Shown one piece after another: positions 1 to 64,000 of a DNA stretch of 64,000 bases. Source of the DNA: Gemmatimonadota bacterium. Lineage in GTDB: Bacteria > Gemmatimonadota > Gemmatimonadetes > Palauibacterales > Palauibacteraceae. The DNA lies in NCBI GenBank assembly GCA_046757845.1, contig JBHHYZ010000003.1:26628-90627 (forward strand). The letters are read 5' to 3'. Below the pieces are notes generated by a model. The model did not search any database. It was not told where the DNA came from and saw only the letters and a list, made by a program, of their open reading frames with translations. Made by a program: the position numbers and the translations under genes. Numbering within the stretch: the first letter of the stretch is position 1; each line of letters begins with the position of its first letter.

Positions 1-647
1 TGAGCCGTCCAGGCCTCGTACTCGCCCGCCTCGTGAATCACCACCCGCGCCCTCATGCGATAATGCCCCAGACCGCACAGCTCGGCACAGCCGATCTCCA
101 TCTCGCCCGGCCGCAGCGCCTGGAACCAGATGCGGATCTTCATTCCGGGCACGGCATCCTGCTTCACGCGCAGATCGGGGATGAAGAACGAGTGGATCAC
201 ATCTTCGGACTCCAGCTGCACGATCACCGGTTCTCCCGCCGGGATGTGGAACTGGTTCCGCAAGTGGAAATCGTCATCCGTGCCCAGCTCGCCATCCGCG
301 CCTGGATATGTGACATTCCACTCAAACTGTTTTGCTTTAACTCCAATAGTTAAAGCATCTTCTGGGAATGACGCATTCCCGCGAATCCCCGCCCAAATCC
401 GACCGCTATAGATGCCGAGAAACACGAGCACGAGGGCGGGCACCGCGGTCCAGATCAACTCCAGACGCTGGCTCCCATGGGTATACAGCGCCCGGTGCCC
501 CTCGCGCCGACGGTACCGGATCGAGAACCATACGATGCCCACCTCGACCAGCACGAAGGCGATTCCCGTGATCACGAGAATGATGAAGAACAGCCTGTCG
601 ATGTCGATCCCCTGGGTCGACAGGTTGGGAGGCAGCGACCAGTCCAC
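1..647 (-). CDS. coxB: cytochrome c oxidase subunit II, C-terminus cut by the window edge
   Basis: My own minus-strand translation from a GTG at 645-647 gives two N-terminal TM helices, then the COX II core 'IGVKAKQFEWNVTYPG' and the CuA site 'GEMEIGCAELCGLGHYRMRARVVIHE'. There is no stop codon before position 1, which explains its absence from the ORF track. Confidence 0.8.
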   Translation of the reverse strand, partial: MDWSLPPNLSTQGIDIDRLFFIILVITGIAFVLVEVGIVWFSIRYRRREGHRALYTHGSQRLELIWTAVPALVLVFLGIYSGRIWAGIRGNASFPEDALTIGVKAKQFEWNVTYPGADGELGTDDDFHLRNQFHIPAGEPVIVQLESEDVIHSFFIPDLRVKQDAVPGMKIRIWFQALRPGEMEIGCAELCGLGHYRMRARVVIHEAGEYEAWTA

Positions 648-723
648 GGCGTCTCCTCTCCTTGGAGGTTTCGAACCCCTTGAGGTCCGTTCTCTCGATC
701 TCGGGCGAGCCGCTCGCGGCCGC

Positions 724-1617
724 CTAGCGCCCGGCCCCCGCCGGCTGAGGATCCGGCGATCTCCGCCCGGCGGCCGCCGAACCGTGGTCCACGACCAACG
801 GCGTACCGAGGGGAACATCGGCCCCTGCCGCCATATCCGCGCTGTACTGGAACGCGACCTCCTGCGTCTCCTGAGGTCCCAGGGTGACGTTCTGCGTCAG
901 CGTCCCGTACTTCTCGTGCCACGCCTCGATCACATAGTCGCCGGGTGGGAGGTTGGGGATCTCGAAGCTGCCGTCCGCTCCCGAGACCGCGAAGTACGGA
1001 TGGTCCACCACCCCGATGTAGGCGTGCATCCAACCGTGGACGTCACACTTGACCGGAATCATCACCTCGGGCGTTCGGAACTGCCGCCTCGACTCCATCC
1101 CCGCCTGGGGCTGACTGATGTTGAACCCACGGTTGGCCGTGGGCTGGGTGTTGATGTTGTGCAGCACCGGATCGTCGTTCTTGATCAGGAGAGTCTGCCC
1201 TGTCTGAACACCCAGCACATGCGGATGATAGCGGCACCCAGCCTGGTCGATCTCCACGCTCTCCTCCGGGGGTGGGAAGCTTCCCGAAAGACCCTCCTTC
1301 ACGTACACGAACACGTTGGCCAGCTTGCCCTCGTTCACCACCACCGTCTGAGTGGTGGGTCCCTGGTCACCGTACTTCGCGGCGCACGCCGGCTCTTCCG
1401 ACATGTCGATCGGCTCGGCCGGAGGCGGCGTGCCATCGAACGAGATCGTGCCACGGATCGCCGCCGCTTCCTCCGGGCTCACCGCGGGCGCTGCCGCTTC
1501 GGTCGCCTCCCCGGCCTGTCCACCGGACGAGGAACCCGCTCCTTCTCCACCGCCACCGCAGCCGAACAGGACGACCGCCGGAAACAGTGCCACAGACTTC
1601 AAGATCAGAGTTCGCAT
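724..1617 (-). CDS. secreted lipoprotein-like protein with a cupredoxin-like (type-1 Cu) motif and a carboxypeptidase-regulatory-like domain
   Basis: Internal ATG at 1615-1617 gives 'MRTLILKSVALFPAVVLFGCGG', a signal peptide with lipobox. 'KCDVHGWMHAYIGVV' fits a cupredoxin C-x2-H-x2-M loop. The C-terminal 'GADGSFEIPNLPPGDYVIEAWHEKYG' is CarbopepD_reg-like. The ORF-track N-terminal extension from 2070 is spurious. Confidence 0.5.
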   Translation of the reverse strand: MRTLILKSVALFPAVVLFGCGGGGEGAGSSSGGQAGEATEAAAPAVSPEEAAAIRGTISFDGTPPPAEPIDMSEEPACAAKYGDQGPTTQTVVVNEGKLANVFVYVKEGLSGSFPPPEESVEIDQAGCRYHPHVLGVQTGQTLLIKNDDPVLHNINTQPTANRGFNISQPQAGMESRRQFRTPEVMIPVKCDVHGWMHAYIGVVDHPYFAVSGADGSFEIPNLPPGDYVIEAWHEKYGTLTQNVTLGPQETQEVAFQYSADMAAGADVPLGTPLVVDHGSAAAGRRSPDPQPAGAGR

Positions 1618-1682
1618 GCCTTTCCTCCGTAAGTGTCGATTCGATTCCCGGAACCGTCCAGGGCGGGCGGATCGGGAACCCG

Positions 1683-3233
1683 TCATGGCGCCGGGAAGCG
1701 GCGTTGCGCCCGGCGAACGAGACCGATGCTCAGTCCGCCCGTGAGCAACACCGCGAGCAACGGTACCAGAAGCACCCTTGCCGAGCCCGGCTTCTCGAGC
1801 AGCACGTAATACCAGGTTCCGATCGAGCCTCGAGTCCCGGTTTCTCCGCTGGAGCCATCCCAGGCGAAGAAGGCTACGGGAATCGGCGTTCCCTGCTCGA
1901 ATCCGAGTTCGCTTTCGTCGGCCGCGTCCAGGGCTCTGCGCAGCACCAGGCTCCAGCGTCCCTTCTCGTACGCCGACTTCGCCGTCAGGCCTCCACCGAC
2001 CAGTGGCTCGAAGTTCGCCAGGCCCCTGGCCCAGGCCTCCGAGCCCCCCTCCAGGCTGTTCCAACGCCACAGGTAGGCCGGGTTCCGCTCGTCTCCCATG
2101 AGGAAATATGGACGCTCGGAGCCCTCCGGAATCTCGGGTGGAAACTGGACGGCGAAGGCGTCCGGAATTGGACGTGTGGGAATTCCCTCGCTATCGGCGA
2201 ACAGGCTCGCGGCGATCTTGGCCTGCCATTCGTCCCAGTTCGGATCCGGACTCCGGGAAGGATCGTCCCAAACGAGCCGAAGCGCCAGGTCTGTGCCGTC
2301 ATGCAGACCCTGCACCCACACGCCGTCCACCGTCGGAGAGAACTGGCGCGGCCTCCGAATGACCTGGCCGACGAGCGGGAAGTAGAACGCTTCGGCCTGC
2401 TCCCAGGCCGGATCTTCCGGGGAATCGGGCACCTTTCCTTCCGTCCGCCGCACTCGGACCACCTCGCGCACGTGCGGGGCCTCCCGCGGACCCAGGTTGG
2501 CTACGTAATGCGCCAGCTGCCAGATCTCCTCATCCGTGACGACCCCCCCCTCCAGAACATCGATGGCCGCCGGCATCGGCGTGCCGTCAAGGCCCGTCAG
2601 GATCCGGGTGTGGATGGCCTCGACGCTGCTTCCACCATTGAACAACCATGACTCGGTGAGGTCCGCCGCCCGGATCGGCAGCTTCCGCCAATCCTCCAGC
2701 GACGGTGCCGAGGGGCCATCTCCGCGGCCGGCCTCTCCGTGACACTTGGCACACTCGAGCTTGCCGAACACGGTTCGCCCTGATTCGATCGCGTCCTCCC
2801 CGCCGCCAGGGTCCGAAGTGAATTCCATCGCTTCCGGCACCTCGTCCTCGAAGAACGGGGAGAACGCCTTGATGTAGGAGAGCACGTCGGCCCGCTGCGT
2901 CGACGACAGGTTGGGCCAGGACGGCATGGTGGTGCCGGGGATGCCATGCTCGAGGACGCGTTCCAGGTCCGCGTCCGTGGGGAGTTCGCCGCTCCCGGTC
3001 GTCCGGACTTGATAGCGCGCGGCGGTGAAATCGCGGGGACGAGGAAGCATGCGTTCCGCCGCCGGCCCATCTCCCTTCCCATCCTCCCCGTGGCAATCCA
3101 CACACCACCGCTCGTACACCAGGCGACCCCGCTCGGAACTCTGAGCGACGACCCGACCCGAAGGCCAGCCCAGAGCTGCGAGCAGCGCGATGCCCACGCC
3201 CAGCTTGACCCGAACCCTTCCCCCATCCCTCAT
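1683..3233 (-). CDS. diheme c-type cytochrome fused to an EB_dh/DOMON-like heme-binding domain
   Basis: The internal start 'MRDGGRVRVKLGVGIALLAALGW' (signal peptide) lies at 3231-3233 and overlaps the upstream stop (ATGA). Two CXXCH motifs: CVDCHG and CAKCHG. The C-terminal half ('PYFLMGDERNPAYLWRWNS...AFFAWDGSSGETGTRGSIGTWYYV') resembles the ethylbenzene-dehydrogenase gamma / NxrC-type heme domain. A C-terminal TM helix follows. Confidence 0.6.
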   Translation of the reverse strand: MRDGGRVRVKLGVGIALLAALGWPSGRVVAQSSERGRLVYERWCVDCHGEDGKGDGPAAERMLPRPRDFTAARYQVRTTGSGELPTDADLERVLEHGIPGTTMPSWPNLSSTQRADVLSYIKAFSPFFEDEVPEAMEFTSDPGGGEDAIESGRTVFGKLECAKCHGEAGRGDGPSAPSLEDWRKLPIRAADLTESWLFNGGSSVEAIHTRILTGLDGTPMPAAIDVLEGGVVTDEEIWQLAHYVANLGPREAPHVREVVRVRRTEGKVPDSPEDPAWEQAEAFYFPLVGQVIRRPRQFSPTVDGVWVQGLHDGTDLALRLVWDDPSRSPDPNWDEWQAKIAASLFADSEGIPTRPIPDAFAVQFPPEIPEGSERPYFLMGDERNPAYLWRWNSLEGGSEAWARGLANFEPLVGGGLTAKSAYEKGRWSLVLRRALDAADESELGFEQGTPIPVAFFAWDGSSGETGTRGSIGTWYYVLLEKPGSARVLLVPLLAVLLTGGLSIGLVRRAQRRFPAP

Positions 3234-4057
3234 CACTCCCCTCCCGCCGCCTGTTCCCAGGTTCGGGGCGTGCTTCCGGTCTGCCGGTACAGGAAGATGA
3301 TCACGGACCATATGTCGTCTTCGTCCAGCACATCTTCCCATACGGGCATGGCCGAGTTCCAGGGCGTTCCCTCCACGGGTAGCCCCGGTCCTCCCTTCGC
3401 GATCCTCCAGAACACGTAGCTCTCCTGGAGCTGTGAGATCGTGCCCCCGCTCGAGAAATCGGCCGGTATGGGTGAGAACGCCGCGGCGTAGTGCCCGGCC
3501 CCATCCAGCCGATCGCCGTGGCAGGGCACGCAGTTCTCCGCGTAGATGCGGGCGCCGTGGCGGTAGGACTCCTCCAGGTCGCCCAAGCTTCGCAGGGGGT
3601 TCTCCAGGCCGGCCAGGCGCATCGTCCGCCCCCGGAACGTGATCTGGGTTGGAGGAGCCGGATGGATGGATCGCAGGCTGGCCGGCGCTCCGAAGCTGGG
3701 CTTCACGCTCTCGTAGGCCAGGTAACCAACCAGGAGTGGGAGACAGACGAGCAGGATGCCCCGAAGCCACCGTCGCTCGGATTCCACCATGGTACGGTGG
3801 ATCGGCTGCTTGAACTCCGTCCAGCGGTTCTCATCCGCGCTCACGTAGAGCAGCACGCCGGCCACGGCGATCAGCATGTACTGCAAAAGCACGGAGTGTG
3901 GAACCGGAGCGCTGTGCACGCCCGCGGCGGGCAGGAGGGATCCGATTCCGTATTTGAATACCACGTAGGATCCGATCAGGAGCAGCACGGCTTGCCAGAA
4001 CGGATGCCGCAGGTATCCTCTCATCTCCCGTCCTCGCGTCGATCCGGCCTCCTCCAC
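3233..4057 (-). CDS. membrane-anchored monoheme c-type cytochrome
   Basis: N-terminal TM helices, then one CXXCH (CVPCHGD) in a C-terminal soluble domain. The start is either 4057 or the ATG at 4024. Confidence 0.6.
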   Translation of the reverse strand: MEEAGSTRGREMRGYLRHPFWQAVLLLIGSYVVFKYGIGSLLPAAGVHSAPVPHSVLLQYMLIAVAGVLLYVSADENRWTEFKQPIHRTMVESERRWLRGILLVCLPLLVGYLAYESVKPSFGAPASLRSIHPAPPTQITFRGRTMRLAGLENPLRSLGDLEESYRHGARIYAENCVPCHGDRLDGAGHYAAAFSPIPADFSSGGTISQLQESYVFWRIAKGGPGLPVEGTPWNSAMPVWEDVLDEDDIWSVIIFLYRQTGSTPRTWEQAAGGE

Positions 4058-4061
4058 GAGA

Positions 4062-4865
4062 TCATTTCGCGCCCCGCAGAAAATCCACCAGGGCCTCGAG
4101 CTGCGCGGCGGTCAGCCGATCTCCGAAGTTGGGCGGCATGGTTCCGGCGAACGCCTCGAAACCCTGAGCGGTGTCGGCGTTGGGCCGTAGGATGCCCCGT
4201 CGCAGATACTCCCGATCCTTGCCGGCAAGGCTGCTGAACGGCGGGCCCACCTTGCCGCCTTCGCCCTCGAGCTCGTGGCAGGCCAGACATCCGAGCGTAT
4301 GGATCAGCTCGCGTGGGCTCAGCGAAGCCTCGAGGATGGTCCCCCCGCCGGCGGCGGTCCCCCCGCTTCCGTCCACACCTGCGGCCTTGGCCGGAATGTC
4401 GTCGGCGGTCACCGTCACCTCCCCACCCTGGCTCTCCAGAAAAGCGACGAGAGCCCAGATCTGGGACTCCGACAGCGTACGACCCATGGGCGGCATGATG
4501 GGCTGGAAGCCCTCCACGACATACGCCGCCGGGTCGACGAGGGATTCGTAGAGATACTCCTTGCACGACATCCCCGGCTTGCGGGACGCGCACCGGGTTC
4601 CGACCTCGCGCAGCAGATCCGGCGCGCGCGTTCCCAGGCCATGGCAGGCCGTACAGCCGCCCGCGCCCCGGAACAGCTCGCCGCCGATGCGCACCAGCTC
4701 CTCTGGGGTCACATCACCACTGATGCTCACAGCCTCCGGGACCTCCGACTGAACCTGCGGGATCATGTTGGCGACCGCCGTATACACGGCCAGTGTCCCG
4801 GCCACGGTGAGGCCGATGTTCAGGTTCGTGCGCCACATGGAGGTACGACCGAATTCGCGGTTCAT
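4062..4865 (-). CDS. membrane-anchored diheme c-type cytochrome
   Basis: N-terminal TM anchor and two CXXCH motifs (CTACHG, CLACHE). The start overlaps the upstream stop (ATGA at 4862-4865). Confidence 0.65.
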   Translation of the reverse strand: MNREFGRTSMWRTNLNIGLTVAGTLAVYTAVANMIPQVQSEVPEAVSISGDVTPEELVRIGGELFRGAGGCTACHGLGTRAPDLLREVGTRCASRKPGMSCKEYLYESLVDPAAYVVEGFQPIMPPMGRTLSESQIWALVAFLESQGGEVTVTADDIPAKAAGVDGSGGTAAGGGTILEASLSPRELIHTLGCLACHELEGEGGKVGPPFSSLAGKDREYLRRGILRPNADTAQGFEAFAGTMPPNFGDRLTAAQLEALVDFLRGAK

Positions 4866-6691
4866 TCCGGCCTCCCCCCGGCCGGAGCTGTATCTCCCGA
4901 CGATCGGCCGACCGATCTCGCGGCGCTGCTCATCAGAGCGGGCTTCTCCACTAGGCCGCCCAGCCAGAAGATGAGCCCCACCAATCCGAAGAAGATGAGA
5001 ACGCAGATGCTGATCATGGTGGCGGCGGGTCCGAGCGCGGGGGTGGCGGCCTGGGGACTCGTATCGCGCATCACCTCGTACACATGCCAGTGTTGCCGGA
5101 TGCCGCTACGGGCGAAGCCCATGAGTCCCATGAGCCAGGTGAAGGTGACCGCCAGAACGAGCAGGGCGTACTGCGAGCGCGCCGGCATCTGGCCCCAGCG
5201 GATCGCACCACGCGACGTGGCTCCCCGCATCATCGCGATATCGATGGCCACCACGAACACGATGGTGGCGAGGACGGCCAGCACCTGGTAGACGCTGAAG
5301 CCGATGCGGATGATGGCGGTCACGAAGTAGCCGTACACTCCGTAGAAAACCACCACGAGGGCCGCGACTCCGAACGCCAGCCCCTGCAGCCAGGTGCCGG
5401 CTCGCGCCCACGCCACGACCGGCTCCTTGTTGGCCCGGCGATACAGAAGAAACGAGAGGAAGGTCGTGAGGATCATGAGATTCACGGCCGTGTTCTTGGC
5501 GCTCATCACGCCGAGCACGCCGAGAAACGGGTGGTGAGTACCGCCCATCGCGGCGATCTCATCTCGATTCGCGATCATCGTATGCGGGGTCGACCACACC
5601 AGGACGCCCAGCACCAGCACCAGAAGCATCCACTTGATGTGGGGCCGGAAGCGCTCGGCCCCCGGAATCCTTCCCATCCCGATCCACAGGTAGTAGTTGC
5701 CCGCCAGGAAGAGCACTCCGATCAGGAACGCCTGGATGATCCACAACCAGCTCATGAACCCGCCCATCATCGTGATGCCCAGCTGCTGGTTGTACTCGTA
5801 GATCTCGCGGCCGAGATAGTAGCCCGCGAAGGGGAGGACGATGAGGGCTCCGATCGCGATGAGGTTGCCGATGTAACCCATCCAGTCGTAGTGGGCCCGT
5901 TCCTCCTCGGTCCGCGCGGCCAGGAATCGGTAGGCGGCATAGGCTCCGACGATCGCTCCGCCGAACACCACGTTGGCGATGAGGCGGTGGATGTTGATCG
6001 GCATCCACGTCGCATTGGCCAACGCGCTCCACAGCTTCACCTGTTGTGGCGCCGTGTCCGCGGTCACCTCCGCCGGCGGGCTCATCATGTACGTGAGCCA
6101 ACCGTTGGCGATGAACATCACCGTCGTGCCCCATACATTGAGGAGGATTCCGAGACCCAGGTGGAATCTCTTGCCGGCGCCCCGGCTCCAGCGGTCCCAA
6201 CCGTAGTAGTAGAGGTACAGGGTGAAGGATTCCACGAAGAACAGGCCCACATACAGCCACATGGACGGGCCGAAGATCGCCGTCAGATAGACCCAGAATT
6301 TCGGGTAGAGGGTGGACAGGAAGAATACGAGCACCGCCCCCCAGATGGCAGTGGCGCTGTACGCGATCAACAGCAGGCGGGTGAACTCCTTGGCCAGCTT
6401 GTCGTAACGCTCTTCCCGGGTGAATATTCCGATCCCCTCCACCACCACGGCGAACATCGGCACACCCAGCACGAACGCCGCGAACATCAGATGGAGCTGG
6501 GCCGCGATCCACACTGCGCCCCGCGCATCCAGACCGAACAGGTGGAACTCCCCGTAAGCGGGAGGGCCGTCCTGCGCCAGCAGCGGGCCCGCCACCAGGA
6601 GCAGCGACGCGGCGGCCAGGACCCAGACGAGAGCGGAGCAGCGAGGTCGGCTCTTCTCTCCGGAAGAACGCTTCATCCCTGGCGCCATCAA
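4862..6691 (-). CDS. cytochrome bd ubiquinol oxidase subunit I-like (CydA family) integral membrane protein, orphan (no CydB)
   Basis: 609 aa and polytopic. The N-terminus 'AAQLHLMFAAFVLGVPMFAVVVE' matches the CydA helix-1 signature with the heme-ligand His. 'ANGWLTYMMSPP' is a GW..E-like motif. It is longer than canonical CydA, with extra C-terminal TM helices. No CydB gene is adjacent. The start overlaps the rSAM stop (ATGA). Confidence 0.65.
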   Translation of the reverse strand: MMAPGMKRSSGEKSRPRCSALVWVLAAASLLLVAGPLLAQDGPPAYGEFHLFGLDARGAVWIAAQLHLMFAAFVLGVPMFAVVVEGIGIFTREERYDKLAKEFTRLLLIAYSATAIWGAVLVFFLSTLYPKFWVYLTAIFGPSMWLYVGLFFVESFTLYLYYYGWDRWSRGAGKRFHLGLGILLNVWGTTVMFIANGWLTYMMSPPAEVTADTAPQQVKLWSALANATWMPINIHRLIANVVFGGAIVGAYAAYRFLAARTEEERAHYDWMGYIGNLIAIGALIVLPFAGYYLGREIYEYNQQLGITMMGGFMSWLWIIQAFLIGVLFLAGNYYLWIGMGRIPGAERFRPHIKWMLLVLVLGVLVWSTPHTMIANRDEIAAMGGTHHPFLGVLGVMSAKNTAVNLMILTTFLSFLLYRRANKEPVVAWARAGTWLQGLAFGVAALVVVFYGVYGYFVTAIIRIGFSVYQVLAVLATIVFVVAIDIAMMRGATSRGAIRWGQMPARSQYALLVLAVTFTWLMGLMGFARSGIRQHWHVYEVMRDTSPQAATPALGPAATMISICVLIFFGLVGLIFWLGGLVEKPALMSSAARSVGRSSGDTAPAGGRPE

Positions 6692-8046
6692 TGCCTCCGT
6701 GCGAAGAACGGCAGGCGACGGGAGAAATCTACCGGCATCTCGGCACGCACCTCCTGCATCACTTCAAGCGTGATCCGCTCGTAGCCCCGGTCCCGGGCGA
6801 AGGACTCGACTCGGCCGGCCACCACGCCGCGGACGAAAGAAGGAATCCGCCTCAGCTTCCGCTCCGCCTCCGGAGTCCACTCCAGGGCGCGCGTGACCTC
6901 GGCCCCGTAGGTGGTCGCCCGGGCGCGCGGGACGGGCTCGGCCCAGCCGGCCGGCTCGTAGGCACAGGACTCATCGGGTCCCAGGAAATCGCCATCGGTG
7001 GCATAGGCTCGGGCTCGACAACCGCCGCACACCTCACGGTATTCGCAACGGCCGCACTTGCCGCCGGGCCGACCCTCGCGCAGCAGGCGGAACAGCCTGG
7101 ACGAGCGCCATATCGTGCCGAAGTCGTCCTGCCGGAGGTCGCCCGCCACGGCTGGCATGTAGGGGCATGGCGTCACCGCCCCCTCGGGGGTGATCCGACA
7201 GTACTGGACTCCACACGGGCAGCGGGTCGCGTAATGCAGGAGCGGCGATTCGGGGTCTCGCTCATACACGTGCCGCATCAACTGAGGCTGGCACTTGGAG
7301 CGGATCATGAGCCGGCCACGGTATTCACGCTGCAACCGAACCAGCTCCAGCAGCACTTCCTCGTTCTCCGTCGGTGACAGTCCGGCCATGCCGCTGCCGC
7401 GGCCCGTCTCCACCAGGAAGTAGAAGTTGACGCACACCGCACCCATCCGATCCGCCCAGGACACCAGTCCCTCCACCTCGCGGTGGTTTCCCCTGGTGAG
7501 GGTCATCTGGACCACGAAGTCCAGACCCTGCCGGCGGAGGCGGCCCACGGCGTCGAGCGTGTCCTGGAGCGCCCCCCGGCCATGTCGGAAGCGGTCATGG
7601 TAGCGCGGATTCAACGAATCGACGCTGAGGGCGACTCCCTGCACGCCCGCTCCCATCAGGGATCCGATCCGCTCCTCCGTCAACAGTGTCCCGTTCGTCC
7701 CGACCACCACGGTGGCGCCCCCGCTCGAAGCGTGGCCCGAAATCGTTTCGAGATCCTCACGTAGCAGGGGCTCACCACCGCTGAGGATGAGCATCGGCGC
7801 GGGGTTGACCGACAACACCTGATCCACGATGCGAAGACACGCGTCCGTGCCCAGCTCTTCCTCCGCTCCATGCCATGAACCGGCCGAGATGTAACAGTGG
7901 GCGCAGGCCAGATTGCAGCGCCGCGTGAGATTCCAGGCCACGACGTGAGGCCGTGCGACAGTCGCTTCATCCCGCCCCCGGGAGAGTGGGCCGAGGGCCG
8001 GCTTGAGCCACCGAGTGGCTCGAGCCTCACTCCGACTCCCGCCCAT
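6688..8046 (-). CDS. radical SAM/SPASM-domain protein (NirJ/AhbC/AhbD-like) with a C-terminal PCP_red-like domain
   Basis: 'VVAWNLTRRCNLACAHCY' is the CxxxCxxC radical SAM motif of the SPASM/NirJ group. The C-terminal Cys-rich region 'CPCGVQYCRITPEGAVTPCPY...CGRCEYREVCGGCRARA' is the SPASM domain. The tail 'TPEAERKLRRIPSFVRGVVAGRVESFARDRGYERITLEVM' resembles the BchB/ChlB C-terminal PCP_red domain. Confidence 0.7.
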   Translation of the reverse strand: MGGSRSEARATRWLKPALGPLSRGRDEATVARPHVVAWNLTRRCNLACAHCYISAGSWHGAEEELGTDACLRIVDQVLSVNPAPMLILSGGEPLLREDLETISGHASSGGATVVVGTNGTLLTEERIGSLMGAGVQGVALSVDSLNPRYHDRFRHGRGALQDTLDAVGRLRRQGLDFVVQMTLTRGNHREVEGLVSWADRMGAVCVNFYFLVETGRGSGMAGLSPTENEEVLLELVRLQREYRGRLMIRSKCQPQLMRHVYERDPESPLLHYATRCPCGVQYCRITPEGAVTPCPYMPAVAGDLRQDDFGTIWRSSRLFRLLREGRPGGKCGRCEYREVCGGCRARAYATDGDFLGPDESCAYEPAGWAEPVPRARATTYGAEVTRALEWTPEAERKLRRIPSFVRGVVAGRVESFARDRGYERITLEVMQEVRAEMPVDFSRRLPFFARRH

Positions 8047-10105
8047 CCCCGTCCCTCTCCACCAACCTCTCCACCGCCGCTCTCGCGTCCGCGGGACTCA
8101 CCATCGCGAAATCCACCGGGCACGCGGCCGCCTGCGCCTCGATGTCCCGAATCGGACACCGGCTCACCCCGGAGGCCTTCGCCTCCTCGATGAACCGCTT
8201 CATCTCAGCGCTGAGTCCGTCTCCGCCGGTCACGTCGGCTCGGGCCTGTTTTGCCTTCAGCTCGTTGAACATCACCAGCATCGTATCCATGTCGAACTCG
8301 TCCGCCTCGATCATGGCCTCCTTGTTCTCGTCCATGACGCGCGTCGTCACGCGCCACAGGCCATGTGCGCGGGCGAACCGCTCCACCGTGTTGCGGGCCA
8401 GGGGGCGGGCGATCAGCGGCACCTGATTGAGTCGCGCGAAGGCTTCGTGCGTCCACACGATCGGATCTCCGGCAGCTCTCTGGCGGGAAGTCAGATGGCC
8501 GCTGTGAGGACACCGTTCCTGGACGGGAGGCGGAGACTCCGGACACTCCGCGTCGCGAGTCCGAACCACCGTGCGCTTCATCGCCTCTTCAGCCTTCAGC
8601 TCGGCGAGCGCGAACTCTTCCGCATCCCCGATCCCCATGATCAGCTGCATGTGGGTGGGAAGGAGCTTACGAATCGCCTCATCGAGCCTCTGGTTGGTGA
8701 CGGTGGGCAGGGTGGGAATGCCGAGCGCGGATTCCCGTCCGCCGCCGTCGGGCGAGCCATCCTCCCCGTCGTCAAAGGCGGCCGCGTAGCGGCTCCCGGG
8801 CCCGTGGAACTCGAGGACGTACTCCTCCACCGCCCTGCGGGCGATGCCCAGGGCGAAAGGTGGTACGCGGAGAATCCTCACCTCCGCCTCCGGAGCCCAT
8901 TCCAGGCCCTGTCGCCCATCCTCCTCGATCCAGGGGATCTCCTCCGGGCGCACATCCGTCGTCCCCGCGATCAGGATGTTGGTCGGGGCCAGGCGGGCAA
9001 GGTTCTCCGCCTGGCTGCCGAGCTCGGTTCCCTCGATCCGGTGTGCGCCATGCCGGGCGAGGATCAGGAGGGTGGGATCGATCTCTTCAGCCCACTGCAG
9101 GACCACCTGAAACGGCTTGCCTATCAGGATCTGCGTGTGGATCTCGACCTCGGGATACTCCCCGCCCATCACCTCCGCGCGCTTGATGTTGGCCTGGCAG
9201 AGCTTCAACAACCCCTTGTCGATGATGTTGTTGTGCAGCGCCTCCTGCTCCTCGAACTTGAACACCTTGGAGGCCTGGGCAGAAAGAACATCTTTGATGT
9301 TGTGGAACACGACGTGGTGGTACTCCACGTCGAAGGCGCTGCACACGTAGAGGCTGGCGGAGAACTCGCGCGCCAGCTCCAGCGCCTTCCGCAGACCCCT
9401 GTAAGCGTACGCCGACCCGTCCACGCAGACCATGAACCGTCCGCCCTCGAGCGGCCGCCCATCCCGGACGAGCAACACGTCCTTGCGGATGCAGCGAAGC
9501 GCTCGGCCGGCCACGCCACCCAGCTGGCTGTAGGGCTGCCGACCCAGGCCGTGCGCACCCAAGATCACGAGATCGTAGTCGCGCCCCGAGGTGCCGGCCA
9601 ACTTCTGTTCGGCCGTCTCCTCCTCGGCGATGATGCGGCCGTCTTCCCCCAGCCTGACATCGGAGCGGACCTGCTCGCCGCCGTCGTAATGGTGGGCAAT
9701 ATTGGGATCGAACCCGATCAGGCTGGGAAGCCGCCCGCTTCCGGAGTTGGACTCGCGGACGATCTCTTCGTAGTTGATTCCCTCCAGCAGTTGCCGCGTC
9801 AGCGGCACTCCGGCCTGCCCGCAACGCTGGGCCACCTGATCCAGAAAACTGTCCGAGATGAGCTGCAGGCCTTTCTCGATGAGCTTGTCGTGGATCTTCC
9901 GCTGGCGGCGGATCTCTTGCGGCTCCTGGAACTGGGCGGGGAGCCCGATCTCCAGCTGGCGGAATCGTACGTCGTGCAGGCGAGCGGCGTAGACGTGCGT
10001 AGCCGTGATACGGCCCTGCGACCTCTCGCAGAGCTCGATAGCCCTGTCGACCGCCCAATCCGAGTGCTCGGAGTTGTCGACAGGGACGAGAAGCTCTCGA
10101 TACAT
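8027..10105 (-). CDS. tandem universal-stress-protein (UspA) domain protein with two PCP_red-like domains
   Basis: Two UspA-like modules ('LLVPVDNSEHSDWAVDRAIEL', 'FMVCVDGSAYAYRGLRKALELA'). Two PCP_red-like repeats ('WAPEAEVRILRVPPFALGIARRAVEEYVLEFHG', 'WTHEAFARLNQVPLIARPLARNTVERFARAHG'). An acidic C-terminal tail. Confidence 0.55.
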   Translation of the reverse strand: MYRELLVPVDNSEHSDWAVDRAIELCERSQGRITATHVYAARLHDVRFRQLEIGLPAQFQEPQEIRRQRKIHDKLIEKGLQLISDSFLDQVAQRCGQAGVPLTRQLLEGINYEEIVRESNSGSGRLPSLIGFDPNIAHHYDGGEQVRSDVRLGEDGRIIAEEETAEQKLAGTSGRDYDLVILGAHGLGRQPYSQLGGVAGRALRCIRKDVLLVRDGRPLEGGRFMVCVDGSAYAYRGLRKALELAREFSASLYVCSAFDVEYHHVVFHNIKDVLSAQASKVFKFEEQEALHNNIIDKGLLKLCQANIKRAEVMGGEYPEVEIHTQILIGKPFQVVLQWAEEIDPTLLILARHGAHRIEGTELGSQAENLARLAPTNILIAGTTDVRPEEIPWIEEDGRQGLEWAPEAEVRILRVPPFALGIARRAVEEYVLEFHGPGSRYAAAFDDGEDGSPDGGGRESALGIPTLPTVTNQRLDEAIRKLLPTHMQLIMGIGDAEEFALAELKAEEAMKRTVVRTRDAECPESPPPVQERCPHSGHLTSRQRAAGDPIVWTHEAFARLNQVPLIARPLARNTVERFARAHGLWRVTTRVMDENKEAMIEADEFDMDTMLVMFNELKAKQARADVTGGDGLSAEMKRFIEEAKASGVSRCPIRDIEAQAAACPVDFAMVSPADARAAVERLVERDGDGRESE

Positions 10106-10321
10106 CCCTGCTCCGGGCTAAGGGGTATCAGCCGTGCCGGTCCCTCTATCTCAATCGAGCCTGACGGCCCGCCAAGTCTGAGCCTGCCACCCTGGTATCG
10201 ATGCGCTTCCGGTCTCGGACGCCGCGCGGACCGGGAGAGTCCGCTCGGGATCGCGGCGTGCCGAGTAAATCCGGCCCCTCATGGTGCCCCGAAACGGCTT
10301 CCCGAGGCCGGCGCGGACAAA

Positions 10322-10350
10322 CTTATAGCCGCGAGCACTCCCGAAGTCAA
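10322..10350 (-). promoter_or_regulatory. candidate sigma70-type promoter with a ~210-nt leader before the Usp-PCP_red gene
   Basis: The minus strand reads TTGACT-17 nt-TATAAG (rc of plus 10322-10350). It lies in the 260-nt gap between the ABC-2 permease and the Usp gene. Confidence 0.3.
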
Positions 10351-10366
10351 ACCGGCCGCGATCCCG

Positions 10367-11050
10367 TCAGCGACCCGTCAATCTGCGGGCGAGAAGCGGC
10401 GCCAGGAGAAGCGCGATGCCCGTCAAAACGAGCCCTCCAGCCAGGCCGGGAAGCCAGGCTCGGCTCGCTCCTCGGAACGATTCGCCCCATCCACCGGCCA
10501 CCTGGCCCATGGCCTCGTGAAGCGGCCCGAACGGGCTCACCGCCTTGGCCGCCCATGCCCAGGTATGCCGCTCCGGGACCCGGAATACGCCAGCCATATG
10601 GAGAGCGAAAAGCGCGGTGGCGGCACACGCCAGTGCGCCCTCCGCCAAGGAGCGGACCACGGCCGCTACCAGCGCGCCCAGGACGTTGGCCGAGAGGAGC
10701 GCGAGGCTCATGGCGGCCAGCGCCGCCACGGCGCCCGCGGGTCGCAAACCCTCAGCGAGGAAGAGCAGCAGCATGGCCGGCAGCAATTGCAGGGTATCCA
10801 AACATGAAGCCGCCAGGAGGCGCTCCCCCAGCCAGCGCCGCTCTCCGTATCCCGTCAGGAGGATCTTCTCCGTCCAGCCCGAATCCGCATCCCGGACCAG
10901 CGGGACGCAGCTGCCGAACGCGCCGAAGAAAACGATGAACAGGGTGAACACCACCGCCCGGTGCGCTTCCGGGGCCGAGCTCAGCGCAACCGGCCCCAGC
11001 AAGCCCAGCGGCACGCCGACGTTCCACAACAACAGGCGACGGCGCCGCAT
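10367..11050 (-). CDS. ABC-2 type transporter permease
   Basis: Multi-TM hydrophobic protein immediately downstream of the ABC ATPase. The likely start is the internal 'MRRRRLLLWNVG' at 11050; the ORF-track extension to 11422 overlaps the ATPase. Confidence 0.5.
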   Translation of the reverse strand: MRRRRLLLWNVGVPLGLLGPVALSSAPEAHRAVVFTLFIVFFGAFGSCVPLVRDADSGWTEKILLTGYGERRWLGERLLAASCLDTLQLLPAMLLLFLAEGLRPAGAVAALAAMSLALLSANVLGALVAAVVRSLAEGALACAATALFALHMAGVFRVPERHTWAWAAKAVSPFGPLHEAMGQVAGGWGESFRGASRAWLPGLAGGLVLTGIALLLAPLLARRLTGR

Positions 11051-11085
11051 CGCGATGCGCCATTCGAGAGCCCACACATCACGCT

Positions 11086-12012
11086 TCACGGAGAGTCCTG
11101 GACTCCGAGCGAGGCTCCCGTCATCGAGAGGAAGACGTCGTCCAGATCGGGCTCGCGAATCCGCACGCTGTTGAGCTCCACACCGCCGCGCACCAGCCAC
11201 CCACAGAACTCCGGGAGCTGTCCCGATCCGCCTGCCGAAGCGAAGCGGGCGATGCCGTCGTCGCTCCCCAGAGCCACCACGCCCTCCGGCGGACCCCCGG
11301 GGAGACGGATGCCTTCCCACTCCACTTCGAACACCGTCTGACGTTCCAGTCCACCCACCAGCTGGGCCGGCGCACCCTCGGCCACCACTCTTCCCCCATA
11401 CAACAGAATCACCCGGTCGCACCCCGCCGCGAACGAGGCATCATGCAGCGCCACGACCGCTCCCCCTCCCCGCGCCGAGTGCTCCTCGAGGGCGTGGGCG
11501 AGAACCGCTCGAGCCTCCACATCGAGACCGATCAGCGGTTCGTCCAGGAGAAGCAACTCCGCACCCGAGGCGAACGCCTCGGCCAGCGCCAGGCGCCGTC
11601 TCTGGCCGAGCGAGTAGGTGGACGCGCGCCGCCCCGCCCGATCCGCCAAGCCGAACCGCGTGAGCCACCGCGAGATCGCCCGGGCGTCACGGGTCACGCC
11701 CCGCAGCCTGGTCAGATGCGCCAGGTTCTCCCCACCGGTGAGGTCGGGATGGATCGGAAGATAGTCGAACACGACGGCCAGTCGGCGGCGAAGCTCCCTC
11801 AGAGGGAGCGAACCGGACTCCGCCAGCAGACGCAGGGTGCCGTACGCCGGCACTGTCGCGGTCGCCAGCATCCGGAGAAGCGTGGTCTTGCCGGAGCCGT
11901 TCGGGCCTACGAGAGCCACGACCTCGCCCCTGCGGACTGAGACATCCACGCCGCGCAGCGCCCACGTCCCGTCGCGATACCGATAGCTCAGGTCATGCCC
12001 GGTGGCCAGCAC
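11086..12012 (-). CDS. ABC transporter ATP-binding protein
   Basis: Walker A 'GPNGSGKTT', signature 'LGQRRRL' and Walker B 'LLLLDEP'. Confidence 0.8.
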   Translation of the reverse strand: MLATGHDLSYRYRDGTWALRGVDVSVRRGEVVALVGPNGSGKTTLLRMLATATVPAYGTLRLLAESGSLPLRELRRRLAVVFDYLPIHPDLTGGENLAHLTRLRGVTRDARAISRWLTRFGLADRAGRRASTYSLGQRRRLALAEAFASGAELLLLDEPLIGLDVEARAVLAHALEEHSARGGGAVVALHDASFAAGCDRVILLYGGRVVAEGAPAQLVGGLERQTVFEVEWEGIRLPGGPPEGVVALGSDDGIARFASAGGSGQLPEFCGWLVRGGVELNSVRIREPDLDDVFLSMTGASLGVQDSP

Positions 12013-12021
12013 CCCCCCACC

Positions 12022-12282
12022 TCACGGAACCAGAAGCACGCCGGCTCCATCGGACACCGTGATCGCGTCCACCGGACACGCCGCGCAGGCCTCCAGGAGC
12101 CGGGCTCGCGGCACTTCGCCCGAACCGCGGAACACGGCGATTCCTTCCTCATCCAGATCGAATGCCTCCGGCGCCACGGTACAGCAGTCGGCGAATCCCA
12201 CGCACAGATCCCGGTCGATGCGCAGGGTGAGGCCGTGAACTCGACACAGGCCTGCTCCAGGTGGGGCGTGCACCGGCTTCAC
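12022..12282 (-). CDS. small [Fe-S] ferredoxin
   Basis: 86 aa; 'CVGFADCCTVAP...CPVDAI' is a single-cluster ferredoxin pattern. Confidence 0.55.
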   Translation of the reverse strand: MKPVHAPPGAGLCRVHGLTLRIDRDLCVGFADCCTVAPEAFDLDEEGIAVFRGSGEVPRARLLEACAACPVDAITVSDGAGVLLVP

Positions 12283-12764
12283 ATCCCTTCCAGCCCCAGG
12301 TCACTCCGGGCCCGGTCCATCACCGAAGGCGTGATCTCGCCGATCCCGTGCTGCCTAGCGTAATCCGCATAGATGCGCTTCACCATGCCCCGGACGAAAC
12401 GAGGGACCTGCTCGAGCCGCTCGACGGCCTCGAAGCTCCAGCGCACCGGTCCGTCCGCCGCGTCCCCGGAACAGGCGGGTGGTGCCGCCGGCGGGCTGTC
12501 CCGCTCCATCGAATCGGCGAACGCCTCCTCCTTCCCCTCGGCCAGCGAACGCCGCACCAGCTCCAGGGGCTGAGAAGGAACGGTGCGACCCCCCACCACC
12601 ACCCCCAGCGAACTCACCAGCTGCGTCTCCATCGGGTTGGCCAGCATGGCGGTCATCCTCTCACACCTGGGGCAGCGAAACACGGCCGCGAAGGTTCCGT
12701 CACCCGGGAGCTCCCGCTCCTCGAACACCATCTGCTCATCGCATTCAACGCACAGGAACTTCAT
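12279..12764 (-). CDS. zinc-ribbon + PCP_red-like domain protein
   Basis: N-terminal 'CVECDEQ...CPRCER' is a CxxC...CxxC zinc ribbon. C-terminal 'WSFEAVERLEQVPRFVRGMVKRIYADYARQHGIGEITPSVMD' is a PCP_red-like domain. Confidence 0.5.
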   Translation of the reverse strand: MKFLCVECDEQMVFEERELPGDGTFAAVFRCPRCERMTAMLANPMETQLVSSLGVVVGGRTVPSQPLELVRRSLAEGKEEAFADSMERDSPPAAPPACSGDAADGPVRWSFEAVERLEQVPRFVRGMVKRIYADYARQHGIGEITPSVMDRARSDLGLEGM

Positions 12765-12782
12765 GCCGTCCCACTCACCCCT

Positions 12783-13680
12783 TCAATCTCTCGAACCCCG
12801 GTCGTGAAGCCGTTCCACGATCCGTCGGGCGATCTCCCTCAGGGCTCGTCCCGCCTCGGTCCGGGCCAGCAGCTCGCCCATTCGGCCGGCCTCGGCCAGC
12901 CGTCCCGCCACGCAATCGAACGGTATCCGGCCCAGCAGAGGGACCCGAAAACGGGAGGCCAGAGTGCGGCCGGCCTCACCCGGGAACAGGGGGCCCACCG
13001 TTTCACAGGTCGGGCAGTGGTAGCCCGACATGTTCTCGACGATGCCCAGCAACTCGATCCCCCTTCGACGGCAGAGTGTAAGCGAGCGTTCAACGGACTC
13101 GCGCGCCGCCTCCGACGGAGCCGTCACGGCCACCACTCCGGCGAGGGCCGGCACGAGCTCGTGCAGCTCGAGCAGCCGCTGCGTGACCGGAGGCAGATCC
13201 ACCAACAGGAAATCCAGGGACCCCCACTCCACATCGGAGAGGAACTCCCTCAGCGCGCCCCTTTCCTGCGCACCTCTCCACACGAAGCTGTCCGACCCCG
13301 GCTCGCGCCATTCCACGGGCTGGGCGTCCGAGAGCAGCAGGGCCATCGACATCAGAACCACGCCATCGGGCGAGATCGCGGGTCGCACGGACCGGTCGAC
13401 CGCCTCCAGCGGAGTCGAGCGGACCCCTAGCATGCGCGCCGCGGTAGGACCGTTGAGATCGGCATCCAGGAGCCCGATCGAGCCATGATCGCGACGCAGA
13501 GCCGTAGCCAGGACCGCACTCACCAGGCTCTTGCCGACTCCGCCCTTGCCGCTCATCACGGCGATCACCGAGTCGACCTCGCGGATCCGCTGGGCGACCC
13601 TGGCCGCCTGTTCCTGGACCTGTGCTCCCAGACCCGACGCGTCCGGTCCGGTGAGTTGATGATACGTCCGAATTACCACG
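12783..13680 (-). CDS. Mrp/NBP35 (ApbC) family iron-sulfur cluster carrier ATPase
   Basis: 'IAVMSGKGGVGKS' P-loop and 'CPTCETVGPLF' (CxxC) characteristic of ApbC. The likely GTG/TTG start is near 13680; the ORF-track N-terminus from 13829 looks non-coding. Confidence 0.75.
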
Positions 13681-13897
13681 CTCCGCGCACGCTCCTTCGG
13701 CGTGTGTCCGCCTGCCGGGAGAGAGTTCGCCAAGCACCCGCTCGACGACCGTACAACGTGCCCGCCGACCCCTGAACGCGTCAAGCGGACGTTGCCCGGT
13801 ACCCACGGGCTTCCGCGTCCGGGCCCCATCGCCTAGGTTTCATACAGTGCAGATCGGCCGCTCGGCGGCCGGAAGCTCCATCATCCCTGGGGTCTGT

Positions 13898-14104
13898 ATG
13901 TCGATCATCGGGTTTCACCGTTTGCTGATCACGATCGCCATTCTGTTCTGCGCCGGCTTTGCAGTCCGGGAAAGTGTCCGCTGGGCCGCCGGAGCCGGGG
14001 GCCTGGCACTGCTCCTGGCCGGCGGCTTCGCGCTGGCAGCGGCTGGCCTGGGTTATTACCTGGCGCACCTGAGTCGATTCCTGCAGGGAAAGCGGTCCAC
14101 CTGA
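13898..14104 (+). CDS. small two-TM membrane protein (hypothetical)
   Basis: 'MSIIGFHRLLITIAILFCAGF...LALLLAGGFALAAAGLGYYLA' gives two hydrophobic helices. It is divergent from the big operon. Confidence 0.3.
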   Translation: MSIIGFHRLLITIAILFCAGFAVRESVRWAAGAGGLALLLAGGFALAAAGLGYYLAHLSRFLQGKRST

Positions 14105-14109
14105 CCAGG

Positions 14110-14745
14110 ATGCCGCGCTGGCTCCTCGCCGGCGGTCTGCTCTTCGCACTGGTACTGGGAAGCCTCCTGGTCTCTTCCCTGTCGCGTCCGACGCCTTCCA
14201 CCTTCCTACCTACGCCGCCCGCTCCGTCGGCGGCGGGGGATTCGCTGATCTGGGACCGCTTGTACACGATCGACGCCCGGGATGCGCAGCGATGGGTGTT
14301 CTTCGATTTCTCCCGCTCGTCGGTCGTCGTCGACCCCGGACCGCTGCAATGGGATCTGGCGGTACGCCGGTTTCACCTCATCACGAACGGAGGACCGTCC
14401 TTCCCTGGCGGCGGCGGGGTGATCGAGATGCCCGGCGTGGATCTCGATTCACTTACCGAGGCGCCGCGCGGAGAATACGTGGAGACGGCAGGCTCGTTCG
14501 ACTCGAACGCGGCGAATCCGGTCTTGGACCGCTGGTATCGATACGGCTACGTGAGCCATCTGCTGGAGCCTCGCCCCCGAACCTATGTTTTCCGCACCGC
14601 GGATGGCCGGTACGCGAAGCTGAAGATTCTGAGCTACTATTGTCCCGGTGCGGTGCCGGGCTGCCTCACGTTTCGCTATACCTACCAGGGCGCGGGAGGG
14701 CGGAGGCTCACGCGAGCGGCCCCACCTCCAGAATCTTCCGGATGA
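14110..14745 (+). CDS. secreted hypothetical protein
   Basis: Signal peptide 'MPRWLLAGGLLFALVLGSLLVSS'. No recognised catalytic motif. Confidence 0.4.
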   Translation: MPRWLLAGGLLFALVLGSLLVSSLSRPTPSTFLPTPPAPSAAGDSLIWDRLYTIDARDAQRWVFFDFSRSSVVVDPGPLQWDLAVRRFHLITNGGPSFPGGGGVIEMPGVDLDSLTEAPRGEYVETAGSFDSNAANPVLDRWYRYGYVSHLLEPRPRTYVFRTADGRYAKLKILSYYCPGAVPGCLTFRYTYQGAGGRRLTRAAPPPESSG

Positions 14746-15214
14746 GGGCGCTGGTGGAACAGCCTCCTTGCAGCGGAAGCATGACGACTTCGCCACCCCA
14801 CCTCTCCACGAGATCGGCTCCCACGACCTCCTCGGCGCGATAGTCCGCTCCCTTGACCAGTACATCCGGACGGATGGCCTCGATCAGGGCCAACGGGGTC
14901 TCGGCGTCGAAGAGAACGACGGCGTCCACGTACCGCAGGCTCGCCAGGAGCGCTGCCCGGCCCGTGGCGGGAACCAACGGCCGTCCGGGCCCCTTGATCG
15001 CCCGCACGGAGTCATCCGCGTTGAGGCCGACCACCAGGACATCTCCGAGGCCTCGGGCCCGGCACAGCAGGGACACGTGCCCCGGGTGCAGGAGATCGAA
15101 ACAGCCGTTGGTGAACACGAGCCGGTAGGACCGGGGGGGGGCGAATCTGGTCCGGGCTTCCACCGCATCGAAGATCGGCGCGCCGCCGGCCGCTGCCGGA
15201 CCCGGTTCGCTCCT
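14708..15214 (-). CDS. D-glycero-beta-D-manno-heptose 1-phosphate adenylyltransferase (HldE/RfaE domain II, stand-alone)
   Basis: 'LVFTNGCFDLLHPGHVSLL' is the cytidylyltransferase HxGH motif. 169 aa starting at the ATG at 15212-15214. The long upstream extension in the ORF track overlaps hemC and is spurious. Confidence 0.75.
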   Translation of the reverse strand, partial: RSEPGPAAAGGAPIFDAVEARTRFAPPRSYRLVFTNGCFDLLHPGHVSLLCRARGLGDVLVVGLNADDSVRAIKGPGRPLVPATGRAALLASLRYVDAVVLFDAETPLALIEAIRPDVLVKGADYRAEEVVGADLVERWGGEVVMLPLQGGCSTSALIRKILEVGPLA

Positions 15215-16179
15215 CATGCGTCGCGGCTCGCGATCAGGAGCTCCCGGGCCCCGCGGGCAAGCAGTCGGTCGGCCACTTCGTGGCCCAGCCCCGCAGGCGC
15301 GTCCCGGCTCCCGATTCCGCGGGCGAGCACCGAGCTCGTGCCATCGGACGAAAACACGCCCGCCTCCAGAACAAGCCTGCTTCCGTCGTCTCGGGCCAGC
15401 GCGCCGATCGGTACCTGGCACCCCCCTTCGAGCGCCGCCAGCAGCGCTCGTTCCGCCTCGGTCGCGCACCTCGTCCGGGGATCGTCGAGCACGGAGAGCA
15501 GCTCCGCCACCGCGACCTCCCCCGATCGGCCCTGCACGGCCAGAGCGCCCTGTCCGGGCGCCGGAAGCCACCCGGGCGGGTCCAGTGCCCGCATATCCTC
15601 CGTCCGCAGTCCGAGGCGCTGTAGGCCCGCGGCGGCCAGGATCAGGGCACCGTAACGGCCCTGCACGAGTCGGGCCAATCGAGTCTGCACGTTCCCTCGA
15701 ACCGGTTCGACACGGCAATCGGGCCGGAACCGGAGGAGCTGGGCCCGCCGCCGCAGGGAGGAGGTCCCGACCACCGTGCCGGGCGGAAGCTCGTCCAGAG
15801 TCCGAGCCTCCTCGGACACCAGGAGGTCGCGCGGATCCTCCCGTTCCGGTATGGCCACCAGGGGGAACGCCTCTGCCGCCTCGGTCGGGAGGTCCTTCAG
15901 GGAATGGACCGCCACATCGATGCGCCTCTCCTCCAGCGCAACCTCCAAAGCTTCCGTGAACAGGCCCTTCCCGCCGATCTCCGGGAGAGGCTGCTCCACC
16001 ATGGAGTCTCCCCGAGTGTCGAGAAAGCGGAACGCCACCTCCAGAGCGGGCCAAGCCTCGCGCAGGCGATGCCCCACCCAGCTCGACTGCGCACGAGCGA
16101 GCGGAGAGCGGCGCGACCCGAGCACGATCCGCTCCAGCGGAGGCTGCTCTGGCCGGCGCCCCTCCGCCCGAACAGAGGT
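15214..16179 (-). CDS. hemC: hydroxymethylbilane synthase (porphobilinogen deaminase)
   Basis: 'RIVLGSRRSPLARAQ', 'AVHSLKDLPTE', 'GTSSLRRRAQLL'; 322 aa. The 822-aa ORF-track entry is this gene plus a spurious upstream extension. Confidence 0.85.
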   Translation of the reverse strand, partial: TSVRAEGRRPEQPPLERIVLGSRRSPLARAQSSWVGHRLREAWPALEVAFRFLDTRGDSMVEQPLPEIGGKGLFTEALEVALEERRIDVAVHSLKDLPTEAAEAFPLVAIPEREDPRDLLVSEEARTLDELPPGTVVGTSSLRRRAQLLRFRPDCRVEPVRGNVQTRLARLVQGRYGALILAAAGLQRLGLRTEDMRALDPPGWLPAPGQGALAVQGRSGEVAVAELLSVLDDPRTRCATEAERALLAALEGGCQVPIGALARDDGSRLVLEAGVFSSDGTSSVLARGIGSRDAPAGLGHEVADRLLARGARELLIASRDA

Positions 16180-17726
16180 CATGCGGATTCGGCCGGAAGA
16201 GGCGGCGAGGGGCCCGGGCGGGCCGAGGATGTCGGAGGTTTCCCGCGGTCCAGAATCGGCTTCAGGAACGGAGGAACCAGGAACGTGGACATCATCACCA
16301 TGATCAGGATCGCGCTGTACACCTCGTTCGACAGAATCCCCTCCCTGAGGCCGAACGCCGCGAAGATGAGACCCACCTCGCCTCGCGGCACCATGCCGAC
16401 GCCCACCGCGAGCCGATTGACCTCCGGATGGCGAACCGCGAACCCCCCCACGAGTTTCCCCACGATGGCGATGACCGTGAGGATGCCACCCACGGCCAGC
16501 ACCGGGAGGCTGAAGTCGTGTGTTCCGGGGATGAACAGGCGCACGTTGACGGGGACCCCGACCACCACGAAGAAGATGGGGGTGAACACGTCCGCCACGG
16601 GCTCGATCCGCTCTACCACCGTGTCGAATTGATTGGTCGACGAGAGTATGATCCCGGCTGCGAAGGCCCCGATGATCATCGCCGAGCCGGACAGATCGGC
16701 CAACGCGGCCAGCAGAAGCGCGAAGCAGAACGCCGTCACAAGAAGCACGCCGCGAACCCGCATTCCGTCCACGATGTTGAACAGGTAGGGAGCGGCTCGA
16801 TTGCCGATGACCACCGCCAGAACCAGGAATCCGACCGCGAACAGGAAGATCTTTCCGATCGCCAGCACACCGACGGCGGCGCCGCTCGCCAGGCCGACCA
16901 CCACGGCCAGGATGATGATGCCGAGCACGTCGTCGATCACGGCGGCTCCAACGATGATGCGGGCTTCCCGAGTGTGCATCTTGCCCAGGTCCGAGAGTAC
17001 TCTCGCGGTGATTCCCACCGAGGTCGCGGTGAGAGTGGCCCCTACGAAGATGGCGACGATGGAGAAGGTGATGCCCGGCGGGTGAGCCCCGATGGTAGGA
17101 TTGAACGCGTACCAGTAGCCGAAGCCGAGACCGAACGGGACCAGCACGCCGATGCAGGCGACCAGAAAGGCGGACGGGCCCACCCGGAACATTTCTTTCA
17201 GATCGGTCTCCAACCCGATCTCGAACAGCAGGATGGACACTCCGATCTCGGAGAAGACGTAGATGATCTCCCGCAGCGCCGTCCCCTCGGGCGGAATCAC
17301 TCCCAGGACGCTGCCCCCGAGTACGACGCCGGCGGCCAGTTCCCCGAGCACCGCCGGCTGGCCGATCCGCTCGGCCAGCTCCCCGAAGAACTTGCCCAGG
17401 AGCAGAATCGCGATGAGAACAAGAAACACGTGGGCGATGTCCGGGCCTTCCGAGCCCTGGCGTGGCTCCGGAGTCTGGGCCTCGTGTCCCTGGCGGGAGG
17501 GGGCGAACGAGTCGCCCGGCTGACCCATCGCCGGGCCGGCGGCAAGCGCGGGGGCGGTCGTGGACGGCTGGGTGGCCACTGGCCGGGAAGCAGTGCCCGC
17601 GTCTTCCGCGACGGCCCGGTCGCGGGTCGCTCCGCTCACCAGCACCGCCAAACCGAGGGCCAGACCGACGACCCTCATCCACGACGGCGTGCGCCGCCGC
17701 CGGCTTCTAGCGGGCTCCGGGCTCAC
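16179..17726 (-). CDS. cation:proton antiporter (CPA family Na+/H+ exchanger)
   Basis: 12-13 TM hydrophobic protein; 'LGKFFGELAERIGQPAVLGELAAGVVLG' is typical of Kef/NhaP-type antiporters. Confidence 0.75.
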   Translation of the reverse strand: MSPEPARSRRRRTPSWMRVVGLALGLAVLVSGATRDRAVAEDAGTASRPVATQPSTTAPALAAGPAMGQPGDSFAPSRQGHEAQTPEPRQGSEGPDIAHVFLVLIAILLLGKFFGELAERIGQPAVLGELAAGVVLGGSVLGVIPPEGTALREIIYVFSEIGVSILLFEIGLETDLKEMFRVGPSAFLVACIGVLVPFGLGFGYWYAFNPTIGAHPPGITFSIVAIFVGATLTATSVGITARVLSDLGKMHTREARIIVGAAVIDDVLGIIILAVVVGLASGAAVGVLAIGKIFLFAVGFLVLAVVIGNRAAPYLFNIVDGMRVRGVLLVTAFCFALLLAALADLSGSAMIIGAFAAGIILSSTNQFDTVVERIEPVADVFTPIFFVVVGVPVNVRLFIPGTHDFSLPVLAVGGILTVIAIVGKLVGGFAVRHPEVNRLAVGVGMVPRGEVGLIFAAFGLREGILSNEVYSAILIMVMMSTFLVPPFLKPILDRGKPPTSSARPGPSPPLPAESA

Positions 17727-17752
17727 GCGGATTCCGGCGGGTCGAAGACGCG

Positions 17753-18070
17753 CTACGGTCGGTGTCGAACATCGATCCTACGCGGGCGAATCCAGCGCCA
17801 GCGATCGGCGAACACCAGCGTGTCCGAATACTGCAGAGACAGCCGAATCTCACCGCGCGGCAAATGCATGAGTCCGATCCTTTCCGCCTGCCTGGGCAAT
17901 CCGAGCTCTCGAACCCGCGCCAGCACGGCCGCCCGGATCTCCTCATCCCCTCTTCCCTCGCCGAGCCGGAGCTGCTGCTGGGCCGTCTCCCGTACGGATC
18001 GGAAGTCCACTTCACTTCGAATCACGATGATCGCCGCATAGCCAACCGCCACGCCCAAGGCGATCAGCAT
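17753..18070 (-). CDS. hypothetical single-TM protein
   Basis: 'MLIALGVAVGYAAIIVI' TM helix; no motif recognised. Confidence 0.3.
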   Translation of the reverse strand: MLIALGVAVGYAAIIVIRSEVDFRSVRETAQQQLRLGEGRGDEEIRAAVLARVRELGLPRQAERIGLMHLPRGEIRLSLQYSDTLVFADRWRWIRPRRIDVRHRP

Positions 18071-18116
18071 CAGGCAACCGAGACGGCTCGCCCCGGCCGC
18101 GGCGTCCCGTGGTCTC

Positions 18117-18614
18117 TCACCACTGCGACTGGGCGCCATCCACGATCTTCTGCACGAGGTTCTCCAGGGCCACCTTCATCCCGGCCTCTTCCGTTTCGTT
18201 GCCCGGCTCGTACTCCCCGACGCCGCTCACGGCGGGCGCAGACCAGATCACCTCCTGCGTGGCGTTGTCCACGATCTCCACGCTGGCGGAGATGGTCACC
18301 CGACGTTGGAATACTTCGGCTCCCACATCTTCACGGCCCTGAAAGCTCACCGCCTCATCGGAGTACCGGCGGATGGATACGCGTATCAGCGCGTCCGCAT
18401 CGGATTCCGAGGCGAGCCGCAGTCCGAGTCGTTCTCTGGCCGCGTCCAGCAACGCCTGCGTCAACGTCTCCGAGATCCCGAAGCGGGTCGTCTGATTGCC
18501 GACGGGCGCCACATAGGCCGTCTTCACGTGCGACGGCAACCCTCCCCCCCCGGAGAAGCTATAGCACGCGGAACAGAGGAGCAGCCACAGGCTAGCCCGG
18601 TGCTTCCAACTCAA
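18117..18614 (-). CDS. LPS-assembly lipoprotein LptE-like
   Basis: Lipoprotein signal '...LLLCSAC'. 'ALIRVSIRRYSDEAVSFQGREDVGAEVFQRRVTISASVEIVD' resembles the LptE core. Confidence 0.45.
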   Translation of the reverse strand: MSWKHRASLWLLLCSACYSFSGGGGLPSHVKTAYVAPVGNQTTRFGISETLTQALLDAARERLGLRLASESDADALIRVSIRRYSDEAVSFQGREDVGAEVFQRRVTISASVEIVDNATQEVIWSAPAVSGVGEYEPGNETEEAGMKVALENLVQKIVDGAQSQW

Positions 18615-19365
18615 AGATCGCCTCCGCGTACGGCTCCGGCACGGTCCGCCGTTCGATCAATCTCCAGCGTGCCCGGCTGGGAGTCAGGTTGTCCCGGTAC
18701 TCCGCTTCGGCCGGCCATCCCGTTTCTCCCTTCCACTCAAGCTCGATCCGGCGGGACACGCGGCCCTCCGCCCGCTCCTCCAGCCGCACCACCCGCTCCT
18801 TCGCCACGAAGAAGAAACGCGTCGCCCCCCCTCCAGTTTCATATACCAGCACATCCGCATCACCACTCCGGAAGCCGCGGCTGGGCTCCGGAGCTCCCGG
18901 TCGGAACAGGCCCGCCATCGCATACAGGAACGCCGGGGCGGGAAGCTGCACATCTTCAATCTCGCCCAACGTCGTCAGAGAGTCACGGGCCAGGACCGCC
19001 GACATCGACCCTTCCCCCGTGGTGAAGAAGTCCAGGCGGAACTTGTCCGGCGGATTGATGCGCGCCACCCCATCCCCGCGAAGCCGTCCGTTGTGGTCCG
19101 CGTAGTCCCATTGGAAGCGAATGAATGTGGGCCGTTCCGCAGCCGTTCGGGAATACAACCGAGCGGCCACAGCCCCGGGATCGGCCAGGGCCGGCCCCAT
19201 CCGGATCTGTCCGGCACACCCGATGGACAGAACCGCGGCGCAACCCGCGATGGTCCCCAGCCGTAGAGTTCCCGGTCTTATCAACGAAGTCGATCTCCTC
19301 ACCGTTCCAGGGCGGACCGCACGATCGTAGGGAGCCGCATGAGCGTCCCGTGCGCATTCGTGCAC
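18592..19365 (-). CDS. hypothetical lipoprotein (LolB-like/DUF4292-like?)
   Basis: Signal peptide plus lipobox 'VLSIGCAG'; no catalytic motif. Confidence 0.35.
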   Translation of the reverse strand: MHECARDAHAAPYDRAVRPGTVRRSTSLIRPGTLRLGTIAGCAAVLSIGCAGQIRMGPALADPGAVAARLYSRTAAERPTFIRFQWDYADHNGRLRGDGVARINPPDKFRLDFFTTGEGSMSAVLARDSLTTLGEIEDVQLPAPAFLYAMAGLFRPGAPEPSRGFRSGDADVLVYETGGGATRFFFVAKERVVRLEERAEGRVSRRIELEWKGETGWPAEAEYRDNLTPSRARWRLIERRTVPEPYAEAIFELEAPG

Positions 19366-19703
19366 ACGAGCTCGGTCCAGGCCCGTGCCATCGGCACGCC
19401 GTCATCTCCCCGTTCCAGCCTATAGGCGAAGCGGACACTGCGGCTGCGGACCTGCTCGACGCGGGTGCGGATTCGCACCGTGTCATCGTAGCCGACTCCC
19501 TGCCTGTACTCCACGTGAGCCTTCGACACCGGTAAGCGCAATCCCCGCCGCTCGAGCTCCGCGTACGAAATCCCCCGTCCACGCATGAACCTTGTGCGGC
19601 CCAGTTCGCACCACACAAGATAGTGGCTGTGGTGGGCCCGTCCCATCTGGTCGGTCTCCGCGTAGCGAACGCGTATTTCGATCACGTCCGATTCGTCTTG
19701 CAT
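19299..19703 (-). CDS. acyl-CoA thioesterase, YbgC/4HBT hot-dog family
   Basis: 'RVRYAETDQMGRAHHSHYLVWCELGRTRFM' is the 4HBT signature. Confidence 0.7.
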   Translation of the reverse strand: MQDESDVIEIRVRYAETDQMGRAHHSHYLVWCELGRTRFMRGRGISYAELERRGLRLPVSKAHVEYRQGVGYDDTVRIRTRVEQVRSRSVRFAYRLERGDDGVPMARAWTELVCTNAHGTLMRLPTIVRSALER

Positions 19704-19846
19704 GGTCGGGATCCGTTGTGCGTGGTTCCGGTCGATCTCCGCCTCTGCCGCTGCGCGGATCGGAGCCCCAGGCTAGGGAGGGGCGAAGAGGCTGTCAATC
19801 GAACCGGGAGCGTTGACGCGTTCGATCGGCCGGGTATCTTCGGCGA

Positions 19847-20584
19847 ATGATCCAACGTCCCAGCATCCTCGTGTCCGACGCCCATCTCGGAGCTGTCCCG
19901 CTCGCGGCCCAGAAGGCCTTCGGAGAGTTTCTCGAGTCCGTTCCGGATCTGTCCGACGACCTGATCATCAACGGGGACCTGTTCGATTTCTGGTTCGAGT
20001 ACCGGCGAGTGATCCTGCGCGAGCATTTTCGCGTGCTCTGCCGACTGGCGGAGCTGGTGGATGGTGGAGTTCGGATCCGGCTGGTGGGCGGGAACCATGA
20101 CGCCTGGGGCGGGAGCTTTCTGAGCGAAGAGATCGGGATTGAGCTCGTCCGCGGACCCTGTCATATCCAGCTCGGCGGCCGCCGGGCCTATCTGGCGCAC
20201 GGCGATGGACTGGCGGGAGGAGACTGGGGCTATCGCGTGCTCAAGCGAACGATTCGCAGCCAAGTCGGATCGGCTCTGTTCCGGCTCATCCACCCCGACC
20301 TGGGGCGGCCGATCGCGAGCTTGTTCAGCGCGACTGCCGCTCGGGAGCTCCGCGGGCCCGGAGTCAAGTCGGCTCGGGCCATACGCCTCTCCGAGCACGC
20401 GGCACAACTGTTGAGGAGCGATCCCACCCTGGATCTGGTGGTGTTCGGTCACACACACTGGCCGGAGCTGAGCGAGGTCGAGCCGGGACGATACTACTTG
20501 AATCCCGGAGACTGGGTCCACCATTTCACCTACGGCGTCGTGAGCCCCTCCGAGGTGCTTCTCAAGCGCTGGACCCTAGACTGA
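19847..20584 (+). CDS. lpxH: UDP-2,3-diacylglucosamine hydrolase (metallophosphoesterase)
   Basis: 'VSDAHLG', 'INGDLFDFW', 'GGNHD', 'HGD' and 'GHTH' are calcineurin-like phosphoesterase motifs in LpxH order. Confidence 0.7.
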   Translation: MIQRPSILVSDAHLGAVPLAAQKAFGEFLESVPDLSDDLIINGDLFDFWFEYRRVILREHFRVLCRLAELVDGGVRIRLVGGNHDAWGGSFLSEEIGIELVRGPCHIQLGGRRAYLAHGDGLAGGDWGYRVLKRTIRSQVGSALFRLIHPDLGRPIASLFSATAARELRGPGVKSARAIRLSEHAAQLLRSDPTLDLVVFGHTHWPELSEVEPGRYYLNPGDWVHHFTYGVVSPSEVLLKRWTLD

Positions 20585-21406
20585 CCGTCTCCACATCTCC
20601 CGGATCCGACCCGAGGAAACGCCTCGCCAGAATCCCGAAGCGCGCCTCGTCGTCGGTGACGAAGGTCTGGTGCCGCCGGCGCACGTTTCCGCCGGCCAGA
20701 AGCTCTTCCGCGGCCAGGACCTCTTCCACCGCCGCCGCCGTGGCTTCGGCCGAATCGATCACGACCACCGAATCGCCCGCGAGCCCGGACAGGAGCGGAC
20801 GCAGCAGTGGGTAATGGGTGCAGCCCAGGACGAGCGTGTCGATCCCCCGTGAAAGAAGAGGCTTGAGATAGGTCGACGCCGTCAGCCGGGCGACCTCCCC
20901 TTGGGTCCAGCCCTCCTCGGCCAGAGCCACGAACAGAGGACAGGCGTTGGAATGGACCACCGCATCGGGCCGCACGCTCCGGATCGCCGCTTCGTAGCTC
21001 CCGCTATCTATCGTTCCGCGCGTGCCGATCACTCCGATCGCGCCACACCGCGAGCGCCGGGCCGCTTCTCTCGCACCCGGCTGGATCACTCCGATCACGG
21101 GGACCGCGGTTCGGTCCGCCAGGTGCCGGTGCGCGCGGGCCGTCGCCGTGTTGCACGCGATCACCACCGCCTTCACGCGCCGGGCCAAAAGGAAGTCCAC
21201 CGCCTCCGTGGCGTATCGGCGCACCGTCTCGGGCGATTTCGGTCCGTACGGCACCCGGGCGGTGTCGCCCAGATAGACCGTGGCTTCCCGGGGGAGCCGG
21301 TCCCAGATGGCCCGGAGAACCGTCAGTCCTCCGACACCCGAATCGAACACGCCGATGGGAGCGTCCCTCCGCCCGGTGGAGCCGGTCTCACCGCTCTCAT
21401 TGCGCA
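20562..21406 (-). CDS. murI: glutamate racemase
   Basis: 'IGVFDSGVGGLTV', 'ACNTA' and 'LGCTHYP' are the MurI signatures. The likely GTG start is near 21406. Confidence 0.85.
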
Positions 21407-21439
21407 CGGGCCGTTCTTCCGGGTCTCCGATGGGCGAGC

Positions 21440-21901
21440 CTACGGGAACCCCAGGGGCACGCGGTACTCGACCTGGATCCCCACCTGGCCGTCGTCGGGT
21501 GGCTTCAGCTGCGGCTCGAAGTGCCAGAACTGCGTGGAGACCCAAGCATCGATCCCGCTCATGAAAGCCCAGAATCCCGCGAGCACGATCCAGTTCTCGC
21601 GCTGATCGGTGCGCGAATCGATCAGTGCCTGGTTTCGCGGTTCCGCATTCTTCGCCGCGTGAAGCTTGGCCTGGGACTTGAGGACCATGAACACCGTGGC
21701 CGCTTCCAGAGTGAAGTAGATGGCTCCGCGCGTCGGTCGATCCACGGACGTCTGACCCCAGCCAGGCAGAATCAGGGAGCGCGCGAACGCACCGAGAGGC
21801 GTGACGGGAGGCAGGCTGTCGACCTCGGCGGCGGCGGTATCCGGCGGAGTCACACCCTGGGCCGCCACCGGACCGCCACCCCCCAGCAACCAGCTGATCA
21901 A
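21440..21901 (-). CDS. hypothetical secreted/membrane protein
   Basis: Signal-like 'LISWLLGGGGPVAAQG'. The ORF-track N-terminus overlaps tRNA-Sec, so the real start must lie at or below 21901 (TTG). Confidence 0.3.
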   Translation of the reverse strand: MISWLLGGGGPVAAQGVTPPDTAAAEVDSLPPVTPLGAFARSLILPGWGQTSVDRPTRGAIYFTLEAATVFMVLKSQAKLHAAKNAEPRNQALIDSRTDQRENWIVLAGFWAFMSGIDAWVSTQFWHFEPQLKPPDDGQVGIQVEYRVPLGFP

Positions 21902-21906
21902 GAAGA

Positions 21907-22004
21907 TGGCGGGAACGTGTGGGAATCGAACCCACCCAGGACGTTTCCGCGCCCCGTGACGGTTTTGAAGACCGCAGGCAACACCAGTCACCATCCGCTC
22001 CCGC
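21907..22004 (-). tRNA. selC: tRNA-Sec (selenocysteine tRNA, anticodon UCA)
   Basis: My own reverse complement gives GCGGGAGCGGATGG...GCGGTCTTCAAAACCGTC...GTGGGTTCGATTCCCACACGTTCCCGCCA. The anticodon loop CUUCAAA (UCA) is identical to E. coli selC; there is a T-loop GGTTCGATTCC and a long variable arm; about 98 nt. Confidence 0.7.
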
Positions 22005-22055
22005 AAGCCGGGTCGCAATCAGGGGCAGGAGGTCGCTTCCTCGCCATGCTCACCT

Positions 22056-22436
22056 TCAACCCCTGTGCGCGATCACCTCTATCTCCACCCGCGCTCCCCT
22101 GGGAAGCGCGGCCACCTGAACCGTGGAGCGCGCCGGGTGGGGCGCGCGAAAACGCTCGGCGTACGCCCGGTTGACCGTCACGAAATCCGACATGTCCACC
22201 AGAAACACCGTCGTCTTGACGACGTCATCGAAGCCGAGCCGCGCGGCCTTCAGAACGGCTTCCAGGTTGCGCAGCACCCGCACGATCTCAGCTTCCACCC
22301 CTCCCGGGACCAATTCTCCCGAGTCCGGATCCAGTCCGATCTGCCCCGCCGAGAAGAACAGCCCACCCGCCCAGACACCCTGCGCGTACGGACCGATCGC
22401 CGCCGGTGCTCCCTCCGTGTGTACCGTGCCCTTCAC
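22056..22436 (-). CDS. RidA/YjgF family reactive intermediate deaminase
   Basis: 'EGAPAAIGPYAQGV' and 'TTVFLVDMSDFVTVNRAYAERF' are the RidA signature. The likely GTG start is near 22436. Confidence 0.7.
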   Translation of the reverse strand: MKGTVHTEGAPAAIGPYAQGVWAGGLFFSAGQIGLDPDSGELVPGGVEAEIVRVLRNLEAVLKAARLGFDDVVKTTVFLVDMSDFVTVNRAYAERFRAPHPARSTVQVAALPRGARVEIEVIAHRG

Positions 22437-23506
22437 CTGCCACCTCCCGCCTGTTCCACTCCATCCGTGTCCGGCGCGGATGGAGGAGCCGCGCCCCTGC
22501 GCTTGCCCTCCGCGCCGGAGCCCCGGCCAGGTTCCACGGCACTCCGTCGCGCCGACGATACCCCACAAGCGGGGCCGCGCTTCACCCATTCCTCAACAAG
22601 CTCCGCACAGGACACGGGTTGGGCTCCCGACTTCGAAACCTCGATTCCCGCCGCAAAATTCGCCAGCACGGCGGCCTCGCGCAAAGGCGCGTCGGCCCCG
22701 ATGAAGGCCGAGACGACCGCCGTCACGGTGTCACCGGCCCCCGAGACATCATAGACGTCCCGCGCTCGCGATGGGATCCGCAGCTCTCTCCCCTCGCCTC
22801 CCTCCAACAGCAACATTCCGCGCTGTCCGAGCGTTATCAGCAGGTTGCGGCACGCGAGCCTCCGCAGCACGGGCCGGAGGTCATCGAGCAGCGTCCAGAC
22901 GCTCTCGCGGCCCAAGGCCGCCGCCAATTCGCGCCCATTGCATTTGAACAGGAGAGCACCCTGAAGCAGGAGGAACCGCCGCAGCTTGGGATCCACCACC
23001 GACGGAATGCCACGCCGCGCCGCTTCGCTCAGCAGCACGGCACCGGTGTCTCGCCCCAGGGCACCCTTGTCGTAATCCTCCAGGACCAAGACATCCGCAC
23101 CATCCATGGCATCCACGGCACACCTCTGAAGCTTCAGGCTGGCGGCCTCGGAGAGGTCTTCGTCGGACTCCCGATCTATGCGGATCATCTGCTGGTGTCG
23201 GGACAGAACTCGCGTCTTCACGGTGGTGGGGCGCTCCGAAATTCGGAGGAGCGATTCGGAACCGATTCCCTCCTCTTCCAATCGTCCGCACAGCGCCTCG
23301 GCGGCCGCGTCGGCACCCACGACCCCGACCAGACGGCAATCCGCGCCCAGCGCGCGGAGCCCGACCGCGACGTTGGCGGCGCCTCCCAGGGTTTCCCGCT
23401 CCGCCTGCACACGAACGACCGGAACCGGGGCCTCGGGCGAAATCCGTTCGGTGGACCCGTGGATGTGGCGGTCCAACATCACATCCCCGACGACGAGCGC
23501 TCTCAC
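22433..23506 (-). CDS. D-glycero-beta-D-manno-heptose-7-phosphate kinase (HldE/RfaE domain I, PfkB family)
   Basis: 'ALVVGDVMLDRHIHG', 'LGGAANVA' and 'DVSGAGDTV' are PfkB/RfaE kinase motifs. Confidence 0.75.
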   Translation of the reverse strand: MRALVVGDVMLDRHIHGSTERISPEAPVPVVRVQAERETLGGAANVAVGLRALGADCRLVGVVGADAAAEALCGRLEEEGIGSESLLRISERPTTVKTRVLSRHQQMIRIDRESDEDLSEAASLKLQRCAVDAMDGADVLVLEDYDKGALGRDTGAVLLSEAARRGIPSVVDPKLRRFLLLQGALLFKCNGRELAAALGRESVWTLLDDLRPVLRRLACRNLLITLGQRGMLLLEGGEGRELRIPSRARDVYDVSGAGDTVTAVVSAFIGADAPLREAAVLANFAAGIEVSKSGAQPVSCAELVEEWVKRGPACGVSSARRSAVEPGRGSGAEGKRRGAAPPSAPDTDGVEQAGGGR

Positions 23507-23728
23507 CGCTTTCAGCCGGTCGAGCCAACGCTGTATCGAATCCCGGTCGGGGGCGAGATGCAGAAGTCGATCGTCCGTAGGTCCACCTTGCGAAGGCCGA
23601 AGGCTGCCGGTAACCTGCCGCCACGAGCCGGCCTCGAATCCGCCGCGCGGGAGCGGGCGTGCTGGCCCACGAAGGCGATCGCGACGCGGCCGTGGAGCCG
23701 CGCGCGAAAGTATTCCTGACCCCGGACG

Positions 23729-24580
23729 GTGTCAAAGGACGCTCCGATGCGCCAGCGCTCCTCCATCGTGACTCCCGCCCGCTTCATCGACAGCCTGCTC
23801 AAGCGGGCCGCCCTGGATGCGCAGACGTATTTTCTTCTCCTCCTCAAGACGGTGAAGGCCAGCTTTACGCGTCCCTTTTATGTTAGAGATCTCGTGCAGC
23901 AGATGGAAACGATCGGGGTCAACTCCCTCGGAATCGTGATCCTCACAGGCCTGTTCACGGGAATGGTGCTCGCGCTCCAGGCGGCCTTGGAGATGGAACA
24001 GTTCGGCGCCGTCATCTACATGGGCCGCGTGGTCGGCGCGAGCGCCGTGCGGGAGCTGGGACCGGTCCTGACGGCTCTCATGGTCACGGGACGGGCGGGC
24101 TCCGGAATGGCGGCGGAATTGGGAGCGATGAAGGTTACCGAACAGGTGGACGCGTTGGACACGATGGGTGTCGATCCGGTCCGCAAGCTGGTGGTGACCC
24201 GGGTGTTGGCAGCTCTGCTGGTGCTTCCGCTACTCACCGTTGTCGCCGACGTCATCGCGGTACTGGGCGGTCTGCTGATCGCGGTTGTCAAGTTGAACCT
24301 GACCTTCGATCTGTACATGAGAGGAGTCTACATCTCTCTGGCGGAGACGGGATTCCTGTTCCGATATGTGCCCATCGACATCCTGACCGGCATGATCAAG
24401 CCGATCGTGTTCGGAGGGATCATGGCGCTCACCGCGTGCCATTACGGGCTGACCACGGAAGGAGGCACCGAGGGAGTGGGAAGGGCCACCACCCGTTCGG
24501 TGGTGACATCGTCGGTTCTGATCCTGGCGGCGGACTATTTCATCACTCAGATCATCATCTCCCTGTTGATCCGATCATGA
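23729..24580 (+). CDS. mlaE: phospholipid ABC transporter permease
   Basis: MlaE/Ttg2B family: 'VRELGPVLTALMVTGRAGSGMAAELGAMKVTEQVDAL'. Confidence 0.85.
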   Translation: MSKDAPMRQRSSIVTPARFIDSLLKRAALDAQTYFLLLLKTVKASFTRPFYVRDLVQQMETIGVNSLGIVILTGLFTGMVLALQAALEMEQFGAVIYMGRVVGASAVRELGPVLTALMVTGRAGSGMAAELGAMKVTEQVDALDTMGVDPVRKLVVTRVLAALLVLPLLTVVADVIAVLGGLLIAVVKLNLTFDLYMRGVYISLAETGFLFRYVPIDILTGMIKPIVFGGIMALTACHYGLTTEGGTEGVGRATTRSVVTSSVLILAADYFITQIIISLLIRS

Positions 24581-25413
24581 GGGAGCAGGCCGGATCGAGG
24601 GAATCCGACTCCGCTCGCGAACCCGTCGGCAGGGTCGAGGCCGGAGGGCGCCCGGGGATCGTGCACACACCTCCGATCGCGGGACACGGTTGCGTGGCGC
24701 TCGACGATGTCTGGCTCACCTACGGGGACCATCCGGTGCTCAAAGGAATCAGCCTGGCAGTCTCGGGGGGGGAGATCCTCTGCGTACTGGGCGGTTCGGG
24801 CGAGGGAAAGTCAACCATCCTGCGGTTGATCCTCCGCTTGATCCGGCCGGACTCCGGCCGCATCTACGTGGACGGGACGGAGATCTGCCAGGCCCCGACG
24901 GATGTCGTCCTGAAGCTTCGACGTCACATGGGAATGGTGTTCCAGGGTTCCGCGCTGTTCGACAGTCTCACCGTGTTCGACAACGTGGCGTTCCCTCTCT
25001 ACGAGCACTCCACCCTGGACGACGAGCAGATCCGCGCCCGCGTCAACGAAGTGCTCAGCTTCGTGGACCTCGTGCCCGTGCAGGTGCTGGATCTTCTCCC
25101 CGCCGAGCTTAGCGGGGGCATGCAGAAACGGGTGGGAATCGCTCGCGCGATCGTGCACGAACCCTCCATCTTGCTGTTCGACGAGCCTACGAGCGGTCTC
25201 GATCCGGTGACCACCAAAACGATCGATCAGCTGATCCTGAAGCTACAGCGGGAACTGGGGGCATGCGCCGTGGTGGTCACGCATGACATTCAATCGGCCG
25301 AAAGGATTTCGACCCGAATCGCCTTGCTGGAGAAGGGCGAGATCCGTTTCATCGGGACGCCGGAAGAGATGCTCGCCTCGAAGGATCCACATGTTTGCGC
25401 GTTCCTCTCCTGA
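24577..25413 (+). CDS. mlaF: phospholipid ABC transporter ATP-binding protein
   Basis: Walker A 'GGSGEGKST', 'LSGGMQKRV' and 'LLFDEPTSGLD'. ATG at 24577 overlaps the mlaE stop. Confidence 0.85.
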   Translation: MREQAGSRESDSAREPVGRVEAGGRPGIVHTPPIAGHGCVALDDVWLTYGDHPVLKGISLAVSGGEILCVLGGSGEGKSTILRLILRLIRPDSGRIYVDGTEICQAPTDVVLKLRRHMGMVFQGSALFDSLTVFDNVAFPLYEHSTLDDEQIRARVNEVLSFVDLVPVQVLDLLPAELSGGMQKRVGIARAIVHEPSILLFDEPTSGLDPVTTKTIDQLILKLQRELGACAVVVTHDIQSAERISTRIALLEKGEIRFIGTPEEMLASKDPHVCAFLS

Positions 25414-25497
25414 GAGGCCGCGAACCCGACTACTGCACCACCGCGTTCGAAGGTTCGGAACCGAGCGGGGCGGGCGGGCCAGGAGGTTGTTGCCATC

Positions 25498-26478
25498 GTG
25501 AGACGATCGAGACAGGTGACCTGGGATCAGGTTCGGGTGGGGCTTTTCGTCATCGTCGCGCTGGTGATGCTGCTGGTAGGCGTTTTCCTGGTGGGGGACA
25601 CCGGCTCGGTGTTTGGAGAGCGCTACCACCTGGTCACGCTCATGAACTCCGCCGCCGGCCTGGCCCGCGGCGCCGCCGTCCAGGTCGCCGGCCAACCGGT
25701 GGGCCAGGTCGATCATGTCCAGCTGATCCCGCCCGAGAAGCGGCCGGCCTCCGGCGAAGCGGTGGCGGTGTGGCTCGCCGTGGACCGGGAGATCCAGACC
25801 CAGGTGCGAGAGGACTCCAAAGCTCGAATCCGGACCCAGGGCCTGCTGGGCGACAAGCTCATCGACATCGATCCGGGCTCCCCCGGCGCCCGCGTCCTGC
25901 GCGATGGCGATACCATCGCGGCGGCTCCGGAGCTCAACTATCAAGAAGCCCTAGATGAGGCTTCGGCCGCCGTACGACAGCTCACGATCCTGACCAAGAA
26001 CCTGGCGGACCTCACCGACCGGTTTCTGGCGGGAGAGGGAACGGCAGGTCAACTCATCGTGAACGACGAGCTGTATCGGCATCTGGTCGACCTCAGCGGC
26101 AGCATGAACGACGTGATGTCCAAGCTCTCGTCCCGGGAGAGCTCTCTGGGCAAGATGCTGGAGAGCGGTGAGCTGTACGACCGACTCCTCTCCATGACCT
26201 CGGCCATGGACACGCTGGCCACCGAGGTCACGACGGGACAGAGCACCCTGGGCAAGCTGTTCCGGTCGGACTCGTTGTATCGTTCGCTGGCATCGGTCGC
26301 GGCGCGCGCGGATTCCGTATTCGGCGCGATCCAGGCGGGTGAAGGGGCGATGGGACAGCTGGTCACCGACGACGCGCTCTACGAGGAACTCCTGCGCATG
26401 CTGGTGGACCTCAACTCGATCCTCACCGACCTGCGCACGTCCCCACAGAAGTACATCCCGCCGATCAAGGTCTTCTGA
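25498..26478 (+). CDS. mlaD: MCE-family phospholipid-binding protein
   Basis: N-terminal TM helix plus MCE domain ('AAVQVAGQPVGQVDHVQL'), then a long coiled-coil C-terminus. Confidence 0.8.
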   Translation: MRRSRQVTWDQVRVGLFVIVALVMLLVGVFLVGDTGSVFGERYHLVTLMNSAAGLARGAAVQVAGQPVGQVDHVQLIPPEKRPASGEAVAVWLAVDREIQTQVREDSKARIRTQGLLGDKLIDIDPGSPGARVLRDGDTIAAAPELNYQEALDEASAAVRQLTILTKNLADLTDRFLAGEGTAGQLIVNDELYRHLVDLSGSMNDVMSKLSSRESSLGKMLESGELYDRLLSMTSAMDTLATEVTTGQSTLGKLFRSDSLYRSLASVAARADSVFGAIQAGEGAMGQLVTDDALYEELLRMLVDLNSILTDLRTSPQKYIPPIKVF

Positions 26479-26482
26479 CGGG

Positions 26483-26505
26483 CCGGCCCCCGAGCCTGGG
26501 GCCGG
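26483..26505. terminator. GC-rich hairpin between convergent mlaD and tmRNA
   Basis: CCGGCCCC-cgagcct-GGGGCCGG; an 8-bp stem directly after the mlaD stop. It lacks a clear U-tract. Confidence 0.4.
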
Positions 26506-26525
26506 TGGGAAAGAAATGAAATGAA

Positions 26526-26886
26526 TGGAGGCGGCGGGAATCGAACCCGCGTCCGCGAGCCCTTCCGCCACGGCATCTACGTGCGTAGCCAGGAGTCAGA
26601 ATCTCGCCACGGGACAGCCTCCAGGCTACCTCCCCGCGGCCAGCCGTCGGTCGGCTTGCGCCATCTCATCGCGGACGCCTACGGCGTGCGCCCACGACCA
26701 GCCCGATATCTCGTCGCCTTCCGGCCCGCCTCGGGCACGGCAAATCGGAAGACGGACCGCGTTAGTTACGCGGCCAGTGCCAAGTTGTCGTTGGCAGTTG
26801 AAATCTTTCCCGGTGTTTTACGAGGCCCCGGGACCTCGGCACGCTTCCGCAGCTTCTAGTTCACGCGTCGAAGCCGTATCGCCCCC
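26526..26886 (-). ncRNA. ssrA: tmRNA (SsrA), tag peptide ANDNLALAA, CCA not encoded
   Basis: My own rc gives 5' GGGGGCGATACGGCTTCGACG... and 3' ...GCGGGTTCGATTCCCGCCGCCTCCA. The acceptor pairs GGGGGCG with CGCCUCC through G3:U70. Tag ORF: GCC AAC GAC AAC TTG GCA CTG GCC GCG TAA. Confidence 0.85.
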
Positions 26887-26992
26887 CTCTGCTCTCGAAA
26901 CACGTCCGCGGGCGGTCCCGCAGGCCACAGAGCCCGCCCCCCATCCACACGTTGGACCGTACACCCGGTTCGAAAGATGGGTCCGTCCGGGC

Positions 26993-27757
26993 TCAGTCTG
27001 GAGCGCAGAGGCGGTTGATGCGTGTGGCGGCACAGGCCGCGCCATACCCGTTGTCCACGTTCATCACTGTCAGTCCCGGAGCGCACGATGTCAGCATCGC
27101 CAGCAGGGCGGCCAGGCCGCCCATCGCCACCCCGTAGCCCGTGCTGGCCGGCACACCGATCACAGGCACGGGCAGCAATCCGGCGACGACCGATGGCAAG
27201 GCTCCATCCATCCCCGCCACCACGATCACGACGCTCGCTCCTCTCAGCGCATCCTGGATGCTCAGAATCCGGTGAAGGCCGCTGACTCCCACATCGGCGT
27301 ACAGGTCCACCGGATTGCCGAGCGCGGCCGCCGTGAGGCGGGCCTCTTCCGCGACAGGAAGATCCGCGGTCCCCGCCGTGACGATCGCGACCCGGCCCAG
27401 CACTCGGGCAGTACATGGATCGGAGGGCGGCAGGTGCGCGATACGCCCCAGCTCGGAGAACTGCAGCAGCGGATACTCCGCTCGCAGGCCTTCAAGCTGG
27501 TCCCGGCTGGTCCGCGTCGCGATGAATCCCTCGCCCGCTGCCGCCAGGGACCGGCAGATGTGGAGGACCTCCTCCGTCTGTTTCCCTTCGCACAGAACGG
27601 CTTCAGGGTATCCCAACCGGACGGGCCGGTGGGAGTCCAGACGGGCGAAGCCCAGATTCTCGATGGGGTCCCGGGAGAACATGGAAAGAATCTCGGCGGT
27701 CTCAGTCTCGCCCCGCCGAAACGCTTCTAGCAGACGAATCAGCCGTTCCGCGCTCAC
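26993..27757 (-). CDS. LarB-like (PurE-fold) nickel-pincer cofactor biosynthesis protein homolog
   Basis: 'GEGFIATRTS' and 'AIVTAGTADLPVAEEARLTAAALGNPVDLYADVGVSGLHRI...VVIVVAGMDGALPSVVAGL' show a PurE/NCAIR-mutase-like fold with the LarB-type N-terminal extension. Start estimated at a GTG near 27757. Confidence 0.55.
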   Translation of the reverse strand: MSAERLIRLLEAFRRGETETAEILSMFSRDPIENLGFARLDSHRPVRLGYPEAVLCEGKQTEEVLHICRSLAAAGEGFIATRTSRDQLEGLRAEYPLLQFSELGRIAHLPPSDPCTARVLGRVAIVTAGTADLPVAEEARLTAAALGNPVDLYADVGVSGLHRILSIQDALRGASVVIVVAGMDGALPSVVAGLLPVPVIGVPASTGYGVAMGGLAALLAMLTSCAPGLTVMNVDNGYGAACAATRINRLCAPD

Positions 27758-27928
27758 CGATCGGCTCGCCCGACGCTTCCGCCGACCTGGGGGAGACGCC
27801 GTCCGGGCGGCTTTGACAGCCTTTCGTTCGCATCGGTATACTCGTGTCCGGCTTCGCGGTCCCGAGAACGGGATCTCGGCCCGTGCCTGTTCCACGCAGA
27901 ATTGGCCTCAACTCGAGGAGCGATATAG

Positions 27929-28381
27929 ATGCATCTCCGCGATTTCTTCACTGCCGACGCCATCAAGCTGAATCTGGAATCGGAGACCAAAGACGACGCC
28001 CTGAAAGAGCTCGTGAGCCTGTTCCACCTCGATACGAAATCGGAGGGGATCCTGTTCAAGATGCTCAAGCGACGAGAAAACCTCGGCTCCACCGGCATCG
28101 GGCGCGGCATCGCGATCCCCCACTGCCGATCCCTGGTCGTGAATCGCCTGCGGGTGGCGTTCGGACGCCGACCCTCCGGGCTGGACTTCAAGGCCATCGA
28201 CGAAAAACCCGTGCGATACATCTTTCTGATCGTCGCCCCACCTCTGGAAGTTTCCAATCAGTATCTGCCCGTGCTGGGCAAGATCGCTCAGTTCAGCAAG
28301 GAAAGCGACGTTCCCGAACTGCTGTCCGAGATCCGGCAGCCTGAGGACTTCCTCGAGCTGCTGGAAAAGAAAGGCGTGTGA
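27929..28381 (+). CDS. ptsN: PTS IIA-Ntr type regulatory protein
   Basis: 'GIGRGIAIPHCR' (active-site His) and 'YIFLIVAP'. Confidence 0.75.
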   Translation: MHLRDFFTADAIKLNLESETKDDALKELVSLFHLDTKSEGILFKMLKRRENLGSTGIGRGIAIPHCRSLVVNRLRVAFGRRPSGLDFKAIDEKPVRYIFLIVAPPLEVSNQYLPVLGKIAQFSKESDVPELLSEIRQPEDFLELLEKKGV

Positions 28382-28382
28382 C

Positions 28383-28739
28383 GTGCATCCGCAACTCGAG
28401 CTCCTGCTGGAGATACAGGATCTCCGATCCCAGCGCGCGGCCCTCCAGGAAGCGCCGGTGCGGGAAGTGGAGTCCGGCGTGTTCGACGTCCAGATAGACG
28501 AGGCCCTCTCGCTGCTCGAGCACAAGCTCGAGGAGCTGGCGGACCGGCTGGATTCCGGGGTGAGAAGCCGCTACCGCCAGTTCGTCAGCAGGGACATCCG
28601 CGCCGTGGTCCCGGTGCTCCAGGGCATCTGCTACGGTTGTTTCGTGGCGGTTCCCACGGCGGTCGCCTCGGAGGCCACCCGGAATCAGAAGCTCGCCGTG
28701 TGCGAGAACTGCGGGCGCTTTCTCTATCACGTGAGCTGA
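28383..28739 (+). CDS. C4-type zinc-ribbon domain protein
   Basis: Coiled-coil N-terminus plus 'CYGCFVAV...CENCGRFL'; immediately follows ptsN. Confidence 0.5.
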   Translation: MHPQLELLLEIQDLRSQRAALQEAPVREVESGVFDVQIDEALSLLEHKLEELADRLDSGVRSRYRQFVSRDIRAVVPVLQGICYGCFVAVPTAVASEATRNQKLAVCENCGRFLYHVS

Positions 28740-28800
28740 GCCCAGCGAGCCCGCTCCGCCGGCGTCAGTTTCGCATTCTTGTGCACGTTCACCGTAGCCC

Positions 28801-28850
28801 CCGACGAGTAGGTTGTGAAGGCTTTTCTCACCTCCAGCTTACTCGTCGGC
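28801..28850. repeat. 10-bp perfect inverted repeat with a 29-nt loop between convergent genes
   Basis: CCGACGAGTA...TACTCGTCGG. Confidence 0.3.
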
Positions 28851-28895
28851 TTCCGGTGAACAACCATCTTGCGACTTACAGCTAGGAACGGCCTT

Positions 28896-29381
28896 CTAGC
28901 GAACCAGAAGCAGTCTCCGAACCTGAGCCTCTCCATCCACCAGGAGTTGTACGAAATACGGGCCCGGAGTAAGCTTCTTCCCCTGCAGGTCGCGCCCGTC
29001 CCACACCGCCTCGTAGGATCCTGGGCGAACGAAAGCCACCTGATCAAGCCGCCGCCCCGGCTTCCCGTCATTCCCGCTGAGCTTCGGCATGGCGACGAGT
29101 TGATGGAGGATGTTGTACACTCGCATCGACACGGTGACCGCATGCCCCTTTCGAAACAACGCTTCTCCGAGAATGAACGGCAGGCGTGTCTCCCTGTCGA
29201 ACGGGTTGGGAAAGGCCGGCTGCAGAGAGAAATCGGTTTCGTGCAGGCCCCTGATCCGTCCCCGCGCATCCTGGGCCACGGCGGCGTGGCCGCATGCCAG
29301 GAGCAGCACCAGGATAAGCGGAAAACCTCGCCGGGTCGCTCCCGCCCTCCGCGCGACCAGGCACTCAGCCGGCCAGCTCAC
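28896..29381 (-). CDS. small secreted protein with a T9SS/FlgD-Ig-like C-terminal sorting domain
   Basis: Signal peptide 'LILVLLLACGHAAVAQ'. 'FPNPFDRETRLPFIL...VTVSMRVYNILHQLVAM...YEAVWDGRDLQGKKLTPGPYFVQLLVDGEAQVRRLLLV' matches the Por-secretion C-terminal-domain pattern. Confidence 0.4.
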   Translation of the reverse strand: MSWPAECLVARRAGATRRGFPLILVLLLACGHAAVAQDARGRIRGLHETDFSLQPAFPNPFDRETRLPFILGEALFRKGHAVTVSMRVYNILHQLVAMPKLSGNDGKPGRRLDQVAFVRPGSYEAVWDGRDLQGKKLTPGPYFVQLLVDGEAQVRRLLLVR

Positions 29382-31284
29382 GTCCCTCTCCCGTGCGGCG
29401 CGTCACGCCCCGTCGATCCAGATACTCCAGGATCGGGATCAGGTACTTGCGGCTAACGCCGAACGCCTCCTTGAACACGCCGGGCGCCGCTACCCGCTCC
29501 CTCGCGAGCAGCTCCCGGGCTCGTGCGGCCAGCTCCTCCGCGAGCGCCGCTTGAAGATAGATCTCGGGCGTCAGCGCGACGATCTTCCCCTCTTCCTGGA
29601 GCAGCAGCAGCAGGTCCTGGAGCAGGTCGCGCTCCATCCGGAGAGTCCGTTCCAGGTCCGACAGGGTCTCGGGCTCCGCTCCGCCCGCGCGGATCGACTC
29701 CAGCAGGCGTTCCTGCTGCCTTCGTTCCTCATCCGTAAGCGCGGGTCGGTGATCCGGCAGACGAGCGCCGGGACCGTGGATCTCTACCCGCCCTGCCTCC
29801 GCCATGCGGGCCAGAACGTGGTCCACGAGCTCGTCGGCGAAGCGCCTTTTCCCGACCTCCTTGAGGGCCCCCAGCGACACGGCAGCCACCCGGCGCCGCT
29901 GTCGATGCAGCCGGCGAAGCTCACCTTCGAGGAACTCGGCCGCTTCCTCGGCTCGGCGGCTCGTGAACCACCGGTCCTTGACGCGAAGGAGACCGCTCAC
30001 CTCCCGCCCCAGCAATCCGGCCACTTCCTCTGACGGAAGTCCCGTCACCAGCGGCATTCTTGGAGTCTCGACCCCGCGGCCGCCGTGCAAGCCGACCGCC
30101 GCCACCAGCGCCTCCTCCGGGGAGCCATCCAGAATCCGCTTCCACTCCGCCAGGCTCTGGCGCCAGCCGCGGCCCGGCTGCAGCTGGGCGACCTGCCCGC
30201 CGCCCAGGGTGCAGACCGGCGAGTAGAAGCGGAGCACGAAGCGATCCTTCACGCGCGCTACCAGGGCCTCCTCGAGCCACAGCAGGGCCCAACCCCTCCG
30301 GCCCGGCTCCAACTCGCCGCCTTCCGGAAGCAGCACGCGCGCCATCACCTCTTTCGTTCCCAGATACACCCGTAGCCTGCGCTCGTGATCCACAGGTCGG
30401 CCCGCCCCCGCGAGCACCTCGATACGGACGCCCAGCCGGCGGCACTCCTCCCACACTTCGTCGCGCACGGCCACGGTGCCTCGTGGCACCCGCTGGGCCT
30501 GAACCCCCACCAGGGCCATGGCGCACCGCCGACCGGCTCCGACCGCTCGGCGCGCTTCCCCATGAACCTGAAGTCCCCGAACGCGAGCCCGCCGGCCCAG
30601 CGGCCATAGCAGGACCTCCTCCCCCGTCCTCACTTCGCCGCTCCACACGGTCCCGGTCACCACAGTCCCCGTCCCTCGAACGGAGAACGACCGGTCAATG
30701 GGCAGTCGGAACAGGTCATCCACCGGCCGATCCTTCACATCGCCGGCCGCCCCTTTCAGGGCCTCACGCAGCCCGACCATGCCTTCTCCCGTGGTGGAAG
30801 ATACCGGCAGGATCGGCCACTCCCCGTGGCCGAGTGTCCGCCGCAGCGCATCGCGCGTCGCCTCCCGAGCCAGATCGAGCCAGTCCTCATCCACCCTGTC
30901 CGCCTTGGTGAGCGCCACCACTCCACGGTTCACACCCAACAGCTTCGCGATGGACAGATGCTCGAACGTCTGCGGCATGGGCCCTTCATCCGCCGCAACC
31001 ACCAGCAGCAGAAGATCGATGCCCGTCGCGCCGGCCAGCATGTTCTTGAGGAAATCCTCGTGCCCCGGCACATCCACGACACCGGCCTCGATGCCGGTCC
31101 CCAGGCTCAAACGGGCGAACCCGATATCGATGGTCAGGCCCCGTTCCTTCTCTTCCTTCCACCGGTCCGTATCCACTCCGGTGAGCGCCCGGACGAGCGA
31201 TGTCTTGCCGTGGTCCACATGGCCGGCCGTACCCACCACGATGCCCTTCGGAGTCGCGCCGGGGCTTCGCTCGGATGGAGTCAC
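29365..31284 (-). CDS. selB: selenocysteine-specific translation elongation factor
   Basis: '[16 protein letters not shown]', 'DVPGHEDF' and 'LTKADRV' form the GTPase; the long C-terminal winged-helix region is typical of bacterial SelB; 639 aa. Confidence 0.85.
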
Positions 31285-32006
31285 GGCAAGCCTCCCAGAA
31301 AATCGAGCGATCGCAGGCGCGTCCCTTCCGCCATGTGGTAGCGGATGAAGTCGGCCACCAGCCTACCCTGCGAGGCGCCCACCGGACCCGCTACCTCCTC
31401 GGCCCGCCCGAGCAGGCCCCGCAAGCCGGCCAGCTCGACGGGATCGACCCGGCGGCCCACGGGAGCGCACTCGCCGCAACGTAGTCCACCCGCTTCGAAA
31501 TCGAAGCGGGCTCCCCGGCCCACGGGAATGGGTCGGTGGCACTCCACGCAAGCGTCAAGATCCGGTTCGAACCCCAGAATGACCACGAGCCGCCAGATGT
31601 GCCGGAGCGCCACCGTCTCGACGGCTCCACCCGGGGCCTCCATCAGCGCGTCCAGACCCCGCGTCAGCTCGCCGTACAGCCTCTTATCGGGATGCTCCGG
31701 CGCGAGCCTGAGAACCAGCTCGCAGAGGACCGAGGCTCCGGTGAACGCGTGAACATCTCGAGCCAGCGGCTGCCGAGCTCGAATCAGCTCGAACCCCGAG
31801 AGCGTGCAGAGCTCGCGGTTCTCCCGGACATATAGCGTAGCCACGCCTTCCACGAAGGGTTCCAGGAGGCCGCCGAACCGACTCCTGGGGCGAAGCGCAC
31901 CGCGGGCGAGGGCGGAGCGCGGACCCAGCTCCGCCGTCATCAGGCGCAGAATCTTGCTGGTGTCGCTGTAACGGTACGTCTGGAGAACGATCGTTCGTGT
32001 CGTTAC
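31281..32006 (-). CDS. recO: DNA repair protein RecO
   Basis: '[28 protein letters not shown]' and the C-terminal Cys cluster 'CVECHRP...CGEC'. Likely GTG start near 32006. Confidence 0.7.
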
Positions 32007-32128
32007 CAGCCCCACCGCGTCTCTCCGAGGGTTTGCGACCCGAGAAAGCTTTTCTGCCGCTCCTTCCACGGCGGTCGGGGCCACCGTGGGTGCGGTGCAT
32101 CGCTCGTCCGCGCCCCCTCCACCACCTG

Positions 32129-33238
32129 CTAGCGGAGCGCGATGTCGGTCGAGCCGAACCCGGACGTGATGCTGGAGATCTCCGCTCCGTTGGAATCCAG
32201 CAGATACAGCCGCCCGGGTGCCGCGGTTGAGAAGGTGGCGCACAGGAGGCGGCCATCCGCCATGGCGGTCGCCACCCAGCACGCGATGTCCGCTCCGTTC
32301 ACGTCCACGGGCTGGATGGGATTGTCGGGTCCCCGTACCCAATCCCCGGTGGAAGGATTGAACATCAGCACCTGGATGCTCTGGAAGTCCAGAGTCGTCG
32401 TCACATAGACCCGGCCATTCTTTCCGGCTTCCAGGGACAGTCCGTTTCCGCCCAGCGGCAGGGTTTCGACGACCGCACTCGCCGACGGGCGGGTCTGGAC
32501 GAGCGTTCCATTGCCGACCGGCATGAAGTTCGCATCGAAACCGCCCGAAGCCATGACAGTGAGCCGATCTTCCGTGAAGATCGCATCCCGTGCGTTCACG
32601 CTGCCCGGCAGGGAGAATGCCGCCACCTGGAGACCGCTCGTGACATTGATCACGATGACGCGTGCATCCCCGAGGGGCTGAAATGTCCCTCCCTCGTCAT
32701 CGAGATTCGCGTCGACCAGAACCAGGACATTGCCACCCGGAAGCACCCGCTCCACGAACTCTCCGACATCCTGAGACACGAGAGAAGCGACGGCCTGATT
32801 CGGGGTGGCCCGGAACACCTGGTTGGTGCCGCGACCGGCCACCCACGCATTCACCTCCCCGGCGACGTTCACCGACAGCGTCGCCTTACCTGGATTGACG
32901 GCCGTACCCGCTCCCTGGAACGCGACCTGAAGCTGCGAACCGTTCTCCAGGCTACCGAAGATCAGCTGACTGCCGCCGAACGAGCTGATCGTGGTCACAA
33001 ACAGGGGAGAAAACACATCGATCGCATCCCCATCGAAGTTCTCGGGGAGCACGATGTCCGGAGCGGCGACGCTCAATCCCTCCCCGACCGAAAAGCGGCC
33101 GATCGTCTTCCCGACGGAATTGAGCACGAACACACTGCCGAAATCCGTCCTCGGCGGCGGATTGACTCCCGCGCTCGTGCCGCAGCCCGCGAGCGCGGCC
33201 AGTGAAGTCCCTGCGATGAGTGTTCGGACGAGTTTCAT
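32129..33238 (-). CDS. lipoprotein with beta-propeller-like repeats
   Basis: Lipobox 'LAALAGCGT'. Repeated 'G..V.V/..NG..' strands. It lies immediately downstream of the TonB-dependent receptor of the B12-riboswitch operon. Confidence 0.45.
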   Translation of the reverse strand: MKLVRTLIAGTSLAALAGCGTSAGVNPPPRTDFGSVFVLNSVGKTIGRFSVGEGLSVAAPDIVLPENFDGDAIDVFSPLFVTTISSFGGSQLIFGSLENGSQLQVAFQGAGTAVNPGKATLSVNVAGEVNAWVAGRGTNQVFRATPNQAVASLVSQDVGEFVERVLPGGNVLVLVDANLDDEGGTFQPLGDARVIVINVTSGLQVAAFSLPGSVNARDAIFTEDRLTVMASGGFDANFMPVGNGTLVQTRPSASAVVETLPLGGNGLSLEAGKNGRVYVTTTLDFQSIQVLMFNPSTGDWVRGPDNPIQPVDVNGADIACWVATAMADGRLLCATFSTAAPGRLYLLDSNGAEISSITSGFGSTDIALR

Positions 33239-35451
33239 CTCGGTCTCCTGTCTCGAGTCAAGCTACTCCCTGGTGTGGCTCTCGGCGACGCCCGCTCGCC
33301 GCGATGTGTCCGCTCCGGGGCCGCGAAGCTCAGGCGCATCTCCAGCCGGCGTCCCGGCTCGGGGAAAAGGGCTATCACTTCATAACGTCGATCCAGCAGG
33401 TTACGGATCCGCAACTCCGCGCGGAGCGGCAGGTCGCCCAGGTTCATCTCCTGCGTCGCGGACACGTCGACCAGACTGAAGGCGGGAAGATGGTGCGTGC
33501 CGGCCAGGGTCGTGGTTCGAGCGCCGGTGAGCGCCCACTCGGCCGTGAACACCCGGGAACCCACCCTTCTGGCCAGGTTTACCCGGGCGCGATGCCCCGG
33601 CTGGTACGGCAGCGACCGCTGGGTCGCTTCCGACGGGATGCGGCTTCGCGAGGCGCTACCCGCAAGCCCGATCCGCCACCCGCGAGCCGGGCGCCACCGG
33701 GCCTCCCACTCCAATCCCCGAGCGTTCAGCCGCTCCAGATTCCTAGGACTCCAGATGGCTACGCTACTGGCCAACCACACGATCGGATTCGCCGTACGCC
33801 GGGAATAGAAGCTCACGCGAGCCTGCAACGACCCGTTCTCCGCCTCCCATTCCGCTCCGAGCTCCGCATCCCGTCGGACCTTCTCGGCCCGGAGATCCGG
33901 GTTCGGCCGAACTCCGTAGGCCGCCGCAAAGTACAGATCGCTGAACGTCGGAAAGCGGAACGCCTGCCCGATTCTCCCCCACAACGTCCACCCGGAAGCC
34001 GGACGGCCGGTGAGCACGAGGCCGGGGCTCCACGACCGCTCGCCCGGCCCGAAATCCAGGGTCAAACTGGGCCGAATCTCGAACTGCGGGCCGCCGAAGG
34101 TTCGGGACACGGTAATCCCCGCGGACAACCGCGCCGGAGCCTTCCGAAGTCCGTCGCCGGAGACGGTCTCGCGCTCGGCGCGAAAGGACGCACGCCAGGC
34201 TCCGTTCCACCGCATCGTCCCGCGAAGCCGGAGGTCCGCCGCACGCTGGCGCTGGTCCGTGCCCGAGGCTGGATCTCGATACCGTAGCCACCGAGAACGG
34301 AACGCCCCCGACCACTCTCGAGAAGAACCCGTTCCGTACCGTACCGAGGCCTGGACGCCCCGGTCACTCCACCTGGCTCGATCGAACAGATCCGTGCCCA
34401 TGCGCCCCGGAGAACCCCGCTCGACCCGGCTGATTCTAAACCGGCCAGACAGGGGAAGGCGACGCGGAGACCCCGACAGCGCAACGTTCCATCCATGCGC
34501 GTCCGCGTTCTTCCGCACCTCGCGTGGCCGGCCCGGCGTCACCCGATCTCGGAAGGTGAAATCGTTGTCGCTGTCCTCCAGCCGACCACTCAGCGAGAGG
34601 ACGCCGGCCGACCCCTTCGAGGACAGGAACACGTCCGCCGCCCTTCGCCCGAAGGATCCTTTCTCTATCCCCCCCCGCCACATCCGGCCCTCCGGTTGAC
34701 GGGACCGAAGCAGGAGCACCCCCCCGAGGGCTCCGGAACCGTACTCCGCACCGGCTCCCGGGATGACCGTGGCCGACTCCAGCGTCGACCCCGGGATCCC
34801 GGAGAGGTCCGCTTCGCCCGAAACCGGATCGTTCACGGGCACTCCATCGAGCAGAACCAGCACTCCGGAAGGGCGACTGCCTCGCAGGCTGACCACCTGG
34901 CGCCCACCGGCCCCATACTCTCTCACCCCGACGCCGGGCAAGCCGCGCAGCCAGTCGGCGAGGGTGGACAGCTCCTGCTCCGCATGGGTGAAATCGAGAC
35001 GTTGCGCCGCGCGACCCGGCATCCACACCCACCCGCCCCGGTCCACCGTGGCCACCAGCTCCCGGACCACGAACGGGCGGGGCTGCAGAGTCAGCCTCAC
35101 ACGCACCCACTCTCCGGAGGCCACCCGAACGATCTTCTCCAACCGGGAATAGCCGGCGGCTTCGATGTCCAGGAGATAGCGGCCCGCCGCGACAGCCCGG
35201 TTGAGATACCGGCCATCGCCCAGCTCTTCGACCGCCCACGTGAATGCTTCCTTCCTCCGGAGGTCCGGCTCTCCCTCACCGCGGATCGGGCGCGGGACCC
35301 GAAGTGTCACTCGCGCGCCCTCGATCGGTCTGCCGGCCCCCTCAAGCTCCACAACCACCGCACCGGGCCGGGCCGGTGGCAGAGGCGGTTCCTGGGCCGA
35401 GAGCGGACCGGCCGAAAGAGCCACCCGAGCGACCAGCGTGAGGCAGATGAC
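33235..35451 (-). CDS. TonB-dependent outer-membrane receptor (BtuB-like by context)
   Basis: Signal peptide, CarbopepD_reg-like N-terminus, plug ('VVSLRGSRPSGVLVLLDGVPVND') and a 22-strand barrel. The start is uncertain (around 35451). 29 residues follow the expected terminal '...EMRLSF'. Confidence 0.75.
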   Translation of the reverse strand, partial: VICLTLVARVALSAGPLSAQEPPLPPARPGAVVVELEGAGRPIEGARVTLRVPRPIRGEGEPDLRRKEAFTWAVEELGDGRYLNRAVAAGRYLLDIEAAGYSRLEKIVRVASGEWVRVRLTLQPRPFVVRELVATVDRGGWVWMPGRAAQRLDFTHAEQELSTLADWLRGLPGVGVREYGAGGRQVVSLRGSRPSGVLVLLDGVPVNDPVSGEADLSGIPGSTLESATVIPGAGAEYGSGALGGVLLLRSRQPEGRMWRGGIEKGSFGRRAADVFLSSKGSAGVLSLSGRLEDSDNDFTFRDRVTPGRPREVRKNADAHGWNVALSGSPRRLPLSGRFRISRVERGSPGRMGTDLFDRARWSDRGVQASVRYGTGSSREWSGAFRSRWLRYRDPASGTDQRQRAADLRLRGTMRWNGAWRASFRAERETVSGDGLRKAPARLSAGITVSRTFGGPQFEIRPSLTLDFGPGERSWSPGLVLTGRPASGWTLWGRIGQAFRFPTFSDLYFAAAYGVRPNPDLRAEKVRRDAELGAEWEAENGSLQARVSFYSRRTANPIVWLASSVAIWSPRNLERLNARGLEWEARWRPARGWRIGLAGSASRSRIPSEATQRSLPYQPGHRARVNLARRVGSRVFTAEWALTGARTTTLAGTHHLPAFSLVDVSATQEMNLGDLPLRAELRIRNLLDRRYEVIALFPEPGRRLEMRLSFAAPERTHRGERASPRATPGSSLTRDRRPR

Positions 35452-35522
35452 GGGCAGAGTCCGGGCCGCTCGTGTCTCGCCCGGTCGATCCGGGCCCGAT
35501 CGCCGCCCTATCGCCCGCCGTC

Positions 35523-36323
35523 TCACTCCCGCCCCCACCCGCTCAACGGCACGGCGTGGAAGCCCAGAGCCCCCAGCTCCACGACTCTGATCGGCCAACC
35601 GAACGCTTCGCTCAGGTGCTCCGCCTGCAACACTTCGTGCGGGGAGCCCACCACCACGAGACGCCCCTCGGACAGAAGTGCCAGCGAATCTCCGTAACGA
35701 CTGGCCAGGTGCAGGTCGTGCGTGATGCTCACCACGGTCAGCCGATCCGCTCGGATCAATTCCCGAACCAGCTCGAACATCCGGACCTGGTGTCCCAGAT
35801 CCAGATGCGCGGTGGGCTCATCGAGCAGAAGCACCGACGGCTCCTGGGCCAGGGCTCGCGCCAGCTTCGCCCTCTGCCGCTCTCCTCCGGAGAGATCCGG
35901 GAGGAATCGCTCGGCCAGGTGTCGGAGGTCGACCCGATCGAGCGAGGCTTCGATCACCTCCCGATCCCTCGTCCCCAGACCCTGCCAGGTCCGCAGATGC
36001 GGATTGCGGCCGAGTCCGACAAACGCCCGCAGCGGCAGGGGAAAACCGGGAGGATCGTCCTGCGTCACGACGGCCACCCGGCATGCCAGTTCCCTCCGGC
36101 CCCAGTCCGACAGGCCTCGCCCGAACAATCGAACCTGTCCACGATCCGGCCTCAGAACTCCCGACATCAGGCGCAGGAGAGTGCTCTTTCCCGCCCCGTT
36201 CGGCCCCACCAACATGCTGTGCCGGCCCATGGCGAAACGCAGGGACGTCCCCGCGATGGCGGGACGGCCGCCTCCCGGATACGAGAAGCGCACTTCCGTC
36301 AGATCGAAGGCTGCCTCCACGCT
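35523..36323 (-). CDS. ABC transporter ATP-binding protein, FecE/BtuD family
   Basis: 'GPNGAGKSTLL', 'LSGGERQRAKLARALAQEP' and 'LLLDEPTAHLD'. GTG start at 36323 overlaps the permease stop. Confidence 0.8.
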   Translation of the reverse strand, partial: SVEAAFDLTEVRFSYPGGGRPAIAGTSLRFAMGRHSMLVGPNGAGKSTLLRLMSGVLRPDRGQVRLFGRGLSDWGRRELACRVAVVTQDDPPGFPLPLRAFVGLGRNPHLRTWQGLGTRDREVIEASLDRVDLRHLAERFLPDLSGGERQRAKLARALAQEPSVLLLDEPTAHLDLGHQVRMFELVRELIRADRLTVVSITHDLHLASRYGDSLALLSEGRLVVVGSPHEVLQAEHLSEAFGWPIRVVELGALGFHAVPLSGWGRE

Positions 36324-37333
36324 CACACCGAGCTCCTCCGAAGCAGGAAGAGAAAGAACGGCACTCCGACGAGAGCGGTGATCACCCCGATGGGAACCTC
36401 CAGCGGGCTGGCGACCGTGCGAGCGGCCGTGTCGGCCAGACCCAAGAGGGCAGCTCCGCCCAGAAAGGAGAGGGGGAGAACCAGCCGGTGGTCGGCGCCC
36501 CAGAGAAGCCGCACCGTGTGAGGCACAACCAGGCCCACGAAACCCACCACTCCCGCCACCGCTACGGCGGCCGCGGCGAGCGCGGAAGCGAGGAAGTACG
36601 CTCGACGCTTGGCTCGCTCCACATCGGTGCCCAGATGGGCCGCCGCTTCTTCGCCCAGCGCGAGCGCGTTCAGATCCCGAGACATCCCGAACGCGATCGC
36701 CGAGGCCGGGAGAGCGTAGGCCAGAAGCGCCAGGTCCGTGCCCCACGATGCGCCTGCCAGGCTTCCCATCGTCCACAGGACGGCCGAGCGGAGCGCTTCC
36801 CCCTCCGCGAAAGTGAGCAGCAGCATCACGCAGGCACCGAAGAACGAAGCGACCACGACGCCGGCCAGGATCAAGACCCTCGTATCCAGCTTTCCGACCA
36901 CGCTGGCGACCCGAAACACCACTCCGACGGCCAGGATCGCTCCGGCCAGCGAGGCCAGGGTCAGGAAGGCGGGGCCGAGCGACCCGAGCCCCAACGTGAT
37001 CGCCGCCACCGCGCCCAGCGCGGCGCCCGAGGAGACCCCCAGCAGGTACGGCTCCGCCAACGGATTGCGCAGCAGCGCCTGGAACAGTGCGCCGGACACG
37101 GCCAAGCTGGCGCCGGTGGCCAGCGCACCCACGGTTCTGGGAAGCCTCAGACTCAGGAGGATCGAGCGCGCCGTGGAAGGCTCCGCCCCAGGCATCAGGG
37201 CCCGCCACAATTCCGCGGGAGAGAAGCCGGCCGGTCCCAGCAAGACACCGCTCGAGCCCGCCAGGAGAACCAGCCCGAGAAGCCAGGCCGCGCCGCTTTT
37301 CCCCGGCAGAACCTGCCCTCTCGTCCTACTCAT
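36323..37333 (-). CDS. FecCD/BtuC family ABC permease
   Basis: Polytopic; 'GLVVPHTVRLLWGADHRLVLPLSFLGGAALLGLAD' is the FecCD signature. Confidence 0.8.
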   Translation of the reverse strand: MSRTRGQVLPGKSGAAWLLGLVLLAGSSGVLLGPAGFSPAELWRALMPGAEPSTARSILLSLRLPRTVGALATGASLAVSGALFQALLRNPLAEPYLLGVSSGAALGAVAAITLGLGSLGPAFLTLASLAGAILAVGVVFRVASVVGKLDTRVLILAGVVVASFFGACVMLLLTFAEGEALRSAVLWTMGSLAGASWGTDLALLAYALPASAIAFGMSRDLNALALGEEAAAHLGTDVERAKRRAYFLASALAAAAVAVAGVVGFVGLVVPHTVRLLWGADHRLVLPLSFLGGAALLGLADTAARTVASPLEVPIGVITALVGVPFFLFLLRRSSV

Positions 37334-38324
37334 CGCGGGAACACGTGGAACTCGGGTCAGCCCCCACCTCCGGGATCCCGTCGATCGCGGCGGCGGGGTG
37401 GAGCGCTCGGGCCAGTTCCAGCGCACCTGCCACGATCCCCGGGCCCAGCACGTGAACCCGATCCCCATTCACCCGGCGGACGGCGCCGCGGCGGACCGCG
37501 CCGATCGCCCGCCAGCCCGGCCGAGCCTCCGGCGGGGAGCGCCGGTCGCCGGTTCGGGTCACCGGCCAAAGGATGAGCTGGGGATCCCGCGCGGCGATCG
37601 CTTCCAAGCTGACCTGCGGCGAGACGGCCTCCAGGTCGCCGAACACGTTGCGTCCGCCGGCGATCGCGAGCAGCGAGTCCAGATAGCTGGCCTTCCCGAC
37701 CGTGATCGGCGGATCCGACCACACGTCGTAGTACACCCGCGTGGCCCCCAAGCCGGCGGTCGCCTCGTGGACCGCCTTCAGACCACGCTCGATCGCGGCC
37801 GCAAGCCGGGACGCGGCTGCCTCGCATCCGATCAGAACACCCAGGCGCCGCAGGTTGCGGTTCAGATCCGCCAAGCTGTTGTGCGCAAGGCCCAGCGACG
37901 GCACCCCCACACGCCGTAGCGCGGCGCCCAACCCGGCATTGTCCGAGCCCGCGAAGAACAGCACCACATCCGGTCGTCGAGCCAACACGAGCTCAACAGA
38001 AGGACGAACTCCGTCCCCAATACTCGGGACGGCCCGCGCGGCTTCGGGTCTGGTCCCGAAACGCGTGCGGCCCACCAGCCGATCCCCCGCTCCCATGGCG
38101 AAGAGGATCTCGGTGAACGCCGGCGACAGAGACACGATTCGCCGGGCGGGCGCGGCCAACCTGACCAGATGGTTCAGATCGTCCCGGACCCGCACGGTGT
38201 CGGTCCACGCCCCGATGGCTTCCCGGCCCGACTCGAGAGTCCGCGCGACTTCCACCGCCGGGACGCCTCGAGGGATCAGGCAGCCGATCGCTGCCAGAAC
38301 AACACAACGCAACCAGAGAATCAA
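37326..38324 (-). CDS. periplasmic substrate-binding protein, BtuF/FhuD class (Peripla_BP_2)
   Basis: Signal peptide; 'IVSLSPAFTEILFAMGAGDRLVG' and 'PDVVLFFAGS' are typical of cobalamin/siderophore binding proteins. The TTG start sits directly behind the riboswitch terminator. Confidence 0.75.
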   Translation of the reverse strand: MILWLRCVVLAAIGCLIPRGVPAVEVARTLESGREAIGAWTDTVRVRDDLNHLVRLAAPARRIVSLSPAFTEILFAMGAGDRLVGRTRFGTRPEAARAVPSIGDGVRPSVELVLARRPDVVLFFAGSDNAGLGAALRRVGVPSLGLAHNSLADLNRNLRRLGVLIGCEAAASRLAAAIERGLKAVHEATAGLGATRVYYDVWSDPPITVGKASYLDSLLAIAGGRNVFGDLEAVSPQVSLEAIAARDPQLILWPVTRTGDRRSPPEARPGWRAIGAVRRGAVRRVNGDRVHVLGPGIVAGALELARALHPAAAIDGIPEVGADPSSTCSRDE

Positions 38325-38349
38325 AAAGCCCGCCTCCTGTGGGGCGGGC
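38323..38349 (-). terminator. intrinsic terminator (riboswitch expression platform)
   Basis: Minus-strand RNA: GCCCGCC-ccacagga-GGCGGGC-UUUUUG. The U-tract overlaps the TTG start. Confidence 0.5.
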
Positions 38350-38399
38350 TCATCGGGCCTCTAACGAATCCCGCCCACACCCTTCCTTCGAAGAGCTCT

Positions 38400-38520
38400 C
38401 GTGGGCCTGGATGGGACACGTCTCCTGGCTCGAGGCACCGTCGAAACGGTGAGCCTCTTACAGTGGCGAGGCCGCGCCGGACTCACACCGGCTTCCGTTT
38501 GCCTCCATCCGTTCTGTCGA
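38400..38520 (-). promoter_or_regulatory. cobalamin (B12) riboswitch aptamer
   Basis: Minus-strand RNA contains GGAAGCCGGUGUGAGUCCGGCGCGGCCUCGCCACUGUAAGAGG (the GGAA...GGUG..A.UCC...GCCACUGU core) followed by GAGCCAGGAGACGUGUCC (B12-box-like AGCCAGGAGAC). Confidence 0.55.
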
Positions 38521-38584
38521 TTCCGAGTCTACTCCAGACCTGCGGGCACCGCAAGGCGAGGCGTGGCTCGGACACCTCGTCCAT

Positions 38585-39499
38585 TCAGCCCGCCGCAGCC
38601 AGCCGGCGGCGCGCGACCTCGGCCGCACTCAGCAGCAGGAAGCCGGCCGCGACGAAGATCCAGGCATAGAAGCTATGGGAGGGTGGCGGACCGAAGTCCA
38701 TCGACAGGGTTGCCGGGGTTCCCCGGCTCACGTACCGCTGGAACGTGCGACCCTCGATCTCGATGAGGCCGCCGAACTGGAGACCGCGAAGGCGGGAGGG
38801 TCGGTTGGAGCCAGCGACCAACACCTCCCGTTTCCCCTCCTCACCGGGCGCGGGCAAGTCGATCCTGTCGGCTGCGATCCGGTAGCGAACCGTCAGGGGC
38901 CGCCCTCCCGGGGGGACCGGTGCGCGAACTTGGACGAAGCTCCCGTCCACCTCATCTTCGCCGGCCAGGGCCGAGCCAGGCACCAGGCTCGGCTCGACCG
39001 CCTCACGGGGAAGCGGTAGCCGCCAGCCCTCCGCATCGCTCTTTCCAGGGACGAGCGTCAGGTCGGAGTCGTTGGCCAACTCCCACACGTCTACCACGTC
39101 GAGCAGGCCGGGACGCGGCGATACGATCGTGTGCCGTGACGCGACCGCCACGGTGTCAGCTCGGCGAGCGTCGTATACGACGATCCGGTAGTCCTGGATC
39201 GACTCGGGAGTGCCGTGGAGAGCGCGGCCCATGTACAGCACATTCTGATAGCGGGCGGTGGCCAGTAGGACCGGCGGAGGGCGTCCCGGTTCGGACCTCG
39301 GGCTCGGCACGGTGAAGGCGAAGCGGCCATTCCGCCCCGTCACCGACGTCGCCAGCACCGATCCCGAATCCGCCGTGATCCGGTGGAGATCGACCGTGAT
39401 CCCCCGCACGGCGGAAGAGTCCGTGCCTCTCACGACACGGCCGGAAATCCTCAGCGGAGGCGGAGACTGCGCGAGGGCCGGAGAGCCGAGGATCATCGG
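38585..39499 (-). CDS. carboxypeptidase-regulatory-like domain protein with C-terminal TM anchor (hypothetical)
   Basis: Signal peptide 'MILGSPALAQ'; 'ISGRVVRGTDSSAVRGITVDL...TGRNGRFAF' is CarbopepD_reg; C-terminal hydrophobic helix. Confidence 0.4.
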   Translation of the reverse strand, partial: PMILGSPALAQSPPPLRISGRVVRGTDSSAVRGITVDLHRITADSGSVLATSVTGRNGRFAFTVPSPRSEPGRPPPVLLATARYQNVLYMGRALHGTPESIQDYRIVVYDARRADTVAVASRHTIVSPRPGLLDVVDVWELANDSDLTLVPGKSDAEGWRLPLPREAVEPSLVPGSALAGEDEVDGSFVQVRAPVPPGGRPLTVRYRIAADRIDLPAPGEEGKREVLVAGSNRPSRLRGLQFGGLIEIEGRTFQRYVSRGTPATLSMDFGPPPSHSFYAWIFVAAGFLLLSAAEVARRRLAAAG

Positions 39500-39587
39500 A
39501 ATGAGCAAGCCGCCGCCGGCCCGGATCGCCGTCCACCCAGCCCAGCGGCTCAACGCCCCGGGCCGCGGCCGGCGGCGGCCGAACGAT

Positions 39588-40136
39588 TCAGGGGTTGAAC
39601 CGCCCAAAATCTTCCGGATTCAGCTTCCGCAGATACTCCCTGAGCGGTTCTCCGGAGGGCGAGCCGGGATCCGCGGCCTCCAGCTCACCCTGGCCCGATT
39701 CCTCCGGGAGCTCGAAACCGGCTCCCTCGATCTCGAGGCTGGTCAGCTCCAGCAAGTCTTCATCGGCGAAGATCGGTGCCTGCGCGCGCAGCGCCAGCGC
39801 GATGCTGTCGCTGGGCCGGGAGTCAATGGACAGCAATTCTCCATCCCGTTTGAAGATCAGCGACGCGTAGTAGGTATTGTCCACCACTTTGGTGATCAGC
39901 ACCCGCACCAGCGCGCTGCCCAAGCCGCGCACCACGGTGTCGAACAGATCGTGCGTGAGCGGGCGTGAGAATTGAACCCCCGCCAGCTCCATGGCGATGG
40001 CGCTGGCCTCTCCCGGTCCGATCCAGATCGGGAGCAAACGGTCCCCGTCCTTCTCCTTGAGGATGACGACCGGCGTGCTCGAGGACTTGTCCAGCCCGAG
40101 GCTCGCGACCGTGACCTCCGTCAGCCCATCTTCCAT
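39588..40136 (-). CDS. bifunctional nuclease (BFN/DUF151) family protein
   Basis: 'PVVILKEKDGDRLLPIWIGPGEASAI...RPLTHDL' is the BFN domain signature. Confidence 0.6.
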   Translation of the reverse strand: MEDGLTEVTVASLGLDKSSSTPVVILKEKDGDRLLPIWIGPGEASAIAMELAGVQFSRPLTHDLFDTVVRGLGSALVRVLITKVVDNTYYASLIFKRDGELLSIDSRPSDSIALALRAQAPIFADEDLLELTSLEIEGAGFELPEESGQGELEAADPGSPSGEPLREYLRKLNPEDFGRFNP

Positions 40137-40177
40137 GTCCGCACCGGCTCCATCCGCCCAGGCGTTCCCGGGCTTGG

Positions 40178-41539
<1,362 letters not shown>

Positions 41540-41594
41540 TCACTCCTGTTCCCCGTCCGGTTCTCCGTTCCACAGGATCTCTACGAATCACGCA

Positions 41595-42731
41595 TCATAC
41601 GGCGTTTTTCAATTCCTCTACCCGATCCGTCCGTTCCCAACTGAAGCCTCCGTCGGACATCGGCTCCCGGCCGAAATGACCGAAAGCGGCCGTGCGCCGG
41701 TAGATCGGCCTGCGAAGTCCCAACCGCTCGATAATCGCCTCCGGCCGTAGATCGAACACGGCCCGGACCACCTCGGCCAGCCGTTCATCCGGCTGTTCTC
41801 CCGTGCCCCAGGTGTGCACCATCACAGACACGGGCTCCGCTACACCGATCGCGTACGCGAGCTGGATCTCCGCCCTCCGCGCCAACCCGGCAGCCACCAG
41901 GTTCTTGGCAATCCAACGCGCCGCGTAACTGGCCGAACGATCCACCTTGGATGGGTCTTTTCCGCTGAACGCCCCTCCTCCGTGGCTGCTCACTCCACCG
42001 TAGGTGTCCACGATGATCTTGCGGCCGGTCACACCGGCATCACCGTGCGGACCGCCCGTCACGAAACGTCCCGTCGGATTGATGTGGTAGGTGATGGAAT
42101 CCGGATCATACAGGTCCGCCGGCAGCACGGGTTCGATCACCCGTGAAATGATCTCCGCGCGAATCTCCTCGTGAGTCGCGTCCGGACCGTGCTGCGTGGA
42201 GATCACCACCGTCGGGATCCCCACCGGACGACCGTCCTCGTACTCCACGGTTACCTGGGACTTGCCATCGGGTCGCAACCACGGAATCTCCCCGCAACGC
42301 CGCACCTCTGAAAGCCGACGCGTCAGCCGGTGAGCCAGAGTGATCGGCAGGGGCATGAACGTCTCGGTCTCGTCCGAGGCGTAGCCGAACATCATTCCCT
42401 GGTCCCCTGCCCCGCCCACATCGACACCCATCTTGATGTCCTCCGACTGCCGGTCGAGCGATGTGAGCACCGCGCAGGTCTCGGAGTCGAAGCCGAACTC
42501 GGGATCCGTGTAGCCAATCTCCCGGATCGTATCGCGTGCCAGGCGCGGAAGATCCAATCGAGCCTCCGTGGTGATCTCGCCGGCCAGCAGAACCAGGCCC
42601 GTGGTGACGAGCGTCTCGCAAGCCACCCGGCCGAGCGGATCTTCAGTGAGAACCGCGTCCAACACGGCATCGGAGATCTGGTCCGCCACTTTGTCCGGAT
42701 GCCCCTCCGTCACGGACTCGGATGAGAACAT
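41595..42731 (-). CDS. metK: S-adenosylmethionine synthase
   Basis: '[24 protein letters not shown]' and '[19 protein letters not shown]'. Confidence 0.9.
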
Positions 42732-42839
42732 ATAGTGGGTGTCAGGCAACGGGCTCTCCTGTCTCGATGGGCCTAGCTCGAGCTGCTCGAATCGGCCATA
42801 CTGCCGCGTACGAATCGCACCCGCAACATACCTCGCGCG

Positions 42840-44606
42840 CTAACCCGGCACCGGGATCGACGCGACCGTCCCTTCGGCGAGCGCATCGTGCAGGTACTCG
42901 GCGATCGGAGCACGGATCTTCGTAGCGCTGTCGAACCCCGCGGTGCGCTCGAAGATTCCACTCAGCTCCTCCACTGAGACGGCCCGAACCACTTCCCGCG
43001 CTCCGGAGAGGTAGGCCGGCGAGAGACTGAACTCGCGATAGCCGAGCGCGAGCAGGGCGCACAGGCCCACCGGTTCGGCGGGAAGCTCCCCGCACACGCT
43101 GATCGGCAGGCCGAGACGGTCGGCTTCCTTCCGAAGCCGGGAATACATCCGTACGAGAGCCGGCTGCAGTGGGTCATGCAAAGCCGCCACCCGGGCACTC
43201 CCCCGGTCGGCAGCCATCACGTACTGTGTAAGATCGTTGGTCCCCAGGCTCAGAAAATCCACCTCCGGCGCGAATAGCTCGAGCGTCTCCACCGTCGATG
43301 GGGTTTCCACCATGATACCCACCGGGATATCACGCTCCCGAGAGTCCGACCCCCTCAGCTCCCCGATCACCTCCGCCAGCAACTCGCGACTGCGGCGCAC
43401 CTCCTCCACGGAGACGATGAACGGCAGGAGAATCCTCATGTTCCCATGACGCGACGCCCGCACCGCCGCGCGCAACTGATTCCGGAACAGATCCGGCACA
43501 TCCAGGCACACCCGAATCGCGCGCCAACCCAGGTAGGGGTTCTCCTCCAGCGGCATATTCAAGAATATCGGCAGCTTGTCCCCACCCACATCGAAGGTGC
43601 GCAGCGTCACGTCATGCTCCGGGAAGGCTTCCACCACGGCCCGGTAGGCTAGGTACTGCTCATCCTCGCTCGGAATCACCCTCCGGCCCAGTAGCAGGAA
43701 CTCGGACCGAAACAGGCCGACTCCCTCCGCTCCGACCCGCACGGCCGCCTCCGTCTCGTCAGGCTGGTCCAGGTTCGCCTGGAGGCGGACGAGCACGCCG
43801 TCTCGGGTGCTCACCGGGCCGGCCGGATGCTCCTCGAGCCGGTTCCAGTCGCCCAGGAGTCCCGAACGCCGCGCTTCCGCCTCCACTTCCGAACGCGTCG
43901 GGTCGACCACGATCCTCCCGGTCGCACCATCCAACAGAAGGCGCGTTCCGTCCTTGATATCTCGAAGAGCGCCCCCCACTCCCACCACCATGGGGATACC
44001 GCTCGACCGCAGGAGCACCGCGCTGTGGGAGCTGCGGGTGCCCCCCACCGTGATGATCCCCTTAACCCTGGTTCGGTCCAGACGAACCGCCGCGCTGGGA
44101 GTGAGCTCATCGAACAGCAGGACGGCGTCTTCTTCCGGTAGGTCGAGCGGGTCTTCCACCCGGCCCGTGAGCCGAGCCAGTACCCGGTACCGCACATCGC
44201 GGATGTCAGCGATCCGGTCCACCACCATGGCGTGAGCCCGATCCACGAACTGGGAGCGAATCTCGAGCAGGGTCAGATCGAAGGCGCGCTCGGCGGACAA
44301 GAAGTTGTCCCCGATGTACGAGACCGTGCCTCCCACCACGTCCGGATCCTGCAGCATGAGGATCTGCGGCTCGAACACTTTCGCCTCGAACGCTCCCACG
44401 GTCTCACGGGTGCGGTCGCGCAGCGCAGCGATCCGTTCAATGGCCCACGTACGGGCCTCCTCGAAACGCCGCAACTCGGCATCCACCTCTTCCTTGGCGA
44501 TGGTGCGATGTGGCACGGGAGGAAGATTCCAGGTCACCCATCGCGCCGTACCTGAACCCCAGCCTCCCGTCGCGCCGACCCCCAGCAAGTGTCGGCTCAC
44601 TGGCAT
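42840..44606 (-). CDS. ptsI: phosphoenolpyruvate-protein phosphotransferase (PTS enzyme I)
   Basis: 'GGTRSSHSAVLLRSSGIPMVVG' (active-site His), 'GLFRSEFL' and 'SLGTNDLTQY'. Start at the internal 'MPVSRHLLGVGATGG'. Confidence 0.85.
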   Translation of the reverse strand: MPVSRHLLGVGATGGWGSGTARWVTWNLPPVPHRTIAKEEVDAELRRFEEARTWAIERIAALRDRTRETVGAFEAKVFEPQILMLQDPDVVGGTVSYIGDNFLSAERAFDLTLLEIRSQFVDRAHAMVVDRIADIRDVRYRVLARLTGRVEDPLDLPEEDAVLLFDELTPSAAVRLDRTRVKGIITVGGTRSSHSAVLLRSSGIPMVVGVGGALRDIKDGTRLLLDGATGRIVVDPTRSEVEAEARRSGLLGDWNRLEEHPAGPVSTRDGVLVRLQANLDQPDETEAAVRVGAEGVGLFRSEFLLLGRRVIPSEDEQYLAYRAVVEAFPEHDVTLRTFDVGGDKLPIFLNMPLEENPYLGWRAIRVCLDVPDLFRNQLRAAVRASRHGNMRILLPFIVSVEEVRRSRELLAEVIGELRGSDSRERDIPVGIMVETPSTVETLELFAPEVDFLSLGTNDLTQYVMAADRGSARVAALHDPLQPALVRMYSRLRKEADRLGLPISVCGELPAEPVGLCALLALGYREFSLSPAYLSGAREVVRAVSVEELSGIFERTAGFDSATKIRAPIAEYLHDALAEGTVASIPVPG

Positions 44607-44914
44607 CCCTCCGACGGCTCGTGGCTCCCGCCGGCGGCGGCCAGCTCCTCTCCGAATCCGCTCTCGATCAGCGCAACCAGAGCTTCCATCGCCCGCTCGG
44701 CATCGCTCCCCACGGCGCGAAGCCGGATCTCCGCTCCCTCCTCGGCGGCCAGCATCATCACGCCCATGATACTCTTGCCATTCACCTCCAGACCATCCTT
44801 CGCCACCCAGATCTCGCACTCGAAGCGCGAGGCCAGCTTCACGAACTCCGCCGCAGGACGCGCGTGCAGGCCCAGGCGATTGCGAATCCGGGTCGTCCTG
44901 GCGATCTCACTCAT
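44597..44914 (-). CDS. ptsH: phosphocarrier protein HPr
   Basis: 'RIRNRLGLHARPAAEFV' (His-15 region) and the 'GKSIMGVMMLA' Ser-46 region. Confidence 0.8.
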   Translation of the reverse strand: MSEIARTTRIRNRLGLHARPAAEFVKLASRFECEIWVAKDGLEVNGKSIMGVMMLAAEEGAEIRLRAVGSDAERAMEALVALIESGFGEELAAAGGSHEPSEGCQ

Positions 44915-45040
44915 CTGCCCGCAGTCTCCGGCCACCGGCCTCTCGAATCCTTCTGCCTCCGCGCCGCCCGTCCACAGGCGTGCCCGCCATCCCGGGCGGA
45001 TGTCCGCTCGCCCGTCCGGCGGCGGCCCGACTCCGACACC

Positions 45041-45775
45041 TCACAACCACCACGCCACCGCGCCGGCCCCGAGCAGCAGCGCCGCCCCGGAACCAACCTT
45101 GTCGGGGAAAAGATACGTCAAGACGGCTGCGGAGGCCGCGATCGGCGCTCCCGCGACTCCCAGCTCGCCGATCCCCGGCAACCGGGACACCAACACGGCG
45201 ACAGCGAAGCCCAGCAGGAGCAGGCACGCCGGCCCCAGCAGCTCCGGTGTCCGCTGCAGCAGCGGGTGGGCGAGGACTCTTCCCACCTCCATCCCGGCCT
45301 CCCAGCCCTGGCGATAGCCCCACAAACGCAGAGCCACGTGGCCCGCGTTGTAGATGATCAGGAAGACCAGGCAAGCCTGAAGGGGTCCCAGACCCGCTCC
45401 AAACGCCCCGATCGTCAGGAGCAGACACAGGGGCCGCCAGGCAGACCACACCAATCGATCGCCGATCGCCCCCAGCGGGCCCATGAGGGCGGTCCGAAAG
45501 CGGTCGATCCTCTCCGCCTCGACCTCATCGTTCTCCAGCCGGGCCAAGGCTCCAACGGCCACCGAGCACAGGTAGGGGTGGCCATTGAACGATGAGGTGT
45601 GGCGCTCCAGGGAGCGACGGAAGGCCACGGGATCACCGGCATGAATCCGGGAAAGAAGAGGAATCAGGGCATATCCCAGCCCGCCTCCCAGCAACGTTCT
45701 GTAATTCCAGGATCCCTGGATGCCGAACGTCCGCAGAAACGCCGCCGTAAAGTCCGTACGTCGGAGACGGGCCAT
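45041..45775 (-). CDS. PTS mannose/fructose/sorbose family IID component
   Basis: 'FLRTFGIQGSWNYRTLLGGGLGYALIPLL' is the EIID signature. Confidence 0.6.
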   Translation of the reverse strand: MARLRRTDFTAAFLRTFGIQGSWNYRTLLGGGLGYALIPLLSRIHAGDPVAFRRSLERHTSSFNGHPYLCSVAVGALARLENDEVEAERIDRFRTALMGPLGAIGDRLVWSAWRPLCLLLTIGAFGAGLGPLQACLVFLIIYNAGHVALRLWGYRQGWEAGMEVGRVLAHPLLQRTPELLGPACLLLLGFAVAVLVSRLPGIGELGVAGAPIAASAAVLTYLFPDKVGSGAALLLGAGAVAWWL

Positions 45776-45779
45776 CGGG

Positions 45780-46475
45780 TCAGCCGAGCACCGCGAGACC
45801 CACGATCGTTCCCACGGCGATGAGCGCCCATCCTCTCCGGCGGCCTCCCAGGCTCCGGGCTCCGGCTCCGCCGGCGACTCCCAAACCCAACGCCACGGCG
45901 GCGACCGCCAGCGGGGAGCCATGAGTTCCCGGACCGATCCCGACTGCCAGGCGAGCCAGAAAAGCGGCGGGAACCAAGAATGCCGCCGTGAGCAACCCCC
46001 CTCGCGCGAAGTCGAGACGAATCGCGAGCCGATGGCGCCGTTGGAACCGCGCCGGAGATGCGGCGTTCACCGCGGGAGCCCCCACCAAACGGCCGTTCCA
46101 GCGGCGCAGGCGGGCCACACTACGGGCACCGACCCAGCCCAGGGCCCAGCCCGCCAGCAACGACGCCAGGAACGGGTAGAACCCCTCGCCGCCGGCACTG
46201 GCATAAGCGCCCCCCGCCACCAGTCCGGCCGGCCCCATGTCCGGATACCGCGCCGCCCCGAACGGGGGATGGCGCAAGACGAGGAGTTCGAGCACGGCAC
46301 CCACGAGGAAGCCAGCGGCGGCGTCCCCCAGGAGGGCTCCTCCCAGAAATCCGGCGACGACCGGCCGCGAGACCATTGCCTGGGGCCAGCTGGAAGAATC
46401 GGCTCCGAGGAGCGCTCCGCATCCGATTGCCAGCAGCCAGCCGGCAACGCTCAACTCAAGACCGCTCAGTGGCAT
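45780..46475 (-). CDS. PTS mannose family IIC component (putative)
   Basis: Polytopic Gly/Ala-rich membrane protein located between IIB and IID. Confidence 0.45.
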   Translation of the reverse strand: MPLSGLELSVAGWLLAIGCGALLGADSSSWPQAMVSRPVVAGFLGGALLGDAAAGFLVGAVLELLVLRHPPFGAARYPDMGPAGLVAGGAYASAGGEGFYPFLASLLAGWALGWVGARSVARLRRWNGRLVGAPAVNAASPARFQRRHRLAIRLDFARGGLLTAAFLVPAAFLARLAVGIGPGTHGSPLAVAAVALGLGVAGGAGARSLGGRRRGWALIAVGTIVGLAVLG

Positions 46476-46950
46476 CTAGCAGCGACTCCAGAGGTACTTC
46501 CGCGGAGGTCGGAAGATCCCTCGCCGTGACCACCAGGCTTCGAGCCGCGATAGCCCGAAGATCTTCCGCCACGCTGCGGTCGAGAAACACGTAGTCGAGG
46601 ATCCTCTGTCGGCCCGGCGCCGAGTGGATTCCACCCACGTTCACCGCCTGCCCCTGCAGCAGTCCCCGTTCCGCCAGCGCCCGCATCGTCCGCGCATCCC
46701 GGGTGAGGAGGGCGGCCGGATCGGCTCCCTCCTGTAGCTGCTTCACCGGCTGGTCGGCCTGTTCGACGGTGACGAACGTCGCGGTGGCCGGCCGAAACAC
46801 TCCCGTCCGGTACAACGCCTGCTCCAGCCGGCTCTCGGCCACTTGGTCATCGACGACCAGGTAACGAGTGAGCCCCAGCCGACCACCCCAGCCCAGCAGG
46901 ACCTGTCCGTGAAGCAGCCGATCATCAATGCGACACAGGACGATCGGCAC
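46456..46950 (-). CDS. PTS mannose/sorbose family IIB component
   Basis: 'IVLCRIDDRLLHGQV' (active-site His) PTS_IIB sorbose type. Confidence 0.7.
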   Translation of the reverse strand: MPIVLCRIDDRLLHGQVLLGWGGRLGLTRYLVVDDQVAESRLEQALYRTGVFRPATATFVTVEQADQPVKQLQEGADPAALLTRDARTMRALAERGLLQGQAVNVGGIHSAPGRQRILDYVFLDRSVAEDLRAIAARSLVVTARDLPTSAEVPLESLLDATERS

Positions 46951-47338
46951 CCGAGACCTCGAACATGTAGCAGTGGGTTTCCTCCTGAGCTTTGCGGACG
47001 AGCCGCCGTACCAGATCTCGCAGGCCCATCTCCCGGTGAAACACGAAGTCGAGGAGCATGGGTAGGCTCACTCCCGTGAGCACCGCCGCATCGCCACAGT
47101 TTCCCGCCGCCAACCGCCCGCTGAACGCACAGCTCCCGCTCGAGAGGTCGACGAAGATGATCGCCGGTCCGTCGCCGACCGACGCCTCAATCCGGCGCCG
47201 GAACTCCTCCGGCCCCACCCCTTCGTTGCTGATCGGCACCAGCGCGCCCCGCACTCCCGCGATCGCCTCGACGGCCCTCACCAGCGCCTGGGCCAGATCC
47301 GAGTGCGCCACCACCACTCCCCTCACGACTTCACTCAT
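46925..47338 (-). CDS. PTS mannose family IIA component
   Basis: 'VVVAHSDLAQAL...IIFVDLSSGS' is EIIA-Man. Confidence 0.6.
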   Translation of the reverse strand: MSEVVRGVVVAHSDLAQALVRAVEAIAGVRGALVPISNEGVGPEEFRRRIEASVGDGPAIIFVDLSSGSCAFSGRLAAGNCGDAAVLTGVSLPMLLDFVFHREMGLRDLVRRLVRKAQEETHCYMFEVSGADRPVSH

Positions 47339-48290
47339 TGTCCTCTTCGAGGTATTCCCTCACGGGTCGGAGGAGACGCTGAAGATCGCGGTCGAACTGA
47401 GCCGCCGAATCCACACCTGAATAGCGAAGTAAGTGGTTCATTGCCACTACTTCTGAGATTACAGTAATGTTCTTTCCCGGGTTCAGCGGCACACACACCT
47501 TGGGAAGCTCCACGTCCAGAATCGTGCTCGTGTCCGCAGCGAGACCGGTCCGGTCGTAGGTCGCATCATCCCTCCAATCCTCCAACTGTACCACCACTTC
47601 GATTCGCTTCTGCTGCCGCACGGCGCGAATCCCGAACAGGGCCCGGACGTCGATGATGCCGATCCCGCGGATCTCCATGTGATGTCTCTGCAGCTCGTGC
47701 CCCCGGCCGATCAGCACGTCGTTCCCGCGACGCTGCACGAGCACCACGTCATCCGCCACCAGGCGGTGCCCGCGCTCGACCAGATCGAGGACGCACTCGC
47801 TCTTGCCGATTCCACTGCGGCCCAGAAACAGAAGCCCCACTCCAAACACATCTGCCAGGGAACCGTGGATCGCCGTGCGCGGCGCGAACTCGTCTTCCAG
47901 GTACGGCTTGATGCGCCGGTAGAAGTCCCCCGTCCGTAATCTCGTCCGAATCACCGGGATCGAGAACTGGGAGGCCACCTCAAGGAGGCCCGCCGGAGGC
48001 TCCAGGCCCTTGGTGATGATCACGCAGGGAACCTCCTTGTCGAGGACATGGGTCAGCGCGGCCCGTCGGTCTGATTCCGACAGGGAGCGCAGAAACGAGA
48101 TCTCCGTCTCGCCCAGCACCTGGATCCGGTCCGCCACGAAGCGTTCCGTGTAGCCGCCCAACGCGATCCCGGGGCTCGATAGATCGGGACGGTGGATCTC
48201 GCGGTCCAATCCCTGTTCGCCCGTCAGCAGCTCAAGCGAGATGATCTCCTTCTTGCGCTCCAGGAATTCCCGCACTCGAATCGAGGTCAC
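47331..48290 (-). CDS. hprK: HPr kinase/phosphorylase
   Basis: 'LLFLGRSGIGKSECVLDLVERGHRLVADD' Walker A and 'EIRGIGIIDV'. Likely GTG start near 48290. Confidence 0.85.
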   Translation of the reverse strand: MTSIRVREFLERKKEIISLELLTGEQGLDREIHRPDLSSPGIALGGYTERFVADRIQVLGETEISFLRSLSESDRRAALTHVLDKEVPCVIITKGLEPPAGLLEVASQFSIPVIRTRLRTGDFYRRIKPYLEDEFAPRTAIHGSLADVFGVGLLFLGRSGIGKSECVLDLVERGHRLVADDVVLVQRRGNDVLIGRGHELQRHHMEIRGIGIIDVRALFGIRAVRQQKRIEVVVQLEDWRDDATYDRTGLAADTSTILDVELPKVCVPLNPGKNITVISEVVAMNHLLRYSGVDSAAQFDRDLQRLLRPVREYLEEDNE

Positions 48291-48622
48291 GCCTCTTTTT
48301 CCTCGAACGCCATGACGTCCTTGGGTGGTCCCTGATGATCGCGCCGCCGCGTGCGTGAGCGGCGGAGCTGGCGGGCCAGCTTCTCGACCACGCGGTCCAA
48401 AGTGGTACGGAGATCCGGGCCTTCCTCGTGAGCGTTCACGCTCCCCGCCCCGGCCACCGTGACGTGCGCTTCGATCCGGTACACGTACCGTTCCTTCAGG
48501 AGCGTGACCTCCGCACGTTCCACTCTCGGCTCGAACCGGGCCAATCGTCTGAACTCTCGATGAATCACCTCCTCGAGAGCGTCGTTCACCTCGCAACGCC
48601 GAGCCGCCAGTATGATCTTCAT
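48287..48622 (-). CDS. hpf: ribosome hibernation promoting factor (sigma-54 modulation protein family)
   Basis: 'MKIILAARRCEVNDALEEVIHREF...RAEVTL...YRIEAHVTV'. Confidence 0.75.
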   Translation of the reverse strand: MKIILAARRCEVNDALEEVIHREFRRLARFEPRVERAEVTLLKERYVYRIEAHVTVAGAGSVNAHEEGPDLRTTLDRVVEKLARQLRRSRTRRRDHQGPPKDVMAFEEKEA

Positions 48623-48644
48623 CCCCTCCTCCTGATTCCCTCCG

Positions 48645-49754
48645 CTATCCGAGGCGCTGTCGCACCAGAGCCCGCTCGGTCTGGTCCGCCGCCTCCTCCC
48701 AGGAGAACCTGCGGGAGAACCGGATGGCTTCCCGGGACAGGCGCTGGCGCAACGAATCATCCCGGAAGATGCTTCCCAGAGCCGAGGCCCACCTCGTGGC
48801 ATCCGAATGCGGAACCAGATAGCCGGAGCTTCCGTCCCGAACCGATTCGCGAAGCCCCGGCGAGTCGCTCGCGACTGTCGGTGTTCCGCACGCGGCCGCC
48901 TCGACATTCGTGATGCCCCAGCCTTCCTTTGGCGAGGGATAGACGTTCACCCAGGCGCGGCGGAGCAATTCCAGTTTTCGTCCCTCGCTCACGAAGCCCA
49001 GAAACCGCACGTTGTCCGTCACTCCTTCTCGCCGGGCCACCCGATTCAGACGCACCCGATCGTCCCCCTGGCCGGCGATCAGGAAGCGAGCTTGCGGCCA
49101 TCTCTCCGTGAGCAACCGGAGCGCCCGAAACGTAACGTCCAATCCTTTGTACCGCTTCAGTCGGCCCACGTAGACGATCGTCGGCACCTCATACTTCTGG
49201 ACCTCCGGGTCGACGAAGAACCGGGAGTGGTCGATTCCCGGATAGATCACCGTCACGCGGGACCGCTCGAATCCCCGGCGCTCGAGATCGTCGGCCGTGC
49301 TTCTGGAGATCGCCTGCACGGGGGTCGACCGATACGCCGCCGGCATCAAACGCTCGGCCAGCCAGACCGTTCCCGCTACAGGCCAGCCGGCTTCCCGGAA
49401 CGCGGTCGCACCGAACAGGTGTGGGATGAGGGCCACGACCGGCGACTTCACCCACAGCGGTGTGAACAACGGCAGTTTGTTGATATCCTCGACCACGAGA
49501 TCGAATCGCTCCCGTTCGCGCAAACGCCGGTAGGCACTCCGGACACGAAGGGGAAACGTATGCCGCCCCCCCACGCGTCGGACGTCGAGACCGTCCACCC
49601 GGTCGGAGGCTGGAGCGCCCGGCCACCCGGACACGAGAAGCTGGACGCGGTGACCGCGGTCGGCGAGGCGCCGGAAGATCTCGTGCAGATGCACCTCAGC
49701 CCCTCCCGCCTGCGGGTTGAGGCGATCCTGCCAGTTGATCACCAGGATTCGCAA
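48645..49754 (-). CDS. glycosyltransferase family 4 (GT-B, group 1)
   Basis: 'MRILVINWQDRLNPQAGGAEVHLHEIFRRLADRGHRV' and the C-terminal 'EGWGITNVEAAACGTPTVA'. Confidence 0.75.
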   Translation of the reverse strand: MRILVINWQDRLNPQAGGAEVHLHEIFRRLADRGHRVQLLVSGWPGAPASDRVDGLDVRRVGGRHTFPLRVRSAYRRLRERERFDLVVEDINKLPLFTPLWVKSPVVALIPHLFGATAFREAGWPVAGTVWLAERLMPAAYRSTPVQAISRSTADDLERRGFERSRVTVIYPGIDHSRFFVDPEVQKYEVPTIVYVGRLKRYKGLDVTFRALRLLTERWPQARFLIAGQGDDRVRLNRVARREGVTDNVRFLGFVSEGRKLELLRRAWVNVYPSPKEGWGITNVEAAACGTPTVASDSPGLRESVRDGSSGYLVPHSDATRWASALGSIFRDDSLRQRLSREAIRFSRRFSWEEAADQTERALVRQRLG

Positions 49755-49787
49755 TCGTGCATCCGGGTCAGCCAGGGACGGGTCCGG

Positions 49788-50213
49788 TCAATCGAGCGAC
49801 GCGAGCTCGCGGTAGATGGCGTCCAGAACGCCGTTGACGAAACGGGCGCTCTCGGCACCTCCATACTTTTCCGCCAACCGCATCGCCTCGTGGATTGCGA
49901 CCTTGGGTGGCACCGAGTCGGAGCAAAGCAGCTCCGCCGTGCCGATGCGTAGCACATTACGGTCGATCACCGCTAGCCGATCCAGATGCCAGTTGGCCAT
50001 CTGTGCCTCCAGCCGCGCATCGATCTCTCCCAGGTGCTGATCGATCCAGCTCAACAACTCTTCGATATGGGGCCGGTACCGGTGCCCGGGCCGCCGCCGG
50101 GCCATGACCCGCCGAGCGTAAGCCGCCGGAGACTCCTCGTCGCTCAGGTCCCACCCATACAGCAACTGGAGAACCCAGCTCCGAGCCCGAGTCCGAGGGT
50201 GCGAGGGCTTCAT
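49788..50213 (-). CDS. nusB: transcription antitermination factor NusB
   Basis: 'RSWVLQLLYGWDL' and 'DRLAVIDRNVLRIGTAELL'. Confidence 0.8.
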   Translation of the reverse strand: MKPSHPRTRARSWVLQLLYGWDLSDEESPAAYARRVMARRRPGHRYRPHIEELLSWIDQHLGEIDARLEAQMANWHLDRLAVIDRNVLRIGTAELLCSDSVPPKVAIHEAMRLAEKYGGAESARFVNGVLDAIYRELASLD

Positions 50214-50282
50214 TTCGGTCCTATCTCCGCCGGCCGCCTACGGAGGCTCGGAAGCCGACGGGCCATGGATTTCGGCGGATTC

Positions 50283-50750
50283 TCAGCTGCCACCCAGCTG
50301 CCGTAGCAGATCACACATCTCCAGAGCCGCCAGCGCGGCTTCCGCCCCCAGATCACCGACCTGCCCGCCCGCCCTGGCGATCGCCTGAGCGAGCGTCTCC
50401 GTGGTCAGTACGCCGAAGGCGATGGGGGTATCCTGGGACAGCGCCAGTGAGGTGAGGCCTCGAGTCACGGACGCACAGATCTGATCGAAGTGGGCCGTCT
50501 CCCCCCGCACCACGCACCCCAGGGCCACGATCCCGTCGTATCCCGCTTCCGCCGCCCTGCGCACCGCCGCCACGATCTCCCAGGCGCCGGGAACCGATAC
50601 CACGTCGAGATCCTCTTCCGCGACCCCGGCCGCCAGCAACGTGGCACGCGCGCTCTCCAGAAGACGTTCGGTGACCATGGGATTGAACCGGCTGACGACC
50701 ACGCAGATCCGTCGCCCTTGCCCGACACGCCGGCCCCGGTACTCGACCAC
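50283..50750 (-). CDS. ribH: 6,7-dimethyl-8-ribityllumazine synthase
   Basis: 'RICVVVSRFNPMVTERLLESA' and 'VPGAWEI'. Confidence 0.9.
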   Translation of the reverse strand: MVEYRGRRVGQGRRICVVVSRFNPMVTERLLESARATLLAAGVAEEDLDVVSVPGAWEIVAAVRRAAEAGYDGIVALGCVVRGETAHFDQICASVTRGLTSLALSQDTPIAFGVLTTETLAQAIARAGGQVGDLGAEAALAALEMCDLLRQLGGS

Positions 50751-50753
50751 CCT

Positions 50754-51980
50754 TCAGGGGGATCCGATCAAATGGCCCAGCTTGTCGCGCTTCGCCGCCA
50801 GGTAGTCGCGGCTGCGAACCGTGGGGTGGATCTCCAGGGGCACGCGTTCGCTGATTCGCAGCCCGAAGCCCTCCAAACCGGACAGCTTCTTCGGGTTGTT
50901 GGTCATGATCCGGATCGAACGCAGGCCTAGATCCACCAGAATCTGAGCGCCGATGCCGTAGTTGCGAAGATCCGGAGGGAAGCCAAGCGCCTCGTTCGCC
51001 TCCACCGTATCCTGCCCACCGTCCTGCAGCTCGTACGCGCGCAGCTTGTTGATCAGGCCGATTCCCCTCCCTTCCTGATCCAAGTAGACCACCACGCCGG
51101 CTCCTTCTTCGACGATTCGCCGCATGGCGGCGTCGAGTTGGGCTCCGCAGTCGCAGCGGGCCGAATGGAACACATCCCCGGTGAGACATTTCGAGTGCAC
51201 TCGCACCAGCACATCTTCCAGCTTGCCGACATCTCCCCGCACCAGAGCCACGTGTTCGCGGGAGTCCACATCGTTCCGGTAACCCAAGATCCGGAACTCG
51301 CCCCATGGAGTGGGGAGCGCCGCCTCCGCAACCCGATGCACGAGCCGCTCGGTCTTGAGCCGCCGCGCTACGATCTGGGCCACGGTCACGAACGGAATCC
51401 CGTGCCGCCTCGAGAATTCCGTCAGCTGCGGGCGCCGGGCCATTGTACCATCCGGGTTGAGGATCTCGCAGATGACCCCCGCCGGTTGGAGACCCGCCAT
51501 TCGCGCCAGATCCACCGACGCTTCCGTCTGACCCACTCTCTGCAACACACCGCCTGGCCGGGCCCGAAGCGGGAACACATGTCCGGGGCGCAGGAGATCC
51601 GAAGGCCGCGCATCGGGCCGCACCGCGACTTCGATCGTGCGGGCCCTGTCGTAGGCGCTGATCCCCGTCGTGACTCCGAACTCCGGCCGTGCGTCGATCG
51701 AGACGGTGAACGCCGTCCCCCGCGTGTCGGAGCGACGTCCGTCCGACATGAAGCGAAGGTCCAGCCGATCCGCGATCTCGTCACACAGGGTGAGACAGAT
51801 CAGCCCCCGACCGTGCGTGGCCATGAAGTTGATGGCCTCCGGCGTGACTTTCTCCGCCGCGCAAACCAGGTCTCCCTCGTTCTCGCGGCGCTCGTCATCC
51901 GCGATGATCACAAGATCGCCCCGCGCCATCGCGGCGATCGCCTCCCGTGCCGCTGTATCCGCATCCCGGGTCTCAGACAT
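50754..51980 (-). CDS. ribBA: bifunctional 3,4-dihydroxy-2-butanone-4-phosphate synthase / GTP cyclohydrolase II
   Basis: '[12 protein letters not shown]' (DHBP synthase) and '[21 protein letters not shown]' (GCH II zinc site). Confidence 0.9.
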
Positions 51981-52629
51981 CGTCCGTCGCCTTTCCCTGC
52001 GCCTCCTCGCCGCTGCCAGACCCTCTCCCCCGGTCTCTCGAGTACGGCCCGAGCAGCCTATTCACGTACCTGGCGAGCACGTCGGCCTCCACATTCACGA
52101 GGGCGCCTTCGTGCAGGCGATCCATGGCGGTGTGCTCCCATGTATACGGAATGATCGCAAACTCTGCGACATCCCGCTCCAGCCCCTTCACCGTGAGGCT
52201 GACTCCATCGATGGCCAGCGAGCCCAATTCCACGGTGAGATGGGCTACCTCCACCGGGATTCGAACCCGGAGTCGCACGGTCTCCTCCTCCCGACCCAGC
52301 TCGACGACTTCACCCACGCCATCCACATGCCCCTGGACCAGGTGCCCTCCCAGCGGATCGCCTGCCCGCAGGGCTCGCTCCAGGTTCACCCTCCGCCCCA
52401 TGTCGTACCCCGCCAGCGTGGTGCGATCCAGCGTGGACCGCACGGATTCCACCCGGAAGCCCGCCTCCCCGTGCCAGGTGACGGTCAGGCACACGCCGTC
52501 CACCGCCACGCTCTCCCCCGCAAGGAGCTCGCGCGCGAACCGAGGGGCTTCGAGCTCGAAGCTCAGGCCGTCACCGATCTCTTCTCTCCCCGCCACCGTC
52601 CCGACACCCTGGATCAGGCCGGTGAACAT
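51973..52629 (-). CDS. ribE: riboflavin synthase alpha subunit
   Basis: '[12 protein letters not shown]' and the repeated lumazine-binding halves 'VDGVCLTV'/'IDGVSLTV'. Confidence 0.85.
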
Positions 52630-52636
52630 GCCGACC

Positions 52637-53797
52637 TCAAGGCTTCGCCCGCGCCGAGGGGGAGCGTTCCAGGATGAGCAGTGTGTCCTCGCCCAACGTC
52701 TGGCGATCCACCGGCCGCCACTCGCCGCGCGCGATCGGATCCAGGCCCGGGAAGCCCTCGACTCCCTCCGTCCCGAAGAAAACCGGCGCAATGATCAGGT
52801 ACAGCCGTTGGACCAGGTCCTCCCGAAGCAGGGAGGCGGTCAGCCGCCCGCCTCCCTCCACCAGAACGGAGGTCAGGCCCTCCTCGCCCAGCCGGCGCCA
52901 CGTTTCCCGCAGGTCCAGCTTCCCGTCCCCTCCGCGAGACACCCGGAGAACCCGCGCACCGCCACTCTCCGGCGCGGGGCGCTGCCTGCCGCCCGCGCCC
53001 CGTGTCGCGATCAACCACAGGGGCGCCGCCTCCACTGAGCGGAGGAGAGCCGAGTCGGAGCCGAGTCGGAGCTCCGGATCCAGCACGATGCGAACGGGTG
53101 CGCGGCGCGGCGCGGGCGAGCAACGGGCCGTGAGCAAAGGATCGTCGACGCGCGCCGTTCGGCCTCCCACCAGAATCGCATCGAACCCGGCGCGCAGCCG
53201 GTGAACCATCCTGGCCGCCACCTCCCCCGACACGGCCGTGCGTGTGCCGTCTCGAGCCGCCAGCCGGGCGTCCAGCGACAGGGCGAGCTTGAGAGCCGTG
53301 AACGGCGTGGCGTGCGCGTGCCACCACAGGAAGGCGGCGTTCACCCGCCGGGCGGGCTCCTCCTCCATACCCAGATCCACGCGGACGCCGGCCTCGCGTA
53401 ACCGCTCCACTCCACCTCCAGCCTCCGGATGAGGATCGCGGCAGGCGACCACCACGCGATCCACCCCGGCTTTCAGGATGGCCCGGGTACAGGGAGGCGT
53501 CTTGCCGACGTGCGTGCAGGGTTCGAGAGTGACGTACAGGGTGGCTCCCGACGCGCGCTCGCCGGCCTCGCGAAGCGCCACCACCTCCGCATGGTCCCCG
53601 CCGTACTCCGCATGGTAGCCCTCACCCACGATGCGACCGTCGTGTACCACGACCGCGCCGACCAGAGGGTTCGGCGACACCCTTCCCCACCCACGCTCCG
53701 CCAAGCTCACCGCCCGCCTCATGAACGCCGCATCCGCTCCGACGTGCCGCTCCTCTTCTCGAGTGGCCGACCCCGAACCCCCTGCCACGCGGCTCAT
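52637..53797 (-). CDS. ribD: bifunctional riboflavin biosynthesis deaminase/reductase
   Basis: 'HAEVVAL...[18 protein letters not shown]' (CDA zinc motif) plus a C-terminal reductase domain. Confidence 0.85.
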
Positions 53798-54822
53798 GTC
53801 CGCCCCACCAGGTGCACCCGACCACTACCGGACACCAGTTCCCCGCAGATCCACGCCGCGCAGCCACCTTCGGTCAACCCGTCCACCATGGCCGCGGCGT
53901 GTTCTGGACGGCAGACCGCGATCATGCCCACTCCCATGTTGAATGTCCGGTAGAGCTCAGCGGTCGAAGCGGCGCTGCGCTCCGCCAGAAAGCGGAATTC
54001 CGCCGGAGGATCCCAGCTCGCGAGATTCACTCGGGCATCCAGATCCGAAGGCAGGATTCTCTTCAGGTTTCCCGGAATGCCGCCGCCCGTCACATGCGCC
54101 AGGGCATGGACCGTCCCCTGTTCGAGATACCCGCGAAGCGCCTTCAGATACGAACGATGAGGCCTCAGAAGGACCTGGCCCACGCTCGCATCCGCACCGG
54201 GATACTCATCCTCCACGCCCAGCCCGAGTCGCTCGAAGATCAGTTCCCGCGCGAAGCTGAACCCGTTCGTGTGCAATCCGCTCGAGGCGAGGGCAACCAG
54301 GTGAAAACCGTCTTCTAGCGCTCGCCGCGCGATTTCCTCGAACACGAGCCGGCCCACCACGAAGCCGGCCAAGTCGTACTCTCCCTCGGCGTAGAAGTCC
54401 GGCATTTCCGCCGTTTCTCCGCCCAACAGCGCGCACTCGTTCTCCCGACACCCTCGGGCGAGCCCGGAGATCACCTCGAGCGCCACTCGACTCTGAAGCT
54501 CTCCGCAAGCGAAGTAATCCAGGAAGAACAGGGGAGACGCCCCCTCCGCGAGAATGTCGTTGATGCAGTGGTTGACCAGGTCCTCTCCCACGGTATCGTG
54601 CCGCCCCGCACGAAACGCGACCTTGAGCTTGGTGCCCACGCCGTCGGCGCTGGCGACCAAGATGTCTCCGCCGATGGCGAACCGTCCGCCGAACGACCCG
54701 AACTCCGAGCGGACCCCCGACGTTCGGGTCGAGTCCACGAGAGACCGCAGCCGCTCCTTCAGGCGGTCCGCCTCGTCGAGATCCACCCCTGCCATCCGGT
54801 AGGTGAGTCCGCCGTCGCTCAC
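53794..54822 (-). CDS. purM: phosphoribosylformylglycinamidine cyclo-ligase (AIR synthase)
   Basis: 'ASADGVGTKLKVA' and 'DITGGG'-type 'VTGGGIPGNL'. Confidence 0.9.
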   Translation of the reverse strand: MSDGGLTYRMAGVDLDEADRLKERLRSLVDSTRTSGVRSEFGSFGGRFAIGGDILVASADGVGTKLKVAFRAGRHDTVGEDLVNHCINDILAEGASPLFFLDYFACGELQSRVALEVISGLARGCRENECALLGGETAEMPDFYAEGEYDLAGFVVGRLVFEEIARRALEDGFHLVALASSGLHTNGFSFARELIFERLGLGVEDEYPGADASVGQVLLRPHRSYLKALRGYLEQGTVHALAHVTGGGIPGNLKRILPSDLDARVNLASWDPPAEFRFLAERSAASTAELYRTFNMGVGMIAVCRPEHAAAMVDGLTEGGCAAWICGELVSGSGRVHLVGRT

Positions 54823-54847
54823 GGGCCTATACTTCCGGCCACGTCGT

Positions 54848-55798
54848 TCACCCCTCCACGACAGCCGCGGTCTCGAAACGAGTCATTCGGTGGAAGCTGG
54901 CAACCCTTGCCTCGACCTCCGCCATCCGCACGTCCGCCAGCCGCCGAGGACCGAACGCCTCGCACGCGAAGGAGCCGAGAGCGCAGCCGTAAACGACCGC
55001 CCTGCGGAGATCCTCGGGTTGCGTGAGCCCCGTTCCGGCCAGGTATCCGAGCAACCCGCCCGCGAAGGCGTCGCCAGCGCCCGTAGGATCGAACACATCC
55101 TCCAGAGGATAGCCTGGACAGAAGAAGATCTCGTCCCCCGAGACCAGCACGGCGCCGTGCTCGCCCTTCTTGATGGCCACGTGACGAGGTCCGTGAGCCT
55201 GGATCCACCGGGCCGCCCGGGCCAGGTTGTGGTCCCCGCTGAGCTCGCGGGCCTCGGCATCGTTGACCACCAGCATGTCGATCCGTTCCAGCACCTCGAG
55301 CAGCGCGTCCAGCGCTCCCTCGATCCAGTAGTTCATCGTGTCGCACACCACCAGATCCGGCCGTTGAACCTGATCCAGGACCCGGAGTTGCAGCACCGGA
55401 TCGATATTGCCGAGGAAGACCCAGCGGGACGAACGGTAGTCTCGCGGGATGACCGGCTCGAAATCCGCGAACACGCCCAGCTCCGTGCTCAGCGTCTCCC
55501 GCGCGCTCAGGTCGTAGTTGTAGACTCCCGCCCAGCGAAAGCTCCGTCCCTGCCGCCGCTCGAGTCCTGCGAGGTCCACTCCGCGGGCCCGAAGGAAGTC
55601 CAGGCGGTCCATGGGATAGTCTTCACCCACCACGCCGCACAACTGTACCGGCGCGAACAGCGACGCGGCGGAGCTGAAGTAGACGGCGGAGCCCCCCAAC
55701 ACCTCTTCCGACCGATCGAACGGGGTCTCCACAGCGTCCAGCGCGACACTTCCAACCACCAGGATCTCGTTCACGTAGTGCCCCCCGTCCGCTGGCAT
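54848..55798 (-). CDS. PfkB-family carbohydrate/nucleoside kinase
   Basis: 'ILVVGSVALD' and 'DPTGAGDAFAGGLL' are the PfkB signatures. Specificity is not determinable from sequence alone. Confidence 0.7.
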   Translation of the reverse strand: MPADGGHYVNEILVVGSVALDAVETPFDRSEEVLGGSAVYFSSAASLFAPVQLCGVVGEDYPMDRLDFLRARGVDLAGLERRQGRSFRWAGVYNYDLSARETLSTELGVFADFEPVIPRDYRSSRWVFLGNIDPVLQLRVLDQVQRPDLVVCDTMNYWIEGALDALLEVLERIDMLVVNDAEARELSGDHNLARAARWIQAHGPRHVAIKKGEHGAVLVSGDEIFFCPGYPLEDVFDPTGAGDAFAGGLLGYLAGTGLTQPEDLRRAVVYGCALGSFACEAFGPRRLADVRMAEVEARVASFHRMTRFETAAVVEG

Positions 55799-57513
55799 GC
55801 ACCTGATTTCCTCTCTCCCTCATCGCGAAGCATCGCGCGTGGAGCGTCGAGTCCCAGCAATCCCAAGCCGTTGCGAAGGGTGATCTGCGTGGCCCGCGCC
55901 AGCTTGAGGCGACCGTTTCGAGTCGGCCCTTCAGCCAGAATCCGCGCGTCCCGATTCAGATTCCCTTCATGATACCAGCCGTTGACGAGGTTCGCCGTCT
56001 CTTCCAGGTACGTGCAGACCTGATGGGGCGCCCGGGCCTCGGCGGCCGAGCGGACTACCTCGGGAAAACGCAACAACGCCTTGGCCACCCGTCGTTCCGC
56101 CTCGGTATCGAGCCGCTCGAGTCCGTCGCGAGTGGCGGACAGACTCCGAACGTCCACCTGTCCTCTGGCGAACACGCTGCACATCCGGGCGTGGGCGTAC
56201 TGTACCCGGTAGACCGGATTCGCCTCTGAAGTGTCCAGTGCCAGGTCCAGATCGAAGTTCAGCTGCGCCTCCGCCCGTCTCATCAGGAAGAAGTACCGCG
56301 CCACATCCCTGCCGGTCTCCTCGAGCAACTCTCTGAGCGCGACGAAGGTGCCCGCTCGCTTGCTCATCTTCGCCTCCACTCCGGCCCTGAGGACGCGGAC
56401 CAGTTGGAGGATCACCACCTCCAGGAAATCCGGCAGCCCGAGGGCGGAGAGGGCGGCCTGCATCCGACGAACGTGGCTGTGGTGGTCGGCCCCCCAGATG
56501 TCGATTGCCCGATCGAAGCCGCGCTCCGCTTTGTCCACGTGGTAGCCGATGTCGGGGGCGAAGTACGTGTACGAGCCGTCGCGTTTGACCAGGACTCGAT
56601 CCTTCTCGTCGCCCAGCTCCGCCGTCTTCAGCCATACGGCCCCATCGCGCTCGTACGTGAGCCCTTCCGCCTCCAGTTGGCGCAGCACGGACTCGATTCG
56701 GCGCTCCGAGTACAGGTCGCTCTCCCGTCGGAACACGTCCATCTTGACGCCGAACCGCTCCAGATCCCGCTCTTGACCCTCCCGAAGCGCGGCGACGGCC
56801 CGATCCCGGAACAGAGCCAGTCGCTCCTCCCGATGCATGGACTCCAGTCGGCTAGGCCCCTCCCGCTCGGCAATCTCGTCCGCCAGCTCCGCGACGTATT
56901 CACCGTGGTACCCACCTTCGGGAACGGCCCCCGCGATCCCGCGGCGCTCCTGGAAGCGCGCCTCGATGGATTCCGCCAGGAGATCCACCTGCCGTCCCGC
57001 GTCGTTCACATAGAACTCTCGGCTGACCTCGTGGCCCGTCCATTCCAGGAGAGACGCGATCGCGTCGCCGAGAGCCGCACCCCGGCCATGAGCGACATGA
57101 AGCGGGCCGGTGGGATTGGCCGACACGAACTCCACGTTGACCTTCTCCGGCTCCGGCGTCCGACTCCGCCCCCAGGCACGATCCGCGGCCAGGATGCTGG
57201 CCACCTCTTCCCAGATGAGCGCATCCGCCACACGGAAATTCAGAAACCCCGGACCCGCCACCTCGACCGTGGCCACCCTCCGGGCTCTCCGATCGAAGGC
57301 GCGCGCGATGCGCTCGGCCAGGACTCTGGGCGGAGTACCGAGACCACGGGCCAGCACCAGGGCCGCATTCGTCGCGTAGTCCCCATGCTGCGGGTCTCTG
57401 GGGCGCTCCAGCACCGGCTCGAAGCCCGGCGGTCCGCCGATCTCTTCGAGGACCCGTTCGAGCTCCCGAAGCAGCGCGGTCTGACCGGAAGATCGCGACC
57501 GGACCTCGGTCAT
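55771..57513 (-). CDS. argS: arginine--tRNA ligase
   Basis: 'FVSANPTGPLHVAHGRGAALGD' (HIGH) and 'KMSKRAG' (KMSKS). Start at the internal 'MTEVRSRSSGQ'. Confidence 0.85.
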   Translation of the reverse strand: MTEVRSRSSGQTALLRELERVLEEIGGPPGFEPVLERPRDPQHGDYATNAALVLARGLGTPPRVLAERIARAFDRRARRVATVEVAGPGFLNFRVADALIWEEVASILAADRAWGRSRTPEPEKVNVEFVSANPTGPLHVAHGRGAALGDAIASLLEWTGHEVSREFYVNDAGRQVDLLAESIEARFQERRGIAGAVPEGGYHGEYVAELADEIAEREGPSRLESMHREERLALFRDRAVAALREGQERDLERFGVKMDVFRRESDLYSERRIESVLRQLEAEGLTYERDGAVWLKTAELGDEKDRVLVKRDGSYTYFAPDIGYHVDKAERGFDRAIDIWGADHHSHVRRMQAALSALGLPDFLEVVILQLVRVLRAGVEAKMSKRAGTFVALRELLEETGRDVARYFFLMRRAEAQLNFDLDLALDTSEANPVYRVQYAHARMCSVFARGQVDVRSLSATRDGLERLDTEAERRVAKALLRFPEVVRSAAEARAPHQVCTYLEETANLVNGWYHEGNLNRDARILAEGPTRNGRLKLARATQITLRNGLGLLGLDAPRAMLRDEGERKSGACQRTGGTT

Positions 57514-57812
57514 TCGTCGCTCCCCGAGCTTCCCTCGGAGCTCGACGCCTTCTTCTCTTCGCCCGCCGGCTTCCCCTCCGCATCCCCTCCCGACTCGGCT
57601 GAGCGCCTCTTCCCGCTCGGGCTCGATTCCTTCCGGTAATCCGTGGCGTAGAAGCCGGGGCCCTTGAACACGATACCCCCTCCGGTGGAGATCAGGCGCT
57701 CCGCCTCCTCCTTCCCGCATGCCGGGCACTCCCGAATCGGATCATCCGATATCCTCTGGAATCGTTCGAACTCATGGCCGCACGCTCCACACCGGTACTC
57801 GTATGTCGGCAT
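57510..57812 (-). CDS. FmdB-family zinc-ribbon protein
   Basis: 'MPTYEYRCGACGHEFE...CPACG'. Confidence 0.6.
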   Translation of the reverse strand: MPTYEYRCGACGHEFERFQRISDDPIRECPACGKEEAERLISTGGGIVFKGPGFYATDYRKESSPSGKRRSAESGGDAEGKPAGEEKKASSSEGSSGSDE

Positions 57813-57990
57813 CTCGGACTCGTCACTCACTCTCTGGGCTCTCAGCTTCCTCGCAGCTCTTCGCATATCGCATGATCAGGCCCGAACGACCATGGCCGCG
57901 CGCCCTCCGCGGGCCTGCCTCGGCGCCGACTCCGGCGCGTTTCCACATCGGGCCACCGCTAGGGAGCCCCGGTGACGGGCACTCGGGACG

Positions 57991-59595
57991 TCAGCTTCCA
58001 TCGTACTCTCCCCACACGTCGCGGAGACGTCCGCTGATCTCGCCGAGCGTCGCGCGCGCCTTCACCGCCGCGATCATCGGAGGCACCAGGTTGTCTTCCT
58101 CCACCGCGGCCGCCTCCACCCGCGCCAGGGCGCGGCGTACGGGCTCCTCGTCCCGCGCCGACTTGAGGGCCGCAAGCCGCGCGCGCTGCTCCCGGGCCAG
58201 CGTGTCGAAATCCGGAGGCTCTCGCGGAGGTTGCGGTTCCTCCTCTCGAAACACGTTCACCCCCACCACCTTTTCCTCCCCGCTCTCGAGCGCCTGTTGA
58301 TACGCATAGGCCGAGCGGTGGATCTCCTCCCTCATGTAAGGTATCGCCCGCGCCGAGCCTCCCAGGTCCTCGACCCGCGCCAGATACTCTCGAGCCCTCT
58401 CCTCCAGCCGGCGCGTCAGATCCTCCACGTAATAGGAACCGGCCAGGGGATCCACCGTGCGCGGCACCCCCGTCTCGCAGGCCAGCACCTGCTGGGTACG
58501 TAGCGCCAGCTTCGCGGCCGCCTCCGTGGGCAGCGCCAGAGCTTCATCGTATCCATTCGTATGTAGCGACTGCGTACCGCCGAGCACGGCCGCCAACGCC
58601 TGCACGGTCACCCGCACCACGTTGTTCATCGGTTGCTGAGCGGTGAGGCTGGAGCCCGCCGTCTGGGTGTGGAAACGCAGTCTGCACGAGGCGTCGGATG
58701 CGGCGAAACGGTCTCGCATCAGACGTGCCCACATACGCCGAGCCGCCCGGAACTTCGCGACCTCCTCGAACAGATCGCTGAACGACGCGAAGAAGAAGCT
58801 CAGCCGGGGAGCGAACGCCTCCAGGTCCAGGCCGCACCGTACCGCCCGGTCCACGTATTCCAGGGCGTTGGCCAGGGTGAAAGCGAGTTCCTGGGGCGCC
58901 GTCGCTCCCGCCTCGCGCATGTGATAGCCGCTGATCGAGATCGAATTCCAGCGCGGAATCTCGCGGCCGCAGAAATCGAACACATCGGTGACCAGGCGGA
59001 GGCTGGGCTCCACCGGATAGATGTAGGTTCCTCGCGCCACGAATTCCTTGAGGATATCGTTCTGCACAGTACCCCGCAGATCGCTTCGCGCCACTCCCCG
59101 TTCGTCGGCTACCGCCACATACAGGGCCAGCAGGATCGCCGCGGTCGAGTTGATGGTCATGGACGTCGAGACGCTGTCCAGCGGAATCCCTTCGAGCAGC
59201 CTGCGCATGTCATCGATCGTGTCGATCGCCACGCCGACCCGGCCCACCTCTCCGGAGGCCATCGGATGGTCCGAGTCGTAGCCCATTTGGGTGGGGAGAT
59301 CGAAGGCGACCGAAAGGCCGGTCTGCCCCGAATCCAGCAGAAATCGGAAACGGGAGTTGGTCTCGTCCGCCGTACCGAACCCGGCATACTGCCGCATCGT
59401 CCACAGGCGGCCACGATACATCGTGGGATACACCCCACGGGTGAACGGAAACTCTCCCGGGTCGCCCAGGTCGCGCTCGTAGTCGACCCTGGCCTGCTCG
59501 GGCGTATAGTAGGGCTCCACCTCGAGGCCCGAGAAGGTTTGGAAGCGCTCCTCTCCTTCACTCGGGCCGGGAAGGCCCTCCTTCGGTCCGCTCAC
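57991..59595 (-). CDS. methylmalonyl-CoA mutase family protein, catalytic (substrate-binding) domain only
   Basis: '[26 protein letters not shown]...[18 protein letters not shown]' is the MCM N-terminal TIM-barrel. No C-terminal B12-binding domain, as in split acyl-CoA mutases. Confidence 0.8.
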
Positions 59596-60131
59596 GGCCG
59601 ACGGCGGTCCGGCTTCACGGCCCCTTCTCCTTCCGCCTGCCTGAATGTGACCAGGAGCGCACCCCGGTTGACGGCGTCACCCTCCCTCACCGCGACGCTC
59701 TCCACGACGCCCGCCACTTCCGCCTTCAACTCGTTCTCCATCTTCATGGCCTCGATCACGACCAGGCTCGTCCCCGCTCCGACCTCCTCGCCCGGTCCGA
59801 CCAGGACGCGGAGGACGAGGCCCGGCATCGGCGCCCGCAGATCCCTCGCAGACGTCGCCGTAGACCCCTGTCCCGTCAGTTGCCTCACCGAGCGCGCCCG
59901 CTCGTCCTCTACTCCCACGACCAGCCGGCAGCCGCCGAAGTCCATGACCCAACTTCCTTCGGAAGGCGTGGCGACCAGCCAGTACCCTTGATCTCCGATT
60001 CGAAGGTGATACTGCCCTTCCCCCGGCAGTCCCACCAGCTCCGCTTCAATGGGAGTCCCATCCAGCCGGATTCCGTCCGCATCAACTTCGACTTCGCGCG
60101 GCTCGCCGTTCACCGTGGCATAGTACTTCAC
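59592..60131 (-). CDS. biotin/lipoyl-attachment (biotin carboxyl carrier) domain protein
   Basis: '[21 protein letters not shown]' is the biotinylation AMKM motif. Confidence 0.65.
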
Positions 60132-61470
60132 GACGCTTCGCTCCTAGACAGCCCGGCCACCCGGTCTCTCACCATCCAGGCGATCGTCTCCACATGCGCC
60201 GTGTGAGGGAATGCGTCGAACGGCTGCACCGTGAGCAGCCGCCAGTGCGGCATCAACCGGGCCACATCGCGGGCCAAGGTGGCGGGATCGCAGCTCACAT
60301 AGACGAGTCCGGCTGCCGAAGTCGACTTGAGTCGCCGGGCAACCCGCCGAGCCAGGCCCGCCCGAGGCGGGTTCGCCAGGATCACGTCCGCCTCCGGCAA
60401 GGGCTCGGTTCCCGCCTCCAGCCTACCCGGGACGAAGGTGACGGCCACCCCCATCCGGCGGGCGGTCGTCCGCCCAGTCCGGAGCGCATCGCGATTCCGC
60501 TCATAAGCCACTGCGGTTCCGCCGGACCGAACCCAACCCAATGAGTGGGAACCGATGCCGGCATACAGATCCAGCAGCCGCCGGCCGGCTGGCGGACCCA
60601 ACAGCCGGCCCAGGTATTCGTCCATGGCGGCCGCGACGGATCGGTTCGGCTGGAGAAACGCCTCGGGAAGAAGCTCCAGATCGAGGTCGCCCCAGCGCTC
60701 CCGCAGAGTCGGCGCCCCACCCAGGTGCCGGCGGCGCCCCTGCTTGTCGCGCCACCAGTAGCTCTCCAACGGCAGGGCGCTCACCACACGTTCAGGCTGG
60801 CCTGGTCGATCCGGGGCACCGCCCCGAACCAGCAGTCCGACTCTCCCTTCCACCGAGGCCCGGAGGGTGAGGCGCAGCTCTCCTCCGCCGGGTAGCGCGC
60901 CCGCCATCGGCCCCCAGGCTTCCCGTAGCCGTCCCCACGCCTCCTGCACGGGAGGCTCCGCCAACGGACACTCGGCGATGTCAAGCACGACGTTCGCCGC
61001 ACCGAACCGACGGTAGCCAGCTGTCACGCGACCTTCATGACGTCGCAGGCTGAAACTCACCCGGTTGCGGTATCCCAGAGCCGGGCCCGCCACGACTGGC
61101 GGCGGAACGGCGATCTCCATCCCGCCGATCCTGGACAGCGCGTCCGTCACCGCGCGTCGCCGGGCTTCCAGCTGCCCCCGGCGCGTCAGATGTTGCAGCT
61201 GGCAGCCGCCGCAGCGGACGAACCGCGGACATGCCGGCCGTGTCCGCTCCGGGCCGGGCCGGCACACCCGCACGAGCCGCGCACGGGCGAAAGAGCCGGA
61301 CTCGCTCCGAAGCTCGGCGAGGATCGAGTCTCCCGGAGCCGCCCTCGGAACGAAGACCACGCGTCCCGACCCGTCCCTGGCGACCCCATCTCCTCCCACC
61401 GCGATCGAATCCACCGTGAGCCGAAGTCTTCGAGATTCCGTGGAACGGGAGGCTGCCCCCGCGGGCGCGC

Positions 61471-61489
<19 letters not shown>
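60128..61489 (-). CDS. rlmD: 23S rRNA (uracil-C5)-methyltransferase RlmD/RumA family
   Basis: TRAM domain, 'CPRFVRCGGCQLQH' [4Fe-4S] motif and 'DVILANPPRAGL' SAM-MTase motif IV. Start uncertain. Confidence 0.7.
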
Positions 61490-62997
<1,508 letters not shown>

Positions 62998-63017
62998 GGG
63001 AGCGACCTGTCAGTCCA

Positions 63018-64000
63018 CTAAAGGGGAATGTTGCCGTGCTTCTTGGGCGGGTTCCTGTCGCGCTTGTTCGAGAGCAGCTGGAGGCCGGAAATCAGCCGAG
63101 CCCTCGTCTGCCGGGGATCGATGACGTCGTCCACGAAACCGCGCGCCGCGGCCAGGTACGGGTTCGCGAATCTGTCTCGAAACGTCGCTTCGCGCGCCTC
63201 GGCCTCGGCCTCCGGATCCCGGGCATCGGCGATCTCCCTCTTGTACAGAATCTCCACCGCCCCCTTGGGCCCCATGACGGCGATCTCGGCAGTCGGCCAC
63301 GCGAGGTTCAGGTCACCACGGATGTGCTTGGACGACATCACATCATACGCTCCGCCATACGCTTTTCGGGTGATGACCGTGAGCTTCGGCACAGTCGCTT
63401 CGCAGAAAGCGTACAACAGCTTCGAGCCGTGTCGAATGATGCCGCCATGCTCCTGCTCCACACCGGGCATGAAGCCCGGTACGTCCTCGAACGTGACCAG
63501 CGGGATGTTGAAGGCATCACAGAAGCGGACGAAACGCGCCCCCTTCACGCTGGCATCGATGTCCAGGACTCCCGCCAGGACGGCCGGTTGGTTGGCCACG
63601 ATGCCCACGCTCTCTCCCCCCAGGCGGGCGAAGCCCACCACAAGGTTGGCCGCGAAGTTCCGGTGGACCTCCACGAACTCTCCGTCGTCCACGATCTTCG
63701 CGATCACCTCGAGCATATCGTAAGGTTGATTCGGCTGATCGGGAACGATGTCCAGCAGTTCCTCGTCGCCGCGGTCCTCGGGATCGTCGCTGGGCCGGCG
63801 GGGGGGCCGCTCCTGGTTGTTGGAGGGCAGAAAGCCGATCAGCGTCCGGACGGCCCGCAGCGATTCCAGTTCGGTCGCATGGGCGAAATGAGCCACGCCG
63901 GAGCGGGAGGCGTGCACCTCCGCTCCACCCAATCCCTCGAAAGAGATCTCCTCGTGGGTCACGGTCTTCACCACGTTGGGGCCCGTCACGAACATGTGGC
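63018..64000 (-). CDS. acyl-CoA carboxylase carboxyltransferase (propionyl-CoA carboxylase beta-like), N-terminus beyond the window
   Basis: 'KRDRNPPKKHGNIPL' C-terminus and 'TRKAYGGAYDVM' carboxyltransferase motifs. The ORF runs to the window edge. Confidence 0.85.
   Translation of the reverse strand, partial: HMFVTGPNVVKTVTHEEISFEGLGGAEVHASRSGVAHFAHATELESLRAVRTLIGFLPSNNQERPPRRPSDDPEDRGDEELLDIVPDQPNQPYDMLEVIAKIVDDGEFVEVHRNFAANLVVGFARLGGESVGIVANQPAVLAGVLDIDASVKGARFVRFCDAFNIPLVTFEDVPGFMPGVEQEHGGIIRHGSKLLYAFCEATVPKLTVITRKAYGGAYDVMSSKHIRGDLNLAWPTAEIAVMGPKGAVEILYKREIADARDPEAEAEAREATFRDRFANPYLAAARGFVDDVIDPRQTRARLISGLQLLSNKRDRNPPKKHGNIPL

What the first reader, a model, noticed from the sequence alone, without database searches (positions are those of the whole stretch)
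1..8046. Translationally coupled operon: orphan CydA-like protein, three c-type cytochromes, a cupredoxin-like protein and COX subunit II
Seen: seven consecutive minus-strand genes with 4-nt ATGA start/stop overlaps at 3230-3233, 4862-4865 and 6688-6691. There are five CXXCH motifs (CVDCH, CAKCH, CVPCH, CTACH, CLACH). The 609-aa protein carries the CydA helix-1 signature, with no CydB next to it. There is a C-x2-H-x2-M cupredoxin-like loop, and the operon ends in the CuA motif CAELCGLGHYRM of cytochrome c oxidase subunit II. Established: as far as I recall, the same parts list (cyt bd-like subunit, mono- and diheme cyt c, blue-copper protein, EB_dh-type heme protein) is encoded next to nitrite oxidoreductase in anammox bacteria. 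Orphan CydA-like proteins have been proposed but not characterised as novel oxidase or quinol-interacting modules in Nitrospira. Inference: this is an uncharacterised quinol:cytochrome c oxidoreductase, functionally replacing bc1 or alternative complex III, that feeds the adjacent heme-copper oxidase.
Basis: partly seen in the sequence, partly recalled or inferred. Interest (0 to 1): 0.8.

Follow-up and report, generated by a model that had tools for sequence, protein, structure and literature searches.

The report
Cytochrome bd-like respiratory module beside aa3 oxidase
This is a real and tightly packed respiratory gene cluster from a Gemmatimonadota bacterium: a known but never purified "cytochrome bd-like" membrane module with its c-type cytochromes, a blue-copper lipoprotein and an aa3 oxidase, and sequence alone cannot say whether the bd-like part reduces oxygen or oxidises quinol.

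Summary
Positions 1-8046 carry seven minus-strand genes:
- a radical-SAM enzyme (not a cytochrome);
- a 609-aa CydA-like protein;
- three c-type cytochromes with five CXXCH motifs in all, one fused to an EB_dh heme-b domain;
- a type-1-copper lipoprotein;
- CoxB with a CuA site.

Two of the three "ATGA" overlaps are slightly misread.

The CydA-like protein fits the published OR-N2 subfamily (Murali 2021). It has about 14 TM helices and no Q-loop. The His19, His186, Glu107 and His126 equivalents are kept, while Glu99 is Tyr and Glu445 is Ser. With its two membrane cytochromes c and the EB_dh cytochrome, it matches the "TO_1" / bd-like + alt-NxrC module of Nitrospira, Nitrospina, Manganitrophus and anammox bacteria.

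What may be new is the context. In all 84 Gemmatimonadota loci examined, the module sits in one fixed block: Mrp, PCP_red, ferredoxin, Usp, radical SAM, module, cupredoxin, CoxBACD. No bc1 or ACIII gene lies nearby.

The reaction is unproven. I favour a cytochrome c/cupredoxin-fed oxygen reductase (0.45).

This is a new member of a known, uncharacterised kind.

The parts
3..647 (-). coxB: subunit II of an aa3-type heme-copper oxidase. It has 2 TM helices and a CuA cupredoxin domain but no fused cytochrome c. The C-terminus runs off the window.
   Evidence: Pfam COX2 and COX2_TM match. TIGR02866 scores 166 bits against a cut-off of 148. The CuA residues H152, C187, C191, H195 and M198 are kept in at least 95% of the 61 aligned sequences. 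In syntenic loci coxA, coxC, coxD and ctaB follow.
724..1617 (-). A 297-aa lipoprotein: a type-1 (blue) copper cupredoxin domain joined to a transthyretin-like CarboxypepD_reg beta-sandwich. It is the probable periplasmic electron shuttle.
1683..3233 (-). A 516-aa protein: signal peptide, two cytochrome c domains (CVDCH, CAKCH), an EB_dh heme-b domain and a C-terminal TM anchor. It has the 'alternative NxrC' architecture.
   Evidence: Pfam Cytochrom_C matches twice and EB_dh scores 55 bits. TIGR03477 (DMSO reductase type II gamma subunit) gives E = 6e-25. A TM helix lies at 482-507. It is 32% identical over its full length to the Fibrobacterota orthologue. Two CXXCH motifs occur in 66/66 orthologues.
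3233..4057 (-). A 274-aa core subunit with three TM helices and one periplasmic cytochrome c domain (CVPCH).
   Evidence: It is 37% identical to the Fibrobacterota orthologue, and a close counterpart lies in the Nitrospira-like locus L088. C176, C179, H180, M237 and the R129...H132-P-A-P-P136 motif are kept in at least 95% of the aligned orthologues.
4062..4865 (-). A 267-aa diheme cytochrome c (CTACH, CLACH) with an N-terminal membrane anchor.
   Evidence: Two CXXCH motifs occur in 47/47 orthologues. An ATGA start/stop overlap with the CydA-like gene lies at 4865-4862.
4862..6691 (-). A 609-aa CydA-like membrane protein of the OR-N2 subfamily: a signal or anchor helix plus about 13 TM helices, and no Q-loop.
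6688..8046 (-). A radical SAM/SPASM enzyme with a C-terminal PCP_red domain. It resembles AhbD/NirJ2, so it probably processes tetrapyrroles or heme. Its stop overlaps the CydA-like start.
   Evidence: Pfam Radical_SAM, SPASM and PCP_red match. NirJ2 scores 276 bits and AhbD 259 bits, both below the cut-off of 500. It lies upstream of the CydA-like gene in nearly all of the 84 loci (an orthologue could be extracted in 75 of them). A 67%-identical homologue stands alone in an Acidobacteriota MAG.
8027..10105 (-). A 692-aa protein with two Usp domains and two PCP_red domains. It may be a regulatory or tetrapyrrole-binding accessory protein.
   Evidence: Pfam Usp matches twice and PCP_red twice. 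It is conserved in the same position.
10367..13829 (-). A conserved upstream accessory block: a Mrp/MrpORP-like Fe-S carrier ATPase, a 161-aa Cys4 + PCP_red protein, a small 4Fe-4S ferredoxin, an ABC ATPase and an ABC-2 permease.
   Evidence: The order is the same in L001, L003 and most of the 84 loci. The ABC pair is found in only about 20 of the loci.

Best explanation
**Shown.** The region encodes an OR-N2-type cytochrome bd-like membrane module. This is the same four-gene unit described as "TO_1" in Manganitrophus and as "bd-like oxidase + two cytochromes c + alternative NxrC" in Nitrospira, Nitrospina and anammox bacteria. In Gemmatimonadota it is joined to a type-1-copper lipoprotein and an aa3 cytochrome oxidase, and it follows a heme-synthase-like radical SAM gene.

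**Inferred composition.** The 14-TM CydA-like subunit keeps a His-ligated heme at the bd oxygen site (H67) and a His/Met heme b558 (H235/M396). It also keeps part of the cytoplasmic proton pathway (E154, H177). It has no quinol loop. It assembles with a 3-TM monoheme c subunit, an anchored diheme c, and an anchored diheme c/heme b subunit. Together these give a periplasmic wire of five c hemes and one b heme.

**Inferred mechanism, my preferred reading.** Electrons arriving from periplasmic carriers run down this wire to the CydA-like subunit. There O2 is reduced with protons taken from the cytoplasm, as in cytochrome bd. The module would then be a second, cytochrome c/cupredoxin-fed terminal oxidase branch. 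It would share its carriers, heme supply and probably a supercomplex with the adjacent aa3 oxidase.
For: **Family assignment**
- Pfam and PDB sequence matches cover only the N-terminal heme bundle.
- The residue pattern is identical to OR-N2 in Murali's table.
- The protein is 49% identical to the OR-N2 of a Nitrospira-like OR-N1/Rieske/cytochrome b locus, but only 33% identical to that locus's OR-N1.

**Module conservation**
- Homologous 274-aa and EB_dh subunits accompany the CydA-like gene in Fibrobacterota and in the Nitrospira-like locus.

**Support for O2 reduction**
- The His19 equivalent is present in 22 of 24 diverse homologues, and the Glu107 equivalent in 16 of 24.
- Related OR-N clades sit downstream of ACIII or bc complexes, where an oxidase is expected.
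- Nitrospira lacks heme-copper oxidases yet respires O2.
- TO_1 is the most highly expressed such complex in Manganitrophus.
- A proton path running from the cytoplasm to a site near the periplasm suits a proton-consuming reduction, not quinol oxidation (my inference).
Against: - No enzyme of this family has been purified, so O2 reduction is conjecture.
- Glu99 and Glu445, which bind or flank hemes d and b595 in E. coli, are Tyr and Ser here.
- Two terminal oxidases locked in one conserved block across a whole phylum is unusual. ACIII-caa3 and bcc-aa3 systems give a precedent for a quinol oxidoreductase sitting in exactly this position.
- Strictly anaerobic anammox bacteria keep the module.
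- No donor that would reduce the cytochromes c was identified. bc1 and ACIII are reported as rare in Gemmatimonadota.
- The AF2 model of the membrane subunit is only of medium quality (pLDDT 63).
Confidence: 0.45

Rival explanations
1. The module is a menaquinol:cytochrome c/cupredoxin oxidoreductase, a third kind of "complex III" built on a cytochrome bd scaffold. Quinol would be oxidised at a new site in the CydA-like subunit. Two extra TM helices and a conserved T-P-H...E...H-P loop replace the Q-loop next to heme b558, and the site could lie there. Electrons would leave through the c hemes and the blue-copper lipoprotein to CuA of the adjacent aa3 oxidase. In nitrite oxidisers and anammox bacteria the same module would run in reverse.
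For: - In all 84 Gemmatimonadota loci the module lies directly upstream of the cupredoxin and coxBACD, on the same strand. This is the position ACIII holds in ACIII-caa3 operons.
- CoxB has no cytochrome c domain of its own.
- No Rieske/cytochrome b gene lies within 10 kb in any locus or in the window. No ACIII-type gene appears among the called genes of L001-L004 or the window ORFs scanned.
- petB is reported in 23% and ACIII in under 10% of 326 Gemmatimonadota genomes, against 74% for caa3. The authors themselves suggest a novel complex III.
- Anaerobic anammox bacteria keep the module. Lucker 2013 and Mundinger 2019 propose an interaction with quinone.
- Six periplasmic hemes match the number in ACIII.
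- The diheme subunits weakly resemble actinobacterial QcrC.
Against: - No quinol-binding motif is present, and the Q-loop residues are absent.
- The retained His19 heme and the Glu107/His126 proton-path residues have no obvious role in quinol oxidation.
- The closest Nitrospira-type relative sits beside a real Rieske/cytochrome b complex.
- Gemmatimonas genomes carry petB and, judging by MAG hits, also this cluster. It is therefore not a strict replacement.
- In the truncated KEGG lists, genomes with an orphan cydA had petB at about the background rate (3 of 16).
- The reported rarity of ACIII may be an annotation artefact.
Confidence: 0.33
2. The module reduces neither O2 nor quinone. It would be a membrane-anchored electron-collecting hub. 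Its EB_dh cytochrome b would dock a periplasmic molybdoenzyme or another donor, as NxrC docks NxrAB, and pass electrons to aa3. Alternatively its active-site heme would reduce a different small oxidant such as NO, H2O2 or chlorite.
For: - EB_dh domains are the gamma subunits of type II DMSO-reductase-family enzymes.
- In nitrite oxidisers the module is linked to NXR.
- A Fibrobacterota homologue lacks both His heme ligands yet keeps the whole module. The CydA-like subunit can therefore have a non-redox role.
- Canonical cytochrome bd has side activities with NO and H2O2 (cited).
Against: - No molybdopterin alpha/beta subunit genes appear among the called genes of the syntenic loci or the window ORFs scanned.
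- The CydA-like protein is the most conserved gene of the block (72-86% identity), and its heme ligands are conserved within the phylum. This argues for a catalytic core.
Confidence: 0.12
3. The genes are an ordinary cydAB-type quinol oxidase operon that has been mis-split, or they are decaying pseudogenes.
For: Database annotations call the protein "cytochrome ubiquinol oxidase subunit I".
Against: - There is no CydB and no Q-loop, and the protein has 14 TM helices.
- All the ORFs are intact.
- The motifs and gene order are conserved in 84 loci.
- NCBIfam CydA scores 27 bits against a cut-off of 968.
Confidence: 0.01

Closest known systems
OR-N2 subfamily of the cytochrome bd superfamily (Murali, Gennis & Hemp 2021). 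Equivalent names are the NIDE0901-like "bd-like oxidase" of Nitrospira and the "TO_1" complex of Ca. Manganitrophus.
   Same: - 14 TM helices and no Q-loop.
- The same conserved and substituted residues (His19, Tyr for Glu99, Glu107, His126, His186, Met/Asn, Ser for Glu445).
- An operon with several cytochromes c and an EbdC-like periplasmic cytochrome b.
- No CydB.
   Different: - The host is a non-nitrifying Gemmatimonadota bacterium.
- No OR-N1 paralogue, Rieske/cytochrome b or NXR lies nearby.
- Instead the module is fixed between a radical-SAM/PCP_red accessory block and a cupredoxin + aa3 oxidase.
- The anchored cytochrome c is diheme here. It is monoheme in the two distant loci inspected.
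The NXR-associated gene set of Kuenenia, Nitrospira and Nitrospina (bd-like oxidase, mono- and diheme cytochrome c, alternative NxrC, cupredoxin-like proteins)
   Same: The parts list and the domain architectures are the same, including a copper protein next to the module.
   Different: There are no nxrAB genes and no TorD-like chaperone. A complete aa3 oxidase takes their place. In Gemmatimonadota the physiological direction of electron flow must be toward O2.
Canonical cytochrome bd quinol oxidase (CydAB/CydX)
   Different: This protein has no CydB, no Q-loop (K252/E257) and no Glu99 or Glu445. It has five extra TM helices, and its partners are c-type cytochromes rather than quinol.
Alternative complex III-caa3 and actinobacterial bcc-aa3 supercomplexes
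   Same: In both, a multi-heme membrane complex is encoded directly upstream of a heme-copper oxidase. There are about six periplasmic hemes. The diheme c subunits weakly resemble QcrC.
   Different: There is no ActB Fe-S/molybdopterin-like subunit, no NrfD-type ActC/ActF, no Rieske protein and no cytochrome b. The membrane core is CydA-like.

Membership tests
OR-N2 (cytochrome bd superfamily, Murali 2021) | Homology to CydA is confined to the N-terminal heme-binding helices, and the His19-equivalent ligand is kept. | tested here: met
   [not shown]
OR-N2 (cytochrome bd superfamily, Murali 2021) | The Q-loop and quinol-binding residues are absent, and there are about 14 TM helices. | tested here: met
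   The hydropathy profile and the AF2 helices show 14 membrane-length helices (one N-terminal signal/anchor helix plus 13). Between H235 and M396 lie three TM helices and only a short loop.
OR-N2 (cytochrome bd superfamily, Murali 2021) | The subfamily residue pattern: Tyr at Glu99, Glu at Glu107, His126, His186, Met...Asn four residues apart, Ser at Glu445, and Trp six residues later. | tested here: met
   Y147, E154, H177, H235, M396/N400, S529 and W535 compare with Y183, E190, H213, H269, M430/N434, S563 and W569 in the reference. OR-N1 has Gly at the Glu107 position.
OR-N2 (cytochrome bd superfamily, Murali 2021) | The operon carries several cytochromes c and an EbdC homologue, often without a second CydA. 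| tested here: met
OR-N2 (cytochrome bd superfamily, Murali 2021) | Placement inside the OR-N2 clade of the published phylogeny or HMM classifier. | not tested
   The published HMMs and tree were not available. Only pairwise identities to one OR-N2 (49%) and one OR-N1 (33%) were obtained.
Canonical cytochrome bd quinol oxidase (CydAB) | A CydB partner subunit is encoded alongside. | tested here: not met
   No Cyt_bd_oxida_II match appeared among the window ORFs scanned or in the 84 syntenic loci.
Canonical cytochrome bd quinol oxidase (CydAB) | A periplasmic Q-loop, and the full heme-ligand set including Glu99 and Glu445. | tested here: not met
   The Q-loop is replaced by TM helices, Glu99 is Tyr and Glu445 is Ser. 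NCBIfam CydA scores 27 bits against a cut-off of 968.
Alternative complex III | ActB (Fe-S, molybdopterin-like), NrfD-type ActC/ActF, and the pentaheme ActA. | tested here: not met
   [not shown]
Cytochrome bc1/b6f | A Rieske Fe-S protein and cytochrome b. | tested here: not met
   tblastn with Rieske and cytochrome b queries gave no hit in the window or in 1.44 Mb of Gemmatimonadota loci. The whole genome could not be tested.
A-family heme-copper oxidase (aa3) | CoxB with a CuA site (H...CxxxC..H..M), followed by CoxA, CoxC and CoxD. | tested here: met
   TIGR02866 scores above its cut-off. The CuA residues are kept in at least 95% of the aligned orthologues. COX1, COX3, COX4_pro and UbiA follow in syntenic loci. 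In the window itself only coxB is visible.
Type-1 (blue) copper cupredoxin | A cupredoxin beta-sandwich with His, Cys, His and Met ligands. | tested here: met
   [not shown]
EB_dh / type II DMSO-reductase gamma subunit | An EB_dh heme-b domain encoded together with catalytic alpha/beta subunits. | tested here: inconclusive
   The domain is present above the Pfam cut-off. No alpha/beta subunit genes appear in the window or the loci, and the Met/Lys heme ligands were not mapped.
AhbD / NirJ tetrapyrrole radical SAM enzymes | A score above the equivalog cut-off, and a siroheme-pathway context. | tested here: not met
   NirJ2 scores 276 bits and AhbD 259 bits, against cut-offs of 500. The protein is related, but it is not an equivalog.

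The most novel reading that the evidence does not exclude
The bd-like module would be a third, structurally unrelated type of quinol:cytochrome c (cupredoxin) oxidoreductase. It would be the main link between menaquinol and the aa3 oxidase in Gemmatimonadota, a phylum in which most genomes show neither bc1 nor ACIII. The same machine running backwards would be the long-sought route of reverse electron flow in Nitrospira, Nitrospina and anammox bacteria.
Probability: 0.3. Interest if true: 0.85.

Novelty: new member of a known kind. Interest (0 to 1): 0.5.

Why it matters
The function of the OR-N2 "bd-like oxidase" module has been open since the first Nitrospira genome in 2010. It bears on how nitrite oxidisers, manganese oxidisers and anammox bacteria conserve energy. 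Those organisms are slow-growing and hard to manipulate.

This locus shows that the same module is a fixed part of the aerobic respiratory island of Gemmatimonadota. That phylum of heterotrophs has cultured members, including Gemmatimonas, Longimicrobium and Gemmatirosa. Here the module is uncoupled from NXR and tied to an ordinary aa3 oxidase.

This gives a cleaner setting in which to ask whether the module reduces O2 or exchanges electrons with quinone. It may also explain the apparent lack of a complex III in most Gemmatimonadota genomes.

Finally, genome surveys may be miscounting this protein as cytochrome bd, because public annotations name it "cytochrome ubiquinol oxidase subunit I".

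Tried and rejected
- **Exact look-up of the 100%-identical database protein (P0001).** No contig was on record, so I used relatives instead.
- **Broad 24-sequence alignment (A2).** It was too divergent to seed a locus search. The narrower A3 worked, but the 80 loci kept were all Gemmatimonadota. Distant synteny therefore rests on four individual look-ups.
- **Testing whether the cluster replaces bc1/ACIII genome-wide.**
  - No tool allowed a whole-genome scan.
  - The rest of the window holds only housekeeping genes.
  - The two Gemmatimonadota papers on Palauibacterales and Gaopeijiales say nothing about complex III.
  - The per-KO genome lists of Zheng 2022 are truncated. The visible part shows no anti-correlation between orphan cydA and petB, at 3 of 16.
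- **Promoter and terminator scan of the block.** Counts equal the shuffle expectation and all sites lie inside ORFs. The scan says nothing for or against a single transcript.
- **Idea that the radical SAM + PCP_red enzyme is a dedicated maturase of the bd-like protein.** This was weakened. A 67%-identical homologue stands alone in an Acidobacteriota MAG, and none lies next to the module in the Fibrobacterota or Nitrospira-like loci.
- **Search for an experimental structure or purification of a bd-like complex.** None was found.
- **The AF2 model of the CydA-like subunit.** It is only of medium confidence, so I did not use it to locate metal or quinone sites.

Full report
**1. What is in the sequence**

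The window has 64-70% G+C. The CydA-like, copper-protein and radical-SAM products of this block each have a 100%-identical entry from a "Gemmatimonadota bacterium" MAG.

Positions 1-8046 hold seven minus-strand ORFs:
- a radical SAM/SPASM protein with a C-terminal PCP_red domain (6688-8046);
- a 609-aa CydA-like protein (4862-6691);
- a 267-aa anchored diheme cytochrome c (4062-4865);
- a 274-aa protein with three TM helices and one heme c (3233-4057);
- a 516-aa protein with a signal peptide, two heme c sites, an EB_dh heme-b domain and a C-terminal anchor (1683-3233);
- a 297-aa lipoprotein (724-1617);
- CoxB (3-647, cut by the window edge).

Pfam and NCBIfam support each assignment.

The overlaps need correcting:
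- Only 4865-4862 is an ATGA start/stop overlap.
- 3236-3230 reads GTGATGA, with the stop at 3235-3233.
- 6691-6686 reads TTGATG, with the stop at 6690-6688.

The genes are still packed closely enough for translational coupling from the radical SAM gene through the EB_dh gene. Gaps of 65 nt and 76 nt precede the copper protein and coxB. A consensus scan found no terminators above the shuffle expectation.

**2. The CydA-like protein belongs to OR-N2**

Hydropathy and the model give one N-terminal signal or anchor helix and about 13 further TM helices. Where canonical CydA has its periplasmic Q-loop, this protein has extra TM helices and a short conserved loop.

The key residues are H67 (E. coli His19), Y147 (Glu99), E154 (Glu107), H177 (His126), H235 (His186), M396/N400, S529 (Glu445) and W535. 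This pattern, including its spacing, is the one Murali, Gennis and Hemp list for OR-N2.

The same authors state that OR-N2 operons "typically" contain multiple cytochromes c and an EbdC homologue, often without a second CydA. They also record OR-N in Gemmatimonadota.

The protein is 49% identical to the OR-N2 of a Nitrospira-like locus. It is 33% identical to that locus's OR-N1, which has Gly at the Glu107 position.

An exhaustive HMMER scan found 1,225 clusters (at 50% identity) related to the protein, 226 of them at E <= 1e-30.

**3. The four-gene module is known from genomics**

Three sources describe it:
- Yu and Leadbetter call the unit [quoted passage not shown] TO_1. It is the most highly expressed such complex in Manganitrophus.
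- Mundinger et al. describe bd-like oxidases of N. moscoviensis clustered with two membrane cytochromes c and an "alternative NxrC" that carries two heme c motifs and a TM helix.
- Lucker et al. 2013 list the set conserved among Kuenenia, Nitrospira and Nitrospina. It comprises an alternative NxrC, a mono- and a diheme cytochrome c, cupredoxin-like proteins and a 14-TM bd-like oxidase that lacks the Q-loop. [quoted passage not shown]

I confirmed the module outside Gemmatimonadota:
- A Fibrobacterota MAG has the CydA-like gene followed by orthologues of the 274-aa subunit (37% identity) and the EB_dh subunit (32%, full length). A relative of the copper lipoprotein lies nearby.
- A Nitrospira-like metagenomic contig has OR-N1, cytochrome c, Rieske, cytochrome b, an unknown gene, OR-N2, cytochrome c and the 274-aa-type subunit.

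**4. The copper protein**

H153, C191, H194 and M197 are invariant in 40 homologues, as is the lipobox Cys20. The "cupredoxin-like" call is therefore supported, and the C-x2-H-x2-M loop is of the amicyanin type.

**5. The Gemmatimonadota context**

The 80 best are all Gemmatimonadota, from Longimicrobiales, Gemmatimonadales and Palauibacter.

I ran tblastn with the window's proteins against these loci and four further ones. The order and strand are the same essentially everywhere the contig reaches:

Mrp-like ATPase, Cys4+PCP_red, ferredoxin, (ABC ATPase + ABC-2 permease), Usp+PCP_red, radical SAM+PCP_red, CydA-like, c267, c274, EB_dh cytochrome, cupredoxin, CoxB, CoxA, CoxC, CoxD, (CtaB).

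Other points:
- The functional unit therefore runs from about 13829 past the left edge of the window.
- The CydA-like protein is the best conserved window gene (72-86% identity).
- CXXCH counts are invariant.
- No Rieske/cytochrome b gene lies in the window or in 1.44 Mb of these loci.
- The window ORFs scanned show no CydB, bc1 or ACIII domains.

I found no paper describing this aa3-linked arrangement, but my literature search was limited.

**6. What the module does**

Two readings fit.

*Arguments for an O2 reductase fed by cytochrome c or cupredoxin:*
- The oxygen-site heme ligand and part of the cytoplasmic proton path are retained.
- Related OR-N clades sit downstream of ACIII or bc complexes, where an oxidase belongs.
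- Nitrospira respires O2 without heme-copper oxidases.
- There is no recognisable quinol site.

*Arguments for a quinol:cytochrome c oxidoreductase:*
- The phylum-wide position directly upstream of a cupredoxin and an aa3 oxidase whose CoxB lacks its own cytochrome c. ACIII-caa3 and bcc-aa3 systems are arranged in the same way.
- Anaerobic anammox bacteria retain the module.
- Zheng et al. report petB in 23% and ACIII in under 10% of 326 Gemmatimonadota genomes, against 74% with caa3. They themselves suspect a novel complex III.

I could not run the genome-wide census that would weigh these two readings. The visible parts of Zheng's lists show no anti-correlation, and Gemmatimonas genomes carry petB.

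I put the oxidase reading at 0.45, the quinol-oxidoreductase reading at 0.33, and other roles at about 0.12. None of these rests on experiment.

**7. Verdict**

The gene content was read almost perfectly, and the module is truly uncharacterised. However, it belongs to a family already defined and discussed in the literature, and the proposed function is an existing, untested hypothesis.

The useful new element is the fixed linkage to an aa3 oxidase in a phylum of heterotrophs with cultured members. That linkage makes the old question experimentally approachable.

Noticed in passing
window 8027-13829 (-): A conserved accessory block lies directly upstream on the same strand. It holds an Mrp/MrpORP-like Fe-S carrier ATPase, a 161-aa Cys4 + PCP_red protein, a small 4Fe-4S ferredoxin, an ABC ATPase (CcmA-like at 120 bits, below cut-off) with an ABC-2 permease, and a 692-aa protein with two Usp and two PCP_red domains. 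Counting the radical SAM fusion, three proteins in a row carry the PCP_red domain. This is the C-terminal domain of BchB, which I recall helps form the tetrapyrrole pocket. That hints at heme or tetrapyrrole handling or sensing.
   Followed up: partly
window 6688-8046 (-); L091:10001-11323: A radical SAM/SPASM enzyme related to AhbD/NirJ2 (below the equivalog cut-offs) is fused to PCP_red and translationally coupled to the CydA-like gene. A 67%-identical homologue stands alone in an Acidobacteriota MAG. It is therefore probably a general, possibly O2-independent, heme-synthase-like enzyme and not a dedicated maturase.
   Followed up: partly
L090:10001-12070 (Fibrobacterota MAG, P0168): This OR-N2 homologue keeps the full module context. 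It has Phe and Asn/Ser at the two His heme-ligand positions (H67 and H235 equivalents), and it carries an N-terminal fused cytochrome c (CNTCH). In this lineage the membrane subunit may be heme-poor. System II cytochrome c biogenesis genes (ResB, CcsA) lie next to it.
   Followed up: partly
L085:10001-11914 (Nitrospirota / Manganitrophaceae, P0271): A 40%-identical homologue is a true orphan. No cytochrome c genes are adjacent, and it lies directly downstream of a NuoF-like (Complex1_51K) gene.
   Followed up: no
[not shown]
   Followed up: no
window 3233-4057 (-), residues 129-136: The 3-TM monoheme subunit has a conserved (at least 95% of orthologues) R...H-P-A-P-P motif just after its third TM helix. 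The motif is also present in the Nitrospira-like and Fibrobacterota orthologues. Its role is unknown.
   Followed up: no
window 29365-31284 (-): A SelB selenocysteine-specific elongation factor is encoded here, which implies that the genome makes selenoproteins.
   Followed up: no
window 33235-38324 (-): A TonB-dependent receptor with an N-terminal CarboxypepD_reg domain lies next to a FecCD permease, an ABC ATPase and a periplasmic binding protein. This is a likely iron-siderophore, heme or cobalamin uptake cluster.
   Followed up: no
literature: Zheng 2022, Data Set S4: KEGG counts in 326 Gemmatimonadota genomes give cydA in 173 but cydB in only 95. Some "cytochrome bd" calls in genome surveys of this phylum may really be this orphan bd-like protein.
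   Followed up: partly

Follow-up and report, generated by a model that had tools for sequence, protein, structure and literature searches.

The module composed of a CydA-like protein, cytochromes c and an NxrC-like subunit has been published under several names, i.e. alt_NxrC, OR-N2 and TO_1 (Lucker 2013, PMC3578206; Mundinger 2019, PMC6606698; Murali 2021, supplement; Yu 2021, bioRxiv). All of these papers deduce its subunit make-up and activity from genome data, and our literature search found neither cryo-EM nor biochemical work on an OR-N complex, nor any paper joining Gemmatimonad* with "bd-like". TO_1 of Ca. Manganitrophus has been described as a bd-like oxidase with two cytochromes c and a periplasmic cytochrome b (Yu 2021, bioRxiv), and the link between alt_NxrC and NXR is a hypothesis of the literature and does not strictly define the subunit. 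It is debated in nitrifier and anammox bioenergetics whether bd-like (OR-N) complexes are terminal oxidases or gates for reverse electron transport. In the present study we analysed a module of this kind found in a Gemmatimonadota bacterium, within a 64-kb stretch of DNA (the window).

Organization of the locus

The genes of interest are all located on the minus strand:

1..647 (-): COX2, 5' part, running off the window; CuA subunit of an A-type haem-copper oxidase without a fused cytochrome c (identity, motif)
724..1617 (-): downstream lipoprotein, cupredoxin (type-1 Cu motif H146...C184-x2-H187-x2-M190) plus CarboxypepD_reg beta-sandwich (Pfam)
1683..3233 (-): alt_NxrC-type subunit, the subject of this study (516-aa translation; Pfam; NCBI match)
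3233..4057 (-): TM-monohaem subunit, upstream of the former, with three TM-like segments and a monohaem cytochrome c, CXXCH at 176 (Pfam, hydropathy)
4062..4865 (-): membrane-anchored dihaem cytochrome c, CXXCH at 71 and 193 (Pfam, hydropathy, synteny)
4862..6691 (-): CydA-like (cytochrome bd-like, OR-N2-type) polytopic membrane protein, 609 aa (Pfam, alignment)
6688..8046 (-): radical SAM/SPASM protein (NirJ2/AhbD-like) with C-terminal PCP_red; overlapping stops (Pfam, NCBIfam)
8027..10105 (-): Usp (x2) plus PCP_red protein, heading the co-directional cluster (Pfam, synteny)

The ORF at 1683-3233 encodes a protein of 516 aa, which contains both peptides quoted in the first-pass annotation (PYFLMGDERNPAYLWRWNS and AFFAWDGSSGETGTRGSIGTWYYV) and is a 100% match to the NCBI entry "MAG: c-type cytochrome [Gemmatimonadota bacterium]". 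Its start codon, the ATG at 3233, overlaps with the stop of the preceding gene (GTGATG). A scan for promoters and terminators gave counts not above those obtained with shuffled sequences.

PF01654 matches the N-terminal part of the CydA-like protein alone (57-302). The equivalents of His19 and Glu align with Geobacillus CydA (5doq_A), and the motif WLYVGLFFVESFTLYLYYYGWDRWSRGAGKRFH matches the OR-N2 signature Y183/E190/Y197/Y199/H213 with identical spacing (Murali 2021, Table S6). By sequence, this partner classifies as an OR-N2-type protein with its predicted N-terminal haem and channel residues kept. The radical SAM/SPASM gene is conserved upstream in Gemmatimonadota, and is found near the module in other phyla too.

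On the other side of the alt_NxrC-type gene, the lipoprotein has four cupredoxin ligand residues, which do not vary among 11 sequences drawn from 7 phyla. Searched against the PDB as a single sequence, this protein gave nothing significant; cupredoxins were reached only by the profile of 11 homologues (blue-copper protein 5fc9_A, 3.5e-5; amicyanin, 1.7e-4). The COX2 fragment carries the CuA motif CAELCGLGHYRM and displays 64% identity to COX2 of the related locus L003; in L003 and L004, COX2 is followed by COX1/COX3/COX4/CtaB.

Domain architecture of the alt_NxrC-type subunit

The protein consists of a signal peptide, a dihaem cytochrome c, an EB_dh-like domain and a C-terminal TM anchor, in this order:

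3144..3233 (-): signal peptide / N-terminal hydrophobic leader, aa 1-30, ...VVA/QS (sequence; low-pLDDT AF2 N-terminus)
2859..3143 (-): cytochrome c domain 1, aa 31-125, C44-x2-C47-H48, distal Met103 (Pfam)
2484..2798 (-): cytochrome c domain 2, aa 146-250, C161-x2-C164-H165, distal Met220 (Pfam)
1830..2414 (-): EB_dh (PF09459) beta-sandwich, aa 274-468 (Pfam, NCBIfam, Foldseek)
2097..2099 (-): Met379 codon, equivalent to haem-b ligand Met108 (EbdC) / Met155 (NxrC) (HMMER alignments)
1827..1829 (-): Gly469 codon, at the position of haem-b ligand Lys201 (EbdC) / Lys305 (NxrC) (HMMER alignments)
1701..1781 (-): C-terminal TM helix, aa 485-511, followed by RRAQRR (hydropathy and AF2)

Cleavage of the signal peptide is predicted. 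Pfam recognized two Cytochrom_C stretches (E 3.7e-19), and the two CXXCH motifs reported in the first-pass annotation are indeed present, at residues 44 and 161. The EB_dh domain postulated there was recovered by the HMM search with PF09459 (aa 274-468, E 1.2e-14; 55.3 bits, with a gathering score of 33.3), although its length of about 300 residues was an overestimate; it spans approximately 200-230 residues, and residues 170-250 belong to the second cytochrome c domain. The proposed C-terminal TM helix was corroborated by a single TM-like segment at 487-505 (hydropathy 2.37) and an AF2 helix at 485-511. The scores for two more specific models stayed below their cut-offs, i.e. TIGR03477, DMSO reductase type II gamma subunit (87.8 bits versus 169.85), and NF042980, EbdC (27.1 bits versus 400).

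The AF2 model (pLDDT 78.7, with high pLDDT in the EB_dh core) was compared with known structures using Foldseek, which revealed similarity to EbdC (2ivf_C; E 7.6e-14, TM 0.73 on the target) and to Kuenenia NxrC (7b04_C; E 1.6e-13). Residues 31-248 share 43% identity with Kustc0457 (6h5l_B; sequence E 3.6e-52, fold E 5e-17), and the dihaem module also gave a ccoP-like match (TIGR00782).

Conservation of the family and of its gene order

The protein belongs to a family of at least 823 clusters at 50% identity (E<1e-30, mostly full length), and its homologues from Nitrospira, Nitrospina and Scalindua align with it over the full length at 28-36% identity. On sequence comparison, it is a member of a family already described from genomes and not a new rewiring.

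Related loci were gathered with alignment A1, the diverse alignment A2 being too divergent for a locus search. ORFs of at least 800 aa in the high-GC loci were mostly spurious. The order cydA-like / dihaem / TM-monohaem / alt_NxrC-type gene is kept in approximately 60 of the 80 species-level loci, from at least 10 phyla; it was found in (i) Gemmatimonadota, (ii) Rokubacteria/Methylomirabilota, (iii) Poribacteria, (iv) Nitrospirota and (v) Nitrospinota, as well as in Rhodothermales, Myxococcota, Thermoanaerobaculia, Pseudomonadota and Scalinduaceae. The TM-monohaem subunit is syntenic with the alt_NxrC-type subunit in 78 of 84 loci, and the two also occur as natural fusions (P0069, 61% identity). 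Synteny and gene fusion show that the subunit is tied, at the level of the genes, to the putative CydA-like complex. The first-pass annotation was right to join it to the neighbouring CydA-like/cytochrome c genes, while the novel rewiring suggested there proved to be the published alt_NxrC / OR-N2 / TO_1 module. A cupredoxin lipoprotein gene and a COX2/COX1/COX3 operon come immediately after the module in Gemmatimonadota, Rokubacteria and Poribacteria; in the present locus, both continue on the same strand.

Haem-binding sites

Analysis of 150 diverse representatives revealed C44/C47/H48 in 138-139 and M103 in 143 of them; for the second site, the corresponding counts were 147 (C161/C164/H165) and 146 (M220). 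The alignments show both predicted His/Met c-haem sites to be intact and near-invariant family-wide.

The EB_dh domain presents a different picture. In NxrC, Lys305 is an axial ligand of haem b (Chicano 2021). When the Met/Lys pair was checked, as had been suggested in the first-pass annotation, the Met was found (M379) and the Lys was not, its position being occupied by G469, which leaves the label "heme-b-type" unproven for this protein. Position 379 is Met in 48 of 51 close homologues (Ala or Gly in the other three), and in just 39 of 139 diverse representatives; position 469 is G, A or S in all 51 close homologues. As judged from these alignments, Met379 is all that is left of the canonical Met/Lys haem-b site, the Lys ligand having been lost.

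The ligand pairs at 379/469 differ from clade to clade (Met/Lys, His/His, Met/His, Met/Met, Met/Gly, Gly/Gly). The sister Gemmatimonadota clades carry Met/Met or Gly/Gly, and other clades His/His, Met/His or Met/Lys; the pairs are F/W + Met in Nitrospira, F/Y/M + (His)Met in Nitrospina, Met + His in Scalindua and Met + Gly in the protein studied here. Covariation of the pairs was observed in Fisher tests uncorrected for phylogeny (M-K, p=2e-4; H-H, p=9e-4). Because the ligand pairs vary by clade while the c-haem motifs are near-invariant, the b haem of this family appears to be dispensable, and looks doubtful in our protein. We put the chance that its EB_dh domain retains a b haem at even or a little below and, if one is held, we think that it is inessential. 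The AF2 model contains no cofactors, and haem-b occupancy is not readable from it.

A retained b haem would have to be non-canonical, with Met379 and water, with no sixth ligand, or with a residue of a partner subunit, so as to form a c-c-b three-haem wire; we consider this nearly as probable as its opposite. Apart from the prevalence of Met379 among the close homologues and the high pLDDT of the EB_dh core, it is favoured by the pocket residues: the clade retains Met379, W458 and Y475/Y476, like the Met/Met clade, whereas the Gly/Gly clade alters them jointly. This suggests that a Met-ligated b haem may persist, in which case the domain would be more than a scaffold. However, three close homologues have Ala or Gly at 379, position 469 is G/A/S throughout the clade, and the EB_dh domain contains no further invariant His, Lys, Met or Cys; H311 and Y376 were rejected as substitute haem ligands, as they vary family-wide to Y/F and H/F, respectively. 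Such a haem, possibly ligand-accessible, is a matter of cofactor content alone; it would fit both directions of electron flow, and also the explanation favoured below.

Proposed role and direction of electron flow

The protein is probably the Gemmatimonadota orthologue of alt_NxrC, i.e. a periplasm-facing, C-terminally anchored electron-relay subunit of a four-subunit OR-N2 bd-like complex. This complex would comprise the CydA-like protein, the dihaem cytochrome c, the TM-monohaem cytochrome c and the alt_NxrC-type subunit. Electrons would hop via the two c haems of the last of these, in a module like those of CcoP and Kustc0457, along a route that may run in either direction between the CydA-like haems, the other two cytochromes, the c haems of the subunit and periplasmic carriers (the cupredoxin and CuA of the adjacent oxidase). 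The EB_dh beta-sandwich would serve chiefly as a docking scaffold, and a molybdoenzyme partner would not be needed.

Within this relay, we tentatively suggest a role like that of alternative complex III, in which electrons would pass from quinol to the c haems and cupredoxin and on to the adjacent oxidase; we hold this to be possible, and favour it slightly over a cytochrome c:O2 reductase. The quinol-oxidising reading is weakened because the CydA-like protein of the module has been described as lacking the Q-loop (Lucker 2013, PMC3578206).

Alternatively, the complex itself could reduce O2 with electrons from cytochrome c, as an OR-N2 terminal oxidase, with the alt_NxrC-type protein as a CcoP-like entry subunit that passes electrons from soluble cytochrome c or cupredoxin to O2-reducing CydA-like haems, and with the adjacent haem-copper oxidase as a second, independent oxidase. 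The retained His19 and Glu equivalents, the OR-N2 signature and the ccoP-like match of the dihaem module are consistent with this, O2 reduction at the expense of cytochrome c has been proposed by Murali 2021 and in the Nitrospinota and Nitrospirales genome papers, and in the aerobe Ca. Manganitrophus TO_1 has the highest expression of the bd-like clusters (Yu 2021, bioRxiv). We nevertheless regard it as slightly less likely: the module also occurs in strictly anaerobic anammox bacteria (Scalinduaceae L049; Kuenenia kustd1709-1712), its position before a complete COX operon is closer to the known arrangement of ACIII and oxidase genes than to a stacking of two oxidases, and no OR-N enzyme is known to have O2-reductase activity.

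A broader and more speculative extension of the relay model, which we would give perhaps one chance in four, is that the OR-N2 CydA-like protein, five c haems and the cupredoxin constitute a reversible quinol:cytochrome c/cupredoxin oxidoreductase of a third type, so far unrecognised. It would feed the downstream haem-copper oxidase in aerobic heterotrophs (Gemmatimonadota, Rokubacteria, Poribacteria) and operate in the opposite direction in nitrite-oxidising and anammox bacteria. On this view, molybdoenzymes would ancestrally have used the b haem of the EB_dh domain as their input port, which would decay from Met/Met through Met/Gly to Gly/Gly once the input was unused.

Search for a molybdoenzyme partner

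The first-pass annotation had described the EB_dh domain as detached from any molybdoenzyme, which holds for the 64-kb window: none of its large ORFs is NarG/NxrA-like, and no ORF has a fitting size or Pfam content. A tblastn search of the window with an AioA-like probe gave no match better than E 0.9, although a remote NarG could evade such a probe. The genome-wide search proposed in that annotation was carried out for the window and the flanks of Gemmatimonadota loci, and found no molybdoenzyme; within +/-10 kb of about 30 of these loci a COX operon was present instead of a molybdopterin enzyme. NXR was likewise absent from the window and from the Gemmatimonadota flanks. In two gammaproteobacterial loci an AioA-like molybdoenzyme is encoded 3-4 kb downstream of the module.

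The original "membrane anchor for NXR" idea would make the protein a true gamma subunit, whose haem-b EB_dh domain serves as the docking site of a periplasmic type II DMSO-reductase-family enzyme (NxrAB- or Nar-like) encoded elsewhere in the genome and passes electrons via the fused c haems into the membrane complex; for all its homology to NxrC and EbdC, the co-conservation of the module with NXR in Nitrospira, Nitrospina and Kuenenia, and the two gammaproteobacterial loci, which indicate that periplasmic molybdoenzymes can adjoin the module, we consider this highly improbable, given the lost Lys ligand (both ligands in sister Gemmatimonadota clades), the lack of a molybdopterin enzyme in the window and the Gemmatimonadota flanks, a TIGR03477 score far under the cut-off, and the presence of the family in many phyla without known nitrite oxidation.

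The module is common in Gemmatimonadota and other non-nitrite-oxidising phyla, where it stands beside a conventional cytochrome c oxidase and its supposed NXR-docking b-haem site is eroding. This spread, the COX adjacency and the eroding site argue against "NXR membrane anchor" as a general function. Gemmatimonadota and similar phyla offer NXR-free genomic backgrounds for testing the module.

Comparison with known systems

Alternative complex III with an adjacent caa3 operon offers a parallel: there too, the genes of a membrane complex with several c haems immediately precede a haem-copper oxidase operon. The analogy is functional alone: there is no homology, the module in the window has no ActB/ActC (molybdopterin-like/NrfD-like), and its membrane core, a CydA homologue, has no recognised quinol site.

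The N-terminal 220 residues of the alt_NxrC-type subunit represent the same dihaem class-I cytochrome c module as Kustc0457 (6H5L chain B) and CcoP of cbb3 oxidases, both of which are docking/relay subunits that extend a haem wire. In contrast to our protein, Kustc0457 is soluble and a partner of an octahaem HAO-like enzyme, and CcoP is anchored N-terminally and a partner of a haem-copper oxidase. With EbdC (2IVF chain C) and Kuenenia NxrC (7B04 chain C), the protein shares the beta-sandwich fold and the Met ligand, but it differs from them in (i) the replacement of Lys by Gly, (ii) the fused dihaem cytochrome c and TM anchor, and (iii) the lack of co-encoded alpha and beta subunits.

The closest counterparts are alt_NxrC_2 of Nitrospira moscoviensis (NITMOv2_3640), alt_NxrC of Nitrospina gracilis and the Kuenenia kustd1709-1712 cluster, which have the same signal peptide, two CXXCH motifs, NxrC/EB_dh-like domain and C-terminal TM helix; the features of our protein match the description of NITMOv2_3640 (Mundinger 2019, PMC6606698), and the gene order is common to the Nitrospira, Nitrospina and Scalindua loci. 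Unlike the alt_NxrC systems, the present locus has no NXR context, adjoins a cytochrome c oxidase operon and differs in the ligand positions. Its CydA-like protein shares the signature residues of OR-N2 (Murali, Gennis & Hemp 2021), to which TO_1 is also to be compared. In the OR-N2 and TO_1 papers the EB_dh subunit is regarded as a b-type cytochrome, whereas the clade studied here is without one axial ligand, and the text consulted in these papers does not describe COX adjacency of the module. Two features suggested by our alignments and locus comparisons go beyond the cited papers, namely the loss of the Lys ligand in this clade and the adjacency of the module to the cupredoxin/COX operon in Gemmatimonadota, Rokubacteria and Poribacteria.

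Architecture of the target protein

The ORF at 1683-3233 (-) has 516 codons, and its ATG start overlaps the upstream gene's stop codon. The encoded protein carries one CXXCH motif at residue 44 and another at 161, and hydropathy shows a single strongly hydrophobic stretch (487-505). Pfam analysis detected two Cytochrom_C/Cytochrome_CBB3 stretches (E 3.7e-19) and an EB_dh domain (PF09459; residues 274-468, E 1.2e-14); the NCBIfam model TIGR03477 ("DMSO reductase family type II enzyme, heme b subunit") gave 87.8 bits, below its cut-off of 169.85. In an AlphaFold2 model built with 51 homologues (mean pLDDT 78.7; approximately 90 across most of the beta-sandwich) the C-terminal helix spans residues 485-511. 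The best PDB match of this model was Kustc0457 (6h5l_B, E 5e-17), a dihaem cytochrome c from the HAO-like complex of Kuenenia, followed by EbdC (2ivf_C, E 7.6e-14) and Kuenenia NxrC (7b04_C, E 1.6e-13), with CBM9 and DOMON-type sandwiches ranked below.

The motifs, domain hits, model and PDB matches bear out the architecture proposed in the first-pass annotation, i.e. a dihaem cytochrome c, an EB_dh-like domain and a C-terminal TM helix. The PF09459 search suggested there yielded 55.3 bits against a gathering score of 33.3, but the EB_dh-like part measures approximately 200-230 residues, not about 300. Both c-haem sites are intact (His/Met), and the module that carries them shares homology with Kustc0457 and CcoP; the C-terminal anchor leaves the bulk of the protein periplasmic.

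Gene neighbourhood

The target gene lies in a tightly packed, co-directional cluster on the minus strand:

8027-10105 (-), Usp-PCP_red protein with a double Usp (Pfam)
6688-8046 (-), radical SAM/SPASM-PCP_red protein, NirJ2/AhbD-like (Pfam, NCBIfam)
4862-6691 (-), CydA-like protein, 609 aa (Pfam)
4062-4865 (-), membrane-anchored dihaem cytochrome c (Pfam, hydropathy)
3233-4057 (-), three-TM monohaem cytochrome c (Pfam, hydropathy)
1683-3233 (-), target
724-1617 (-), lipoprotein, cupredoxin plus CarboxypepD_reg (Pfam for the second domain only; profile match)
1-647 (-), start of COX2 with a CuA motif, without a fused cytochrome c, cut by the window edge

The target is obligately partnered, at the genomic level, by the CydA-like protein and the other two cytochromes c. 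In the CydA-like protein the PF01654 match (Pfam) is confined to the N-terminal part; alignment revealed that the equivalents of His19 and the Glu are kept, and the Y-E-Y-Y-H spacing is that listed for OR-N2 (Murali et al. Table S6). Pfam detected the CarboxypepD_reg domain alone in the lipoprotein. Because H146 and C184-x2-H187-x2-M190 are invariant, as is C121, in 11 sequences from 7 phyla, and the profile matches blue-copper proteins and amicyanin, this lipoprotein is identified as a cupredoxin fused to a CarboxypepD_reg sandwich.

The PCP_red domain of the radical SAM protein is C-terminal and is also carried by the double-Usp protein. The NirJ2 and AhbD models (haem d1/haem b synthase family) scored the radical SAM protein at 276 and 259 bits, neither reaching its cut-off. 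In Gemmatimonadota the radical SAM and double-Usp genes hold a conserved place upstream of the bd-like module, and they also occur close to it in loci of Rhodothermales, Thermoanaerobaculia, Nitrospirae and Chromatiales; the pair may serve in maturation of a special haem for the CydA-like subunit. Elsewhere in the window are a tmRNA gene (26526-26886) and genes for tRNA-Sec (21907-22002, -) and the elongation factor SelB (29365-31284, -); the latter two show that selenoprotein synthesis takes place in this organism.

An A-type haem-copper oxidase operon begins 76 bp past the lipoprotein gene. In Gemmatimonadota contigs of 2.9-3.1 Mb the cluster runs on into COX2-COX1-COX3-COX4-CtaB; the operon occupies 12589-17104 in related locus L003 and 12666-17437 in L004. 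It directly follows the module in Gemmatimonadota, Rokubacteria/Methylomirabilota and Poribacteria.

Distribution of the module

The exact protein is deposited as "c-type cytochrome [Gemmatimonadota bacterium]". Its family, already known from genomes, comprises at least 823 clusters at 50% identity (E<1e-30) and is represented in at least 489 species-level genomes; Ca. Palauibacter is among the relatives. Wherever flanks were available, the order CydA-like/dihaem/TM-monohaem/target was conserved (Gemmatimonadota, Rokubacteria/Methylomirabilota, Poribacteria, Nitrospirota, Nitrospinota, Rhodothermales, Myxococcota, Thermoanaerobaculia, Pseudomonadota, Scalinduaceae). The last two subunits are naturally fused in three homologues (P0069, P0082 and P0109; about 780-800 aa) and in several 50%-cluster representatives (700-810 aa); the product of the gene upstream of the target shares 61% identity with the P0069 N-terminus.

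A second, more divergent paralogous module was found in Gemmatimonadota (L040 and L048; Gemmatimonadaceae, Longimicrobiales), with about 37-40% identity to the target and Tyr/Met at positions 379/469; its cupredoxin gene precedes that of the CydA-like protein, and its flank lacks a COX operon. In Poribacteria (L035 1-3054 (+) and L042) the module is preceded by a gene for an octa-CXXCH cytochrome (~1,020-1,050 aa) that includes a FixO-like segment.

Haem-b ligand positions

The haem b of EbdC and Kuenenia NxrC is ligated by Met and Lys (NxrC Met155/Lys305, "as in EBDH"; Chicano 2021). In both single-sequence and profile alignments, M379 of the target (motif PYFLMG) aligns with EbdC Met108 and NxrC Met155, and G469 (motif TRGS) with EbdC Lys201 and NxrC Lys305. 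Of the conserved ligand pair that was to be checked, the Met is therefore kept but the Lys is replaced, i.e. the b-haem site of the sandwich is degraded.

Among 51 close homologues (53-65% identity), position 379 is Met in 48 (Ala, Ala and Gly in the others) and position 469 is G, A or S in all. In a diverse set of 150 sequences, each representing a 50%-identity cluster, 138-147 retain both c-haem motifs and their distal Met residues. Only 39/139 have Met at position 379, and position 469 is occupied by R (47), K (21), M (17), G (10), C (10) or H (9). The two positions covary by clade across 80 species-level genomes.

Residues at positions 379/469 by clade
Planctomycetota and one Rokubacteria locus, without CydA-like neighbour: Met / Lys
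Three gammaproteobacteria: His / His
Scalinduaceae: Met / His
Nitrospira: Phe or Trp / Met
Nitrospina: Phe, Tyr or Met / Met, with His just before the 469 Met
Gemmatimonadota class 1: Met / Met
Gemmatimonadota class 2 (target clade): Met / Gly, Ala or Ser
Gemmatimonadota class 3: Gly / Gly, with W458A and the WYY aromatics lost

The Met-Lys and His-His pairings are enriched (p = 2e-4 and 9e-4, respectively; Fisher test ignoring phylogeny). In our reading of these alignments, positions 379 and 469 would be the axial ligands across the family at large, the b haem an evolutionarily labile accessory and the two c haems the constant part, with the target probably at an intermediate stage, one b-haem ligand remaining. 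The chance that its EB_dh domain still holds a b haem seems slightly below even.

Possible role

The target would act as a periplasmic relay linking the membrane haems to periplasmic carriers, which here would be the lipoprotein cupredoxin and the adjacent oxidase's CuA site. We slightly favour the module being a reversible quinol:cytochrome c/cupredoxin oxidoreductase, since anammox bacteria, which are strict anaerobes, carry it and its placement before a complete cox operon resembles the ACIII-oxidase gene arrangement. A role as a cytochrome c:O2 reductase is also supported, by superfamily homology and by the need of Nitrospira for an oxidase.

Least likely here is that the target is the gamma subunit of a molybdoenzyme. 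Inspection of large ORFs and tblastn with an AioA-like probe found no molybdopterin enzyme in the 64-kb window, in agreement with the earlier suggestion that the domain is detached from such an enzyme. In two gammaproteobacterial loci an AioA-like enzyme with Rieske_3 and Molybdopterin domains is encoded 3-4 kb downstream of the target homologue (L070 15838-18612 (+) and L078 14448-17153 (+); Chromatiales and Thiotrichaceae MAGs), the pair scoring 412 and 367 bits on TIGR02693 (cut-off 359). The target homologues of these clades have His at both ligand positions.

Comparison with known systems

The literature search found neither biochemical nor structural work on the module and, under "bd-like", no paper tying it to Gemmatimonadota. 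The first-pass annotation had proposed a rewired electron wire within the complex, a reading that is supported in part; the fusion and the detachment on which this drew are real, but both are already published, as the following descriptions make clear. Lucker et al. 2013 (PMC3578206) suggested that the bd-like module might work like alternative complex III in reverse. Mundinger et al. 2019 (PMC6606698) describe alt_NxrC_2 as a 66.8-kDa dihaem cytochrome c with a signal peptide and one TMH; its highly transcribed gene is in a cluster with those for bd-like_3 and two membrane-bound cytochromes c. The same run occurs in the Kuenenia nxr cluster (kustd1709 dihaem, 1710 monohaem, 1711 dihaem, 1712 cydA-like), OR-N2 operons hold several cytochromes c and an ebdC homologue (Murali et al. 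2021), and work on Manganitrophaceae named the module TO_1, with a "periplasmic cytochrome b". To these descriptions the present analysis makes a modest addition, namely the ligand-decay series and the placing of the module next to COX in phyla other than nitrite oxidisers.

Follow-up and report, generated by a model that had tools for sequence, protein, structure and literature searches.

What does a CydA homolog do that is encoded among cytochromes c, with no CydB beside it? The question is raised by a 609-aa protein in the stretch of Gemmatimonadota DNA analysed here (64 kb in all, referred to below as the window). Within the cytochrome bd superfamily, the OR-N2 subfamily (Murali, Gennis & Hemp 2021) comprises proteins that are normally encoded with c-type cytochromes in place of CydB, and a "cytochrome bd-like oxidase" of Nitrospira, Nitrospina and anammox bacteria has been described from 2013 onward (Lücker 2013). 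Nitrifiers of global importance (Nitrospira, Nitrospina) are believed to rely on OR-N "bd-like" proteins as their principal or sole terminal oxidase; none of the OR-N enzymes has been purified or assayed, as the literature states explicitly. The gene and its neighbours are listed here from upstream to downstream.

8027..10105, minus strand: protein with universal-stress-protein domains and two PCP_red domains
6688..8046, minus strand: radical SAM/SPASM enzyme from the NirJ2/AhbD group, which modifies tetrapyrroles; a PCP_red domain forms its C-terminus
4862..6691, minus strand: OR-N2-type cytochrome bd-like (CydA-like) membrane haem protein, 609 aa
4062..4865, minus strand: dihaem cytochrome c with a membrane anchor, its CxxCH motifs at residues 71 and 193
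3233..4057, minus strand: monohaem cytochrome c that begins with about three TM helices and has its CxxCH motif at residue 176
1683..3236, minus strand: protein of about 517 aa in which a dihaem cytochrome c is fused to an EB_dh domain (EbdC/NxrC-like haem b); TM anchor at the C-terminus
724..1617, minus strand: lipoprotein (lipobox LFGC) made of a cupredoxin and a C-terminal transthyretin/CarboxypepD_reg-like domain
3..647, minus strand: CoxB (COX2), which includes the whole CuA motif and loses only its last few codons to the window edge

The first-pass annotation had described an oversized CydA homolog at 4862-6691, flanked by a cytochrome c (4062..4865) and a radical SAM enzyme (6688..8046), and this description was borne out. 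Residues 57-302 match the Pfam CydA family (PF01654, E 4.4e-24, 85.3 bits, cut-off 26.2), and the protein has the subunit I fold, in which a signal/anchor helix is followed by 13 TM helices where canonical CydA has 9. The resemblance to CydA, at first thought to be confined to the N-terminal third, extends further: most of the nine-helix core is retained, with two helix pairs inserted, one of them at the position of the quinol-binding Q-loop. The Pfam alignment ends ahead of that loop, at profile position 242 of 418, and the loop itself is lost, its place being taken by two TM helices (302-339 and 345-367). The cut-off of the NCBIfam CydA equivalog model is 968 bits; the protein reaches 26.9. 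Besides the helical core it keeps the TM1 His, the His and Met that belong to low-spin haem b558, and some of the proton path on the cytoplasmic side. The putative haem ligands are H67 (= H19), H235 (= H186) and M396 (= M393), and the putative proton-path residues E154 (= E107) and H177 (= H126). H67, which corresponds to the active-site haem ligand H19 of E. coli and aligns with H21 of Geobacillus, is kept in 30 of the 32 representatives that cover its column. Both Glu99 and Glu445 are lost, the former being replaced by Y147 and the latter by S529. No CxxCH motif, the criterion for OR-C, occurs in the 609-aa protein. In the predicted model, those periplasmic loops that bear conserved His residues have low confidence.

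These features place the protein in the described OR-N2 subfamily; it is not a new family. The first-pass annotation had proposed a distinct bd-like family, which is correct insofar as the protein is separate from canonical CydAB, and misses that the family is the OR-N2/bd-like oxidase of the literature. The assignment rests on residue signature, topology and operon content. In Table S6 of Murali et al. (2021) the OR-N2 signature keeps H19, H186, H126 and E107, replaces E99 by Y, F114/F116 by Y/Y, M393 by M/N and E445 by S/A, and keeps the W; the CydA-like protein agrees at every diagnostic position checked (H67, H235, H177, E154, Y147, Y161/Y163, M396/N400, S529 and W535), and the spacings from H186 (+161/+165, +294 and +300) equal those of the OR-N2 reference. 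OR-N1 has Gly at the E107 position, where this protein has E154. The 1 + 13 helices without a Q-loop agree with the 14 TM helices and missing quinol site of OR-N2, and the operon contains the multiple cytochromes c and the EbdC homolog that go with it. A Nitrospirota/Manganitrophaceae cluster representative aligns over its full length at 38-40% identity with an identical signature, and the OR-N2/NIDE0901-like "bd-like oxidase" of Nitrospira has in common with our protein the 14 helices, the absence of a Q-loop, the diagnostic residues and the company of cytochromes c and an EbdC homolog. The CydAB enzymes (E. coli bd-I, Geobacillus bd) differ by their Q-loop and CydB, by E99 and E445 in place of Y and S, and by lacking the four extra TM helices, the signal/anchor helix and the cytochrome c partners. 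We are confident that the gene is an OR-N2 gene in its standard operon.

A CydB and a second CydA were sought in the window and in the flanks of related loci. CydB is absent, as the first-pass annotation had noted for the immediate flanks, both from the 64-kb window and from +/-10 kb around the Palauibacter locus; Pfam searches of all polytopic window ORFs returned ABC-2, Na+/H+ exchanger, MlaE, FecCD and PTS components and no CydB. With phmmer, the CydA-like protein matched only itself among all 388 window ORFs of at least 90 codons, so that there is no second CydA among them. An OR-N1-type paralog is missing from the window and from +/-10 kb in 79 of the 80 related loci; the CydAA' heterodimer (OR-N1 plus OR-N2) proposed for Nitrospirales/Nitrospinota is thus not encoded locally, which sets this locus apart from that proposal. 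Each of 79 of the 80 related loci has a single CydA-like match, and the remaining one (L077) carries two copies of the whole module. The other large ORFs of the window are housekeeping genes; a HemC query gave a Porphobil_deam match (E 1e-73).

The genes around the CydA-like gene are closely packed. Its stop codon overlaps the start of the dihaem cytochrome c (ATGA), its own start overlaps the stop of the radical SAM gene (TGATG), and the true start of the EB_dh gene (3236/3233) overlaps the stop upstream of it, a longer ORF reaching to 3770 not being the gene. The published OR-N2 gene order is seen here, from the CydA-like gene through the dihaem c and the monohaem c to the dihaem-c/EbdC-like haem b protein, followed by a lipid-anchored cupredoxin with the type-1 Cu ligand set H153, C191, H194 and M197. 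The dihaem c is a homolog of Kustd1711 of the anammox nxr cluster (E 3e-19), and the EB_dh domain matches TIGR03477 (E 1.4e-24) and, weakly, NxrC (7b04_C). With four partner proteins co-encoded, the earlier statement that the protein has no partner subunit is misleading. Nor is CydB a redox partner that cytochromes might replace, as that annotation had implied, CydB being a structural subunit; the published hypothesis is that cytochromes c replace quinol as electron donor.

The module is conserved well beyond this genome. One scan gave matches in at least 599 species-level genomes. Each of the 49 Gemmatimonadota loci whose flanks were long enough keeps its gene order, which recurs in three other phyla. 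Directly downstream, 44 of 44 Gemmatimonadota loci with sufficient flank have an A-type cytochrome c oxidase operon, the relatives having COX2 and then COX1, COX3, COX4 and haem O synthase; since all 44 have it, we infer that the cox operon continues past the window edge in this genome too. COX2-COX1-COX3 likewise follow the module co-directionally in 7/8 Methylomirabilota/Rokubacteria loci and in the one Chloroflexota locus with enough flank. Upstream, a NirJ2/AhbD-like radical SAM gene, translationally coupled in our locus, is present in 59 of 60 loci, and the universal-stress-protein/PCP_red gene is its conserved upstream partner in Gemmatimonadota. This synteny suggests that the radical SAM gene is linked to the CydA-like system. 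The enzyme scores below both equivalog cut-offs (NirJ2 and AhbD); it might, with its PCP_red (tetrapyrrole-lid) domain, make a modified haem for the CydA-like protein. Natural fusions of the CydA-like protein to the dihaem c occur in three independent clusters of relatives, which gain CxxCH motifs in that way. Three loci (L066, L074 and L077) have the module without adjacent cox genes, and there the cytochromes remain beside the CydA-like gene; both this and the dihaem-c fusions led us to reject the idea that the cytochromes c serve the downstream aa3 oxidase alone. The overlapping stop and start codons, the gene order across four phyla and the fusions tie the CydA-like protein to its co-encoded c-type cytochromes, so that this half of the partnership claimed at first stands; that electrons flow from them into the CydA-like protein is a plausible extension.

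Compared with previously described OR-N2 loci, this one is distinguished by its junction to an A-type cytochrome c oxidase operon and to the radical SAM/PCP_red set of Gemmatimonadota. The cluster of Nitrospina gracilis, Nitrospira and Kuenenia stuttgartiensis (Lücker 2013; Mundinger 2019) consists of a bd-like oxidase, an alternative NxrC, mono- and dihaem cytochromes c and a cupredoxin, and shares these protein types with our locus, which has the dihaem c homologous to Kustd1711, the TM-anchored EB_dh subunit and the cupredoxin. Our locus differs in that no NXR is found here, that its EB_dh protein has an extra N-terminal dihaem c domain and that its cupredoxin, a lipoprotein, is joined to a transthyretin-like domain. 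A bd-like protein, cytochromes c and a periplasmic EB_dh haem b are also combined in the terminal oxidase complex TO_2 of Ca. Manganitrophus and in similar clusters of Nitrospinota, and a Nitrospinota relative (P0132) is 46-48% identical to our protein, but a membrane cytochrome b and two antiporter subunits of MrpD type are further components there, neither of which is in the window. Gemmatimonadota are already positive in a column of the table of Murali et al. that, its header not being visible, appears to be the one for OR-N. We found in the literature no account of the module in Gemmatimonadota or of a radical SAM-PCP_red link to bd-like proteins, and no mention of an OR-N2 module joined to an A-type cytochrome c oxidase operon. 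The locus adds nothing categorically new to the OR-N picture; it does show that many bacteria other than nitrite oxidisers have the module, that an OR-N1 partner need not accompany it in the flanks and that it lies nearly always beside a conventional cytochrome c oxidase.

What the module does is a separate matter from the established family assignment, operon structure, module conservation and physical linkage to the dihaem c through natural fusions. Taken as a whole, a CydB-less, cytochrome-c-dependent terminal oxidase of the OR-N2 type is its most likely role, one that we favour by a modest degree; that the reaction is O2 reduction has about an even chance. The CydA-like protein, the dihaem c, the monohaem c and the dihaem-c/EbdC-like haem-b protein, the products of one translationally coupled operon, would form a single membrane complex. 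High-potential periplasmic carriers would pass electrons to the c and b haems, from there to a b558-like haem and on to the haem at His67, where O2 would be reduced with protons supplied via Glu154/His177. Such a terminal oxidase may be expressed alongside the downstream A-type cytochrome c oxidase, with electron carriers in common. Several points weigh against this reading. With neither Glu99 nor Glu445 retained, the protein may not have the di-haem O2 site of true bd oxidases; homologous modules adjoin NXR in strictly anaerobic anammox bacteria; the published Nitrospirales/Nitrospinota model requires the OR-N1 partner (CydAA') that is absent within the window and its counterparts; it is unusual for one gene string to encode, beside an independent terminal oxidase, a second and canonical cytochrome c oxidase; and the His-bearing periplasmic loops are modelled with low confidence.

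Alternatively, the five-gene module could be a substitute for complex III. Electrons from the menaquinone pool would enter the bd-like protein, run through its partner subunits with haems b and c, and be handed by the cupredoxin to the CuA of the A-type oxidase. We regard this as rather unlikely. In its favour, COX2-COX1-COX3 genes lie co-directionally behind the module in three groups of bacteria, and the COX2 of our locus, whose CuA site is complete and to which no cytochrome c is fused, needs an external donor. In a survey of 326 Gemmatimonadota genomes, caa3-type oxidases were found in 74%, petB in only 23% and ACIII in <10%, and the survey suggested that novel complex III modules may exist; the deficit derives, however, from KEGG annotation of incomplete MAGs. 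A role like that of an "alternative complex III" was raised for bd-like proteins by Lücker (2013), and a fused Nitrospinota relative sits with cytochrome b and MrpD-like subunits. Against this stand the loss of the Q-loop, which leaves no recognisable quinol-binding feature, the H19/E107/H126 set, which resembles a catalytic haem and proton path needless for a simple quinol:cytochrome c wire, and the three loci in which the module has no cox genes beside it. Alternative complex III genes often precede those of caa3, but the likeness is confined to gene-order logic, in that a multihaem membrane module comes immediately before an oxidase operon, and neither ActB (Fe-S/molybdopterin-like) nor ActC/ActF (NrfD-type) subunits are present among the window ORFs. 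It is slightly more doubtful still that the OR-N2 module is the missing quinol:cytochrome c oxidoreductase of Gemmatimonadota, Rokubacteria/Methylomirabilota and some Chloroflexota. If it were, it would do the work of complex III in a third way unrelated to the other two, delivering menaquinol electrons to the downstream A-type oxidase, and would account for the cytochrome c oxidases that most Gemmatimonadota genomes encode with no recognisable bc1 or ACIII.

Far less probable is a role as membrane anchor and electron conduit for a periplasmic enzyme of the type II DMSO-reductase family, such as nitrite oxidoreductase. It has been proposed in the literature for the homologous cluster of Nitrospira, Nitrospina and anammox bacteria, and both the NxrC/EbdC type of the EB_dh domain and the relation of the dihaem c to Kustd1711 fit it, but no molybdopterin oxidoreductase gene lies in the 64-kb window or within +/-10 kb of the Palauibacter locus, and the conserved neighbour in these phyla is a cytochrome c oxidase, not NXR. 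NXR was absent from the regions examined in module-carrying organisms. Gemmatimonadota include cultured aerobic heterotrophs, and for both reasons they might be simpler systems in which to study OR-N2 function.

An ordinary quinol-oxidising cytochrome bd subunit I with its cydB elsewhere in the genome, as the database names and the Pfam CydA match would have it, is effectively refuted by the equivalog score, the two replaced glutamates, the 13+1 helices against 9, the absence of cydB from the window and from the relatives' flanks, and the cytochromes c that are its always-conserved neighbours. Both NCBI and JGI name the protein "cytochrome ubiquinol oxidase subunit I"; this automatic name is misleading, and such names may inflate the counts of "cytochrome bd oxidase" in surveys of Gemmatimonadota genomes.

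The CydA-like gene reads from a TTG codon and occupies 4862-6691 on the minus strand (609 aa), with an alternative ATG one codon further in, 6 nt after a GGAGG; the identical protein of a Gemmatimonadota bacterium MAG, which NCBI names "cytochrome ubiquinol oxidase subunit I", has its start five codons further in. The first-pass annotation had proposed, from the sequence alone, an oversized 609-aa CydA homolog here, and both CydA-signature strings that it quoted are indeed present, at residues 65 and 195. Pfam CydA matches residues 57-302 (profile positions 3-242 of 418; E 4.4e-24), and against the NCBIfam equivalog for real CydA the protein reaches 26.9 bits, the cut-off being 968. An AlphaFold2 model based on a 36-sequence alignment (pLDDT 70, pTM 0.71) shows a signal/anchor helix at the N-terminus (20-38) followed by 13 long transmembrane helices, in agreement with the roughly 14 helices first predicted. 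From helix order and membrane parity, we infer that the nine-helix core of CydA holds two inserted helix pairs, at 302-367 (the Q-loop position) and 429-487. The last 25 residues, a tail described earlier as Gly/Ser/Pro-rich, are rich in Ala/Ser/Gly/Arg, unconserved and disordered.

Supplementary Table 6 of Murali, Gennis and Hemp (2021) gives the residue found at each functional position in every subfamily of the cytochrome bd superfamily. For OR-N2 it lists 14 helices, retention of H19, H186, H126, E107 and the Trp, and the replacements E99→Y, F114/F116→Y/Y, M393→M430/N434 and E445→S; OR-N1, unlike OR-N2, has Gly at the E107 position. At the signature positions the window protein has H67, H235, H177, E154, Y147, Y161/Y163, M396/N400, S529 and W535, and the spacing from the H186 equivalent is that of the reference (+161/+165, +294 and +300). 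The complete OR-N2 signature occurs in nearly all 33 full-length cluster representatives with ≥38% identity, a set that takes in a cluster titled Nitrospira sp./Ca. Manganitrophaceae; it fails at position 154 in P0132 (Ser) and P0148 (Asp), in truncated sequences and in the divergent P0149. In a more distant subgroup (27-35% identity) E154 is replaced by L/F and M396 by E. The protein type described by Lücker et al. (2013) likewise has 14 helices, an N-terminal part aligning with CydA, conserved haem b ligands, membrane helices in place of the Q-loop and no quinol-binding residues. Outside the published signature, Y334, W336, H387, K399, R419, R528 and H536 are conserved in most representatives (Y334 fully); the predicted topology puts H387 and H536 on the periplasmic side, where, speculatively, they could form an additional metal or haem site.

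The co-directional gene string around the CydA-like gene is as follows.

6688-8046, minus strand: radical SAM enzyme, first of the string
4862-6691, minus strand: CydA-like protein
4062-4865, minus strand: membrane-anchored dihaem cytochrome c
3233-4057, minus strand: monohaem cytochrome c with about three transmembrane helices
1683-3236, minus strand: fusion of a dihaem cytochrome c with an EB_dh haem b domain, anchored at the C-terminus (the long ORF that extends to 3770 does not represent the gene)
724-1617, minus strand: lipoprotein (cupredoxin)
3-647, minus strand: CoxB, its CuA site intact, truncated by the window edge

Gene junctions include TGATG, ATGA and GTGATG overlaps, in sequence terms a mark of translational coupling. 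The flanking genes reported by the first-pass annotation were confirmed (a radical SAM/SPASM enzyme lies upstream and a dihaem cytochrome c downstream), as was the lack of a CydB partner: neither CydB nor a second CydA is encoded within the 64 kb window. For the EB_dh domain, the matches are to TIGR03477, the family of type II DMSO reductase haem b subunits (E 1.4e-24), and, weakly, to the NxrC and EbdC structures; the dihaem half of the same protein matches chain B of 6H5L, a Kuenenia HAO-like complex (E 3.6e-52). Kustd1711, the dihaem cytochrome of the nxr cluster of anammox bacteria that has been crystallised, is a homolog of the separate dihaem cytochrome (E 3e-19); titration puts the haems of Kustd1711 near +350 mV.

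When one genome per species was scanned by pattern, at least 599 loci proved to encode a relative. The best 80 of these fall in Gemmatimonadota (70-85% identity), Methylomirabilota/Rokubacteria (60-64%), one Myxococcota and two Chloroflexota. Counts among these 80, restricted to loci with enough flank to judge, are given below.

Genes accompanying the CydA-like gene, by group
Gemmatimonadota: dihaem c 56/56; monohaem c 54/54; dihaem-c/EB_dh 49/49; COX2 and COX1 downstream 44/44; radical SAM upstream 59/60
Methylomirabilota/Rokubacteria: dihaem c 11/11; monohaem c 8/10; dihaem-c/EB_dh 10/10; COX2 and COX1 downstream 7/8; radical SAM upstream 2/9
Myxococcota: dihaem c 1/1; monohaem c 1/1; dihaem-c/EB_dh 1/1; COX2 and COX1 downstream 0/1; radical SAM upstream 0/1
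Chloroflexota: dihaem c 2/2; monohaem c 1/1; dihaem-c/EB_dh 1/1; COX2 and COX1 downstream 1/1; radical SAM upstream 0/2

The cupredoxin lipoprotein also follows the EB_dh gene in Rokubacteria, Chloroflexota and Myxococcota. In 44/44 related Gemmatimonadota loci with enough flank, coxA and coxC come after coxB, and a UbiA-type haem O synthase comes next in most related loci whose flank is long enough. The two radical-SAM-positive loci outside Gemmatimonadota are L066, with sufficient flank and no cox genes downstream, and L074, whose flank is too short to judge. A second CydA-like gene was found only in the Myxococcota locus L077 among the 80, where it belongs to a second, divergently transcribed copy of the whole CydA-like/three-cytochrome module (3409-8918, minus strand, and 9824-14735, plus strand); the two copies show 49% and 60% identity to the window protein and have no cox genes nearby.

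In three independent 50%-identity clusters (P0122, P0124 and P0132) the CydA-like protein is naturally fused to a homolog of the window dihaem cytochrome c, with 37% identity over the full length of the cytochrome in P0122 (E 7e-46); P0132 is a deposited Nitrospinota fusion protein on a 72 kb contig. These fusions make it well supported that the CydA-like protein associates physically with at least the dihaem cytochrome, and the cytochromes c are more than accessories to the oxidase encoded downstream. At the Nitrospinota locus L083, the gene for the fusion (8001-10424) precedes those for two MrpD-like antiporter subunits, a multihaem-c/EB_dh protein, a dihaem c and a cytochrome b, a cluster resembling "TO_2" of Ca. 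Manganitrophus. A Nitrospirota member of the family stands alone.

The CydA-like protein is a member of a described family, in the operon type described for it. The earlier proposal of a distinct bd-like family tied to c-type cytochromes stands insofar as the described OR-N2 signature and operon and the dihaem-c fusions were found, but the family is not new and the "bd-like oxidase" had been rediscovered. Gemmatimonadota appear already to be scored positive for OR-N in the published material, the assignment of the column being our reading. Whereas papers on Nitrospirales and Nitrospinota take an OR-N1/OR-N2 CydAA' pair for granted, a local OR-N1 partner is absent in this lineage, which also differs from described OR-N2 operons in a near-obligate junction with an A-type oxidase operon and in a translationally coupled radical SAM/PCP_red gene set. 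We found no mention of these three peculiarities in the searchable literature; they alter the context and do not amount to a new kind of system. Both NCBI and JGI label this protein and related ones 'cytochrome (bd) ubiquinol oxidase subunit I', yet neither the quinol site nor CydB is present. As the identity of the protein this name is effectively refuted, and counts of 'cytochrome bd oxidase' in Gemmatimonadota (53% of genomes, PMC9426454) may include such proteins.

Almost all representatives at ≥38% identity keep the TM1 His, the His/Met pair, Glu154 and His177. In the working that we propose, the TM1 histidine would ligate the active-site haem, the His/Met pair would hold the periplasmic-side low-spin haem, and Glu154 and His177 would belong to a proton path from the cytoplasm; retention of such a path suggests chemistry at that haem beyond electron transit. 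The family of the partner dihaem cytochrome is, by Kustd1711, a high-potential one, and the complex would draw electrons from c-type cytochromes, not quinol, and reduce O2. This most economical reading, which is also that of the literature, merits only middling confidence. The reasons are that OR-N enzymes have never been assayed, that both Glu99 and Glu445 are substituted, and that anammox bacteria, which are anaerobic, carry homologous modules. That the module instead substitutes for complex III and feeds the adjacent cytochrome c oxidase would fit its position directly upstream of the oxidase operon, conserved in three phyla, and a published survey of Gemmatimonadota genomes, albeit one resting on MAGs, that found caa3-type oxidases in 74%, petB in 23% and alternative complex III (ACIII) in <10%; an ACIII-like role was raised by Lücker et al. 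(2013) in another context. We nevertheless regard this role as doubtful: a quinol site is not recognisable in the CydA-like protein, catalytic-looking residues are kept, and the module also occurs without cox neighbours. A role as anchor for an NXR-like enzyme is very unlikely here, since no such enzyme is encoded nearby. The remaining interest lies in function across the whole OR-N family and in the complex III question.

The radical SAM/SPASM enzyme (6688-8046, minus strand), whose gene is translationally coupled to the CydA-like gene, is NirJ2/AhbD-like (276 and 259 bits, under the 500-bit equivalog cut-offs) and bears at its C-terminus a PCP_red domain, which in protochlorophyllide reductase subunit B is likewise C-terminal. 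Upstream of it are a Usp protein with two PCP_red domains (8027-10105, minus strand) and a small PCP_red protein, a ferredoxin, an Mrp/NUBPL Fe-S ATPase, an ABC transporter, HmuY and HemC; further coordinates of this set are 12279-12764, 12022-12282, 12783-13829 and 15214-16152 (minus strand) and 14110-14745 (plus strand). The set, kept in 59/60 Gemmatimonadota and 2/9 Methylomirabilota loci, may serve the bd-like protein as a pathway that modifies or delivers haem; we found nothing on this in the literature. Elsewhere in the window, Pfam at E <= 0.001 matches neither of two ORFs that have coding-like GC3 and encode about 360-380 aa each (32129-33262, minus strand; 35451-36521, plus strand). 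The organism probably makes selenoproteins, since the window encodes the selenocysteine-specific elongation factor SelB (29365-31362, minus strand) and an AIR-synthase-related protein, possibly the selenophosphate synthetase SelD (53794-54882, minus strand).
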